DNA of 63,015 nt, filler included, from Lenisia limosa (taxonomy: Eukaryota > Protista > Breviatea): NCBI GenBank assembly GCA_001655205.1. It is 8 parts of 8 records of this genome, joined end to end, with 100 filler letters (N's around TTAATTAATTAA, not from the genome) between each part and the next. Parts side by side here need not be neighbours in the genome. Positions count along the whole stretch, not along the records: positions 1 to 29,309 come from LPNZ01001712.1; 7 more parts are not named here. One strand, 5' to 3'. Shown piece by piece: positions 1 through 63,015 of this stretch (positions are counted from its first letter, which is position 1; every line of letters starts with the position of its first letter). Both the position numbers and the translations under genes were made by a program. The notes under the pieces are model-generated. The model did no database searches. It was not told the DNA's origin and saw only the letters and a list, made by a program, of their open reading frames with translations.

Positions 1-38
1 CCTCCAATGCTGTTTCTTGGCCCGTTTTCATGTTTCAG

Positions 39-2034
39 GACCCACTGCTTCCTGCGTTGACGGACCTTCAAGACGAACTGGCGGACCAGTACCAAATAAT
101 GCGCAACTTCTCATTCTACCCCAACGACGAACTTGAGGTGGGTATTGCAGGTTTCAACTTACCCTCCAGTCCCTCATCCCAGCCTTCCGGGAAAAATTAG
201 ATCGTCGGAGTCATGCCCTTGTTTTGGTGTCTGCAAAGCGCCGCCGTATTCTCCTCAAAATGCAGTGTATTTCAGCGTTCACCTCCGGTCGTGTCTTTCA
301 TCACATGGAAAAACCTGAGTATGACGCTTTCTGTTTCTTTTGTAAGTAACTACTTAGGACCGAGCCAGAACCCTCAGCCTCAGCAGTACGCGGGGGCTTA
401 CTTGTTGATGGGTTGTTCTGTTGCCTTTTCTTGCATTCCACTTAATGACAGAGGGATATTCAGAGGCCATTTGATATTTTTCTCACCTGCAGGCGGTGGA
501 CTTCAAGGAAATTGACGATTTGTTGGCAGAGACCGTCGGCTTCTCACCGCATATCCAGTACATCACTGAGTACATGGTGGGTTTCTGTCTTCATTGAGCA
601 TTCATAACTGTTTAGCTGCGCAATATGAAAGACACAGAAGAAGTCCAAGAACTCCGACTCTCGATCAAGGTTTGGTTCGGGTGTTTCTTATGCTTCACAA
701 CTACGGTTAAGGTCCGAAAAAAGACCTAATTTTTCAATAGATAATAATCGATAGTTTACTGGTCTTTTTCCGGACCTTAGGTAAGAATCATATGATATGA
801 TATTTATGATATGATATTTGTGTTTCTTCTTGGTCTCTTAATTAACTCCATTGCTCCTGCTCTGTTAATGCTCAGGCTGAGCTCAGAGACTGGGAAAGAG
901 ACTTCAATCGTCGACATGAGAGAAAACGTGAGCCCCAAACTATTTCCTGTCTCGCTTCAATTCCCCTTGACCACTCAGCCACGGCCTCGGACAAGAAGGC
1001 TGACCTTGAATTTGTGAAGGCCTTCAGGTGGGTGCCAGATGACTAGGCCGTTCTGATTGAACAGGGTCTTCAAGCTTGTGACCGCGGAGATCAATTCACG
1101 ACAGGCCCCCAAGGCTGTATCACCCGTGGAAAGCCAGCACGAAACACAGGAGGTTGCGGTGGACCAGCTTGGAGGTGAGCACTGCTGGCGGCTGACTTGA
1201 TCAGGGCTGGATCTTCTGGAGAGAGCTCGTGGAGCGGTGGACAACGCAGAGGGTAATGGGCTTGATGAAGCTGAAATTGCTCTGGCCGAAGTAAACCTGT
1301 GCCGGAAAGAGATGAAGAACATCATCAGAGCCGTGAAGGTTCGAGTTGATGTGACATTTTGCTCATACCCCAATAATGTGAATGAAGGGCTCTTGGTGGT
1401 GGCAGTGTTTTTTGTCTTGTTCTTGTCCTTCTTGTCTGATTTGTACTGGATTCCATAGCACATCATCTACACCTCTATCCCCGTACCTTGCGGCATTCTT
1501 TGGACTGATTGTGCAGGCCATGCCGGATGTGTACGGTCGCAACGATGTCAAGGTCTTGTTTAACCAGCTCAACCAGCTGAGCATACTGAGGGAACAGGCT
1601 GTTGCTTTGGTTCGAGGGAATTGAATGATGCAGGGGGTGCCAACGGAAAGTGATTCGGAGATACTCATGTCCTATAGGTCCGAATAGCTGGGAAGGCCTT
1701 GGGACAAAAACCCATCATTGACTCCACCCCCGACACTCCAAATGAGGTTTGCAGGGGCCAGCTATGCAAATTTCAATATGAATGTAAATAATAAGACTAT
1801 GTTTTCCATGCAGATGTTTTTCCGCTTGTCTCCTGCTGCGACTGGCCTGGGCTTTGTTTGTGTTTTTGTTTTCAACCCTTGTGTGTTGTCAGCCAACNNN
1901 NNNNNNNNNNNNNNNNNNNNNNNNNNNNNNNNNNNNNNNNNNNNNNTTAGTCTCCAGCCACATCCCCGCGGGCGATGCCGTCGGTCCCTTCCCTTCCGTC
2001 GGATGATGATACTTCCGACTCCCCTGCGACTTGA
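39..2034 (+). CDS. Multi-exon hypothetical protein (5'-truncated) with an Sld2/RecQ4-N or FAM13-like helical motif
   Basis: GT-AG-bounded exons join into an open reading: DPLLPALTDLQDELADQYQIMRNFSFYPNDELE ... LRNMKDTEEVQELRLSIK|AELRDWERDFNRRHERK|PTASDKKADLEFVKAFR ... YLAAFFGLIVQAMPDVYGRNDVKVLFNQL. Probable last exon is SPATSPRAMPS...SPAT-TGA at 2032-2034. Confidence 0.55.
700..785. mobile_element. Degenerate family B MITE in an intron
   Basis: Inverted ends AAGGTCCGAAAAAAGACC...GGTCTTTTTCCGGACCTT and a central ATCGAT core, matching the family B copies at 30311 and 59491. Confidence 0.6.
1826..1897 (+). repeat. Family D1 dispersed repeat, sense to the host gene, running into a gap
   Basis: GCGACTGGCCTGGGCTTTGTTTGTG...CAACCCTTGTGTGTTGTCAGCCAAC matches copies at 36690, 38538, 54290 and 59738. 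A 50-N gap follows, then a TTAG acceptor. Confidence 0.75.
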
Positions 2035-2320
2035 TTGTTTCTTTTTATTGTTTCTAGGCTTTGAATGTGAGGAGGCCGGTTTTGTTTTGATTGTTAGTCT
2101 AATTTATTTCTTCCTATGTTTGGAAGACTATCACATGCTATTTCTCATTTAGGAAGAGGTGATCAGATATGCCAGACTCTTCGACTCTTCTGCCGGATAG
2201 AGGGGTACTTTTATTAGTATGTGTTTTGTAAGCATCTTTGTTTGCTTGGGGGTTATACATCAAAACTAAAACAAGCAACCACTAAACATAGTAGACCATG
2301 ATACACATTTATTATACAAC

Positions 2321-5300
2321 CTAGATATTGACATTTGGGTTTGAAACTTGTGCCTGAGCAATTGATCGGTGGGGAATTTTCAGGGAATTTGAGGCTTCCT
2401 GAAGAGTCAAACAAGTCCTCACCAAACTCAAACACATGACCCCCCGCCTCACGATCAATTTCTGAACTAGCGGAGCGTTAAGATTGAGGGCATTGATTTG
2501 GTCGTCAATTGCCTGATCAACTTGGAGGAGAGATTCCTGAAATGCCTTTTCCTCAGCTCCCGAGGCCATTGCTAAGGGGTGACACTAATTGCTTGGGGTG
2601 TTGCGATTGTGTCTCCAACCAACCAAGCTTGAGCCTGATGATCATCCTTTGCGAGAGAAGCCCCTGATTTGGAGGAATAGAATCGAAAACCGTCTTCACT
2701 GCAGCCTTCATTTCATTAATCTGGCTCACTCATTTCTCACCAACCTCATCGCCCCGTTTTGTGTGTGCTTCGGCATACGCAATCATAGTTACATTGAACA
2801 AGGGGTGGTGTAAAGTCTCGGCGTTACTTGCTAATTGCGCTGCAGAGCGGAGGGAACCACTGTGGTGTTAGATTCAGTTCAAAGTGGTCACATTCTTATC
2901 CCTCCATCCAGCACCAGAATTCAGCCTACACTGCGGCTTTTGCGTCAGTTGAGCGTTTGAGCTGCATGATGCCCTTTCCAACTTCACAGCATGCTCGGAA
3001 GGCATGTGACTGCGTTGTCAGTCTTTGCATATGAGATGCAGTACTTGACCATCCACCATTTGCAATAGTATTGGTGTGCGAAAGAAGTAGGCAGCCAACT
3101 TACTGGGTCATCAGGATTCACCAAAGAATCGTAATTCTTAACTTGGGTATGGTAGAACTCAGCCTAAACGGTAATATATAATATCTATGATATTTGGTAT
3201 ATTATATTGATAAAACCAAAAACTGTGTACCCCCCCTCTCGCCAACGTCTTCGAAATTAGCGATGGCTGAAACAGTGGCTGAAAAGAGAACGTTGGTTAA
3301 AAGAGCCTTATCACTGTCCATGTTGTCTGCTGTCTAAAATGGATTAGTACTTGGAGTCAATCACCAAAGTTCAGTAACAAACCTCCCAGATATCCGAAAG
3401 AATCGTCTGTGCCTGGTGCGGCTGGTTAAGAAGCTCTTGGAAGAAGCTCTAAATATATGAAAATAAACCGACACGGAAAGAACAATCACTTATCACAAAA
3501 CCATACGCTTGTGATTGCATAAGAAACCGCGTTAGCAGCGGCACAAGACGGGTAGGCTTGAACCATTCCATGGGCTGAGGTAAGGTGCTAAAAGGATCAA
3601 ACTTGTTGCAATACAGCGTAACCAAGCCTCCCTTTCCCCTACTTCAGCAGCCGAATAAAAGTCAGTGCTGGCACAGCAAAGGTCTGCCATGATGATATGA
3701 CTAAACAATAAGAATGGCAACAGGTCAAGATTAGCCCCCCCCCCCNNNNNNNNNNNNNNNNNNNNNNNNNNNNNNNNNNNNNNNNNNNNNNNNNNNNNNN
3801 NNNNNNNNNNNNNNNNNNNNNNNNNNNNNNNNNNNNNCTGAAAAGATGAATCAAACAATAGATACAATATGTAGAGATGAGAAATAAAACAATGTATCTG
3901 ACCAAAGCCGTCCACATCATCACGCTTATAAGATTGATACCCAAAGCTGTCCACATCATCACGCTTATAAGATTGATACCCAAAGTTAGTGACGATAACT
4001 TACGATTGGAAGGCGCTATTTCGGGAACTAAAAAATTAGTGAAGAAAAACAGAAGCATGGGAAGAGATCATTTCCGATCTTACGTTCGATATACTTGAGG
4101 GAGGTTGTCAAGATTTTGATTGCCTTTGGGAACTCGGAACCCTGTCGAGCCAACAAGGCTTGAATAACGTCAACCAGAAGCAACCTGGGCAGTCAGGTAA
4201 TTCAAAAAGGACCAGTCAAGTCAAAACGCCAATTACAATGCCTGTGGATGAAGCCATGAGTAAGTCGGGCATTTCAACAAGAGAACATCAGGCCTATTCG
4301 CTCTCAGATGTCTGTTGGCATAGTCACGAGCCATGCTGATGGACCCGGATCTGAACAGTTAATTCAAACTCATCAGGTATCAAGGCCTCCCACCTTATAT
4401 GAGTGACTGCAACAAGGCAATGGTAGTGCAGCGTAAGGTACGCGATCTGAGCAGTTAAAGATGCCAAAAGGAGATCAAGTGCCATGTTATTACCTACTGT
4501 TTCTTGGGGGAGGTTTGATTTGACACCTACACAGGTAAGTTAAAGAGGAGGTGAATAATTTTAATCACGAACCAATAATCTGAAACTCCAAACAAATGAA
4601 AAACAAAAAAAACAAGCAACAACAAACACGAGCAACCAACGCTAAAACTAGACAAAAACCAGATGAACAAGCCTGAGCCAGCCTTTGAAGAGTCCCACCA
4701 CCGCTCCATCACCCAAAATAAAAAGATATGAAATAAAGTGAAAGTTTGTTCCGCGCACATTTTGAATGAATTGAGTTCATTCGCATGAGACTCTTGTCGA
4801 AGTCGTCAACAGAGCCAGTTGTAAGATAAACATGATGGCGTGCGAAAAGGAATACAAGCTTGAAAGTTAGATACTGAAGGGAGACGAGGGGGAGTTAGAC
4901 ATTATTTCCAGCTCACCGCGATATCAAGGAGTTTCTGACTGAACGCGTCAACAACCCCCTTCTTTAGGACTTCATGGGCCGCACAATGGTCCCTGAAACC
5001 TGTCATTGTCGAACAGCAATGATGGAAGGAGAAAGCCCCACTCACTTTTGTTCAAGAAGCAGGACTGCTTGATCAAGACGAAACTTGGCTGTTGTCTCAA
5101 AGTGCTTTCTGTACCAGTAATGCAATTTGTTTAATGAAAGAGTTTTATATTTGTTAAATTGAAAGAGTGCAGATATGATGATAGTTTGATGACTTTAGCC
5201 CAACCTTTTGACCGACTCGTTCTCCGCAGTTTCCAGTACTGATAAGGCTTCCTTGCTGTGATCACTCTTTTGATCCGGAACTGCGGTGAGAGCTGCAGCA

Positions 5301-5628
5301 AAGAGGGAGCACTTCCGATAGAACTGATCCTCATCTTTAGGCTGACGAGATAAATGGCGGTTTTGAAAAAAATATCCGTTACCTTCACACCAGCCAGAGC
5401 TGGACTATTCAAAATATCCAATGCAAGGTGGAAGAGCTTGGGAGCACTATTGGGATGGAAGAGAAGACATTCAACGGCTCGAAGGTGGGAATCAACAATT
5501 TCCTTCTCAGAAAACTTTCCTGACGTATTTTCAACAGATAAAAACGTATGAACTGCACGAACAATGTCTCCAGAGACGCGAAATCCCTCAGCAAGAGCCC
5601 ATATCCGCTCTAATAAGGTAACTTCCAT
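2321..5628 (-). CDS. MAU2: MAU2/Scc4-like cohesin loader subunit (helical/TPR-like), multi-exon; 3' end uncertain
   Basis: The first exon MEVTLLERIWALAEGFRVSGDIVRAVHTFLSV...DSHLRAVECLLFH resembles the MAU2 N-terminus (LLGFAEHFRTS..IRLCVHCL..ARTHLQLG). Further helical exons with GT-AG boundaries continue to about 2320. Confidence 0.6.
3902..3985. repeat. 39-bp tandem duplication (about 2.15 copies) inside a family E repeat
   Basis: CCAAAGCYGTCCACATCATCACGCTTATAAGATTGATAC starts at 3902 and 3941, with a partial copy at 3980. Confidence 0.9.
4540..4720. repeat. Family D2-like dispersed repeat in an intron of the MAU2-like gene
   Basis: AATAATCTGAAACTCCAAACAAA is shared with the copy at 38033; a related segment occurs at 52026. 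Confidence 0.55.
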
Positions 5629-5737
5629 TGATTATATCTATAAAATGTAATAATAATCTGTTCTTATCGGCAAAATATAGGACCTATTTTAAAGGTTTGT
5701 TTTCGGTTTCATAGTCTAATCAAAAGTAATCATATAT

Positions 5738-6790
5738 ATGCTTTGTTCAACTGTCTTTCTCAACCTTTTGCTCCCTTTTCGCGTTGGAGAGCTTATAAGT
5801 ATATAAATAATATATATCATTAGTTTTATCAGGAAAGAGCGGCTCAACCCGTTTGCAACCAGAATCCCACTCCATTATGGTTAGCTACAGCTCTTCATTC
5901 TTCGCCTTTGCTTTGCTCATTTTGAATAGGATTTTAAGGGCCAGCAATTAGCGGACAGACTCAACAGAATAATTATCTGGCTGTTTTCTGTAAGAGGGAG
6001 TGGGGNNNNNNNNNNNNNNNNNNNNNNNNNNNNNNNNNNNNNNNNNNNNNNNNNNNNNNNNNNNNNNNNNNNNNNNNNNNNNNNNNNNNNNNNNNNNNNN
6101 NNNNNNNNNNNNNNNNNNNNNNNNNNNNNNGCCTGATTGTTTCTTCTCTTGTGGGTGATAATCTAATGCCAACATCTCAAAAAATGCGTCCCTGACATAT
6201 CAAGGATTCTAGTGTTTTCTACACTGTGAATATTCTTATTATTATTTTCAAAAGCCGCGTTGTAACTCGTTTTCAGGTCGTTCTTCCCGACTGGCCCTTC
6301 CTCAACCGCAACCCCGTCAAATTCATGCCCACTGTCAAGCCGGAAGTAGTTGGGTGGTAATGGAATCATAAATTTCAGCCTGTTAAAATGGCAGAATAAT
6401 AATTCTGCTTTTAACACATTATGAGGTTTTGCGAACTCACTCTTCACATTTCACTTTTTTTTTGTCCTAAATATACTGACTAACTGGTATTCAATAATGT
6501 TAACTTCTTCGACAGGAATACTCATATTGTCCCTATTCCTATTAAACACTGAGTAACATTAATGTTACTTCTTTTTAGGATGAAGACGAAGATGGTATCC
6601 CAACTCCACCCAAAACTTGGTTTGGTTTCTTTTAGTGTACTTTTTCTTATTTATTTCTTTCTAAGTTAACAAAGGTAGTTATGGTGAAGCTTATTTTTTG
6701 AATTACTTGACATTGTCATTATTTGCTATACAAAGGATCATGGTCCTCCTACAATGCCCTTCACTAACTGCTCACAAGAGTGCAAGAATT
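5738..6790 (+). CDS. Small multi-exon hypothetical protein, head-to-head with the MAU2-like gene
   Basis: Candidate exons MLCSTVFLNLLLPFRVGELI|RKERLNPFATRIPLHY| ... VVLPDWPFLNRNPVKFMPTVKPEVVG| ... DEDEDGIPTPPKT| have GT-AG flanks. No family recognised; interrupted by a gap. Confidence 0.35.
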
Positions 6791-6911
6791 GAAAAACAAA
6801 ATAACATGAATGTCCAGCATTATGTGTGGTGGTACAATACTATATTAAAATAGAACCGAGACATCTAAGAAACGAAAAAACAAACAAATTAAGAAAAATG
6901 AAACACTTCAC

Positions 6912-7943
6912 CTAAGCAGTCGCAGACTTAGGGACAGATCCCTGCTGGATGAGCAAAGTGCAACAGAATGCAACCAACGATTACACTCTCTCTTCTAAAA
7001 TACAAAGACAACCAGTATTATGGTATAAAAGCATGTGAGTGATATAAAAGTTGCCCGTCATACAGGAACGAAAGTTCTTGAGTTGGTGGCCTTGGCGTGG
7101 GCCACAGCCTCCTGGATAGACATATTGGCAAACATGTTGTTGGCAACTGCTCTTTCCTAAGAGGTCAGCAACTGTCCCCGTTTCATATGTATTATTGTTA
7201 AAAAATGTATTTAGGGCTCAATTTGATCCATAGTAATCCAAAATTCAGATTTGGACTACTCTCAACATTAATTTCTACTGGCCACTTAATGATGGGGAAT
7301 GTGAAGCAAAAGCATCAAACCCGATCAAACCTTGGCATCAACACGCTTGAAGTCAAGACACACCAGCTAAACTGTTAAATGCTCTACTCTGAGAGAAAAT
7401 TGAACATACTTCCCTTTATAACACTAAAACCAACCGAGCGGAGAACGTAAATGGTGAAAAGGCGATAATTGGGAAGACGAGCGACACCATTTTCAAGAAG
7501 AGAGAGCACCTTAAGGTTTTCAAGATTAGAAAGGTTCACAATCTCGTCAAGATTGGACACTCTGTTGTTTGTGAAGATAAGGGTCTCAAGATTGGGGATG
7601 TATTCGTCTAAATTAAGAGTGAGATTAAGATCAAAATAATAAAATAACCTACGAAGATCCTTTGCAACGCTGGCAACACGGTTATTACAAAGATAGATGT
7701 TTTTCAAAAGGTTGAAGCGGGGAATATTAGCCACCTTGCGAATAGCGTTGTTAGAAAGATCAATACTATCAAACTGATCCTACAGGGAGTTAATTAAGCC
7801 ACAACAAGTCTCAAAAATACCTGAGTAATTGCAAGATTCTCGATTAGCTGGATACCATTGTCACGGAGATCAAGCTCACGAAGACCACAGGGGTTTGTGA
7901 AAGCCGGGGCATCCTTGACAAGATCTGGAGTCAACCTCACCAT
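6912..7943 (-). CDS. SNRPA1: U2 snRNP protein A' (LRR plus LRRcap)
   Basis: MVRLTPDLVKDAPAFTNPCGLRELDLRDNGIQLIENLAITQ|DQFDSIDLSNNAIRK...NLENLKVLSLLENGVARLPNYRLFTIY is colinear with U2A'/Lea1 (MVKLT..RELDLRG..IENLG.T.DQFDAID). Confidence 0.95.
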
Positions 7944-8142
7944 TATGATTTAGTCAAAATACAAAAGGAGTGAAGAGTGGTACTTAAAATATGCCCTTAA
8001 GGTGCTAGAAAAGAGGAAAATGAATCCTAAAAATTTTCACAAAAATACCAAAAACTGTGGTACTTATATCGATTAGGCGGAAAAAAAATTATAAAAGCGA
8101 GAAACAAAGACAAAGAATCAATTGCTTAAGAGAGAATTGAAG
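7944..8142. promoter_or_regulatory. Putative bidirectional promoter between SNRPA1 and xdhC
   Basis: About 200 bp of AT-rich sequence between two divergent ATGs; function inferred from position only. Confidence 0.5.
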
Positions 8143-10577
8143 ATGGAACCATATTTTATTGCCTCTAAGGCTGCAAGCCTTGCTGTTGACGTAGGCCTAC
8201 AAATCTCTTGATTAACACTTCCTCAGGCGGCTTCTTCTGCCTTCTTAGTTACACCTTTCCGTGTACAAGGATCTGCACCTACCCCAAGAGGCGCAAGAAT
8301 GATCGTCTTCAAGTTAGCAACTTTCCGCATTCAGCTGGATGTCTCATATTCCGAACTTTTGAGCAGGCTTATTTTGAGCTTGTTGAATTGATAGCATTAT
8401 AATTTGATCTTAGTTAATATAAAATCTATTGTGTAAATTGGATAAATTTGCGGAAATGGAGTCTTAATTTTATCAGGAAGAATGCATGCGACCAGCCGAG
8501 CAAGCGCGCGAAAAAGGGAATATCGCTATCAGACACGCCGGTGACTGGCATGCCTGGCTGGCATATCACTGTGAGGGGTTCAGCTGGGTTGAGTTGTGTG
8601 GTTTAGTACTATGCTTAATCTAATTTATTGATTTCTCATTTGTCGAAAAAACTATCATATATTTGCTATTTATTTTTTTTCTGAATAGGAAGGCAAATGA
8701 TGCATATATGCTGCCATCCTTTAAAATATGATTTTCGAACAGCTTTATTTAAACATAGTTGAAATAATTTATATGTGGGGGGGGGCAGTGAACGGGCATA
8801 ATTGGACTTAGGCTAATATCATATGCAATAATAACCAAGAAAGAAAAGCCTTTTGTATACTCTGCCTAACAGTTATTTCAGGGCACACTTGGAGGCGGAC
8901 TCATGGAACATCGCAACATCGAGAAGGCCATTTCTGTGAGCTGCTGGGGTAATGATGATTTTCCGTCCGTCTTGCGAGTTGATTAATTGTCCAGTTGGCG
9001 AACTCTTCGGACAAGGCGGTGCTGTACCACTACTCTTCGATGAACGAAGACATTGATGAAGCGCTTCCTGTATGTTCTTTGTAACTGTCAGTTTTTTTCC
9101 CTGCTAACCCAAATATTGCTATAAATTTTCTAGTTTGTTAGATTATAATCTTCCATATTCCAGGTTTGTGGTGGAGAGACGTGGATGGTTGTTGAACGAT
9201 TGGACCGACTCACCCACAACGGTGATGGTAGGCGTGGTTCTCGATTGGTTATGCCTTCAGAATTCAAGATAGGGTCAGAAGCAGCTCAGAGGACCAATGT
9301 TGTTGAGGTGAGATATTGTTGTTGATGTTTATCTGTTTCTTATCCTACCAGTTCCTTCGCTTGCCTAAAGATGGGAAGGCTGTGCAACGCCAAATAGTCT
9401 CACGTGAGAGGTGGTTTAAAAGTCAAATACAGTACAACATGGGCCTTGCATCAGCTTTGGTCATTTCTTTTTCTTCATAGTGGCCCAGAGGTATCAATGT
9501 CAAAATGAAACCCCAACAATGTGATTGTATCCAAGTGAATTTTTAGTTGGCGATGACGGAGAGTACAGCACCCTGGTTGGCACCCTAGGGTCGGAGGAAC
9601 TGGACAAATGGAGTAACACTATCGCTGCAGGAGTATGAAGCGTATTATGAACTGTTCTGTCATTATTGGCTGGTTTAACGTTTTAGGCCTTCAGAAAAGG
9701 GATGCACCATCGCGTCACCCTCCCCCACAGTAAGCTTCGCTACTTGTACCATGTGTTTATGTTGTAGGTGACGAGGAGTTGATTGCATACCCCTACAACT
9801 TCTCACCCTGGGTATACATATTTGGAGGCGGACACGTCGGCGCCATGGTAGGTCGCTCGGGCTGTCTGACCTCCAGATCTGTGAGATCGCTTCAATGGCC
9901 AATTTCAAGACCTGCATCCTCGACCACCGTCCCGAGTTTAGCAATTCTCAGGCACACCCGAAGGCTGATAAGGTGCGTGCGTCTTTCGATTCCTCACAAC
10001 ACAGACTGTGACAATTCCTGGAGTGGACAAGTATTTCGATACCGTTTCAAGTCTCAAGGTACGCCAGTTGATGGTGCTGACATCTTTAGGTGTGCACACA
10101 TGACAATATTGTTGCTGTTTCAAGGTGAGGCTAAGAGGCGATGGTATCATTTCTCATTTTACTGTAGTGGTCATATTGGAGATCTCAATGTTGTTGATGC
10201 CGCTCTCAGATTCGACTGTTTACCGTATAGGGGCATTGTGCCATGGCCACATTCATGTTCATGAATTATTATATATCATATGATATAGTATACTCTTTAG
10301 TATGATATGATCTTAGATTCCCCAAATTCTTACAAACGCAGCTATGTTGGCATGATTGGTTCGCGAAGAAAGAGGGGCATGGTATACGAAGAGCTCAGAA
10401 GCAAGGGCCATACAACAGTAGGACTGTCCAGGCTCTCACAGTTAGGACGAAATCGACCGAATCCACAACCCCATTGGCCTGCCCATTGGAGGCGAGACTC
10501 CAGGCGAAATCGCAGTCGGCATTGTGGCCGAGTTGGTAAAGAGACGCTATGGTGGTCGCAGACTGCCCAAGGTCTAG
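8143..10577 (+). CDS. xdhC: XdhC/CoxI-family molybdenum-cofactor chaperone (xanthine dehydrogenase accessory factor), about 15 or more spliceosomal introns
   Basis: Spliced exons give all family motifs in order: FLVTPFRVQGSAPTPRGARMIV, GTLGGG, CGGETWMVVERL, a second GTLG, VYIFGGGHVG, FKTCILDHRPEF, GHIGDLNVVDAAL, YVGMIGSRRKR, DRIHNPIGLPIGGETPGEIAVGIVAELV, then TAG. Confidence 0.9.
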
Positions 10578-10803
10578 GGAGGGTTTTTGAGGCTCTTATA
10601 TATTGTTTCCTTTTCAACTGTGTCACATATTGGTGAGGACTGGGATGCCTTTCGACGATTATATTTACAACACCAACACCGGGCTTATTATTGCGGTATC
10701 TGTGAAGAATTTTAAACAACCGCTTGAAAATGTCATCCTTTTGCATCGACGCTTTCAGTAAGTAATTCAAGAGGGAAGAACATTCATAAATACAAGAGGT
10801 ACA

Positions 10804-13800
10804 TTACTTGAGAGCCGTTTGTGCGGCTCTTGCGTTGTCGAGTGACTCGAAAATTGGGGCGTAGAATCCACTAACATCCAATCGCTCGGCTGGGAAGGTC
10901 AAAAGGCACGGAGAGAGAAAGAAGAGAATAACCAACCTAGTTGGCCAAAGAGGGGTAAACTCATGGAGTACATCTTCAGCGCATCTACGTAGTGAGAGAG
11001 GAACCCCAATGAGGCATCGTTGAATTTAACTCATTATTATCAGACATGACATGATACATAAGATACTAAATACAGTTATAATCAATTTTGCCACTCAGGT
11101 TACCCCCCCCCCCCACTAAAGAACAGGTGCATGTAGTCGACGAACTGCTTCTCAATCGCAATAACCGAGGCGTTGTAGTTCACTGAGGCCAAAGCTGACT
11201 CGATCGCCTCATTCGCTGTGGCAACTGACGTGTTTCCGGGATCCTGCGGGGGGGGGGGGTGATGTTTCAAAAAGTGGTGAAAAAGAGGGGAATCACATCC
11301 CTCCGAAAATTAAGAGCCTGGTTTGTGATTCTTTTTTTATTCCTTATACATCCCTACGCTATGCAGTCTGATGTTGTCGACAATCGCAAACAGTCGCGAG
11401 TTAGTGCTGACATACGACTCGCAAATGGCAAGAAGTTTTTGAAGAATCTGGCGGAGGGGGGAGTAACAGCAGAATATACCTTGGTACAACAGTATTTCAT
11501 TTTGCATCTTCACAGTCGAGAGCCAATACCCCCAACCTTGACCAATTTCGGATGGTCGAGAGCAAGCTGGAAGAGGGTTGAGTCTAAGAACTGCTTCTGA
11601 AGGTCTATGACCTCATCCACTGTTGATGCCTACACTGTCATTTCCCCCCAGTTACAAACCTGCTTGGCTTCCTCAATGAATTTTGTCCACAAAGTGTCGA
11701 TAACGTCCACCAGACTGTAGAACAGCAGAATTTGGACCATTTGCAGCATGGCCTGGCGGGTGCGGTGCGACCGTCGGAACTGCCGGGAGGCTGGGAGGTG
11801 GCGGATGGTCTGGGTGTGAGGGACGAAATATGCCATTGAAAAAAGTAACTTGAGTCATACTTTATCAAGAAACCGAGAGTTACAAAGGCGTCTCTCTAGC
11901 CCCTTCAGTGCGAAAAGATGCCTAAGACATGAAAAACAGACGCGCAAAACTGAACCTGAAGATGAGCTGGTACTTCACGATGGACTGATGGCTTAAGACT
12001 AAACTGACAGGCCACTTGACCTCACAGTAAAGACCTGGGCAGGTAATGTCCAGGAATGCAAATCGTTCAAAGTCAGCATATAATATGCATATCGATATGA
12101 TATACAGTACATATGTACATATGATATGTATGTATGTAGTATCAACACTTATCAATGATTTCAGTACTTCCGTCAGCTTACTGAAACATTCCATTGCCTC
12201 ATTCGGGACTTCCCCTTTTTTGCTGTCTCCTCTGTGGATTTGCATAATCTAGAACGTCAAAGGCAAAACTGTCATTCGGAATAACGCTTGCATATGAGTA
12301 GCGCATACCTGGTCATAAACAGTCGCCGAGTGTAGCACGTAGGAGACGTCTTCAACAAAGGGGTCTACGGGATTGTCAGCAACATGACTATCTCTAATGC
12401 AATAGGCTGAAACCGCCTGGTATGATGCTTTTCCTTCGGGACATACCATCAGACGCAGCGCTGCTGGAAATTGCCATGTCCAAGAGGGTGGTGAGCCGAT
12501 GGCGCACAACCTTGGATGAAGGCTTTGCAAGTTCGTCACCTGCAGTGTTATTGCATGTCTCGTGACTACGGATATCTCATTTCAATTGTGAAGGCCAATC
12601 CCATGTTTACCGACTGTGTCGAAAATCATGGTCAATAAGTCACCTTGCTGCCCGAGGAAGAATTTCTAAACATATATGTAAGCTACTGGAAAAGAACTAA
12701 TTGAGCCCATACGACATGTGTTCCTTTACGTTCCTCATGTCATTTAATATTCACAATTCTACAAAATTGCTGACATTTATATGAACAGACAGTGACCGGG
12801 ATAGTCTTATACATATAATAATATACTATACTAATGTTACAACATGTTGTAAATAAGGCATGTACTACCCTCCAACTTTGAATGTAGTTAAATGATCGAA
12901 AAGTCGCTCATCATTGATTAAATGATTCAGAAGTGCCTGGTGTGGTTAACCTTTTGACCCAAAAGGGCATCTTTACAATTCGTTCGCAGCAAAGGTATTC
13001 ACCTCTCACCACGGAAGCATCGGAATAAGTGCTTTGGATGGTTTGAGCATAGGTATTGGCATCAATGGAGTAGGGCACAACCGAATTTGACGTTTGGAGC
13101 TTGTTACACTGTACAAGTACGTTCAAGAACTTGCCTAATGCGGTCATTAAGGTCCTAATCTGTAAGGGAAGTGACTCACCAGCAACAAGGGCTTTGTTGA
13201 CCAAGGTCAGGGAACCCACGGGAGCCAAGAAATCGGGTACCTGGTCCTCTCGTAAGGAGAATCTCTTTTCCCAATATCTGAAGGAATTAATGAATTAATG
13301 ATGCATGAGTCATAATGAATCCTGGGGTCATACCTGTCGTTGTATTCAAATCTATTTTCGGTGATGGTGTCGTCAATACAGACAAAGAACTCCTGGAAGG
13401 GGTCTGTCACCACCCCCCGGAACAACCAGTCGCTGAGCTGAGGGGTCACGGGAGGGGGGGAGTAATATATACGGTATGCGATATGGGGATTATAGGCACA
13501 GGGGGACAATAGTCCCACCATTTCTAAGAGCGGCTTGGCTGCAACCATAGACAGGTGCTCCAGTAAACTCTCAGCAGTTGTGTTTCTAATTTGATGAAAA
13601 CTGATACAATTCAGAGCTCAAATACGAGGAAAAAAACGATTCAAAATCAACATTTGACTTCAGGCATACCCAGCCAAAACATTCCTCAGTCTCGACACGA
13701 GGTTGTAAAAGGCAGCACCATTCATGGGATTATTCATGGTTGCCTCGGCCTTTTCAATCTAAAAAAAGTGACAAAAGACATCAAACCAGTCATAAGAAAG

Positions 13801-16330
13801 AGGCATCTTAAAAAAAGAAACAAATAGTGTACCTTCATTCTCACAAGAACTTATAATGCGCATACCTCAGTAATAAGTCGGGTGAGAGTGTAAAGCGTCT
13901 TATGCGCGGGTTGGAGATAAAACCACAGGTTCTGAAAGGTGACAAACAACAACAAGGCCACATACCTGGAGGTTCAGCTTGTTTTGCCTGAATTGGAACT
14001 CCAATTGAGCGATTAAGAGCAAAAGGTCCTGAACCGTTATCCAGTAACGTAGCAAACCAACCTTGTCAAATGCTCTTATGGCAGCAGCGACTGCCTGGGG
14101 TACCAAGCCTACTGCGTTAAAGAAAGGAAAGGGGATTTTCAACCTAAGTCACATAGCACATATCATATGTTGAATGAAGTGTTAGAATGTACCTGATTGG
14201 GCTAATGAGCGGCTTTCATAAAACTCCACTACTCTGAGGCGAGACGTGCAGATTGACGCTATCCGCCGAGCCAAGTGTGCCCTTAGGGGTCAAAATCTTG
14301 ATTTCAAACAGCATCGTGGTTTGAATACAATATACTCTAAATAAGTAGAGTATAGATCTCCTCATGTACAGTGGCCGTGGTCTTGACCGAAAAAAATCAG
14401 ATTTCTCTTAAGAACAATCACTTATTATGGTCACTGTATGTAAGCCCATTAAGTGTTTTAATCTCGATCATGAAGATGTCAATACCGATCTAATTTGCCT
14501 TGATAATTACACATCTTTGCTCCATAACAATTCTAACAATGGCTGTACTCCCCCCCCCCCCCNNNNNNNNNNNNNNNNNNNNNNNNNNNNNNNNNNNNNN
14601 NNNNNNNNNNNNNNNNNNNNNNNNNNNNNNNNNNNNNNNNNNNNNNNNNNNNNNNGAAAATGTACTGCCCTTCGACACCCTAAGAAATAAGGAAGAAGCG
14701 CACGAAGGCACATATATCATCGGCTCCCCACAGACCCCAAGAGCGTATAACAGATCTTCAGTCAGAGCCTGGTCCTGAGCATTGTGATTCAGAGCAATCA
14801 GGCTGGCAACAGGTTGGCCCGGAAGCTTCGGAAGCTTGGAGGCGTACGAAGGTTCCGACGTCTCAATGGCCATGGTGGACATGGGGGTGAGCTGTGAAGT
14901 GGCTGGCTGTCTCTGTGAAAGCGCAGAACTGGACTGGTGAACACTTCGACAAAAAGGAGGCTTTCATTTCGGAGAAATGTAAACTTGATAGCAAACCTCT
15001 GCGGGAAGTGCACAGACTTTTTGGTCTCAGTAATGATTGGCTTGGGAGCGATGGAGGGTTTGTAGGGCTGAAGATCGACTGGAGAGTATTGCTTTGTGGC
15101 GGCCGGCACGGGCTCAACAGGTTTCGGTACCGAGGGTTTTGGCTGGCTCGGAGGGGGGTTCTGCGAGGGCATGAATGTGACCTCAAGAAAAGAGGATAAG
15201 TCTTATGCTGTTGTTTATTTCCCTCCAAATAGAATCACATATACTGGAACTCACCTGAGAAAGAACACTGGGCTTCTGTTGGATAGTTGAAGAAAGGGCC
15301 GGCTTGGAGGGTTGCGAGGAATAGGGGTTGTGGAGGGTGGAGAGAACAGAACGTTTTGGGTCCTTGGCAAGAGGTTGGAAGGGCTGTGGGCCAGATGAGA
15401 ATTCCTGAATGGAGGTGAGGCAGCTGACAAGCTTTGGTGTTTCCCTTCATTAATAATTAATAAAATGATGTAGCCTCCTTTGTATACAAAAGACACAATT
15501 TTCAGTGATCGGGATAAGTCTTAACCGATTTGCTTATGATTTCTAAAGGAAAATAGGTCAAGAATTTGGTCACTGGTCCTTCAAGGATACATCAGATTTA
15601 CCATTTAAGCATATGTACTGGTAAGAATACCAAATGAAAAGAGTTTAGACCAGGACTATGAAGCTGAAAGATAGGCAGGATTTATTACTCACTTGTGGAG
15701 TTGCTGATGGTGCTAAGGGACGCGAAGAGAACCGAGAGGCCTGCAATTTCAATAACAGATGTGTGAGATACATTTGGGTGGAACACTACTCACATTTGAC
15801 GCTACAGCTGTGCTAGAAACTGTACTCGAAGGCCTTGAAGGATTTGACTGCTGAAAAATGAATCCAACAGAATGGCGGCGGGAAGGGAGGGAGCCTCACC
15901 TGGAGGGGAGCAGAGGTCCGGGTGACAGTTGATGGTGGGGGGTCCAAGGGGATGGATGTCGTGTTGCTGGGTTGTACTGAAGACCTAAATAGGTCAGCGA
16001 CAGAAAATACAGCAATCCAACATCAGCTGAGATGGAATATAGTATATACTTAACGGTAATACCTTGTTTCAACGTATTCCCAAATTTGTAGCAGATACAA
16101 GATTGACCCTCAGCTCACTGTGTACTCCTTAACGGTTGAGTGACTGTAGATCTAATAGGCGGTACTGTAGCGGCTGTGACATTGTTCTCGGCTGCTTTGG
16201 GCTGTGTGTAGTTTGATCTTGTGGGGAGGGTTAGATCAGGACGAGGAACGGTTGGATTGAAGCGGAAGGCCGGCTGGGAGGATGATGTCTCACTTTGGGG
16301 CTTGGTATTGCCCCCCATGTTTGATTGCAT
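10804..16330 (-). CDS. TUBGCP2: Gamma-tubulin complex component 2 (GCP2/Spc97) with a long Pro/Ser/Thr-rich N-terminal region
   Basis: GRIP motifs QDQALTEDLLYAL, QAVAAAIRAF..LLLLIAQLEFQFRQNKLNLQ, LSDWLFRGVVTDPFQEFFV...YWEKRFSL...GKFLNV, RQAMLQMVQILLFY, VDEVIDLQKQFLD and RLDVSGFY. Start codon tentative. Confidence 0.9.
15503..15575. mobile_element. Family A mini-MITE (Tc1/mariner-like CAGTG termini) in a GCP2 intron
   Basis: CAGTGATCGGGATAAGTCTTAACCGATTT...AAAATAGGTCAAGAATTTGGTCACTG: imperfect terminal inverted repeats, with related copies at 51661, 53013, 53589 and 54115. Confidence 0.7.
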
Positions 16331-16743
16331 TAGGAGAGGCGATAAGAATAGCCTTGTGTTTCAAGATTCGGGCATTGCATAAATTCAAGATTTTCTTTCT
16401 TTGAGGCACCACTTTCTGAAAAAAACTACAAAAATATCTTAAAACAATATTGACACGTTAAATAATACCCGAAATAGTTCTGCTTTCTGCTTTCTGCTGA
16501 GAAAAAAATGGAAGTAAAGAGCAATAACATTAGTTACATGGTTTTTGGAAAAATGAGGAAAATTGTTGAAATTGCAGTTGAAATTGTGTAAATTCATAAA
16601 TATATGTCTATATACGCTTAGTTACATCTAAAAACAGCTAGTTTTACCACTTTAATTTCCTTAGTCTTGAGATTTCGGATTCTTTTTAAGTTTGTTGGCG
16701 CCTTCCACCACTTTCTCGTTGCTTTTGATATTAAATTACTGTA
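16331..16743. promoter_or_regulatory. Putative bidirectional promoter between GCP2 and the SH3 gene
   Basis: About 410 bp of AT-rich sequence between divergent starts; inferred from position. Confidence 0.45.
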
Positions 16744-19700
16744 ATGTCGCAAGAACCACCGTTTGAAAGTTCGTTTTACTCATAACCGTTTTGTTCATCA
16801 CATTTTCAGGAACAGCTTTGTTCCCGTATAGCACAGACAAGGAAGGATGCATTTCTTTTAATAATGGGGATACCATTGTTATTGAAGAAATTCGTCCATC
16901 AGGGTAAGAGGAGCAAACCTCAATTACATTTGTTCCTCTCTCGATGCATTTCTTATAAACGGCAACAGGTGGTGGAGAGGCCATGTTGCTAACCCAGGCG
17001 AGACTACCGGCCAATCAGGATTACTCCCCTCTAACTTCCTGGCAGAAGATGAATGTAAGATAGCATGCTGTTGGGTGCACAGGGTTGATTAATCTGCGGC
17101 TTCACTCTGATATTATTGTTATTATTTCGATTCACCTTCCAGCTCTTCAAGCGCCGCCATTGCCGTCAGCCTCAGCCTTCATTGCGCCAAATCAACCCCA
17201 AGGTTGGCTCGGTTACGTGGAAACTGCTCTTATGGTTAATACTTACATTGGCTGTCCTACGCTTGCATTTATTTGTTCAGACTCGAGTGTTCCGAACTAC
17301 GAAGCTATGACGCCGGGCACTTTGAGTAACGCGTTTCCTCCTCCAAAGGTTGGCTTCTGGATAATGGTTGTGTATCAAGTGATCGATCGGAACACAAATA
17401 CTTTGTCTGTTCCAACTTTGCCAGGTTCAAGTCCCCCAGAAAGCCAGCAGTCTCTCAATAGGCAATATGGTCCATTTCGAGTCCCCCCAGTCTGAAGCAT
17501 TGGTTTGATGGCCTTGTAATATTGATCCTTTGTGGTGACGGTGTACTTATCGATTCTGGGGTCGTAATTTTATTCCGTAGACCCCTGGAACTCCGATGGA
17601 GCAAAACGGTTTGTTGGACGGCTTGGAGGGAATGGGTTGAGTGTCAAGGATATCAATGATTTGCTCAGGCGGCTCGCCTGCCTCCTTGGCCTCGCAGATG
17701 CAAGAGCTGCAGACCATTAACATGCAGCTAGCCCAGAGAATGACGGAGGCGGAGAGTGCATCAAGGTTTGTCCAACATCATCGTCTTATGGCTTCAGAGC
17801 CTCCGACCTGAAACTGCTGGATCTGACGAAGGACTTCAATGCCACGGCCCGTGAGAACAATCGGCTCAGAGTCTGCAGAAATACCCTGTCTTACTGCCCC
17901 TTATTGTTTCGGATATTGTAATGGAGAATTTCTGGATGAGCTTCAGATTGACGGTTTAGAATGATTTGAAGGAAATTAACGAGCAAAACGTCGCCTTGGA
18001 CTCTGAAGTACATCAATTGGTTTGTGACATGGCAATTGACTCACCTTTTAGACGGCGGAAAGAGACACGGTACTCAGCCACGTGACAGCCATCGAAACGG
18101 ACCTTGAGGAGAGCCTTGCCAACTTACAAGCTCGTTGGTTGCATTTTCTTCTCATCTAACCTCGCAGAATCTGCGCAAGTCTTGGCATTAGAGCCACTAG
18201 CTGCCCAACTTGACAAGGCGCAGGAAGCTAAACAGAAAGTGAGTAAAGCATGTGCGGTGACCTTTTAGGCGGAGGAAGAAATGATGGAGTGGCAGAAGTT
18301 GGCTGGGTCTGCACGGAATGAGGCAGCAAACGCCTTGTCCACTTGCGACAAAATTCAAATCGAGTTCACCAAGTGGGGGATTGGACATGTTGAGTGTTAG
18401 TAGGGTGGATTGGACATTTATGATGTAATAGGTGCCGTCAAATATGGGAAGCTGAGAAAGAGGAGTATGAAAAGAGGATCCAGGTCAAGCAGAAAGGTTG
18501 GTGCACCTCACCTCGAAGGCAATTCACTGTTTCAGACCAAAATGAATCGGAAGTTGTTAGCAAGCTTGAAGCCGAGCTTGCTAGGTGGGTGAGAGTCGTA
18601 TTATTTGCCGTATCAGAATAATTGTGTTCACAGTGGCAGATGGCGGACAGAGTCAGCGCAGTGGAAGGCAGAAGCTTCAGCCCTCTCCGAGAAGGTCCTG
18701 AACTTTGGTAAGCAGCATTCATGACTGAACTGACCCTCAGAAACGATCCAAGAAGAGCTAGCGGCAATGACGCTGAGTCGGGACAACGCTGCATCGACCG
18801 TGGTCACAATCCAGGTGGGCACCCCTGTCTGTTGTGACGCTCTAGGCAGGGCTTCAGGCTGCCGAAACCAGGAATGTCGAAATGGGCTCGAAGATCGAAG
18901 TAGGCCACGCCTTTAGGGGCTTTGTTGACCTTTTGCCTCACTTTCCAGGAGCTAACAGCAGATAACGTTTCTATGGCCGAAGAGTTAAACAACCGAATGG
19001 ACTTAGTGGACACACTCACAAATGACAACAAGTTCCTGGCAGACCAGGTTTGTCTGGTTTTTTCATGGTCTATTTCGGGTGCAAATCTCACACACTAGGT
19101 CCAAACTCTGGCAAGTGATCAAAGTTCGTCTGAAAACAGGATGCACGAACTTGAGAATACGATTATGCTCAGACTGCAAACCCTCGATGAGGAGAGCTCG
19201 TCTCGGAAAGAGGTGAGAATCCATTGCTTGAAGTGTGACAACGACAGAAAGTTGAGAAGCTTCGAATGCAGAAAGCTGCATTGGAGGTGGAAGTAGCCAA
19301 CCTCAAGGATCAACTGTTAGTCCTTCCCTTGACTTTCTTTAACATATTGACTGACTCCTTAGGGAACATAGCTCAGCGCTTCCTCAACCAACAGTCCCAA
19401 GCACCCCTGAACAAGAGAACACCGTCAATGAGTCTTCTGACCCCCACGTTCTTGCGCGCCTCCAGGCAGCCAACAACGAGATCACCAACTTGCAAGCCGA
19501 CCTTGACGCAGCCCAGTTGCGTCGACGCAACGATGCCGACGCCGCAAGCTCGCGTGAGGATGAGCTTATGGAGCAGTTGCGCGCTGAGCGTCAGAAGCGC
19601 GCAGCCCAGGACGTGAGCCTTGATGATGCGCAACGGGACCTTTTGGTCGTCGAAGCCAAGGCCAAACGGTAGGCCTAGTGTTTTCATTTTTTCATGTTCT

Positions 19701-20621
19701 GGATTCGATTGGACTTATGGTTCAGTTTGACTGAAGACCTTGCCAACGCCCAACGCTCTATTCAAGATCTTGGTGAGTGACAGCAATATGATGGTCGTGG
19801 GTTCAAATATTGTGGTCTTATGCAGTTGCCAACCAATGTTGTGACGCTCAGAGGACCAAATTACGAAACTGAACTCCATACATCGCGGAGATTCGGAGAG
19901 CCTCATTTCTACCCAAGAGAAAGCAAAAAAGTTGCAGGAGAGAGTCCTGGACTTGGAGGTGAGAAGACTTATGTTCTGCTTTTATCATAATTGGGTCGGG
20001 GTATCAAGCCTTGATTTGATCTTCTGGGGGGTATTACTGAAGTGGGGGGGGGGTGTTACTTCAGATAAAGCACATTTGATTGCCAAGGCATCGCTGGCTG
20101 CACACAACGACCAAATGTCATCGTTGAGAGCCGAGGCTGAGTCCAGCAAAGACCACTGCCGGAGTCTTGAGAAGCAGATCACTTTGGTAGGAAAGCGTTC
20201 CGTTTTTAACTCCAAAGAGCTCATCAGCGACGACGCTCAGCAGGCTGCGGTCGGCTATTCAGGTAAGTCTATCAATATCATTGGCGAAGCGCTTCCTCAT
20301 TTTGTTATTTTTCAAAAAAAACGTTAATAAGTGTATAATTGAGCCCTTGCAGCAAAGTCGGGAGCAAGTGGTGCGTCTTGAGCGTGAACGTAATCGATTG
20401 ATTTCGCGTGTTGGCGTGCTGGAGGCCGATATTGCAACGGGACGGGTTGATGTTTCCTCTTCAGTGGCTCAGGTGGGGGTCGTATGCAGGCCTCTTTTTT
20501 TTTACTGCTTTTTTTTTTAGTCTCAAAGAAAGAACAGTGTAGTGTGGAAAACTGACGGTTTCAGATCGATATGATTAGAAGCATTTTTGAGCAGTCCATG
20601 TCACAGCCGCAACCGCTTTAG
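16744..20621 (+). CDS. N-terminal SH3 domain, Pro-rich linker and long coiled coil; multi-exon
   Basis: MSQEPPFE|RTALFPYSTDKEGCISFNNGDTIVIEEIRPSG|WWRGHVANPGETTGQSGLLPSNFL is an SH3 consensus. Downstream exons are heptad-rich; the last exon is IDMIRSIFEQSMSQPQPL-TAG. Confidence 0.85.
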
Positions 20622-20914
20622 AGCGCTGTTTAGTATTGTATTATGGGTGTGTACTATTATAATGAAGGTCTTTGAAGTAATAATTCGTAATCAAAGTATT
20701 TGATGTCACACTCCCCGAAACGTGATAAGCCGGGTTTGAAGAGGGAAAATACATTAAAACACCATAGATAACTTAAGCCTAAAATACAACATAGAAACTA
20801 GAAAATAGAATGAAACAAATGAAACAGGTGCGAAAATCTGAAGGAATGAGATTGTTGGAGAAGACTACTCAATTGGCGCCTCCATACAACCAGTTCCACC
20901 CCCCCTCCCCCAAC

Positions 20915-23900
20915 CTAAAACATGTCCTCTAATATGCTGTCGCGATCGGTGATCGGAATCGAAATCGCATTCTCGTCAAAATCCTCGAAAACAAAGCCTA
21001 GACCGTCAGATCGCCAAACAATACCCTCTCTAGCCCCTGCGTACTATGGTCCATAAGATTGACGAGATCTTCGGGGGCGGCGGCGGCGGTAGTAGACACT
21101 CCGGCAGTCTTGAGGTCCGAGCTGATGGCAACTACGCCCTTGACCAACGTGTCAACCTGCTGAGTGAGAACTACCTGACTATTATGCTAACTACTCAAGA
21201 ACCCTCCTCCCAACCTGTACTCTGAAATAGTCCCTGCGAGACTCGGATTCTGAAACCGAACTGCCCAAAACGGAAAAGGCACGTTCCGCTGCCTGGTTGC
21301 TCTGACGTGTCACGGTAACGGCTCGGTTGAGGCGGGCCATTAGTTCGGCCGCATTAGGAAGGTTCTCGGAAGTAGCAAGAATGACTTCCGAGGTAGAACT
21401 GATTTGTGCCAAGCTTTGCGCGGCCTTGGCGCAAGCGTCGTTCACCAAATACGAGGGTGAGTCGAGGGACAAGCTTGGGGTGGTGTCGAACTGTTCCAGA
21501 ACATTCTCAAGGAGGATTCTGCACTTCTCAGCGGCGGCATCCACACAGTTCAATGTGGTTACGTGCTCAGCCCGCACCACTTCCGCAGCTTCCGATGCTC
21601 TGTAGACCTGAGACTCCAGAAGGGACACAAGACGGCCAAGGTCCTGGGCGTGTCCTGTGAGGACATTGCATCGCCGCTGCCACCGTTTGCCCTCCTGTTG
21701 CGTAAGGAACTGGACTGCTGACGTCACTGTCGTCATGACGTCATCTCCAGCTGCGGGGGGGGGGGGTCAGATTCCATAGGTCTGATCATGTTTAAACAAA
21801 TGCATAGACATTACATTACGCAAGGCGGTTAAAAATAACAAATTAAGTCCCAATGGTAATGGTATATGGTAAATATAAATGTGAACATTTGCGATGGCCA
21901 TTCAGAGATCAGTTCAAGACCGACCAGGAGGTTTACTGACGTCTTCAACGATGAACTGCTTCGACAGGTTAACAAGGGCGTTTTGTGCGTCCTGCAGGGG
22001 CTTCTTGAAGCTGTCATCGATGCTATCGGAGTCGGAGATTTGGATGGATTGGTTGAGGTCATCGGCAGCCTCTTGCAGGACGTTCAAAGAATCAGATGGC
22101 GTGTCAAGTTGCAGGGTCAGGGCTGGGTTACCAGGGGACAACAGCATCTTAAACTCCTGAATCGTAAAAGGGGAACTTGTTATCTCTATATGATTGACGT
22201 GTCGTACCTGTACGGTTTCTTCAGCTGAGTTTGCTCTTTTTTGCCACGACTCTAGCGCGGATTGAAGGCCGGAAAGTTCACTGAAAGGTCAGAGGATAAC
22301 TGCAATTGCACTCATAGAATAATTATGAACTATACATGTATACTGGAGAATGATTGAAGACAATCGTACCTTGGCGAAGGAGGATTGGCACACGGACTAG
22401 CTGTGGCGTCTTGAAGGTCTAAAAATGTCAGATACAAAACTGGTTTCAGTGCTTCAAAGTCTCAAAAATACCTTGAACGCGCTTTTGGTCCTTCAGCCAG
22501 TTGTGTCGCATAGTTTGCAGCTCATTGTCCAGGTCGCGGATGGTCTCCTCTGCTGTCATGAGTTGGGCCTTTAGATCACTGATCGTTTCTTCGCAGCTCA
22601 AACAGCGCTGGGTCTGGAGGTCAACTTCACGCTTCAAGTCGGCCCGGATAGCGTCAGAAGCCTCGTCGGAACGGATAAGCTCGGACAGGGCTCTGTCGGC
22701 CTCGGCAGCCGCAGCTTCGCGGCCGGCTTCCAAAAGAGCCTGCAGGGACAGGCTGGAGGCTAGCTCGTCCTTGAGGTCGGAAATGACTTCTTCGGCCAGA
22801 CTTAATTTGGACAACGCAGAAGCCTCGGCGGCCTGAGCATCGGTAATGGCTTTGGACGACTCATCATGAGCTGCCATGGCCGCTTCTTCCATTTCCAGCA
22901 TTTTGGCCTCAAACTGTTCGCTGTTGTCTGACATGCGCTGCGACTGATCAGCGATCTGACTTTGGAGGCTGTCGCACTTCTGTTTGGAGGTAGCGAGTTG
23001 TCCGGAAAGAGATGTTCTGACATCATGGAGTTCGACGTCTTTCTCGTCGACAGTCGCCGTGAGACTTTCAACGCTCCCATTCAACCGGCCAATTGCTACA
23101 TGGCCTTCCTTTAGTTGTCGAGACTTCTCCTCTAGCTGTTGGTTCGCTTCCCCCAAATCGTCCTGACTCTTCTTTAGCTCTTCCTCCACGGAGTCAATTT
23201 TGCTGCTTAGAGTCATGTTCTGTGCTTTCATCTCGGTCAGTTCGCTGATCTGTTGATCGAAAGCAGTTTTCTGAGTATCACGTTCCTGGGTGACCAAGTT
23301 GTAGTCTTGGCGACACTGAGCCACTTCGGACTGTAAAAGCTCAATGTCCTTCGTCTTGACGTCCAAGGTGACCTGGATGGACTGAAGGTCCTGGAGATTA
23401 GACTCTGCAGCGTCGGCGGCGTCATTGAGAAAGCTTCGGAGGGTTGCAACCTCCGTGGTGAGGTCAATGGCCTTGTTATCGAGCTGCAGTCGTTCGCGTT
23501 CATGCGTGGCGCTGAGCGCAGATAAGTTTGTGTCGTACTCTTCTTTAGACATTTTGAGGTCATCCAGAGCTTCGATAAGCTTCAGCTCAACATCAGCCAC
23601 ATTGGCTTCGAGGACAGCGAGACCCTTGTTCTTGGCATTGAGCTGGTCTTGCGTAGTGGCCAATATGGATTGCACGTGAGTCAGTTCGTCAGACTTGGCG
23701 TTGTGCGCGTCCTTCAAATCCGCCAGTACGGCTGTCATTCTGTCGAGGTCATGCTGCTTACTATCGATGTCACTGCGAACGTCACACAACTCCTTCGTTA
23801 GCTTGTTAACAGCTGCGTCGTGGAGGGCCGTTTCTGCTTGCTTGTCCTTTTCTGCCGTTTGGAGGGCAGCCTCGAAGTCGGTGATGAGATGCTCGAGTTC

Positions 23901-26900
23901 GGCACACCTGGAAGAAAGGCTGGTAACCTGGCTTTGTTGCTCCATTTTCTTGTTGTCAGCCAACTTCAAGTTTTGACTAAGCGCCGTGACCTGGGCCTCA
24001 AGGTGACTGGTCTCGGCTTTTTGGGCCAAAAGCGCATCCGAAGCCTGCTGGTCCGCCTGCATAGCTTCTTCTACTTGTGACCGCTCCAAACTCAGCTGCC
24101 TATCAACCAGCGATTCCAGTTCGCCCTCGGCCACGGCCAGACTCAGCTCCACAGTCTCAACGTGTTCAGACAGACGTTCGGCCTCGGTCCGTTGGGCCTC
24201 AAGACTGAAGACAGTCGACTGGTGCTGGTCCTTGGTGTCTTGCAGCTCGGCAAGGGTGGCAGAGAGGGTCGAGCGGCACTCCTGGTAGGCAAGAGCCACG
24301 TCATCAAGCTGGGCAATGACGTCATCTTCTCGCTCCTTGAGCTGGGCAATCTCAGCTTCGTACTGGCTGAGAGCATCTTCGGCTGCCTGAAGAAGGGCTT
24401 GGGTGTTTAGGAGGTCACTTTCAACTTCCTCATTCTGGGCTTTCAGTGTATCTCTGTCCTTCAACGCTTCAGAAAGCTGGTGTTGGAGACTCTCGTTGGA
24501 ACTTTGCGCGGCTTCGGCTTGAGCCTTGAGCTTGTCCAGGCCGGAGACGGCCTCTGAAAGGGCGGTGTTGGCGGTGTGGAGTTCTTCATTGAGCGCTTGC
24601 GTGAGGCGTGTGTGCTCCTGAAAGGAAATGAGAATAACATACAAAGATATCAATACATTCATAGTGCATCTAAAACATGGCATACCTGAGCAGTGGTGTC
24701 ACGGTCTTCTTCCAATCGCTCAATGGACGCATTCAGCTCCTCAACAAGATTTGACGTTTGACGTAAAGTCCTATCCGCCTCAGCCTGAAGGACAGAAATC
24801 TGGTCACGTGACTCGACGAGGGACTCCTGCAGCGCCTCTTGCGTGGCGTCCGCGTCGGTCTGTTCCGAAATACTAACACGCTCAAGGTTCCGCTGACAGG
24901 TACTGAGATTCGATTCCAGTTCGGATTTGGCAGTTTCTAAAAGCGATAGCTGAGACCGGGCGGCTGCCAAGTCGGAAGCGGCCTCGGTAAGTTCTGCCTT
25001 CAGCGCCAAATAGAGATCTGAAGATTCTTGCAATTTTGTCTCTAGCTCTTCAATACGAAGGTTCTCTTCAGTGAGGCTGACGTTCTGAGAAGTGATTTCC
25101 ACGATTGTAGCGCGGAGGTCCTCAGATATACCCCGGGTCGGGCTTGAAGAGTCCCAAAGAACGGGACTGGTCTGGCACGAATTGGAGCTGAAGGGAAGGG
25201 GTGGAGGGGTCGACGCAGTGTCGGACGGCGGGAGGGACGGAGTAGGTTCAGTTGATGGGGATGAACAGAGGTGGAAGGTGGTAGAAACGGTCCGTTTTGG
25301 AATGGGACTTAGGACAGAGAACATGTTGCGCGACGCGATGGAGTCTTGAAGGGCAAAGCCAAGCCGGTCATTCAGCAGACTGGTCTCGTTGTTGAAGCCG
25401 TCAACAAGAGCCTCAAGGTTGGCAATGGTTGCTTCTGATGACGTTCGAAGCACCTTCAAATCGCCTTCCAAACTCAGGACCTGCGAGGTCAGGACTTGGA
25501 CCCGCTGTTGGTCCTGGAGATGCATTCGCTTAAGCTGGCTGCAGACTTTGGTCAGAGCTTTGGACTTCATGTTCTCAAACCGAGCTTGGCTCTGCGCCCG
25601 AACCCGCCTCGAGATTTGGTCCTCTAAATTCGACTCGGCAGTAGTGGTACTTTGCCAGGCAGCTTCAATACAGTTTACAATGGACGGTGGGGGCGACGGT
25701 GGATGATTTTCGGTCGGGTCGGAAGCTATGTTGAAAACTATGTCGGAAGCAATGTCGGAAGCTGGGGAAATGGACCGCGGAGTGGCGCTGTTCATTCGTT
25801 CACTCTCGAAAAGTGGCGGTGAGAGAGTGCGCGGAGAGGCCACCTGGATTCCGGCATCCGAGGTGTGATACAGGACGGGTGACGTGGCACATTCCTGAGA
25901 GGCGACGGGGGCGGAAGACGACAGCATTGCGTGGAGACTTTGCGTGGCGTGCAAGGCTTGTTCCTCATATTCCGAGACTCGCGACTGAGCAGCGGCAAGT
26001 GCCTGGCTGTGTCTGCTGTCCACTTCAGCCAAATGTGAGGTCAGCGTTCCGAGCATTTGCGTCCGCGTGTTGAGCTTGCTTGCAATGTCGCCTACCTTCC
26101 GTAGCAGCACTCCTGTCCGCATTTTGGCGACGTTTTTGCTGACGGCGGCGGCGGTGGCAATCGGCACGCTCTCGGCATAGGCTGAGAGTCGTGAGGCGGC
26201 ACGGACAAAGACGGGTTGCAATTGGGGAGGGAGGGTGGAGGTGTCGGGAATGTTGCGTGGCGCTGGCGCATGGTTGGGTTCTTGCGTGTCTGAGAGGGCT
26301 TGCCAAAGGGCCACAATCGCACCGTCAGATGTAACAGGGTTGGAGGGGGTGTTGCCTCGAATGTTTTCAACGCTCTTCAGCTGGAGCTCAAGTTGGCGTG
26401 ATTTGAGGCGCGAGAGTTCCGATTGGCGCCAACCCTCACGAGCCAACTCCCGCATAGCCTCAAGACCCTGGCTGGGACACGTGGGGGGCTCGACCGGGAT
26501 AACTGGCCTGATAAACGGCTGTGGTAGCCAGGGGAGGGCAGCTGAGACCTGCGGCTTCAGAGACCGGACCGGCTTGGTTTGAGTTTTGACTTTCAACGCC
26601 AAGCATAACGCATCCACAGCGCTGGTGTCAACAACAACCTGCGGCGGTGGTGGTGGAGGGACAACTTGCAACTGAGCCTCTAACCGAGCCAGATTACCAC
26701 CAGTTTGAGCCGACTCAGCCCTAAGATCGGAAATTTCCTTCCGAAGAGCCGGGACAAGAGCAGCGTCGGACCGCAGGAGCTGGGCTTCCTTGACGGCAAC
26801 TTCAGCGCGCATGGCGTCACGTTGCGACGACGCCCAGGCTTGATCACGGTCGCGGCGCACGTCGTAGAGCGATACAGTGCTGGAGTCAACAGCGGCGGCA

Positions 26901-29270
26901 GTGGCCGACTTCTGCTTACGGAGCTCGTCGGACAAGAGGCCCATTGAGGTCACACAGCCGTCCCAAGCCATGTCGGACTGTGACGCCGCCGTCTCGAGTG
27001 CTCCCGAGTTGACAAGCGACAAGGCTGAGTCACTGTTCCCGGCACGGACCAAATAGGCGAGTTGCAGAGCGGTGTGGCTGAGGTTACGGCCGGCAGCGGA
27101 CCAAGACCCGGCAGTCATGGCCCCGGATAGTGACACGTGACACCATGACACGTCAGTCTGCGTGTCGGCAGTATTGGAGGTGATTGGAGGGCGGAACTCC
27201 TTCATATCCTGCTCCAGGCAGCGAATGCGGTCTTGAGCACTCGCAAGGTTCTCCTCGGCTATTTGCCGCATAGAATTGATCTTAAACGAGCGTTCCTGTT
27301 CGGCAAGCATCATGATGGTGACTCTGTTCTTCTCTTCCATGAGGAGGGCAGGGAGGTCTGACTCTGACGCTTGTAGGGCTTGTTTAGCGTTGGCTGCTTG
27401 GTGCTCTGCAGCGGCTAAAGCAGACTGCTGTGTGAGATGCTACTTTTGGGAACAAAAATGAAAGAGCGACTGTGATGAGGAGAATATAAACTTATGAAAT
27501 ACCGCCATACATACCTCAGCGGTCACAGCTCTGTGTAGCGCTGTTTGTACTTCAGACTCCAATTCAGACACCTGCATGATGAGGCGTGCCAATTTGAAGT
27601 CAGTGTCACACATATATTGAAGTACCATGATTTCATGATTGCCCCCCACCTGGGCAGCCAACACGGTTGCAGAAGAAAGGGAGGCTCGGAGCTGACCTCG
27701 AAGATCGTTGAGCGCTTCAACCTGATTGGTGAGAAGGCATAGAGTGGTGAAGAACAAAAGAAAAATAACGCCGGCACTTACATTAGCGGGAATAGTGGAG
27801 GGAGACGGCGAACGCGGAGCATCGGAAGGTTTAGTTCGCTTTGCTTCCGATTTCGCAGATTCCGACAGAAGCGCTTCCGAAGGCGGGGGAAGCTCCTCCA
27901 TCAGTGAGTAGGCAGCCAGAACCTCGGTTTCAAGATCGTTGATTTGCCCTCGGAGGGCAGTGATTTCAGACGTCAGCGCAACACGCTCAACAGCCCATTC
28001 GCCGCCCTGCACCGGATTGAGTGAGGTGAGGGCGTCGGCACGGGTGATGTCCGCTTCGAGGGTTTCGTTCCGACTTTGCAGAGCCGATAGCTCGTTAAGA
28101 AGGCCAGCATTCTGCTCGGACGTGGTAGTCAGCTGGTCAGACCTGGACTTTAGTTCGATGCGGAGGGCTGCCACCTGGGTGGACAGCACTTCAGCTTCGC
28201 CACTTTTCTCTTGAAGCAGCATCTCCAGACGGCCAATAAGAACCATGCCCTCCTCAATATCAGCCTCCAACTCCCTAATGCGCTGCGAGTTCTCGGAAGC
28301 GCTCAGGTCGGCCGGCGTGGGTGGCAGGATGGACTGGATAGTGGCTGACGATGTTTGTACAAGCTCGGTCCGAGCCAAGTCCAGTTCATCTGTGAGCCGA
28401 CGGACATCCGACTTGAGCCGATCAGCCTCACGGTGTGCTACCTCCATCTCAACAATGGTCCTGTCCAAGTCGGCACGGAGGATTTCATTTGTCCGGTCTG
28501 CGGCCTGTGCATCGGACCGACGGGCCTGGTTGGACTCGGCTATTTGGATCTCGAGATCGCCAACACGCGAGGCAAGCTCAGAACTGATACCATTACTGCT
28601 TGCAGACATGTTGACCTGGGTGGTGAGTATCGATCAATGATCTGAAAATAAGAGTGGGAAGCCACTATTTGTGATAAAATTATATGAGAGCCGGGAACAG
28701 CATATCATATTATACATAAACTGACCGGTACGGGAGTAGCTGGTCTGTTCTGGTTCTTGAGATCTGCTTGAAGGGACGATATCATCTGAACAGCGTTGTC
28801 CAAGTCCGAGTTGACCGCCGACAAGTTGGCCTATGGGTGTGAAAGGCCAAATAAATCATTGGTGATGGACACTTCACAAGGCCACAACAATTGAGAAGTT
28901 GACCGCTCACCTCCCAAAGTTCTCTGTCCTTGCGGTGCAGGTCCTTTGCTATGGCCAAGGCCCGGCCAAACTCAGACTCACAACGTCGAAGGTCGGTCCT
29001 CGATTCCTCTAGTGCCGTCACCACATGCTGGTGGCTCTTTTGCACTGCGATGAGTTCTTTTGCCAGCTGCTCTCGCGCCTGGTTCTGGGCAAGTTAACGG
29101 GCTCCCTGAAAATATTTCATGGTAGCCAGACAATGTAGCCAATTCGAAGCGAAGTACCCAACAACAAAGAGACCCACCAAAGCCTTTATCTCGTCATCCC
29201 TGGCGGACTCCTCAATTTTGAGTACTTTAATGTCATTCTGGGTGCTGTTAAACTATATTGAGACGATGTG
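20915..29270 (-). CDS. Giant coiled-coil protein (probably over 2000 aa; 5' end lost at the scaffold edge)
   Basis: Long ORFs 22446-24683, 24659-27340 and 27440-28609 are rich in A/E/L/Q/S heptads and are linked by short GT-AG introns. Probable last exon FVFEDFDENAISIPITDRDSILEDMF-TAG. Confidence 0.85.
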
Positions 29271-29353
29271 GAGTTCAGCACAGCACTACTGACTACAACT
29301 GTGTGGACGNNNNNNNNNNNNNNNNNNNNNNNNNNNNNNNNNNNNNNNNNNNN

Positions 29354-29365
29354 TTAATTAATTAA
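29354..29365. other. Artificial scaffold linker
   Basis: TTAATTAATTAA (stop codons in all six frames) centred in an N block. Confidence 0.95.
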
Positions 29366-29559
29366 NNNNNNNNNNNNNNNNNNNNNNNNNNNNNNNNNNN
29401 NNNNNNNNNGGATGTTGTGTAAAGGGAGGGGCGGGTGTTTAGTGTGATTGTTAGTGACAGTGTGTTGTTTTGATGATGCTCAGTGTACACTTTTAGAAGG
29501 GGGGTGGGGTAGCATTAAAAAGGATCACTTAACATTCATGTTCTATTTTACTCAGGTCA

Positions 29560-30730
29560 TTCAATTCACTTCCAGGATAACGTCCCACCCTATGGTCCAG
29601 GCCTCCCCAAGATCCCACTCTTCTCCACGTCCAACGACTCTGATTTCAGGGACTTCCTCCTTGCTAAACTCAGTGGGTTATTGGTATTTGAGTTTACTTC
29701 TTCTTCATATCTGGCGTATCCGTCATCTTCTTCTCCCTCACACTGCCAACATATTTTGTGATAATGAAGAGTTTTTTTTTATTTTTTATGGAATCATAAA
29801 ATGAATTATTTCTCATATCACTCGATTTTCATTAATATACTATTTTATTGTTTCCAAAAACACACTTTACTAATGTCCTGCAGTCAACGGTGAAAGAGCC
29901 TGTTACAGTGCCCCGGCCTTCAAACTGAAAATGCAGAGGACTGTCGAATACCTCCTCTCGGAAATTCACTCGAAGTACCTTCCCACATCCTCCTCTTCTT
30001 GTTTGTGGGGTTTCGTCTGGGTTTCTTGGTGAGTAATATGGAATTACAATTACTAAGAGCGAAGGTGATCTTTATTTTGTTGATATTTTTTTTCTTCGAC
30101 ATCATATTTTATTACCCTATTTNNNNNNNNNNNNNNNNNNNNNNNNNNNNNNNNNNNNNNNNNNNNNNNNNNNNNNNNNNNNNNNNNNNNNNNNNNNNNN
30201 NNNNNNNNNNNNNNNNNNNNNNNNNNNNNNNNNNNCAAAAGCTCCCTTTTTATGGACTCCACTAGTTCACGCCTGTTTTATGAGCGCTGTTCAGGAATTA
30301 CATCCGCCTTTAGGGCTTCACTTCGGTTCAAAAATAGACTGAATTTCTCGATAAATCCTCGAAAACTATCGATAGTTATCGGTATTTTTCGAACCGAAGT
30401 GAAGCTCTATCCGCCTTACAGGAGCTACATTAAATATATTTTTCCATCCATTAAATATGAACTGAACTGAACTGAACTTTCAGGTTCGTGGAGGTTCAAG
30501 ACGCATGTCATCTCCAAATGTTGAAGGAGGCGGATCTGGTCAGCTCTTCGAAGCAGTCGAAGTAAGTCTATTCTATTTTCCGATATTGCAAGGCAAGTTT
30601 CCATATTAGGAAGCTCCTCACCTTCCATATACGGAACTCACACCCAGATTTTCGGCCAATTCCCTACTGAAATCAAGGCCTTCGACATTTGGGGCCGACT
30701 TGGCCGCAGATTCGTCTTCTGCTCAATTGA
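29560..30730 (-). CDS. Fragment of a hypothetical multi-exon gene
   Basis: Candidate exons AEDESAAKSAPNVEGLDFSRELAENL|, ELPNMETCLAISENRIDLLRLLRRADQIRLLQHL and CEGEEDDGYARYEEE|. No family recognised. Confidence 0.4.
30311..30409. mobile_element. Family B MITE (about 99 bp, PIF/Harbinger-like termini)
   Basis: TAGGGCTTCACTTCGGTTCAAAAATAGAC...TTTTTCGAACCGAAGTGAAGCTCTA terminal inverted repeats; at least 8 copies in the window. Confidence 0.8.
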
Positions 30731-30884
30731 CGTGAGAGGGGGGGGGTTCGTATCAGATATTATCCGCAATTATATTTTTCATATATATATAGACAAAACA
30801 TGAATCACGGGACAAAACTGTGAATCAGGGACAAAACTGTNNNNNNNNNNNNNNNNNNNNNNNNNNNNNNNNNNNNNNNNNNNN

Positions 30885-30896
30885 TTAATTAATTAA
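30885..30896. other. Artificial scaffold linker
   Basis: TTAATTAATTAA within an N block. Confidence 0.95.
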
Positions 30897-30945
30897 NNNN
30901 NNNNNNNNNNNNNNNNNNNNNNNNNNNNNNNNNNNNNNNNGCTCA

Positions 30946-31820
30946 ATGTATTCCGACAGTTTTGCCCAGCCCACCCCTGGCATGAGTGTTAGAGCGCATT
31001 ATGCCCCCTCCCCTGCCATAACCTACGATTCCAGAATGTCACGTGATATCCGCGACTATGAAGTAAGTGTAATTAATTACTTTTCAGTGGCACTACTGAA
31101 GCATAATAGATACTGGATTATTCGGAATAGTTTTTTTTTTGTGAAATCTTGATGGCTCTCACAATCCAGATGCCTGAAGACAGAAGAGTCACCTTCTCTT
31201 CACGCCCCCAGGAGGTTGGCAGATAACAATAGGGTGTTGAGTTCTTCATTTGTCGAGCAGCATATTCTAACGCCTTAGCCGACAAAGCCATCTCTTCCCA
31301 CTTCGCGACACCCCGGCATTGTCGCACCAACCCTCCAAGGAATGGACAGATCCCCCGTGCCTGAACCGTTAAGATCAATGCAGTAAGCTCAGGTCCACCT
31401 TGCTCTATTTTAGAGAGGGAATTGACAATACCAGCCCCCATCCCCCACAAACACCCGATCCACGAACAACAGACCCGCGAAGGGTGTATTCTGACCTCCA
31501 CAACAACTTGGTATGTACTTGCCTTCTCCTTCTCCTTCTCTCTTCTACTTTTGGCATGAAATGACTCTTCAGTTAGACACATTGAACTCCGCCACGCGCA
31601 CGCTGGAAAAGACGCAACACTATCATCAAAAGCGCAGTAATTTATAGGTTTCCCATTGTTGAAAATGTACATTAGATTGTTAGAAACTGAGCGAGATATT
31701 TATAGCAACAGGGCAACAGGTTCCGAGCCTTTCTGCCTATCTGATACTCACAAGTTAGAACAAGAGTACGCGTCAATATTGCGTGCTTACTGCACTAAAT
31801 CACAAAAGAGAAATACCTGA
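30946..31820 (+). CDS. Hypothetical protein, multi-exon
   Basis: Candidate exons MYSDSFAQPTPG...DIRDYE|, ...DRSPVPEPLRSM|, GIDNTSPHPPQTPDPRTTDPRRVYSDLHNNL| and LDTLNSATRTLEKTQHYHQKR| have GT-AG flanks. Confidence 0.45.
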
Positions 31821-32031
31821 CTAAAAGAGTACAAGTTAGTTAGTCCTTGATCCAAAACCAAATTAGTAAAATACACCTTGTACGTTTTTTAAGTTTTTTA
31901 AAAGATTAATTGGTTTTTATAAGTTATAATTCTTTTGTTGAAATAAAAACAATATTCAGTCATTTGACATTAATTTCGTAAACCCTTTTCAACTTATTTT
32001 TTTAAAAAAATGCCCTTTTGAATTCAGCAGA

Positions 32032-32835
32032 ATGGGAGATTATCAACCACGTCAAAACAACAGACGGTATGAAGTGCAATTTGAGCTCACTGATCTCACT
32101 TTTGATTTGATGGGATTTTGAAAGCAGAAGCCTCATAACTTAGCGATGGCGACTGGGACTGCCCAAGCTGCGGTGCTCACTGCTTCGGCTCTCGTTACAG
32201 CTGCTTCAAGTGCAGTGCTCCCCGCACTGATGGAGGTGGACAAGCTTACCAGCCTCAAGGTGAGCGTTAAATTGATTCATTGTATTTAGGAGATGTTTTA
32301 ACGGCAATTAATAATTTAGGATTTGGCTCAGGTGGATACGGTAACTTTGGAGGCTCTCGCGGCCCCCGTGCCCGTGATGGAGGTGAGAAATATGTTAATC
32401 AGCGTAATGTGCAGGGACAATTAGGAATATAAGCTCTCTTTTGATCATCCTCCCCCTCACTTTTTGTTTCTTTTCCTTTTCATTGGGCTCTTTGAGTAAG
32501 CCGGAGTCTTTTAAGATTAAAAAAAGCGAATGCCTTTGACAGAGGAGGTGAGAATGACGTTCCAGACTGGTCTTGCCCAGAGTGCAATGCCCACTGCTTT
32601 GCCAGCCGCAACGAGTGCTTCAAGTGCGGTTGTGTCAAGCCCGAGAACGCCGCTGCTCCCGCTGACACTTACCAGAACAACAACCGTCGTGATGGTGGTA
32701 TGAAGGTGTTTTGATTCTTTCGTTAACTCCACTTTGGTGATCCTTGTAGACTGGGACTGCCCTGGCTGCAGCTTCATGAACTTCAGCTCTCGCAACAACT
32801 GCTTCAAGTGCCAGACTGATCGCCCCCAGATGTAA
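32032..32835 (+). CDS. Gly-rich RNA-binding protein with three RanBP2-type zinc fingers
   Basis: Three W-x-C-x2-C-x3-F-x2-R-x2-C-x2-C units: DWDCPSCGAHCFGSRYSCFKC, DWSCPECNAHCFASRNECFKC and DWDCPGCSFMNFSSRNNCFKC, with Gly-rich linkers. Confidence 0.9.
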
Positions 32836-33049
32836 CTCTCATTAATATATACCCTATAGACTTTCTGACTTTGAGCATAGTGGGTCGTCTGATACTTTAT
32901 CATGTTTCCATATTATATAATATGAATGATTTCACAATTGTTTCTTAATTGCTGACAATGCAAGTCATGTTAGTATTTTCTTCATGCCTTCTCCCAATTG
33001 GTGCTACAAAGAACTGTTTAAACCCGGAGCGACATATATCCCAAAGTGT

Positions 33050-34811
33050 TTAGATTTCGGGGACAGCCCATACGCAGTCTTGAATAGCGAGATCTTGAGA
33101 GTGAGTCACTGCTGACCAGTGTAAAACACACAAACCGTGGAATTGGTCAGCATGAAGCTTGAAGAAACCACTGTCAGCCCAAGGGGCACCCCATGAGTTA
33201 CGCACAAGCCAGTACTCCTTATCGTTCTCAACACCAAAACCTAAACAACGTGAAATTAGAAGATATAACCCGTTAGCTTATCCCCTGCATACCGACAACG
33301 GAGATGATGTGGTTGGGCTGGGCAAGGAGAAGCATCTCACTGTAGACTTCACCACCCTTGAAGTTCTCAAGCTTGTCAGTGGCGTGGATAGCACTAGACA
33401 GTTAAAATTGCGCGTCACAAAACAGGAAAGCAACTCGATAATTCCGCATACCAGGCAATGGGGCCACGGGCAAAGATCTCGGCACGCATCTTGTGAACCT
33501 TCTCTTTGTGAAGGAGAGAGCCAACAGAGCCGTATTCCGAAACCTTAATCGTCAAGAAGAAAATAAGAAAGAGGGGGGGGGTGCATCAGCTGGAACAACC
33601 ATCCCTTGTTAAATGCGAAGTTGTTTCAATATCATAAGTAATGGCCAATGTTAATGGTATACCTATGCAGTTTTACGAAGTCTTCGATATTATGTGTTTT
33701 TGTGCTCTCAATAAACAATTTAAATATGCCAAGTACACTGACCTTGAATTGCTTGTGTCCCATCTTGCCGTCCTTGGCAGGTGCAATCAATTCGCAGTCT
33801 GCTCCTGAAAAGAATTAATGGATAACCCAACAACTAATCTCCATCCTTCGAAATAAAAAAGAAAGGCAATTTAGCTGTCACCAACCAGGGGGGCAGGTAG
33901 AACAACGAGACCATTCAGTGCAGTCAAAGTCACGGGACTTGTAATTGTTGCCTGGTGCGAGATTAGGCAACACTTACACCAAAGATGATAGTATAAGGAT
34001 ACAGATTATTTAAGAAGCTTTAATTTGCCCCAACCAACAAGACTCGTCAACAAAGCCTTCATGATGGGCAAACTGATAGACACCAATTCCGTTGCCACCG
34101 CTAGAGGGTTTAGGGCTTTCTTTGTACAGGCTTAGTGCTTCTTTTATCAAAATTCAAGGCAATAATACCCATTCCTTTCCCTCATACTGACATCCATTGT
34201 AAAGGCACTCAACGATTTCTTGGGAAGAGAAGTAGTGTCCAGGCCATGCATTGCCACTAAAAGATTCAGATACCACCCACAACAAACTTCACATACACAA
34301 AAGCACTGACCATTCCCTCCCCACGTGGCAATGTTGAAACGGTCAGCTGCAGCTGAGGTGGTTCCCTGGGCCCAGCATGAGCCACAGTAGACAGGAATGT
34401 GTTGGTCTGAAGAGTTAATCGATCTTCAGCATAGCTGAGACATCCAACATACTACGCATGGGAGAGAGGTAGTTGACACCATGGACATTGCCCCTGTTTG
34501 GTATAAGAGAATAAGACGCATAAAAGGGAACAAATCTATTCATTCAGGATAATCTAAAAGCTACACTTGTTGAATCCTTTGAAAGTGTCCTTATCTCCAC
34601 AAACCAAGTAAAGTTAGCAGGAATACCATTGGGTTCAAGGTAACTATGGGGAAGTGGGGACTTGATCATTTCAGTTGGCTGAAGAGCGGTCATTTTTTAT
34701 CACCAATATATATCTACGTACCTCATTATCGACCACGTATCCGCCAAAGAGGGGCCTCGCACAAGTAACAGAGAGCAAGAAAGCAGAAATGAAAAAGACA
34801 ATGCTGTTCAT
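33050..34811 (-). CDS. CTSZ: Cathepsin Z/X-type papain-family cysteine protease with signal peptide
   Basis: [12 protein letters not shown]|[26 protein letters not shown] (the cathepsin Z HIP insertion and catalytic Cys), [29 protein letters not shown], and a hydrophobic N-terminus. Confidence 0.93.
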
Positions 34812-35264
34812 GGTGACTACCATCGATAATCCTTTAAGAGCACTAGTCAATGGATGAAAATTGAGATGAGGTTTTTTATTTATATACAAATATTCTACTA
34901 CCCCATGCTTGCTCTTATGAAAAAACATCCCCCACTTCCGCCTTTTCAGCCAGTTTAACACTCTTATATGTTGTATTATAATTTTAAAGATAATGGGAGT
35001 GGAAAAGAGAAGCTTCCAGGAGACCTCACCATATTCGACTTCCAATCGCGCTTCTCCCAAATTAAGCAAGTCTGGATCGAGCCATCCTTAATGCAGAATC
35101 CCGATTAGGCAGGCTATGGGTTTATAAATTCTTTTTGTTTGAATTCCATATCATCTAGTAAATTTTTTGCCTAGATTTTAGTGTGTGTATTTAGTGAATT
35201 TATCTTAGTGTTTTTTAACCTAACCTGTTTTCAACGTTCCTCGTTTGTTTTCAAATACCACCTT

Positions 35265-36589
35265 ATGAAGGTCATCCTTCTTTTGTTGGCAATTTTTGCT
35301 GCCTTGGCGTCAGCACAACTAAGTGAGTTGCGCTCTTTGATTTGGTATTTCTGGTAATTGGGCTTACCACTTTTAAGATTGTCCTGCTGGCCTCACTGAC
35401 TGCGGCTACGAATGTGCTGATTTCAGCTCAAACCCCAGGTTGGGAAGAGGATAATCATTTAATTGTTAAATACTAAACGTGGAACCAAGCTGACTTCTTT
35501 AGGCACTGCGGCACCTGCGATACCCGCTGCATGGCTCGACAATGGTGTAACGATGGACAATGTGAATGCATTCCCGGCTATCAAGAGTGTCTTGGAACAT
35601 GTGTCATTGACGCGTTCTTCTTCGATAACCTGAAGCACTGGTAGGAAAGCTTACTCTATGGAACATAGCTTTTGATGTTCATTTCTCTCACCATTATAGT
35701 GGTAGTTGTAACAATCACTGTGCGGATGACGAGCTCTGCATCCTTGGCGTTTGTAGTGCTGCCCAAACAGTGTGTCCAACTGGTTCTTCCATTTGCGGTC
35801 CTGATGATAGCGACCTCTGCTGCCGTGATGCTGATCAAGCTTGCATTGAAGAAGTTCACGGCTACAACAAGATATACAAGTGCGTCTGCAAACCTGAATT
35901 CCCTACCTGCGGTGATCTTTGCTGTGCTATTGAAGAGGAGTGCATTGATGGTGTTTGCACTGTTCCCCAGAAGACCTGTCCTACTGGTACTTTTTTCTGT
36001 GGCCCTGAAGAAAATGAGCTCTGCTGCCGTGAGGCTGACCAAGAGTGCAAGCAAGAAACTCACGGCTACAACAAGGTCTACAAGTGTATCTGCAAGCCTG
36101 AATTCCCTACCTGCGGCGATCTTTGCTGTGCTATTGGAGAGGAGTGCATTGATGGTGTTTGCACTGTTCCCCAGAAGACCTGCCCTACTGGTACTTTTTT
36201 CTGCGGTCCTGAAGAAGATGAACTTTGCTGCCGTGAGGCTGACCAAGAGTGCCAAGAGTGTAACGAAAACTACAAGAAAGTCTACAAGTGTGTCTGCAAG
36301 CCAGAGTTCCCAACTTGCGGTGATCTTTGCTGTGCTATTGGAGAGGAGTGCATTGACGGTGCTTGCAGTGTTCCCCAGAAGACCTGCCCTACTGGTACTT
36401 TTATCTGCGGTCCTGAAGAAAATGAGCTCTGCTGCCGTGAAGCTGACCAAGATTGCAAGCAAGAAGTTCATGGTTACCAAAAGGTCTACAAGTGCGTCTG
36501 CAAGCCAGAGCTCCCAACCTGCGGTGATATTTGCTGTGCTATTGGAGAGGAGTGCATTGATGGTGTTTGCACTGTTCCCCAGAAGACCT
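35265..36589 (+). CDS. Secreted cysteine-rich protein: signal peptide, Stig1-like Cys module, then at least four 68-aa/12-Cys repeats (3'-truncated)
   Basis: MKVILLLLAIFAALASAQL; DFSSNP.HCGTCDTRC...DNLKHCG.C; the ORF stays open through the repeats until the gap. Confidence 0.9.
35773..36588 (+). repeat. Coding tandem repeat, 204 bp x 4
   Basis: Units start at 35773, 35977, 36181 and 36385, each encoding CPTGxxxCGPxxxxLCCRxADQxC...YKCxCKPExPTCGDxCCAIxEECIDGxCxVPQKT. Confidence 0.95.
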
Positions 36590-36633
36590 NNNNNNNNNNN
36601 NNNNNNNNNNNNNNNNNNNNNNNNNNNNNNNNN

Positions 36634-36645
36634 TTAATTAATTAA
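36634..36645. other. Artificial scaffold linker
   Basis: TTAATTAATTAA within an N block. Confidence 0.95.
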
Positions 36646-36689
36646 NNNNNNNNNNNNNNNNNNNNNNNNNNNNNNNNNNNNNNNNNNNN

Positions 36690-36815
36690 GGGGGGGGGGG
36701 GAGAGTAAATTTGGAAAATTTATGAAACAAAGATTTTTAAATGACAACACATGGTTGAGAACAACAAATATATAAAACAAAACGTAGGCCAGTCGCTTCT
36801 TCAGCACCATCCAAT
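36690..36815 (-). repeat. Family D1 dispersed repeat
   Basis: The plus strand reads G-run-AGAGTAAATTTGGAAAATTTATGAAAC...GACAACACATGGTTGAG...GGCCAGTCGCTTCTTCAGCACC, colinear with other D1 copies. Confidence 0.75.
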
Positions 36816-37038
36816 ATGGGTGGTAGCATCATACACCTTATGATATGTCCCATTAAGTATACTACACAATCGATTGGTGATATTTTATATACTATATATA
36901 TATTATTCTTCATAATACAGTTTACAAATTCCAATCATCTTAGAAGAGTCAGTGGAAAATTGGACAATTTATCGGCGTTTATTGATATTATGGGTCAACA
37001 TAATTGATATTTTATATTGTCATATATCTGCAGCAAAC

Positions 37039-40000
37039 CATCTCAGAAGAGCCAGTGAAAAGTCGGCCAGTTCCTCGGCGTTTGTTGCGCAGTCCTCAGG
37101 ACACCCACTTGCCAGTACGAGAGCATCTCCGACCGTCTCAATCTGTGTGAGGAGTGAGGAGTAAAATTCACAAATTCACAAAAACAAGAAAATCCCAAAG
37201 TCAAACCTATTGGCTGAAAAAAACAAGATAGAGCGGTTGGTAAAGGATTGTCTTCTAGCGCTTTCCCCTTACCCCCACACTGACAATTATATACCCCCTT
37301 ACCTTGGTTATGACATAATTCTCCATTAAGCGGTCACAAAACATCCACAAGTGATTGAGCATGCTGAACTACGGAGGGGAGTAACTTTTGATAATTCATG
37401 AAACAAAAAAAGCCCAAATCATCTGTTGGCTGGGATAATTGAATTTATTAAAATTAAGTTCAACTCTAACTCAGTTCAATTCAGTTCATTTCATTTCCTC
37501 AAACCATTTCAGCAGGAGAGTGACGGGAAGACATCGACGTAAATCCGACTATATCACTGAAGAAAATCTGGGGAAATTAGAGAGGGTAAACATCGGCCAT
37601 AAGTGATGGTGATGAGAAAAATTGGAAAATTGAAAATTCTACAAATTATCACTCTCAAGATGGGCGTGATTAATAAAAAAAATATACTTTTACTTATTAT
37701 AACTATTTTTACTACCTCCTCCTGAGTAGGTGATAAAATTGTGGTTAAAATGTATATCAGGGATACTATTTTGTTTTAACTTATTTTTAATAATAAATAA
37801 AATAAAAATCTATCACATCCAAACCCCCCTCTTTTTACCCCCCTCCCTCCACCGTAACATCGGGATGCGTTGACGGCTTGATAGGCTGGCCGGCACGGAG
37901 TTTGTCCGCAATCGCTGGGGGGAGGAGGGAAACCAAAAGACGATCGCTCTTCTGCTTTTCTGCCTGGAGAAGGGGGAGGGGTTAAAACGAAGGAAATATA
38001 AGAATATTGGCATAAAGGACAGCACGAGTCGAATAATCTGAAACTCCAAACAAACGAGGGAAAGGGGTCAAAATGAAACAAAAAAGCTCAAAATCGACCC
38101 TGTTAATTAATAACACATGAAAGTGGAGAACAACAAAACAGACAAATCCCACTCGCTTTTGCAGCACCGCATCCCATCACTCAAGCATACGTTGTGGGTT
38201 GAAAATTGGAAAATAATATGATAAAAAATGTATGCACCAAACAAACAATAAGCCCGAAATCAAATACAGTGGCTACAAACGAATTATTCTGGGGGAGTGG
38301 GAATGGGGTGGAACAAAGAGAATCCCCTCTCCAAAATATGCCCCATAATTAGCATTTATACCCAACACTTATAACAAGGGCTGTATTTTGGCTCGAAAAA
38401 TACAGTTAAAATATCGATAGTTTTTAAGGTTTTATCGACTAATTCAGTCGTTTTGGGACCATACTTATAATCCTCCTACCTCTACGGCCTTTGTTCTGGC
38501 TTCACCTCGTTGCTTCAGCTCTACTTCGAACCGAATCTGGGGGTAATAATGTAAAATTAGAATATTATGAAACAAAAAAACCCAAAATCAACTCAGTTGG
38601 CTGACAAGAAACAAGGGTTAATAACAACAAAACAAANNNNNNNNNNNNNNNNNNNNNNNNNNNNNNNNNNNNNNNNNNNNNNNNNNNNNNNNNNNNNNNN
38701 NNNNNNNNNNNNCTATAATAGTGTGGGACCTTTTCTTTAGGAACAGTTGTCGAGTTCCAACCCCCTGTGACCAAGTGCACAAAGTGGTAAGAATCCCTCC
38801 AACTTGATCAGAGAGATCTTGAATTAGTACCACGTGGCCTCCCTCATCTCCAAAACAGGAAATCATGACGTTGGCAGTTACGGTACCTTCCTAATATGGT
38901 AAGTGATAGAAACTACGATGCTTTCCATCTAATGTACGGTAAGTGATTTGCAACTTACAAAAATAGCTTTCCTAAATGGTAAGTATTAGGTGTCCACCAT
39001 CTTCCCTTCGTTGAAAAAATAACCAATATATTTTTTTCAATTTTAACCCTCCACATCCTACCTTTGCACACACGGACATACGTTCGCCCTTGATAGAGGA
39101 CATTTGTGTAGCCCCGGCTATACGGGCCTTGAAAAATGCCCCGAAACGATGCCCTAAATAGGTCATAGAAACGTACTGATCATTGATGAAAATGATTGAC
39201 GTTTTACCCCCATCACACAATACTCCACCCCCCTCTCGATTATATATTACATAAAATCCCCGTCCACCATCATCAGAGGATTCCAGTATGATACATTCGA
39301 GGTTCTTGCCAATTACTTCGTGATTTGTGAATCTGTGGGGGATAAGTAAAATCAATATGAATGAAGCTAAAGAAGACCAAAAACAACTATGTTGATTAAC
39401 GTAAATACTCTTTCATAAGGCTATAATATTTAATCTTTTTAATATATATATCGATACGTACTATATACTATGATATTATACAGATTAAAATTAAATATTA
39501 TGCAATGATGCATATCATAAATAAGTTCTTACCCCAAGATATCGGAAACAGCAGGGTTAATGGAGGTAATCACGTTGGATCTGTCCGTCATTATCACAGC
39601 CTCCTGTATTACGCCCATAACGCCATAGACTTGCTCTCGACCCTAAGGTGGGGGGGGGGGGNNNNNNNNNNNNNNNNNNNNNNNNNNNNNNNNNNNNNNN
39701 NNNNNNNNNNNNNNNNNNNNNNNNNNNNNNNNNNNNNNNNNNNNNNNNNNNNNNNNNNNNNNNNNNNNNNNNNNNNNNNNNNNNNNNNNNNNNNNNNNNN
39801 NNNNNNNNNNNNNNNNNNNNNNNNNNNNNNNNNNNNNNNNNNNNNNNNNNNNNNCCCCCACTTTAGAGTCTTGAAATCCTCCTCCCCTAATCGCAACTTT
39901 TTTGGCAAAACAAGAACAATACACCCCTAATATTCTCTAAAACTTCGACTGAATCCTTACATCTTAGTATGTCATTGAAACCTCACAAAACATACACCCA

Positions 40001-43000
40001 CACACACATATATAATATGCATAGAGTATATATCGATATATGTATACTATATATGATATACATATCATTTTATAATTATGTATTAGAGAGTAATGACAAA
40101 ACAAGGTTGTGCCTGACCGCCGTCCACAAAATCACCCAATATTTAGCCTCACATCTCTCTGCACATAGCTTTTTGCGTGTCAACCCATCATGCACTGGCA
40201 ACTCCCACAAACCCTTGCAATGTAGTCTTGAGAGCTTTGATCGTCAACATCACCAGTTTCAAGGAAGGCGGAAAGCTGAGGCAGCTGAAAATGTTATAAG
40301 AGGTATAAATGGAAATACTATGAAACATTAAAAACTAAAACTAAGAGGGTGATGGAGAAGCCTTGTTCAACAGAGGGCCATGGATAGGGCTTCACTTAGG
40401 TAAGAAAAAAGACTGAATTTCTCGATGAATCTTCGAAAACTATCGATATTTTACTGGCATTTTTTCGAACCGAAGTGAAGCCCTTATTCAAAAAGAGATG
40501 ATGAATATAATCCAGGGTAGCTGAAATGTTATAGGGACCTGGGAGTGCAGCCTGTTTTCGAACCGAAGTGAAGCCCTAGGTAAATGGTTGAAAACTGTAA
40601 AAATACGATTCATATAAATCACCTTAGAAACAAGATTCATAGGGATCAACAAGAGGAGGGAGGAGGTCAAATGACCCTCGTAAGTAAGCTCATTCATCAT
40701 GGGGCGGAATATCAACACTAGGGGAGTAAAATTGGAATGTTTATGAAACAAAAAAAGTATAAAAAAAAACCCATAATCAAATATGTTGGCTGACAACACA
40801 CTAGTGACAAAAAATAAATGCACAAAACCTACCATAAACTCCGAAGAGGATCAGGCCGTAGATAATGAAGAACATAAGCTGGGGAGTAAAATAACTGTAT
40901 TCTATATAATATGGTATAGAAAACTGGAAGTCAATTCTGTCGGCTCAAGATTAAGTCCAATTCCAAATTCATCCAATCTTAGCAACCATCTACCTGCAAA
41001 TCAAGCTGGTGGTTGAGTGCGACGTTAGCCTCTTCAATATAGAGATTGATAGAGGTGTCCAAACCGTCACCCCTGCAATGTAAGACCAACTTGTAATATA
41101 TGTTTCATGAGTAAACTAGTGAATTCACTGCAATAAGTCCTAATATAGACAGTAAGCTTTTAAAACTGACCGCGATAAGTCTTAACATAGATATTGAGCT
41201 TTCGTATATTTAATCGGGTCAGATAGCTGTATAATATCATTTCCGCTTATATTCTCTATAATTAAATGTATGATATGCTTCTTGGTCCACTACATTTGAC
41301 ACCCCCCCCTCCAACAAGTCATAGAAGTCAGCATTGCGAAGGAACCGCAGATAGAGATTGAAGAAAGTCTGATCGGTGGATGGCGACTCCAAAAACATAC
41401 GGCCTGAAAATGTTGAATAATTTGATTAAACTAGGGCTTCATGTAATTAATTGTTAGAATCAAATGACAAAAATTGAAATTAAAGTGTCTTATATGGGGT
41501 TCTCGTTAAAATATGTCACACACTTCAAATTTTGAAATAATGTGTCAATTAATTGAACAAAGCCCTAGTATTTACTGTTTATTTATGAGTACTGGTAAGC
41601 TACAAATAGACTATCTGAGTTGGGCCTGATAATTTTTGATCTTAACATATTATGATTAATATGCATTTAGTATGCCTGTAGTGTCAAAATCTTATAGATA
41701 ATATCGTGCTTAGAGATTAAAGAAAGTGATCAAAGGAGGGGACTCAAAACGCTTACAACGCGAAAATGTTGGATGGTGTATTTAGTCATAAATAATATTA
41801 TATCTAGAATAATATATAAATACCATTTACTTTTATTACATTATTCTATTACTACGACCACTCACACATTTAAACATTGTATCCCCCCACCCTGCTCGAG
41901 ATAAGTCTGAAAGATGTCATCAATTCCCTTGTAGACAAGCTTAAACGCAAAGCCGGTATCGGAACCTTCATTGAAGGAGTCTTTTGACTGGCCACAATCA
42001 CCTGTAGGTTTGTGGGGGGGGGGGGGNNNNNNNNNNNNNNNNNNNNNNNNNNNNNNNNNNNNNNNNNNNNNNNNNNNNNNNNNNNNNNNNNNNTAATCAG
42101 AAACAAAATAATCTTAAATTCCAAACAAACAAAAACAAAAAATAACACACAAACTAAAACAAGATCAGGGGTGGGGGTGAAAATGAACAATTTAATACAT
42201 AAGACAAAACAAAGCCGAAAATCAAGTGAAAAAGGTCAATTTATGGAGTGCGGGTGGGGATACGTTAACTAAATTTCGATGAATAATATCGGCGGCGTAA
42301 AGGTACTAATTATGAGTAAAATTGGACAATTTTTGAAACACCTACGTACACCTCCTACCAGATTTGACAAGGCAATCCGTGTTAAATATGATGTCATCTT
42401 GGGGTCCATATCGACCAAGGGATCCTGGGATATTTAGAAAATAATTAAAATGCAAGGAAGGTTTGGAATTAATAAGCATGGTGAAGGGCAGTTTCGGAAG
42501 ATAGACTTTATCTGTATTCATTATCATGGGGATTAGTGTGATATTTTGATAGATATAGTACCCAGATGTCTTAATACACAATCATAATCTCAAAATTGTA
42601 TAATAAATGAAATATACTAGTATACTATCTAATTTCGTCTATGACTATTATATCATTAAATTAAATACATTATCAAATATTATCACGTCAACCTTCGATT
42701 CTTCGACTTACCCCTTCCACCCAGCTCAAAAAAATCATTAACATTGCTACCCACCCGCCTCCCCAAGGGGAGCTATTTGTCAACACACGCATATTTCCAG
42801 CCAGAGTTGATTTTGGGATTTGATTCATCTTTCCCCCCATCCACCCCNNNNNNNNNNNNNNNNNNNNNNNNNNNNNNNNNNNNNNNNNNNNNNNNNNNNN
42901 NNNNNNNNNNNNNNNNNNNNNNNNNNNNNNNNNNNNNGAAAAAAAACACTTTTGGTGGTAACTGAATAGTAACGAAACACTTGTGATGTCTGATCAGAAA

Positions 43001-43564
43001 AAATCACATTAATTTGGTGACATTCATGCAGAGCTTCACTTCTCTTCGAAAAAAGACTAAATTTCTCGATAAATCCACGAAAACTATCGATATTTTACAG
43101 GCCTATTTCGAACAGAAGTGATGCCCTATATTTATGCTAATTTGGGTAGACAAGAATTATCCATTTCAAAACAAGACTGAATTACTCGTTAAATCTTCCA
43201 AAACTATGGAATTTTCACTGGATTTCCAAAGTAAAGACCCCGAACCTCAAAGCAAGTCCGATGTTTGTTTTGATGTGTCCATTGAGTTCTTCATCATTTA
43301 GCCAAAGAGTCTGTATGTTGAGTTTCGAGAGATGATATATTATAGCAACGGGAATTAATAAACAAGGTTGTATCTGGCCAAAGCCGTCCACACCATTACG
43401 CTTATAAGAGATACTCGTTTTTACTATTAATTCACACTATCATTTGCCTTACATATAGATAATCCCTCATTCACCTTCTTCTCAGCAACCTCCACCGAAA
43501 AGAGGTGGATACGCTTGACAATGTAGCGACGCTGGCCGGCAATGGAAATTTCTCTTGCTGCATG
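37039..43564 (-). CDS. TmcB-like membrane protein with a PAS domain and class III nucleotidyl (adenylate/guanylate) cyclase domain; both ends truncated; long repeat-filled introns
   Basis: Exons in order: HAAREISIAGQRRYIVKRIHL; GLDTSINLYIEE; LMFFIIYGLILFGVY|VLIFRPMMNELTYEGHLTSSLLLLIP; PAS IQEAVIMTDRSNVITSINPAVSDILG...HVVLIQDLSDQ; AEKQKSDRLLVSLLPPAIADKL...VT|IFFSDIVGFTSMSS; MLNHLW...TK|IETVGDALVLASG. Confidence 0.88.
37968..38060 (-). repeat. Family D2 dispersed repeat ending just upstream of a 3' splice site
   Basis: GAAGGAAAT..AAGAATATTGGCATAAAGG...GAATAATCTGAAACTCCAAAC is shared with 51955 and 58758; the acceptor for exon AEKQKSDRLL follows at about 37965. Confidence 0.7.
38538..38636 (-). 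repeat. Family D1 repeat forming the 3' end of an intron
   Basis: The minus strand reads ...GTCAGCCAACTGAGTTGATTTTGGG...GTTTCATAATATTCTAATTTTACATTATTACCCCCAG|ATTCGG (exon IRFEVELKQR). Confidence 0.75.
40385..40485. mobile_element. Family B MITE
   Basis: TAGGGCTTCACTTAGG...TTCGAACCGAAGTGAAGCCC, colinear with the copy at 30311. Confidence 0.8.
40716..40830 (-). repeat. Intron composed almost entirely of a family D1 repeat
   Basis: The minus strand reads GTAGGTTTTGTG...GTGTGTTGTCAGCCAAC...GTTTCATAAACATTCCAATTTTACTCCCCTAG and lies between two in-frame membrane-segment exons. Confidence 0.75.
41432..41567. mobile_element. Family C MITE (about 136 bp)
   Basis: TAGGGCTTCATGTAATTAATTG...CAATTAATTGAACAAAGCCCTA inverted termini; related copies at 53352 and 57026. 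Confidence 0.7.
43030..43128. mobile_element. Family B MITE
   Basis: GAGCTTCACTTCTCTTCGAAAAAAGAC...TTTCGAACAGAAGTGATGCCCTA. Confidence 0.75.
43360..43460 (-). repeat. Family E repeat (matches the 3' end of the Penelope-like element)
   Basis: AACAAGGTTGTATCTGGCCAAAGCCGTCCACACCATTACGCTTATAAGAGATACT...ATCATTTGCCTTACA is the reverse complement of 51310-51378. Confidence 0.75.
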
Positions 43565-43882
43565 CTGAGGGGAGAACGATGAGTTAGAAAAAATGAAGAC
43601 CACGATAATTCCCCGAAATATACCTCTTTTTCGAACCTCCGTGAAGCCTTAAGACAGATATATTGGCAGGAAATTACACCCCACCACCTTACGCCAATAT
43701 TCATCGTAGTCGAAATAATCTTCCTTTACCTCCACCCATCTTTATAAAGAAGACCCCCATCACAGAAGGAAGTAGACAATGTAATGCTCCCCGCTCCCTC
43801 CCATTATATACTCCCTGCATCCTCTTCTGTACGCTGGANNNNNNNNNNNNNNNNNNNNNNNNNNNNNNNNNNNNNNNNNNNN

Positions 43883-43894
43883 TTAATTAATTAA
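43883..43894. other. Artificial scaffold linker
   Basis: TTAATTAATTAA within an N block. Confidence 0.95.
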
Positions 43895-44289
43895 NNNNNN
43901 NNNNNNNNNNNNNNNNNNNNNNNNNNNNNNNNNNNNNNGTTTTTGAGGTACCCGGGTAAAAATATCAAAAAAATTTAAAACTCCAAAACGGATGTTTTGA
44001 ACCTACATTTCCCAAAAAATGTCATTTTTGGCGATTTAGCCCGTCTCGAATTTTTGACTTGCAAATAAAAACACCCATTATTCCGGATATTTCCCCCCAA
44101 TTCTCACGTTTACAACCTAAAAATTTTTATATTTTGATATTTTTGTATAGCTGTAGGTTGTTCTAGTCCAAATTTGATAGATAATACATATGATATGATA
44201 TAAATAGTGTGAAAAAGCACCAAAAATGATTATCTGTTACAGGATTGGATATTGGATAAGTATAGAAGAATATCTGTCACCTTTATAAC

Positions 44290-44838
44290 CAAGCTTTGAG
44301 TGTTTGTTGAGATTCAGTGACAGACGAGTGAACTCGATAGAGGATATAGACACCCTTGCAATCTTCATCACCCCTGGCCCGGCATGTTGACAAAAAAGGT
44401 GCGGTAAGATATGTATAAGTCACATAGGAGAGGGGGAGGGGGCTTGAGTAAGAAGACTTTTGGGGGTAGCAAAAGATATTCACAAATAAATGATGGTGGA
44501 AAGAGAAGAAGAAAAAAGACTAGAGTATTTGTGAGGGAAAGAGAGAATACACAGAGTATCTGGGAAAGAGAGAAAAGACAGAGTATTTGATGTGGACCAA
44601 CTGGACCAACCTAAAGAGGTGCTATCTGGTTCTTGATTTGAAGCTTCGACTCCCTCGTGATAGACGCCAAGAAGAATGAAGAGTTGTATCGAAAGATGTT
44701 TGTTTTATTGGAAGGATGAATGAGGAGCAGTATCGAAAGATTGTTGTTAAATTCACTTCTGTTCCTCAACCCGGGCCGTATTAGTGGCCTTCTCCAATTG
44801 GGCCTGCCAGTCCTTCAAGAGGCGCTGCTCTTTGCGGT
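44290..44838 (-). CDS. Fragment of a hypothetical gene
   Basis: Candidate exon YRKEQRLLKDWQAQLEKATNTARVEEQK with a GT donor, plus further candidate exons. No family recognised. Confidence 0.35.
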
Positions 44839-45191
44839 ANNNNNNNNNNNNNNNNNNNNNNNNNNNNNNNNNNNNNNNNNNNNNNNNNNNNNNNNNNNNN
44901 NNNNNNNNNNNNNNNNNNNNNNNNNNNNNNNNNNNNNNNNNNNNNNNNNNNNNNNNNNNNNNNNNNNNNNNNNNNNNNNNNNNNNNNNNNNNNNNNNNNA
45001 AAAGAAGCCCATGACCAAATACGTGTAGGTTGACAAAAAAATAATAATCCCAAACCAGGCTTCTGCGGCACCGCATCCCATCGCTCCAGCGTAGTGGTAA
45101 AAATGGGATATTTATGAGGAGGGGGAATAAAATGAAGGAAATATCCTNNNNNNNNNNNNNNNNNNNNNNNNNNNNNNNNNNNNNNNNNNNN

Positions 45192-45203
45192 TTAATTAAT
45201 TAA
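45192..45203. other. Artificial scaffold linker
   Basis: TTAATTAATTAA within an N block. Confidence 0.95.
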
Positions 45204-45313
45204 NNNNNNNNNNNNNNNNNNNNNNNNNNNNNNNNNNNNNNNNNNNNAAAATGGAATAATAATATTACAAGTGGAAATGTTGAGAGGATTACCTTCAAAA
45301 GAAAGATAGGTTA

Positions 45314-47085
45314 TTAGCCTAATGTAAAGCCCTCAAACCAGGAGCTTGGAAGAGTAGCTTTCTTTTTGATAGTACCAGATTTTATTCCAGAAGATGCTTG
45401 AATGGACTCAACTTTTATGGTGAAGGAAAAGAACCTTCTTCCCCTACCTTCTCTTCCTTTCATAAATGTGAGAGAATAGCCCGCCACTGGTTGGCTTATC
45501 CGCCTTCTTTTTCGTTTCACATCTAGACAAAAGATTGTGAAGAAATTTTAAAGTATCTGAAAACAACGATAAAACAACGATAAAACAACGATACTATGTA
45601 AAATGAAAAATCAAACATTGGGATTCCATAATATCTGTAGCAAAATGTGAAAAACAAAGTAGTTATTATTACATAAGAATCAAATTGTGCGCACATAATT
45701 GTGTACTTTGAGAGAATATATTATTCCTTCTTACCAGATGGAGGTTGGGGTGCAGTGCTCTTTTTCGAATATCGGAAAAGTGAAGGAGAATTGTGAATGT
45801 CAAGGGGATGACTGTAAGCTGTTTGAATTTTTGAAAACCGATCAAACATTATAAAGACAAATCAAACCAATCAAAGAGTATTGTAGAGCTTCTTTATTGA
45901 ATAAATCACTTATTGTTACTGAGGAGAGTGGTACAAAAGGGATGAAGGGTGCAAGCAAACCTCCCTGAAGGCCTACCAATCAGTTATAATATTAGATTAT
46001 CAACATACCAAGTTTCACCCAAGTTGCGATTTTGTCCCTGTTTGTAAAAGAATGATATGATATGATTTAACTTACGAGCAAGAAAGTGAAGAACTTCTTA
46101 TCCCTCGTCCAGGTTTTGTTGTGAGATCATATTTGGAATTCTGCAAGAATAATAATAAAAAAAAAATGACTAACAGTGATTTCATGTGCACCTGTTCTTT
46201 GACATCCATCATGCCAATCTGGCATGGGCTCAGCTTGAAATGTGAGTTATAAAATAATCCTTTCTTACAAAGCTGATAACTTGAAGCTACTCCACAGGGG
46301 GTCTGTGAAATATACAAATGAACCGAAACCCCTAAATATAAAAATGATGATCTGAAGTACCTTCTTTTAATGCATATTTATTTTTTTCTTTGCAAACGAG
46401 TAAGCCTGTTTCCGCTTTCCCACTTTCAATTTCATCAAGAAGAACCCTACAAATGATATTAACATTTCAACCGCAAACATTTTGAGACCTCTCCTTGCTA
46501 AGACTTCAGCATGACTACATAATGAAGAGCAATTCATTATTTGTAGTAATGTTGTTTGGGGCATCAGTATCTCATGAAAAAAAGCATCCCCAATAAAACT
46601 GTTTATAATTTAATCTATAAATACAAACCACAGACCTGTCCTTGATCAGAGAACCATCAATAGGCTCTTTATCCCCAGCCTGGAGCCGTTATAAGCTCAA
46701 AGGAGAAAAAAAAAAAAAAAAAAAANNNNNNNNNNNNNNNNNNNNNNNNNNNNNNNNNNNNNNNNNNNNNNNNNNNNNNNNNNNNNNNNNNNNNNNATTT
46801 CTAAAAACGTCACTTTGAAATAACTCATTTTAATTCAAAATAAGAAAGATATCTATTCATCTTTAACACATACGTTAATGTTATGTCAACTTACCAGATA
46901 CTGCACCAGGGTAGCCTTTACACGAGACAAAGCTTGCAAGAACAGTCCACTCGCCATCCTAAATATTATGTAAGAAACACAAAACTCACTGCAGGTTTTC
47001 CTTTCTTGGGCAACTTGTCAAAAAAATTGGATACAAGCTGTGTGATAGTCTCGGGGAAGTGTGATGAAGAAGATGTAGTTGCCAT
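45314..47085 (-). CDS. ADAT1: tRNA-specific adenosine deaminase 1 (A37 of tRNA-Ala), 3'-truncated
   Basis: FDKLPKKGKPA|DGEWTVLASFV, GSLIKD|SHAEVLARRG, YISQTPCG, TKPGRGIRSSSLSCS|DKIATW and GLQGGLL are the ADAT1/Tad1 zinc-binding motifs in order. Confidence 0.9.
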
Positions 47086-47566
47086 TACTGCTCACACCAC
47101 ATGATATATGATATCATTCCAATTGTCCTTCCTCCTTCTCTTATCTTGCTCTTATCTCACTTCAACAACTGATGACTTGATGGTGATATGATATTTGATA
47201 TTTACTTCACAACTCAAAAAAACTCAAATAACGTTAAGCCGGTAAGCCCCAACCCCCAGTAACTTTTACATCGAATTTTTGAAATTTGATGAAGAGAGTG
47301 ATGAGAAGCAAGTTGTGAATGTTCCTATATGTTCATAATAAATAAAAATATTTAGTAAAGGGTAAGAAGAGGGGGGGGGGTTGCGGTGTTGCGTTGGGTT
47401 TTAATCCTTCCCTCGTCTCATAAATTTGATCTTCTTTCCAACTATCCTTTTGTCGGTGCCCCTGTGCCCCCTTCCCTCCCTCATCCTACTTGCTCCTCAT
47501 TGTTTCCTTTTCTTCTCCATCAACTCACTCTTTTCAGCCGCTTGCCCACTTGCGCTCCCCAGCAGA

Positions 47567-50344
47567 ATGTCTATGAATGACCTTATATGCGATGCACTTC
47601 TCAGAGAATTCTTGAATAGGTTTGTACTTTTTTTTTTTTCTTTACCATTTTGTCATTTTCTTAAGGTATAAATGCAAGGAAACCTTAAAAGTCCTTGAAG
47701 ATGAAAAGGTTTGTTTGTTTAGAGGTGATGTTTTAGCCGAGGCCGACTGGCAGTTTGAAATCGCGAACAGATCTAGCGGAGCACTTAGGTCTCAGCGAAA
47801 ACTATGCTCTTCTCAAAAAACAGAAGGGTTTGTTTGTCTGTTTTTGAACTCATTGTTTTAGTGTCACCTATGCCAACGTTATTGGAAATTCTCGTCATCT
47901 CAACCACATCTTCGCTCTCAAAAGGTTCGTTTTCCCAACAAAATTGACGGACAAGAGGTACCCAAGCCCAGTCAACCCCCAGCCCAATCCCGACCCACGT
48001 CTATGTACCAAGAGCTCCCAACCGAACACGGTAGGAAATCGTTGTCGAGACATAGTAACTTGGTAGAGCTTCATTATATAAAAGCCTGAATTAACTCGTT
48101 ACATTTGTGATAAAAAAATATCTTTTTTGGAGAGTCAATAACATATGAGTGATATTCTTGAAATATGAAATTTGTTAAAAAGTGTCCTAGACCATATGGT
48201 AATGTGCTTCCTGCTTTGCAATAAGTCTTACTTTTCAAGGCCAACAACATTCAAAACAGACAAATTCAATTGGTGGTGTTGCACCAAAAGAAATAGACAC
48301 TAAAGCAACTGCAAATTTAACTGCTCGAGATCTGGTTAGACCTCTATCTGCTCAAACCAGACCTTCAACGTCTTTCCTCTCATCAGTATGTTAAGAGTAA
48401 TTGAGATTCAAATATTCTCTTTAGGTTACTGCATCCATCCCAACATCATCATCATCACCTCCCCTGCAATCAGCAGAGCCCAATATTTTGGTACTGGATG
48501 CTGGTGATGAGAAGAACCCAAGAGTAAGGGTGTGTATTTTATTCTTATCTGCACAGAAACCCATTTCCGAGCGACCATTGAACCGAATCAACCCATATGC
48601 AAGGAGTAAGAAATAGTTAATTAAGTTATTTATACAGGTCGTGCACCATCTTCTCAAACAGGGGTATTTGGAGGAACAGTTGGTCATGCTCCGAGAACAA
48701 CAGAAAACCGAGAAGTAAGATCATTGTAATTTAACCCCAAAGGAGTATGTTCCTGTTTCTCGTACTGAAGAGTTACTTCGACCCGGTACTGCAGTCAATC
48801 CAAGACCTAATACTGCAGGTCAAAGGTGCGATGCCGATGATATTGATGCCGTTCTAACACACCCTCTTATTGCTATAGACCCAGGACAGCGGTTCCTTCA
48901 AACGATCTTGAACTGGAAGATATTCAGGACCTTTCCTGTTTGCTGTGTTTTCAATTTCGGCCAAATTAGTTATCTTGACTGTCTCTCACACCACAGTCGA
49001 TGACTCATCTCTCCCACAAACACTCTCAGTGAAAAAAGCTGCTTCATCGTAAGTGGTTCTCATTTTTTAACCAAATAGAAAACCATCGTTCCCCGTTCCT
49101 GGTTCGAAATTGTCAAGTGAACAGTTAATTCCGTTACGAAAACTCATTTGGGGAAGTCTTGAAAAACATACCCCCGACGCATGGAAACAGGTTTGTTTTC
49201 AATCAAGAAATGAAGCTTATCTACTCAGGGGTTATATTTTTCCTCTGAGGCAAGCGTTCCATTTGGACTGGAACAGGAAACGGGAGGGCCGTGTGGTGTC
49301 CTTGCCGTTCTTCAAGCGCGTGTCATTGTTCATCTCAAAAATCAGGCTGGAATGAGAGAACGAAAGTATGTTGGAAAGTGTTTTTGACAGCCAAGTGTTC
49401 TTCGCTGTAGACAAGAGGCAAGATTCGATGCCTTAGTCAATGCAGTTCTTGACACAATCGCTGTCTCTTCTTCTGGACCTATTCAAGTTGCAATTCCTGT
49501 TTGTTGGTTTTTTTTTGCAAGCGGATGTATGTACAGTGTATCGTATCCTTTATTGCTTAGCCTCCTCGACTCCCAACTAACCGTAGCAAAGGCAATGATG
49601 GTGTGAGCCATGTTCTCAAAGTGAGTTTCATTGCAGGCTTAAGGAATTCTCATGTCTCTAGGTGTACACTTGCAAAAATCGAGAAGAGGCTGAAGAAGTC
49701 TTGAGAGCCGGGTGGCCTTTCGTTGGTTCTTCAAGAAGTGTTCTTACTCTCTAGTTAACTTCGCCAGTTGGAGGAGGAGTTCTTGCAGTACTGATTTCTT
49801 GTATTTTATCCCGTGGTATTGAAAACGTTCATGGGGATATGGACGGTTTAAGTGAGCCCTTTGTCGGACGCTATCTCTTTTTGAGCCATGAAGCTCTCAA
49901 CCTTCTTATTACTGGCAAGGCATGCTCAAATTCTCATAATGAAACACAGCAAACAAGTTTGTCTGGGTTGTTATTTTATTTTTCAGATGGTGTTGCTTTG
50001 AAAGGAGTTACGGAGCAGGCTGATATTGGGTTTTTGACAACAATGGAGTACTTCAAATATGTGAATGTGGGCTACTTTGTACAAGTGTCAATTTCCATGA
50101 TAATATAATGCCAAATTGCTATTTTATGCTACAGGTTGGTTCATTTTTGAAAGAGCCGAAGTCAACCGTTTGGGTTGTTCACATTGAAGGACATTTCAGT
50201 GTCTTATTCTCTCTTGCAGATTCAATTTCCAAAGTTAGAGATTAATTGAGGATGTCATCTAACTTCTCTAGCCTCCTCTAGAACTCTGTTACTTCGATCA
50301 ATTGGGGAGACAAGAGGATATCATCAAACTGAAGGTTACAAAGA
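47567..50344 (+). CDS. MINDY4: MINDY-4 (FAM188B)-like deubiquitinase; terminal exon not located
   Basis: N-terminus DALLREFLNR|YKCKETL..EK|PRPTGSLKSRTDLAEHLGL; catalytic region GLEQETGGPCGVLAVLQA, LISCILSRGIE, EALNLLITGKA, DIGFL, VGSFLKEPKSTVWVVHIEGHFSVLFS and CYFDQLGRQEDIIKL. Confidence 0.88.
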
Positions 50345-50349
50345 GTGAG

Positions 50350-51378
50350 TGGCTTACCAATGGGCCTATCATATCTATGCTGGAAGGGTTGTTTCTAATA
50401 CGTATGTTCATAATGGTGATCTCACCTTTCATCAAACGGTCGGCCTACCCATGGGTACCAATGCAGCTCTTCTGCTCGCTAACCTTGGGCTGTATCGCCA
50501 CGAAAGGGACTTTGTCTCAAGTCACCAGGACGACACAGTGATATCAACGCCATAAGGTTTATTGATGATATTCTCTTGGTTTACCCTCATCATAGCTTCC
50601 AGAAACATAATATCCCAACATCTGATGATATTGACCCTATCTACCCACCCTATCTGCAATTATCACAAACATCCGCTTCCACAACTGAAGTGGGTTATCT
50701 TGATATACAGGTTAACATTCATAGGAATCATATCAATACTTCAATATACGATAAACGCAGAGATTTTGTTTTAAAGTCAATCAATATCCATATATCCATT
50801 CCACTATTCTGAAACATATTGTAAAAGGTGCAACTCACGGGTTATGGTCGATTGTGTTCTCAACCGAAACACTTCGCCTACAATGCTGCTCGTTTCATCC
50901 GAACCCTTAATACCAGTGGATATAATCTTGCATTCCTCAAGAAATTAACGATATCATTCACCTTCAAATTCAAGTTTGCATTCATGACACCCCATCGAAC
51001 AAAACTGAGGGCGCTTCTTCGCCGGCCTCATAGACTTGGGGATCTCTCCACCTGAGACCTAGTCCTACTATTGAGCCACTTATAATCTGTTCTCCTTTGA
51101 GGACGTTATCAATATTTACGATAATATTACTCTATAAAGCCTTTGATGTCTACAATTGTAACTCTCTGGCACCTCCTGAACCTGTGACATAAGATGGATT
51201 TTGGAGGGCCTATTTGGGTTATAATACAGGGACTATTGTCCTTATTCATGAATCTAATCCTTGTAGGTATGCTGGGGAGGCTCGCAGAAAGCTGTATGCA
51301 CAGAGTTGTAAGGCAAATGATTGGGTGAATTACTACTCTACTATAATCCAATATTTCTTATAAGCGTGATGGTGTGGA
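50350..51378 (+). mobile_element. 5'-truncated, frameshifted Penelope-like retroelement (RT palm/thumb plus 3' repeat)
   Basis: NTYVHNGDLTFHQTVGLPMGTNAALLLANL, a frameshift, RFIDDIL, IYPPYLQL, YLDI, TSIYDKRRDF, a stop, then QLTGYGRLCS. The 3' segment matches dispersed family E. Confidence 0.85.
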
Positions 51379-51528
51379 NNNNNNNNNNNNNNNNNNNNNN
51401 NNNNNNNNNNNNNNNNNNNNNNNNNNNNNNNNNNNNNNNNNNNNNNNNNNNNNNNNNNNNNNNNNNNNNNNNNNNNNGGAGTTTAGTCAATCAAAAAGGA
51501 ACCCTTTCTTCAAGCCCTTAATCTGTAG

Positions 51529-53559
51529 AAAGAGAACGGCCTTCCCGGGTGCCTTCCCACCGACAAATGGGGGGTAGCCGAGCATAGAGCTAGGGAGTCC
51601 CTGCTGTCTTCGAGTAACAAATCAAATAGCTTTGAGGTGAACTGATTTTCTAAAGATATACTGTGACCGGGATAAGACTTGACCTATTTCCGTGGGAAAT
51701 CACATGCAAATCGGTCAAGACTTACTGTGTATGTCTGATGGAACTTTATATTCTCTTACCTCCTCAGGGATTTATCATCCTCACGATGTTGCTCTTGGTT
51801 TGTGGGAGTTTTCATATTTGGCAAATCACTGCTACCAAATATCATTTAAATTTCTAAAACTAATCTAATTTGACTCACCATCCAAGTTTTTGGCGAATGC
51901 TGGCCAAGTGCTTTCCAACCTCCTCCATTATGGTGTTTTGATATCTCTGGAAGTAGGGGGGGGGGGGTTGTAAATTGAAGGATTTCGATGAAGAATATTG
52001 GCATAAAGGTACTAATCATGAACCGAATAATCTAAAACTGACATATGAGGTGGAAGTGGATTGTTCGTTATAATTAGGGGAAAAGACCATCAAAATATCG
52101 ATAATTTTCGAGGATTTATTGAGAAATCCAGTCTTTTTTGGACCTTAGGGAATCCCTAGTTTTACTTCTTCTTCATAATTGTCCTAATCACAGCCTTTTT
52201 TCCTGGACGATCCTTTCAACTTCAGTGGAATCAAGCTTCTGATAAGTGGGCTGGGTTCTTATTCTTGGATAACATCAATATACAAGGGGGATACACGATA
52301 AGTCTTGACCGATTTTTCTTCGGTATCCCATTGTTTTTCAACACAATTCCTTAAGTCTCCCATTGTTTACCATCATATGTTTTTTGTCTTCCAAATAATA
52401 TCGTTGATCTCATTTTATAGTCATCAACTCCTTCGCAGCCGTCTGTTTCCTCATTGAAAAATCGGCTGCAATGTTCAAGGAAATTCCCTCGAAACTTGTT
52501 GCTGCGCTGCAGTGTCTTAATGTAGCACTGCTCATCGCAGTTCCAACTTGTTTGATCCAGATATGGCGTCCTGGTTATGGTGTGACTGGGTTAAAAATCT
52601 CACCCAATTGTGCAGAACTTTTGTTTATCCCTTTCTGACTATTTTTAGGTACTGGAGCATTTGTGATGATGTGGGACTGTATTGTTTTCCTCAAATTAAC
52701 GTCGTACGCTGGAATCAACGCGTATCTGAGGAAGACCTACCGCATCGCAACAAAACAAGGTGGATTATGGAGCTTATTTTCGGTTCTTGAAAGACTGGTA
52801 AAATATGCTCTTGACAGGGCCTTTGTTTGTGGGCTTCCTTATCCAAAAGAACATTGTGTTTTTCAGCCTTTTTGGCCAAAATGTCGACATTATTGTGTTT
52901 TACACTTTGAAACCTGTTGAAAGAGTTGTGGGCTGTTGTGTAGTGAAAGTATTAAGGAGAGTAGTAAATAGAAATTTGAGAAGTAAAATTGGTATGTACA
53001 TATGCATATATACAGTGACCGGGATGAGTCTTAACCGATTTGCTATGATTTCCCAAAAGTCTTCTCCCGGTCTTTTTATGTATCTATAATTCTATATGAT
53101 CATATATCATATGTAATATTTTGAGAGTTCAAATCTCTTGCTGATATCTTCCCAATCTTAGGCAAACTCACTCCTGGTCACAAGCACGCCTACCCCCAAT
53201 GTGTATCAGCAAATCGCATGTTTTACTTCTTCTGCGCCCCCACTTTATGTTATCAGGTATGATCTTCTGTGGAACTACATTCTCTATCCTCTTCAGTATA
53301 TTTCTCAACATTGGATCTTTTTTGAAGACAATATGATCATGAGCTAATTTTTAGAACTCCACACGCAATTAATGTTTTGAAGAAATGAATTGACAAAATT
53401 TGAAATTTAAGTGTCTGAAATGGAGTTCCCATTACAATGGGGCTCACTTCAAATTATTTCTTTAATTGAACGGAGCCTTACTAATTGTTCACTTAGATCT
53501 CGTACCCACGGACTGATAGGGTCAGGAAAACCTTCATATTCAGGAAGTCATTGGAAATG
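51529..53559 (+). CDS. DGAT1: Diacylglycerol O-acyltransferase 1 (MBOAT), partial
   Basis: HRARESLLSS..FE|GFIILTMLLL|FLANAGQVLSNLLHYGVL, FLDDPFNF, IVFLKLTSY, YPQCVSANRMFYFFCAPTLCYQ|ISYPRTDRVRKTFIFRK are colinear with DGAT1. Confidence 0.9.
51661..51728. mobile_element. Family A mini-MITE in a DGAT1 intron
   Basis: CTGTGACCGGGATAAGACTTGACCTATTT...AAATCGGTCAAGACTTAC. Confidence 0.65.
51955..52045 (-). repeat. Family D2 repeat at a G-run just after a DGAT1 splice donor (antisense to the host)
   Basis: GAA|GTAG(G)n TTGTAAATTGAAGGATTTCGATGAAGAATATTGGCATAAAGGTACTAATCATGAACCGAATAATCTAAAAC. Confidence 0.7.
52076..52158. mobile_element. Family B (B2 variant) MITE, left end eroded
   Basis: AAAAGACC..AATATCGATAATTTTCGAGGATTTATTGAGAAATCCAGTCTTTTTTGGACCTTAGGGAATCCCTA. 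Confidence 0.65.
53013..53072. mobile_element. Family A mini-MITE, degenerate
   Basis: TA|CAGTGACCGGGATGAGTCTTAACCGATTTGCTATGATTTCCC...CCCGGTC. Confidence 0.6.
53352..53480. mobile_element. Family C MITE
   Basis: Internal ACAAAATTTGAAATTTAAGTGTC...CACTTCAAATT and terminus AATTGAACGGAGCCTTA match the copy at 41432. Confidence 0.65.
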
Positions 53560-53588
53560 GTGAGCAAGGCTTGAGGACTCAAAATATA

Positions 53589-53653
53589 CACTGACTGGGA
53601 TAAGTCTTGGGGAAATCAAATAGCATATCGGTCAAGTTTTATGCTGGTCATTG
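53589..53653. mobile_element. Family A mini-MITE flanked by TA
   Basis: TA|CACTGACTGGGATAAGTCTTG...CGGTCAAGTTTTATGCTGGTCATTG|TA. Confidence 0.7.
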
Positions 53654-54114
53654 TACAAATTTTGTGTCATACATATCATATGTATTGTGAGGGGTGAATG
53701 AATATTATACTTGACAACCCAAAATCTTTTTTCAAAATGATATGTGGATAGCTTTAGCAAGATGCTTCTTAGGTATATTGTGACCAAAACATTCATTCGC
53801 CCAATAAAGCAGGCAATAAACACTTTCAACAAGAGGTATTCATGCAATCGAATTCCGTTAATTATTACATCACCATTAAAAAATATTCCACCATAAAATT
53901 CAGTTTTCTCCTTCAATCAAAAACTCAATCTTTTGAAAGAACCAAGACGGGGTTTACTATTCAAAACGTAATATGGCTTTTTTTTTTCATTAATTCCAGA
54001 CTTATATTAACTTGGACAGGTATTTGTTGTCGGGTTAATGTGCACCATTTTCCGACAGTATATGGTGGGGGGTTCATTCCAAGTGTTTCAACATTTGAGG
54101 AAGTCTTATCAAAG

Positions 54115-54182
54115 ATAAGTCTTGACCTATTTTCCTTGGGAATTCACATAGCAAGTCGGCCAAGACTCATACCTGTCACTAT
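54115..54182. mobile_element. Family A mini-MITE
   Basis: GATAAGTCTTGACCTATTTTCCTTGGGAATTCACATAGCAAGTCGGCCAAGACTCATACCTGTCACTATA. Confidence 0.6.
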
Positions 54183-54407
54183 ATTCATTCATATTTTTAT
54201 CTCCCCACCTCCTTCCTCCACAGCCATCACTCCATCATCCCCTGAGGAACCCCTGGCTATTTACCCCATAGTAGCTATTTATCCCCCTTGATGGGATTCG
54301 GTGCTGCCGAAGTGACTGGTTTGGGCTTTGTTTGTTTTGGTGTGGTCAACCCTTGTCTTTTGCNNNNNNNNNNNNNNNNNNNNNNNNNNNNNNNNNNNNN
54401 NNNNNNN

Positions 54408-54419
54408 TTAATTAATTAA
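54408..54419. other. Artificial scaffold linker
   Basis: TTAATTAATTAA within an N block. Confidence 0.95.
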
Positions 54420-54883
54420 NNNNNNNNNNNNNNNNNNNNNNNNNNNNNNNNNNNNNNNNNNNNTTCCCAGGGATGTAATAGTGGAGCGTTAAAATTGCCA
54501 TTTTATTGGAATTCATGCAAGACATGAAATTTATTGAAATTGAAGATCAGTGACTGACATAGGATTGTGATGTAAAAGGACCCATATTTAATGCAATAAA
54601 GCAACCAGATGAGTCCCAATTCCATGTCTCACTTCTTTGAAATGAATTACTTAACTTGAAGCAATTAATTCATTCAATCATTTAAGGGGATATAGCTTTC
54701 GGTGCTTCACAAACGCATTTTCACCATTCATTGTTATAAAAAATATCCATAAAAAACAGTACCTTTGAAACAATTACCATAAGACCACAACCCACATATC
54801 CCTTCATAGCCACATCGACTCCACCAACAATCTCCCATCACTTCTCTTTCATCTCCTGCCAGCAGCCTGACGTCTCTCTTTCC

Positions 54884-55572
54884 TCATCTCCTCCCAGCCT
54901 GTCGTCTCTCTTTCCTCAAGGCCGTCCGGGCTGCTGCCTTCTGACACTCCAAACGATGGCGCTTCCAGTCCATTTTATGGCAGGATACGCTGCAGTAGCT
55001 GGGGGGGGGGGGGGNNNNNNNNNNNNNNNNNNNNNNNNNNNNNNNNNNNNNNNNNNNNNNNNNNNNNNNNNNNNNNNNNNNNNNNNNNNNNNNNNNNNNN
55101 NNNNNNNNNNNNNNNNNNNNNNNNNNNNNNNNNNNNNNNNNNNNNNNNNNNNNNNNNNNNNNGCCCAGGTCAGTCGCTTCTAACAAGAGGATGGGGTGAG
55201 TGAAGAGAGATTAAGATAATCCTGAGATACACAAAGTATATAAAAAATAATGCAAAACGAAGGTTAAACCACAAAATAAAGCCCAGGCCAGTCGCTTCTG
55301 GCTTTGGGAGGGGGGGGAGAAACAAAAAAAAACAAAAAAGAAAAGGAAATGAAGTACTATGAACCTGGTTCAATAGTGATAATACCCTAATATAAGTATA
55401 ATTGTAAAATATAGCAACACAGTCACATATTAAACAACCAAAAAATAAACACCCCAAAAGCAAGCAAAGATCTGATGTCAGTTCAGTTCAGTTCAGTTCA
55501 CCTTTGCTGGCGACACCCTTTGCATCTTTTGAGGGGCACTCCGACAGCTAAGCAGAATCGACAGCGACCAGT
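54884..55572 (-). CDS. C-terminal MYND-type zinc finger (last two exons of a gene)
   Basis: TGRCRFCLAVGVPLKRCKGCRQQ|SYCSVSCHKMDWKRHRLECQK: C-x2-C...C-x2-C...YCS-x2-C...W-x2-H-x3-C split over two exons. Confidence 0.75.
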
Positions 55573-55812
55573 CTAAGGGGGAGAGGGAGGAGGAGGTAAA
55601 AAAAGGGGAAATTATGAAACAAAAAGCCCAAAATCAACTCTGCTGGCAGCAATTTACGAGGTTGAAAACAANNNNNNNNNNNNNNNNNNNNNNNNNNNNN
55701 NNNNNNNNNNNNNNNNNNNNNNNNNNNNNNNNNNNNNNNNNNNNNNNNNNNNNNNNNNNNNNNNNNNNNNNNNNNNNNNNNNNNNNNNNNNNNNNNNNNN
55801 NNNNNNGGTAAT

Positions 55813-55813
<1 letters not shown>

Positions 55814-55858
<45 letters not shown>

Positions 55859-55866
55859 TAGAGAGA
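55814..55866. repeat. (GA)n microsatellite
   Basis: Run of about 20 GA units. Confidence 0.95.
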
Positions 55867-56089
55867 GTAAAAATGGAAAATTTATGAAATTAAAATAATG
55901 TGGGGGTGAGTCAGAATAAAAAGAGAAGTTATATGTGGTGAAAAGTGATGAATAAGAGAAATTGATAAAATGACAGGGGAGTCAGTGCATATTATCACTC
56001 TTTAGTAAGCATTAAGTTGCGCTTGTGAATCTTTTTGTAATTCATGTGCAGTATACATCATCACCACACTACTACGTGGTCAATGACAT

Positions 56090-56366
56090 GACAAGTGATG
56101 GCATACACAGCAAAGGTAACATTCACCTCGCTGCCGGCTCCAAACACCGCCGGCTTTACGGCATCCGCTCCCATCCCAAGCTTGAAGAGAGAGAGAACTC
56201 GTCCAGAATCCCAAGCGACGGCACCCAAGAGGTCAGTGGCTGTTGCTGGAGCTCTTGCATAGTATTCCAGATTGGCAATTGTTGGTTTGGAGCCCACTGC
56301 AAGTACCAATATGAGTGCTTGCGATGCTCCGCCAAGGATCATAATGAATATTTGATCTTGTCTCAT
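56090..56366 (+). pseudogene. Decayed fragment with a CCCH-like plus CCHC-like zinc-finger pair (possibly DIRS/Ngaro-like gag)
   Basis: CIVFQIGNCWFGAHCKYQYECLRCSAKDH, preceded in another frame by an Ala/Pro/Thr-rich linker that ends in a stop. Confidence 0.45.
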
Positions 56367-57025
56367 GTGAGTCTGTTTTTTTTTTTTCTAAGATCAAAAT
56401 AAGGAACCTAGATCTTATAGAAAACATCACTGCCTCAGCCTCAACAGGGAAAACAGTTTACGTTGTTTCTTTGTGATTACTGGCTAACTCAAGAAGCAGA
56501 CAAGGCCTTTTTTTGTCAGGTTAGTCAAATAATTGGCTGGTCGATTTGATTCTGGGTTTTTCCTTTCATAAGTTGTCAATAAGTCACGATGCCATTTTCT
56601 CACCCATATATATTCCGAACACCCAGAACGTTATGTCAACTGAAAGGGCTACCACTCCATTAGCGTTCAGTTTGGTTGTTTTGCAAATTGATCCCACTCT
56701 ACAGCAGGTGGTTTTTACCAATGACTTGGCGTTCATCTTTACAGCGGCTTTTTCAAAAGGTTAACACCAGTGCAAGTCCTATTTTTAGAGGAAATCCTGT
56801 GAAGTTGAAGCTAGTCGCCAAGAACTGAACTGTGGGACGATCTCTCTCTACTTAACGTTTGCACTGATTTCTTATGCAAGATCATCTGTCGTTTGAATGG
56901 TGATTTTCATGACCTTTTGATTTTCCTGCTGTTGTAAAAGTCATTATACATATCGATATACTTTTTCCAATCGTGCATGGCTGGAGTGCACGATTGGAAA
57001 ACGCCGAGTAAATATCGATATTTCC

Positions 57026-57114
57026 TAGGGCTCCGTCTGGAATATGATTCTCGTTATAATATGTCCGACTTCAAATTTTGAAACTAATTTTTCAATTAAT
57101 TGCACGGAGCCTTA
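57026..57114. mobile_element. Family C MITE, internally deleted
   Basis: TAGGGCTCCGT...ACTTCAAATTTTGAAACTAATTTTTCAATTAATTGCACGGAGCCTTA. Confidence 0.65.
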
Positions 57115-57149
57115 ATATTTCCCGTGGATTTGTCAAAATAGGAGTTCAG

Positions 57150-60100
57150 AAGACCCAACAGAAAAGGATAGCATTGGAGAAAATGCCAACTGCATCGTAC
57201 ATACCTGTTCAATGTTGATGGGGAAAATGCGATCCAAATCTTGCAGTTTCAGTTTAATCTGCGGTGGGGTGGGGTGAATATGGAATATTTATGAAACATT
57301 AGCACACACAAAACCCGTAACAATATCAGGTAATAATAATAAAAAAATCTTTTATTAAAAGACTGGTAATAATAAAAGACTCTCTGAATAAATGACACAT
57401 ACCCCGGGGGTAGCGCGGATCATCCCCGACAGGACAATGATTCTCGAGAGGACACACTCAGAAATGACGGGTAAGGAGGCCATTATAGCGTTGACAACGC
57501 AGGGTGAAGCTGGGGAGTAAAATTGAAAAATTTATGAAACAAAACAAACAAAAAACAAACGAATCAACTCTGTTGAAAAGGGGGCATCATACAAGGAATC
57601 CCCCCTCAGAGCAACTGGCCTGAGGCTCGTTTGTTTTGTTGCCCTTTACCCTTGTGGGTTTCCCAAATGCTAGCGACCGACTTTCGAGTCAAAAAGATGA
57701 ACGAAAATAATAGGAGGGTTCCTTCCGAGTAAAATTATTGGTCAAGTATCTTATTAGGAATTCCCAACGGTCCTAAAAAGACCGATAAAAGATCGATATT
57801 CTTCAAGAATTTATCGAGAAATTAACTCTTTTTTAGGGACCGTAGGGACGCCCTACATATGAATATGCAGTATCATGCATGGAAAATGACCCCCAGCACT
57901 ACGAGCCTTTAATGTGCACTGTTTGTTGTCATAAATTTTATTTCATTCTTGCCATGGAGCTTCACTTTCGGTTCAACAAAGAGTAAATCCTCGATAAATC
58001 CTTGATAAACCCTCGATAAATTCTCGATAAATTCTCGATAAATTCTCAATAAATTCTCGATAAATCCTCGATAAATCCTCGATAAATATCGAGCTCAATT
58101 ATTTTTGTNNNNNNNNNNNNNNNNNNNNNNNNNNNNNNNNNNNNNNNNNNNNNNNNNNNNNNNNNNNNNNNNNNNNNNNNNNNNNNNNNNNNNNNNNNNN
58201 NNAGGAGAATCAAAAGGCTTGATACGTTTTCTTCGGCCTTCAGTACCGAGGTTTCAATCTGGGCATTGTGACGATGAATATGGTGATTCTGATGGTGATG
58301 AAGCTATCAAATGGTCATTACTCCCCTCCAGTTCACTCAATCATTTGTCTAATAACTCCACATCAATTCAAGGGGGCGGCGGTATTAATACATCAATTGT
58401 AATCCAAGATAAAAGAGCAAAACACAAATTTATANNNNNNNNNNNNNNNNNNNNNNNNNNNNNNNNNNNNNNNNNNNNNNNNNNNNNNNNNNNNNNNNNN
58501 NNNCTTGGCCCGGCCCAGTATCATTTTTGTCCCTCCTCTCTAGGTCTTCACTTCGGTTTGAAAAAGACCGTTAAAATTTTCGAAGAGTTATCCAGAAATT
58601 CAGTCTTTCTTTGCATCGAACTGAAGCCCTAGTCCCCCCCACTTGGCCCGGCCCGGCATCATCATTGTCTGACTCCGACGACTCGATCCCGGGCTGGGGT
58701 GGCTGTTGGATGCTGAGACCTGCTAAACCCTGCAGCAGAGATTGTTGACGCACGTCTAGGGGGGAGTAAAAAGAAGGAAATTTCGATGAAGAATATTGGC
58801 GTAAAGGAGTAAATATGGAAAATTTATGAAACAGACTCAGAATCGGGGAAGGGTAAGTATCGATATTTAGAGGGATATTGTTCTTTTGGGAGATAAAGCC
58901 AGACTAAGTAATGCGATTCTTCTTCCGAGGATTTATCGAGAATTCAGTCTTTTTTGGAACCTTAAGTGAAGCTCTACATATAACCACCGCGGACCATTGG
59001 TGACGTCATCATCGTCATCACTGGTAAGAGCGGAAATTTCGGGTCGCGGCCGGTGAGGGATCACAACAGGTTCGGATGTGTCTTCGTCCATCTTACCCCT
59101 GGGTTGTAACACAATATAAATAGCCATATTCATGCAGTGGCTGCAATAAATCCTGGTACGGATATTGACTTCATTGGGACTTGTCGGTCAATATCATAAG
59201 AGCGGAGACCCCCCCCCCACCCTTCCAAAACCGCAACAGAATCACCCATGCTCAGCAGAATGGCGGCGATGTCAGAGGGTGACGGGTCTGCAGAGGTAAA
59301 AATAGAGATAAAATAGAGAGATGAAATAGAGAGATAAAATATAGAGCATTGCTATTATATATATCAATGAGAAATACAAAATAAAGTTGTATCTGGCCGA
59401 GGCCGTCCACACCATCACGCTAATAAGAGATACTGGATTATAGTATAATATTAATTCACCCAATAGGCCTCCCCTCACATCATTCATAATTAGGGCTTCC
59501 CTACGGTCCTAAAAAGACCGGTACAATATCGATATTTATCGAGAATTTGTCGGGAAATTCAGTCTATTTTGGGACAGTAGGGAAGCCCAATTCATACTAT
59601 GATGTAACACTCCCACCCCACTTTTCATACTCACGGCCTGGTCAATTCTACTTGCCAAAGCCTGGTTGAGCACTGCCGGGTGCGTGTCCAGCCCCCACTC
59701 CACGATGACAGGGATGGAAGACAGGATTGATGAAGGACCTAGTGGGGCGAGAGTAAAATGTATGAAACAAAAAAAAAAGGCCCCAATCAACTTGGTTGGC
59801 TGACAACACACAAGTGTTGATAACAACANNNNNNNNNNNNNNNNNNNNNNNNNNNNNNNNNNNNNNNNNNNNNNNNNNNNNNNNNNNNNNNNNNNNNNNN
59901 NNNNNNNNNNNNNNNNNNNNNNNNNNNNNNNNNNNNNNNNNNNNNNNNNNNNNNNNNNNNNNNNNNNNNNNNNNNNNNNNNNNNNNNNNNNNNNNNNNTA
60001 TTGAAATATGGGTCTAAGGCATAAGGTAATTTGAAATATCGGTCTAAGGCAGTTATATAGTCATATCATTAGGGGATATGTATCTATCAATAAGGTTAAC

Positions 60101-60179
60101 ATTCCGTACCTTTCGCCCAGAAGTCGGACATAAGTTCTAGGGACTCGCTGAGAGCCTCAGGACTGCATGTTGACGCGAT
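57150..60179 (-). CDS. Scattered exons of a hypothetical helical protein (may be the upstream part of the MYND gene)
   Basis: AG/GT-bounded open exons IASTCSPEALSESLELMSDFWAK|, GPSSILSSIPVIVEWGLDTHPAVLNQALASRIDQA, DPSPSDIAAILLSM|, ASPCVVNAIMASLPVISECVLSRIIVLSGMIRATPG| and IKLKLQDLDRIFPINIEQ|. Confidence 0.5.
57508..57580 (-). repeat. Family D1 repeat forming an intron 3' end
   Basis: The minus strand reads CAACAGAGTTGATT...GTTTCATAAATTTTTCAATTTTACTCCCCAG|CTTCACC. Confidence 0.75.
57755..57855. mobile_element. Family B (B2 variant) MITE
   Basis: TAGGAATTCCCAACGGTCCTAAAAAGACC...TTTTTAGGGACCGTAGGGACGCCCTA. Confidence 0.7.
57988..58087. repeat. 11-bp minisatellite (about 9 copies) expanded inside a family B MITE
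   Basis: (AAATYCTCGAT)n directly follows a B left terminus GAGCTTCACTTTCGGTTC. Confidence 0.85.
58541..58631. mobile_element. Family B MITE
   Basis: TAGGTCTTCACTTCGGTTTGAAAAAGACC...CGAACTGAAGCCCTA. Confidence 0.7.
58758..58835 (-). repeat. Compound D2 plus D1 ends at a 3' splice site
   Basis: The plus strand reads CTAG GGGGGAGTAAAAAGAAGGAAATTTCGATGAAGAATATTGGCGTAAAGG AGTAAATATGGAAAATTTATGAAAC. Confidence 0.7.
59375..59465 (-). repeat. Family E repeat
   Basis: GTTGTATCTGGCCGAGGCCGTCCACACCATCACGCTAATAAGAGATACTGGATTATAGT...AATTCACCCAAT. Confidence 0.75.
59491..59589. mobile_element. Family B (B2 variant) MITE
   Basis: TAGGGCTTCCCTACGGTCCTAAAAAGACC...GTCTATTTTGGGACAGTAGGGAAGCCCA. Confidence 0.8.
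59738..59829 (-). repeat. Family D1 repeat forming an intron 3' end
   Basis: The minus strand reads GTGTGTTGTCAGCCAACCAAGTTGATTGGGGCC...GTTTCATACATTTTACTCTCGCCCCACTAG|GTCC. Confidence 0.75.
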
Positions 60180-60962
60180 CTGTGGCGTCATGAGAATGGT
60201 AATTTGTTTCATTGCATCCCTATCTACATATTTGTTACCCAAGATATCTACTCTATTGTTTCACTTGGTAATAAACAAAAAGAGTAAGGAATAGTTTCCC
60301 TTGATTTCTATGTACTATTTTATACTATTTCTTGCGCAAAAAAGGAATAATCTGTTAAACTCAATCCTCCAAAAAAATCACTCATTGTTAGTAATAGAAT
60401 TCTCGATGCATTTCAAAATATTCTCGATGAATTTCAAAAAATCGTTGACATTTTAAATACCTATTTAATGACAAAAAACACACTCAGAATAATTCAATTA
60501 ATACCCCATAAACCCCATTAAAAATTCCTCGACAAATTTCAATGAACCCCGATAAATTCAATGAAGACCCCCCCCCCCACAGAAGCTTGGAGCAAANNNN
60601 NNNNNNNNNNNNNNNNNNNNNNNNNNNNNNNNNNNNNNNNNNNNNNNNNNNNNNNNNNNNNNNGGGGGGTGAAATTGGAACGTTTACAAAAAAAAAACGA
60701 ATGAAATTTCGATTAAATTATCAAAATATTCACCAACCCATTTGCCTTACAGCTCTGTGCACATAGCTTTCTATGTGTCTTTCCAGCAATCTCCAGGTAA
60801 GCCCAATCAATACAATTAGTTGAACATTGTAAGAAGCCACGAGATAGTTTCAAAGTTACCCCCCCCCCCCAACGTCCGAGTCATTGTGTGGGGGAGCAGT
60901 GGAGCTTTCGCTGAACCANNNNNNNNNNNNNNNNNNNNNNNNNNNNNNNNNNNNNNNNNNNN

Positions 60963-60974
60963 TTAATTAATTAA
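60963..60974. other. Artificial scaffold linker
   Basis: TTAATTAATTAA within an N block. Confidence 0.95.
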
Positions 60975-61019
60975 NNNNNNNNNNNNNNNNNNNNNNNNNN
61001 NNNNNNNNNNNNNNNNNNA

Positions 61020-62492
61020 CAATATCGCGTGGTTGAAGCAGGCAACACCGATTGGCGTAATGTCCAAGACTACTCCGTCAACAACTTGTTCTACATCATG
61101 GCTGACGAGGAGATTGATATTGACTTCCGCTATGTCCGCGGCCAACATGAGACGGGACCGTTCACTACCGGACCTTATACGAGTGGGGTGCAGATTTTTT
61201 TTGAAACCGAAGTGAATCCCTAATTGTATGATATTATAATATGAGTAAAATTTTTACTAACTTTTTTATATGATATTATATTTCCACTCACTTCTCAGGC
61301 TATGTTGCCAGTCCGCTTCTCCCCACGGCGCCTCCCGTGTGCACTGGTTTTATTGTTTGTGGGGGTGATACTGGGCATTTTTGAAGCAACCAATTCTACT
61401 TTTTTGCAGTTCATTTACGCCAGTATATTATATAAGTTATCTACTATAATATGCAGTCAATGTGTATGAACATTTTGGCCAAACTATATATGATATTATC
61501 TTCGCTTCCAACAAAGACATTCTCGATAAATTTAGATAAATTTTGATATACATTTCGATATACATATGTATCTCGATAAATTTCGATAAATTCCACTGTT
61601 TTCTGGAACTGAATGAATCTCAAATATTATTACATATCGCTTACCCCTATAGGAGTGAGTCTTGCTTTATTTGTCATAAATATTCTACTTTAGTTTGACC
61701 TAAGGCAATTATTACCATTTTACTACCCTTTAGGGAAAGAAGTATCTTTTTACAGGCAATTTTTTTAATCTTTTGCTCACCCCCAAGGCCCATCATAATG
61801 GCACCTCAGACGCGGCGGAGGTTGGCGACTACTACACCCTGCATTTTGATGTTGACACTAATATGCCTCCTCTTATCTGTGAGCTGTCGGAACGTCCTTG
61901 AGTTTTTCGAGTAGAATAAAGGGGGGTGGGGTTTCTGCAACTGTGTTGTTTTGATTTGGGTTTTCCCATAGTTATACCCCCCACCCGTTTGGGGTTTTTT
62001 TTTCATAAATTTTCTAATTTGACTCCCCCCGATGGAATACAGAAGCTAATAGCCTGGATTTTTGTTTGTTTTTGTTGTTGATTTTGACCTTTTTTTTTGG
62101 TATGATACATTTCCAATTTTACCCCCACAGACAGTACCAGCGGTCTTTTCAGTTGCACTCTGTCTAGTAATGTTGACTGCTCATGGCGCGACCCACGCAC
62201 AATTGTCTGTGTTATTACCTATCTCGGAAGTGGCGTGCCTAAGTCGCTGCCATATACGATGTGTAGCTACAACCCTTATATGCCTGTAAAGGGGGGAGGG
62301 ACTACAACCCTTATATGCCTGTAAAGGGGGGAGGGACTACAACCCTTATATGCCTGTTAAGGGGGGAGGGGGTATTGTGTTCTTTATTTTTTTTTGTTTC
62401 TTAAACTTTCCCCATTTTACTTTCCTTAGGCCTACAACATCAGGACGGAAGACGAGTTGAGTCATCCTTGTACTGTCTTCCCTGCCATCACG
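61020..62492 (+). CDS. Fragment of a hypothetical, probably extracellular beta-rich protein
   Basis: Exons YRVVEAGNTDWRNVQDYSVNNLFYIMADEEIDIDFRYVRGQHETGPFTTGPYTSG|, AHHNGTSDAAEVGDYYTLHFDVDTNMPPL|, DSTSGLFSCTLSSNVDCSWRDPRTIVCVITY and AYNIRTEDELSHPCTVFPAIT|. Confidence 0.55.
62267..62370. repeat. 35-bp tandem repeat x3
   Basis: CTACAACCCTTATATGCCTGTAAAGGGGGGAGGGA at 62267, 62302 and 62337. Confidence 0.95.
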
Positions 62493-63015
62493 GTGAGTAC
62501 TAGTTGGTTTTCAAAACTCGGTTTTCAATACTAGGTTTGAAAGACTCAGTGTTCAATATTCCATTTTCAAAACAATGCTTAGTTTTGATTTGTCTCTTTT
62601 ATGAGAGAGCAAGATGAAAACATGACATATAAATAGGCCTTCCCTCTAGACGAAAAGATTGGTAAACTATTGAAATTGATGATTTATCAGTAGTTTATTG
62701 AAACTGATGATTTATTGAGGTATTCAGCCATTTTCTGAATCGGAGTGAAGCCCCACGTATAGAGAAATATCTCTACACTGACCGTAATAAGCCACATTTA
62801 TGTATATAACGATCACTCCGCTTTTTGTCGCATTATATGCTGAGGCCCTGTTTTTTTATAAATATGATGATGTGGAGGTTGTTTGCCAAATAACAGTCCC
62901 TCCCAGTCCCAATGTTCTCATGCTAATTCTCTCAGGGCTCCTATTCCAATTCCACTGTCTCGCCAGTTTATCTCAGCATGTTGTCGGAGGAGGTTGAGGT
63001 AGGGGGAGAGGGAGA

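Follow-up and report, generated by a model that had tools for sequence, protein, structure and literature searches.

Is XdhC, a family of molybdenum-cofactor (Moco) chaperones, encoded in the nucleus of a eukaryote, and if so, where did the gene come from and what does it do there? These questions are raised by a locus of the breviate Lenisia limosa, which lies in a window (the whole stretch of DNA analysed) of 63,015 nucleotides. Reviews treat XdhC as strictly prokaryotic and oppose it to the eukaryotic Moco sulfurase, and a 2010 review of the field states that eukaryotic genomes lack XdhC homologues (PMC2997495); the family is known, and its occurrence in eukaryotes is the unexpected part.

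Gene structure, transcript and neighbours

We found that the gene opens with an ATG at 8143 on the plus strand and closes with a stop codon at 10575-10577, and that its spliced coding sequence of 1179 nt translates without a frame break into 392 amino acids plus stop (Table 1). The model is supported by a 1222-nt contig from a polyA-RNA library (assembled within the study that also produced the genome, and a record of the spliced form rather than a set of raw reads), which terminates in the library adapter and from which 16 GT-AG introns have been spliced out. Fourteen of these are visible as joints or deletions where the contig is placed on the locus, and the other two (10125-10167 and 10225-10341) were deduced from contig-length arithmetic and their GT-AG ends. 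All 16 introns are of the GT..AG type, measure 28-311 nt, feature GTRNG donors and are distributed over phases 0/1/2 as 10/3/3, with a GC content of 37% as against 51% in the exons. The original prediction, made from the sequence before any transcript was consulted, had counted about 15 or more GT-AG introns and called for a check of their splicing; the polyA-RNA contig bears out both the number and the removal. The resulting density is one intron per ~74 nt of coding sequence (16 in 1.18 kb). Expression is poorly gauged by assembler depth, which stands at 29.5 for the XdhC contig versus 19 and 119 for neighbouring housekeeping genes, values of the same order.

The divergent upstream neighbour encodes U2A′, recognised by its match to LRR_9 (3.8e-24) and by a spliced minus-strand RNA contig that ends at 7970. 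At every residue of the three exons compared, its translation agrees with the EukProt proteins of Lenisia limosa, and the window is therefore breviate nuclear DNA. The convergent downstream neighbour is a gamma-tubulin complex component (GCP) gene with matches to GCP_N_terminal and GCP_C_terminal, the transcript of which has its 3′ end at 10775. The predicted head-to-head arrangement with U2A′ and the tail-to-tail arrangement with a GCP gene (GCP2 in the prediction) were recovered by these domain matches and RNA contigs. Both spliced eukaryotic neighbours lie ~170-180 bp from XdhC on one DNA contig. With GT-AG introns removed in polyA RNA and physical linkage to eukaryotic genes, Lenisia XdhC is a transcribed, intronised eukaryotic nuclear gene. 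Scanning the window for Rfam families and tandem repeats returned nothing bearing on it.

Table 1. Coordinates of the XdhC gene, its parts and its neighbours, counted along the window.
Feature	Position	Strand	Basis or remark
U2A′ (SNRPA1-like LRR protein) 5′ exons	7435..7970	-	divergent upstream neighbour; spliced, introns of 41, 45 and 68 nt
Assembled XdhC transcript	8136..10591	+	5′ UTR ~7 nt, 3′ UTR at least 14 nt; extent by coordinate arithmetic
XdhC-family gene	8143..10577	+	17 exons, 392 aa; spliced polyA-RNA contig, similarity to bacterial XdhC
XdhC exons 1-6	8143-8190, 8227-8312, 8477-8570, 8882-8935, 8995-9069, 9164-9227	+	RNA contig
XdhC exons 7-12	9261-9307, 9352-9403, 9547-9632, 9687-9729, 9768-9847, 9877-9972	+	RNA contig
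XdhC exons 13-17	10005-10058, 10090-10124, 10168-10224, 10342-10417, 10446-10577	+	RNA contig
Exon 2: XdhC_CoxI N-terminal domain begins (LVTPFRVQGSAPTPRGARMIVF)	8227..8312	+	PF02625, alignment to bacterial GS.P/ARM motif
Exon 3: lineage-specific insertion	8477..8570	+	alignment with bacterial XdhC and Pygsuia
Exon 4: GTLGGGLME motif	8882..8935	+	alignment; GT.GGG..E invariant in bacterial relatives
Exon 6: VCGGETW, conserved family cysteine	9164..9227	+	equivalent to R. capsulatus XdhC Cys82
Exon 9: middle-domain VGTLGS motif	9547..9632	+	bacterial relatives carry the same motif
Exons 11-17: XdhC_C Rossmann domain (IFGGGHVG, LDHRPEF, GH.GD, YVGMIGSRRK, PIGLPIGGETPGEIAVGI)	9768..10577	+	PF13478, alignment
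Gamma-tubulin complex component (GCP) gene	10775..13617	-	convergent downstream neighbour; GCP_N_terminal and GCP_C_terminal matches

Family membership, motifs and the Pygsuia orthologue

The Lenisia protein is a full-length XdhC/CoxI-family member with the main family motifs retained, and the motif order read in the original prediction holds along the plus strand. In phmmer and blastp searches, the 392-aa model matches annotated XdhC proteins over residues ~15-385 with E-values of 1e-42 to 1e-60 (6.5e-57 against the Pygsuia protein and 1e-44 to 1e-48 against bacterial ones; in phmmer, 1e-44 to 1e-57 against bacterial XdhC), a similarity that spans the full length. Single-exon pieces also find the family models: exon 17 alone scores 40.5 bits against PF13478 (XdhC_C; cut-off 29.7), weaker XdhC_C or XdhC_CoxI matches come from exons 16, 12 and 2, and the 26-aa piece from exon 2 reaches E 0.0023 against PF02625, below the gathering score because it is a fragment. 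The N-terminal XdhC_CoxI domain is evident in the full-length model, which can be aligned with bacterial XdhC from one end to the other and has the motifs of the domain, and the XdhC_C domain in the G.GH, Y.G.IGS..K and PIGL.IG..P.EIA motifs, all of which align. PVCGGETW in exon 6 aligns to the CGG that is invariant among all relatives compared; its cysteine (Cys82 of Rhodobacter capsulatus XdhC) is highly conserved in the family (PMC2997495). Most columns invariant among the bacterial relatives are retained in Lenisia (CGG, GT.GGG..E, G.GHV, Y.GMIGSR.K and PIGL.IG..P.EI), while D..Y....T.GH is changed to T..N....S.GH and DDR to DHR.

Two further features had been singled out at the outset. 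An insertion of ~30 aa before GTLGGG proved real: it comprises ~26 residues beyond bacterial XdhC, lies between the ARMIV strand and GTLGGG and corresponds almost exactly to exon 3, which sits between the two longest introns of the gene (164 and 311 nt). A second GTLG half-repeat is likewise present, as VGTLGS in exon 9, but bacterial relatives carry RGTLGS or VGSLGS, and it is therefore an ordinary subfamily feature and no peculiarity of the Lenisia gene.

Among the matches listed, the closest homologue is a transcript of another breviate, Pygsuia biforma (EukProt EP00033_P002651; TSA GCRY01002932; P0001). Its 409-aa product shows 36% identity to Lenisia XdhC along the whole length (194 bits), and 74% in the region aligned to the last exon. 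It displays a 17-residue insertion at the Lenisia exon-3 site, before GT.GGG, which differs from that of Lenisia in length and sequence, and a second insertion of ~19 residues before the CGG motif that is absent from Lenisia; it is known as a transcript only, whereas the Lenisia version is known as a gene with 16 introns. The fold that AF2 predicts for the Pygsuia orthologue (pLDDT 85.6), as distinct from that of the Lenisia protein, matches the XdhC-family crystal structures 2WE7/2WE8 (Mycobacterium smegmatis Rv0376c homologue) and 3ON5 (Bacillus halodurans BH1974) in Foldseek with E 1e-20 to 1e-24, 19-24% identity and TM by target of 0.71-0.75; the sequence matches to these structures have E-values of 1.6e-22 and 1.7e-9. 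NCBIfam scores were obtained for the Pygsuia orthologue and bacterial relatives in place of the Lenisia protein. The best-scoring curated model for the orthologue is NF045664 ("XdhC family aldehyde oxidoreductase maturation factor"), which it matches end to end with 229 bits; this lies below the cut-off of 350, and the orthologue is therefore not an equivalog. The nearest bacterial relatives also fall short of that cut-off (P0270, 314; P0041, 335), and P0155 passes it (431). Against TIGR02964, the canonical XdhC model of ~246 positions, to which the breviate proteins add a middle domain and insertions, the orthologue scores 106.7 bits (cut-off 161.6).

Predicted role in molybdoenzyme maturation

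The reading that we favour, and hold to be probable, is that of a functional nuclear gene for an XdhC/CoxI Moco chaperone, acquired from bacteria before the Lenisia/Pygsuia split, enriched in introns thereafter and retained in its function. Characterised members of the family, R. capsulatus XdhC and Escherichia coli PaoD, bind Mo-MPT or MCD, which NifS4 or IscS sulfurates, and insert the cofactor into XdhB or PaoC (PMC2997495, PMC13653126). They share with Lenisia XdhC the cysteine and the C-terminal Rossmann domain, although the breviate gene, unlike theirs, shares no operon with a target enzyme. On the strength of this homology, an XdhC dimer in Lenisia would bind Mo-MPT or MCD from the Mo-insertase and shield it from oxidation, a cysteine desulfurase would replace the oxo ligand in the equatorial position by sulfido with the cofactor still bound to XdhC, and XdhC would then insert the matured cofactor into an apo-enzyme that belongs to the xanthine-oxidase (XO) family. 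Both the binding of the cofactor and the XO-family target are predicted by analogy with these systems. The protein is likely cytosolic, since its N-terminus does not extend beyond that of bacterial XdhC.

The contexts of bacterial relatives are related to Moco. Members of the NF045664 family (e.g., the Clostridium-type P0155 and P0168) are found in modABC/moaA/moaC/MoCF/MOSC operons, the Latescibacterota XdhC adjoins maturation genes coding for a CoxD-like AAA and a CoxE-like VWA protein, and a MocA-like NTP_transf_3 occurs beside others. In eukaryotes, the analogous delivery of the sulfido ligand to XO-family enzymes falls to MOCOS/ABA3/HxB/Ma-l; these sulfurases combine NifS-like and MOSC domains unrelated to XdhC in sequence and fold and are proposed to act on the enzyme-bound cofactor (PMC2997495). 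We propose, tentatively, that breviates might run a prokaryote-style maturation of XO-family enzymes, with XdhC and a cysteine desulfurase effecting sulfuration before insertion, which could serve either a laterally acquired molybdo-hydroxylase of bacterial type, possibly dependent on MCD, or the host XDH/AOX and replace or supplement the eukaryotic Moco sulfurase. The MocA-type MCD pathway and the selenium-dependent partners (YqeB/YqeC) suggested at the outset are hypothetical. If true, the bacterial pathway would have its first eukaryotic example, and the gene, bacterial in origin and with 16 introns, would amount to a natural experiment, with a date, on intron gain on a massive scale. In any event, breviate XdhC offers a handle on the maturation of XO-family enzymes in anaerobic protists.

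It is also conceivable, though in our view unlikely, that the XdhC fold was kept while its job changed to the handling of another cofactor, a step of sulfur or selenium transfer or that of a Rossmann-type scaffold, with no part in XO-family maturation. The breviate proteins have long branches (2.4 substitutions per site for Lenisia and 1.5 for Pygsuia in the maximum-likelihood tree), and these, together with the 36% identity between them and the scores of the Pygsuia orthologue below both equivalog cut-offs, make a shifted or relaxed function possible; the lineage-specific insertions and the use of MOCOS in well-studied eukaryotes point the same way. Against this, the CGG cysteine, GT.GGG..E and PIGL.IG..P.EIA have been kept across the Lenisia-Pygsuia divergence, as cofactor handling predicts, and the bacterial relatives stand in the Moco contexts described above.

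Probable bacterial descent of the breviate genes

In the maximum-likelihood tree, Lenisia and Pygsuia are sisters (support 100/99) and the pair nests inside a bacterial metagenomic group of XdhC proteins (P0270, P0269, P0151, P0134 and P0271; 99/100), which forms the clade immediately around them and lies on short metagenomic contigs. In leave-one-out trees, each breviate sequence on its own still joins this group (100 and 96), by which long-branch attraction was rejected as the cause of their pairing. In a scan of GTDB species, the best matches to the P0270 group, at 45-47% identity, were from Latescibacterota, Gemmatimonadota and Zixibacteria. Like the breviate proteins, the P0270 group and the XdhCs of these three phyla feature a three-part architecture (~350 aa) with GTLGS in the middle domain; they are 31-34% identical to Lenisia XdhC, and no bacterial protein exceeds 34% among the matches listed. 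The genes of these bacterial relatives are intronless, sit on compact contigs and are devoid of the exon-3 insertion, in contrast to the introns and insertion of Lenisia.

The lateral transfer from prokaryotes that had been suspected for this locus is thus backed by the tree, and it most likely went from a bacterium to an ancestor common to Lenisia and Pygsuia. Lenisia itself is not the unique recipient: the presence of the Pygsuia orthologue implies that the transfer predates the split of the two, with vertical inheritance within Breviatea since. Both direction and date are read from these phylogenetic relationships and would imply a donor lineage to which, among named bacteria, Latescibacterota, Zixibacteria and Gemmatimonadota are most closely related. 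The transferred gene would then have gained host-type spliceosomal introns (16 in Lenisia), the exon-3 insertion, probably at the surface, and host-like expression signals. It would thereby join the bacterial genes that shaped the anaerobic metabolism of breviates, and it provides a clean case of a gene of bacterial descent with dense introns, useful for the study of intron gain.

An ancient eukaryotic XdhC, present in LECA or early Obazoa, lost nearly everywhere and surviving in breviates with no lineage-specific transfer, appears improbable. It would accommodate the very high intron density, the deep divergence and the presence of XdhC in two distant breviates. Such a gene should, however, form a deep separate branch, whereas the pair nests in one bacterial subgroup. 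Pygsuia is moreover the sole eukaryote-sourced XdhC among the best 120 matches of each source-reporting search, and the family review (PMC2997495) knows of no eukaryotic homologues, a statement now contradicted by two breviates in which XdhC is transcribed and conserved. As to whether XdhC might be a routine gene of the lineage, it is vertically inherited within Breviatea; the eukaryote survey covers the matches listed (word-indexed searches or the best 120-150 matches), and a wider eukaryotic spread is possible. Our literature searches on eukaryotic or breviate XdhC, or on Moco in Pygsuia, returned nothing relevant.

That the gene is a decaying relic or expressed pseudogene of an old transfer is very improbable: its fast evolution and the substitutions at some otherwise invariant positions would fit, but the reading frame is intact over 17 exons with every splice site canonical, the motifs are shared with Pygsuia although the two proteins diverge by 64% overall, and the assembler depth is of the same order as that of the neighbouring housekeeping genes. 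Bacterial contamination or a chimeric assembly, which the xenic culture with Arcobacter and other bacteria, the labelling of the libraries as metatranscriptomic and the probable origin of the assembly itself from the DNA run that contains the locus might suggest, is effectively refuted by the 16 spliceosomal introns removed in the polyA-library contig, by exon and intron composition typical of the neighbours, by identities of at most 34% to bacterial proteins among the matches listed and by the spliced eukaryotic genes on both sides, which, with the U2A′ match to Lenisia EukProt, uphold the argument from flanking genes first raised against contamination.

The Lenisia protein itself was not found in large protein collections, either with exon 17 in phmmer against 1.84 billion representatives (a scan whose matches have no source labels) or with the Pygsuia orthologue and a profile including the exon pieces of the window. 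The ESM Atlas yielded bacterial clusters only, and a fold search of AFDB yielded XdhC-family clusters without organism names. A collection of 15 billion proteins also lacks it, although it does contain the Lenisia contig, with fragmentary unspliced calls such as 116-aa and 49-aa pieces of U2A′, and intron-dense protist genes of this sort are therefore missed by annotation.

Splicing and genomic setting of the XdhC gene

The XdhC/CoxI motifs are encoded in order on the plus strand in short open pieces (three-frame translation, 8000-10700), and the locus is contained in two public runs from one 2016 study: all of the locus's sampled words occur in a DNA-type run and 26% of them in one labelled 'METATRANSCRIPTOMIC RNA-Seq PolyA', which is about the share expected from a spliced transcript. 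When contigs from both runs were placed on 7300-11300, one DNA contig was colinear throughout and is probably the assembly's own source, providing no independent evidence. A 1222-nt RNA contig omits 12 listed GT..AG intervals in the gene and two further short stretches (29 nt at 9847 and 28 nt at 10418); we infer the remaining two of the 16 introns (10125-10167 and 10225-10341), which are not listed as joints, from the 148 nt of the RNA record between 9970 and 10342, where no other GT/AG pairs fit. Since the spliced form cannot derive from DNA, the gene is transcribed and spliced, as the original prediction of an intronised XdhC implied; 14 introns are seen removed and two are inferred in contigs assembled from the study that also produced the genome, and such contigs do not gauge the unspliced fraction. 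The model comprises 17 exons, which measure 35-132 nt and average 69 nt, and 16 introns of 36, 164, 311, 59, 94, 33, 44, 143, 54, 38, 29, 32, 31, 43, 117 and 28 nt, all GT-AG with donors reading GT[AG]NG, in phases 0/1/2 of 10/3/3, with a GC content of 51% in exons versus 37% in introns. Its coding sequence of 1179 nt (392 aa) runs from 8143, the first ATG downstream of an in-frame stop, to a TAG at 10575-10577. This intron load is extreme for a gene of bacterial descent.

RNA contigs and domain matches also bear out the predicted neighbours. Head-to-head with the XdhC gene, a spliced minus-strand contig from the same library covers 7435-7970 (CT..AC ends, equivalent to GT..AG on that strand) and encodes an LRR_9 protein of the U2A' type (3.8e-24), with about 165 bp between transcript ends; tail-to-tail and about 180 bp away, another contig, beginning at 10775, belongs to a gamma-tubulin-complex gene with GCP_N and GCP_C matches. 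A search with the U2A' piece recovered the window's own contig call and the Lenisia limosa EukProt cluster EP01086_P018216/7, to which three spliced exons are identical residue for residue, so the locus is nuclear DNA of this species or of a near-identical strain. Bacterial contamination, already doubted in the original prediction, is close to excluded by this identity and by the spliced eukaryotic neighbours.

Two U2A' isoforms (P0346 and P0347; 160 and 193 aa) are present among the Lenisia EukProt proteins; they diverge past '...KRVDAK', and the loose end of the RNA contig at 7330 agrees with the longer one (7300-7970, minus), which suggests that a retained intron or an alternative 3' splice lies downstream of the exon at 7435-7607. 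Public collection calls on the 36,622-bp contig include 116-aa and 49-aa U2A' pieces that read into introns (P0345 and P0348; 7387-7970) and look like the output of a non-splicing gene caller. A phmmer search of 1.84 billion cluster representatives with XdhC exon 17 gave 753 matches, none identical to the window; hence, the XdhC protein is missing entirely from this collection, in which the intron-dense genes of the Lenisia genome are effectively unannotated.

Family membership, motifs and the exon 3 insertion

Pfam searches with single exon pieces of the Lenisia gene recovered XdhC_C at 40.5 bits on 10446-10574 (cut-off 29.7), with weaker matches on 10301-10633 and 9772-10008, and XdhC_CoxI on 8227-8304 (E 0.0023). 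The 392-aa model matches XdhC proteins end to end in phmmer (best E 6.5e-57; 1e-44 to 1e-48 for many bacterial proteins of 310-370 aa). Among full-length relatives, P0001 ranks first (36% identity, 194 bits); it is a 409-aa TSA-derived orthologue from another breviate, Pygsuia biforma (EukProt EP00033), on which NCBIfam searches and structure prediction were run. The top NCBIfam model for P0001, NF045664 ('XdhC family aldehyde oxidoreductase maturation factor'; cut-off 350), gives 229 bits and TIGR02964 (canonical XdhC; cut-off 162) gives 107 bits, so that P0001 is a family member that is an equivalog of neither curated subfamily. Its AF2 model (pLDDT 85.6, pTM 0.83) has a predicted fold matching the solved XdhC-family PDB structures 2WE7/2WE8 and 3ON5.

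In an alignment with 13 relatives, Lenisia XdhC retains GS.P, ARM, GT.GGG..E and the CGG cysteine, highlighted as 'Cys82' in PMC2997495, as well as G.GHV, P.AD, GH..D, Y.GMIGSR.K and PIGL.IG..P.EI; a few otherwise invariant positions are altered (DDR to DHR and D..Y....T to T..N....S). As the N-terminus begins level with that of the bacterial proteins, without any extension, there is no sign of organellar targeting. The second GTLG noted earlier is present (VGTLGS, exon 9) and is not peculiar to this gene, as bacterial relatives have RGTLGS or VGSLGS; it belongs to the middle domain of this XdhC subfamily of about 350 aa. Lenisia XdhC is an ordinary member of its family. The anticipated insertion of about 30 aa does exist: it coincides with exon 3 (8477-8570), spans 26 residues and lies between the two longest introns (164 and 311 nt). 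The Pygsuia protein has a 17-residue insertion at exactly this site and an additional one of its own. Exon 3 also carries a basic patch, PSKRAKKG, resembling a monopartite nuclear localisation signal and without counterpart in the Pygsuia insertion.

Bacterial affinities and age of the gene

Anaerobic protists, breviates among them, are well known to have gained metabolic genes from bacteria by lateral transfer, and the transfer proposed here is supported by three maximum-likelihood trees (LG+C20+F+G4): two quick ones, with 96 and 109 rows, and a careful one, with 57 rows and with both ultrafast bootstrap and SH-aLRT support values. Lenisia and Pygsuia group together in all three (97, 99 and 100/99) and nest within a small metagenomic bacterial group (P0270, P0269/P0109, P0151, P0134 and P0271) with support of 83, 96 and, in the careful tree, 99/100; the resulting clade adjoins XdhC proteins of Latescibacterota, Zixibacteria and Gemmatimonadota (98/93). 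Because the two eukaryotes have long branches, the tree was rebuilt with each left out in turn; each alone still falls in the P0270 group (SH-aLRT 100 and 96), so long-branch attraction was rejected as the cause of their pairing. In this group, the gene is a continuous ORF on a compact contig, next to bacterial genes (sigma-54 activator, HisKA, CcmH, MgtE and DUF302). Searches with the Pygsuia query and with a mixed profile retrieved no eukaryote-sourced protein other than P0001 itself among the 120 matches listed for each. As Lenisia branches below the clade holding Pygsuia, with only Breviata/FB10N2 deeper (2026 preprint 10.64898/2026.01.29.702055), the gene is at least as old as the ancestor of breviates other than Breviata and FB10N2. 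We found no report of a eukaryotic XdhC in the searched literature, and a family review states that eukaryotes lack homologues (PMC2997495). The gene thus counters the textbook-level split between XdhC in prokaryotes and MOCOS in eukaryotes.

Predicted cofactor handling and other features of the window

XdhC proteins receive Mo-MPT from MoeA, shield it, keep it bound during sulfuration by NifS4 and then insert it into XdhB; PaoD handles MCD in the same way on behalf of PaoABC (PMC2997495, PMC13653126). By homology, Lenisia XdhC would take up and shield Moco and insert it after sulfuration. The motifs have persisted despite the deep divergence of Lenisia and Pygsuia, which speaks for purifying selection acting on cofactor handling. 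We consider a genuine Moco-chaperone role likely; a shifted function is rather unlikely, and a pseudogene is close to excluded. The window shows nothing bearing on the target enzyme. Bacterial members of the subfamily that includes the breviate proteins are found in cofactor contexts: in a modABC-MoCF-moaA-moaC-MOSC operon (loci L002/L003) and, in a Latescibacterota MAG (L004:3658-7101), directly after genes for an AAA ATPase resembling CoxD and a VWA protein resembling CoxE; the latter is a coxDEF-type maturation module, with no CoxLMS visible in the examined stretch. A third such context occurs in Desulfocucumis palustris (L077:6001-8159), where XdhC is followed by an NTP_transf_3 (MocA/MobA-like)-HD fusion, an architecture that, to our knowledge, has not been described for cytidylyl-Moco synthesis. 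MocA/MCD or selenium partners of the Lenisia protein are speculation. Through this putative chaperone, the XO-family maturation route of an early-branching obazoan becomes directly testable.

Additional features of the window
Feature	Position	Strand	Remarks
Very large coiled-coil protein gene	21194-29093	-	Stop-free exons of 191, 124, 750, 926, 397 and 103 aa
39-bp tandem repeat	3902-3985		2.2 copies, 97% match; beside N gap
SH3-domain-end-like stop-free piece	16886-17089	+	GNRWWRGHV...GLLPSNFL

N runs near 1900-1950, 3700-3800, 5990-6130 and 14560-14650 mark a gapped draft scaffold, and minus-strand pieces at 14800-16400 are proline/serine-rich. The coiled-coil gene has only weak Pfam matches of coiled-coil type (IFT57, Filament, ATG16 and Fez1) and a GC content of 53-57%, versus 32-48% in the window's first 15 kb; its kilobase-long exons contrast sharply with the short exons of the XdhC gene.
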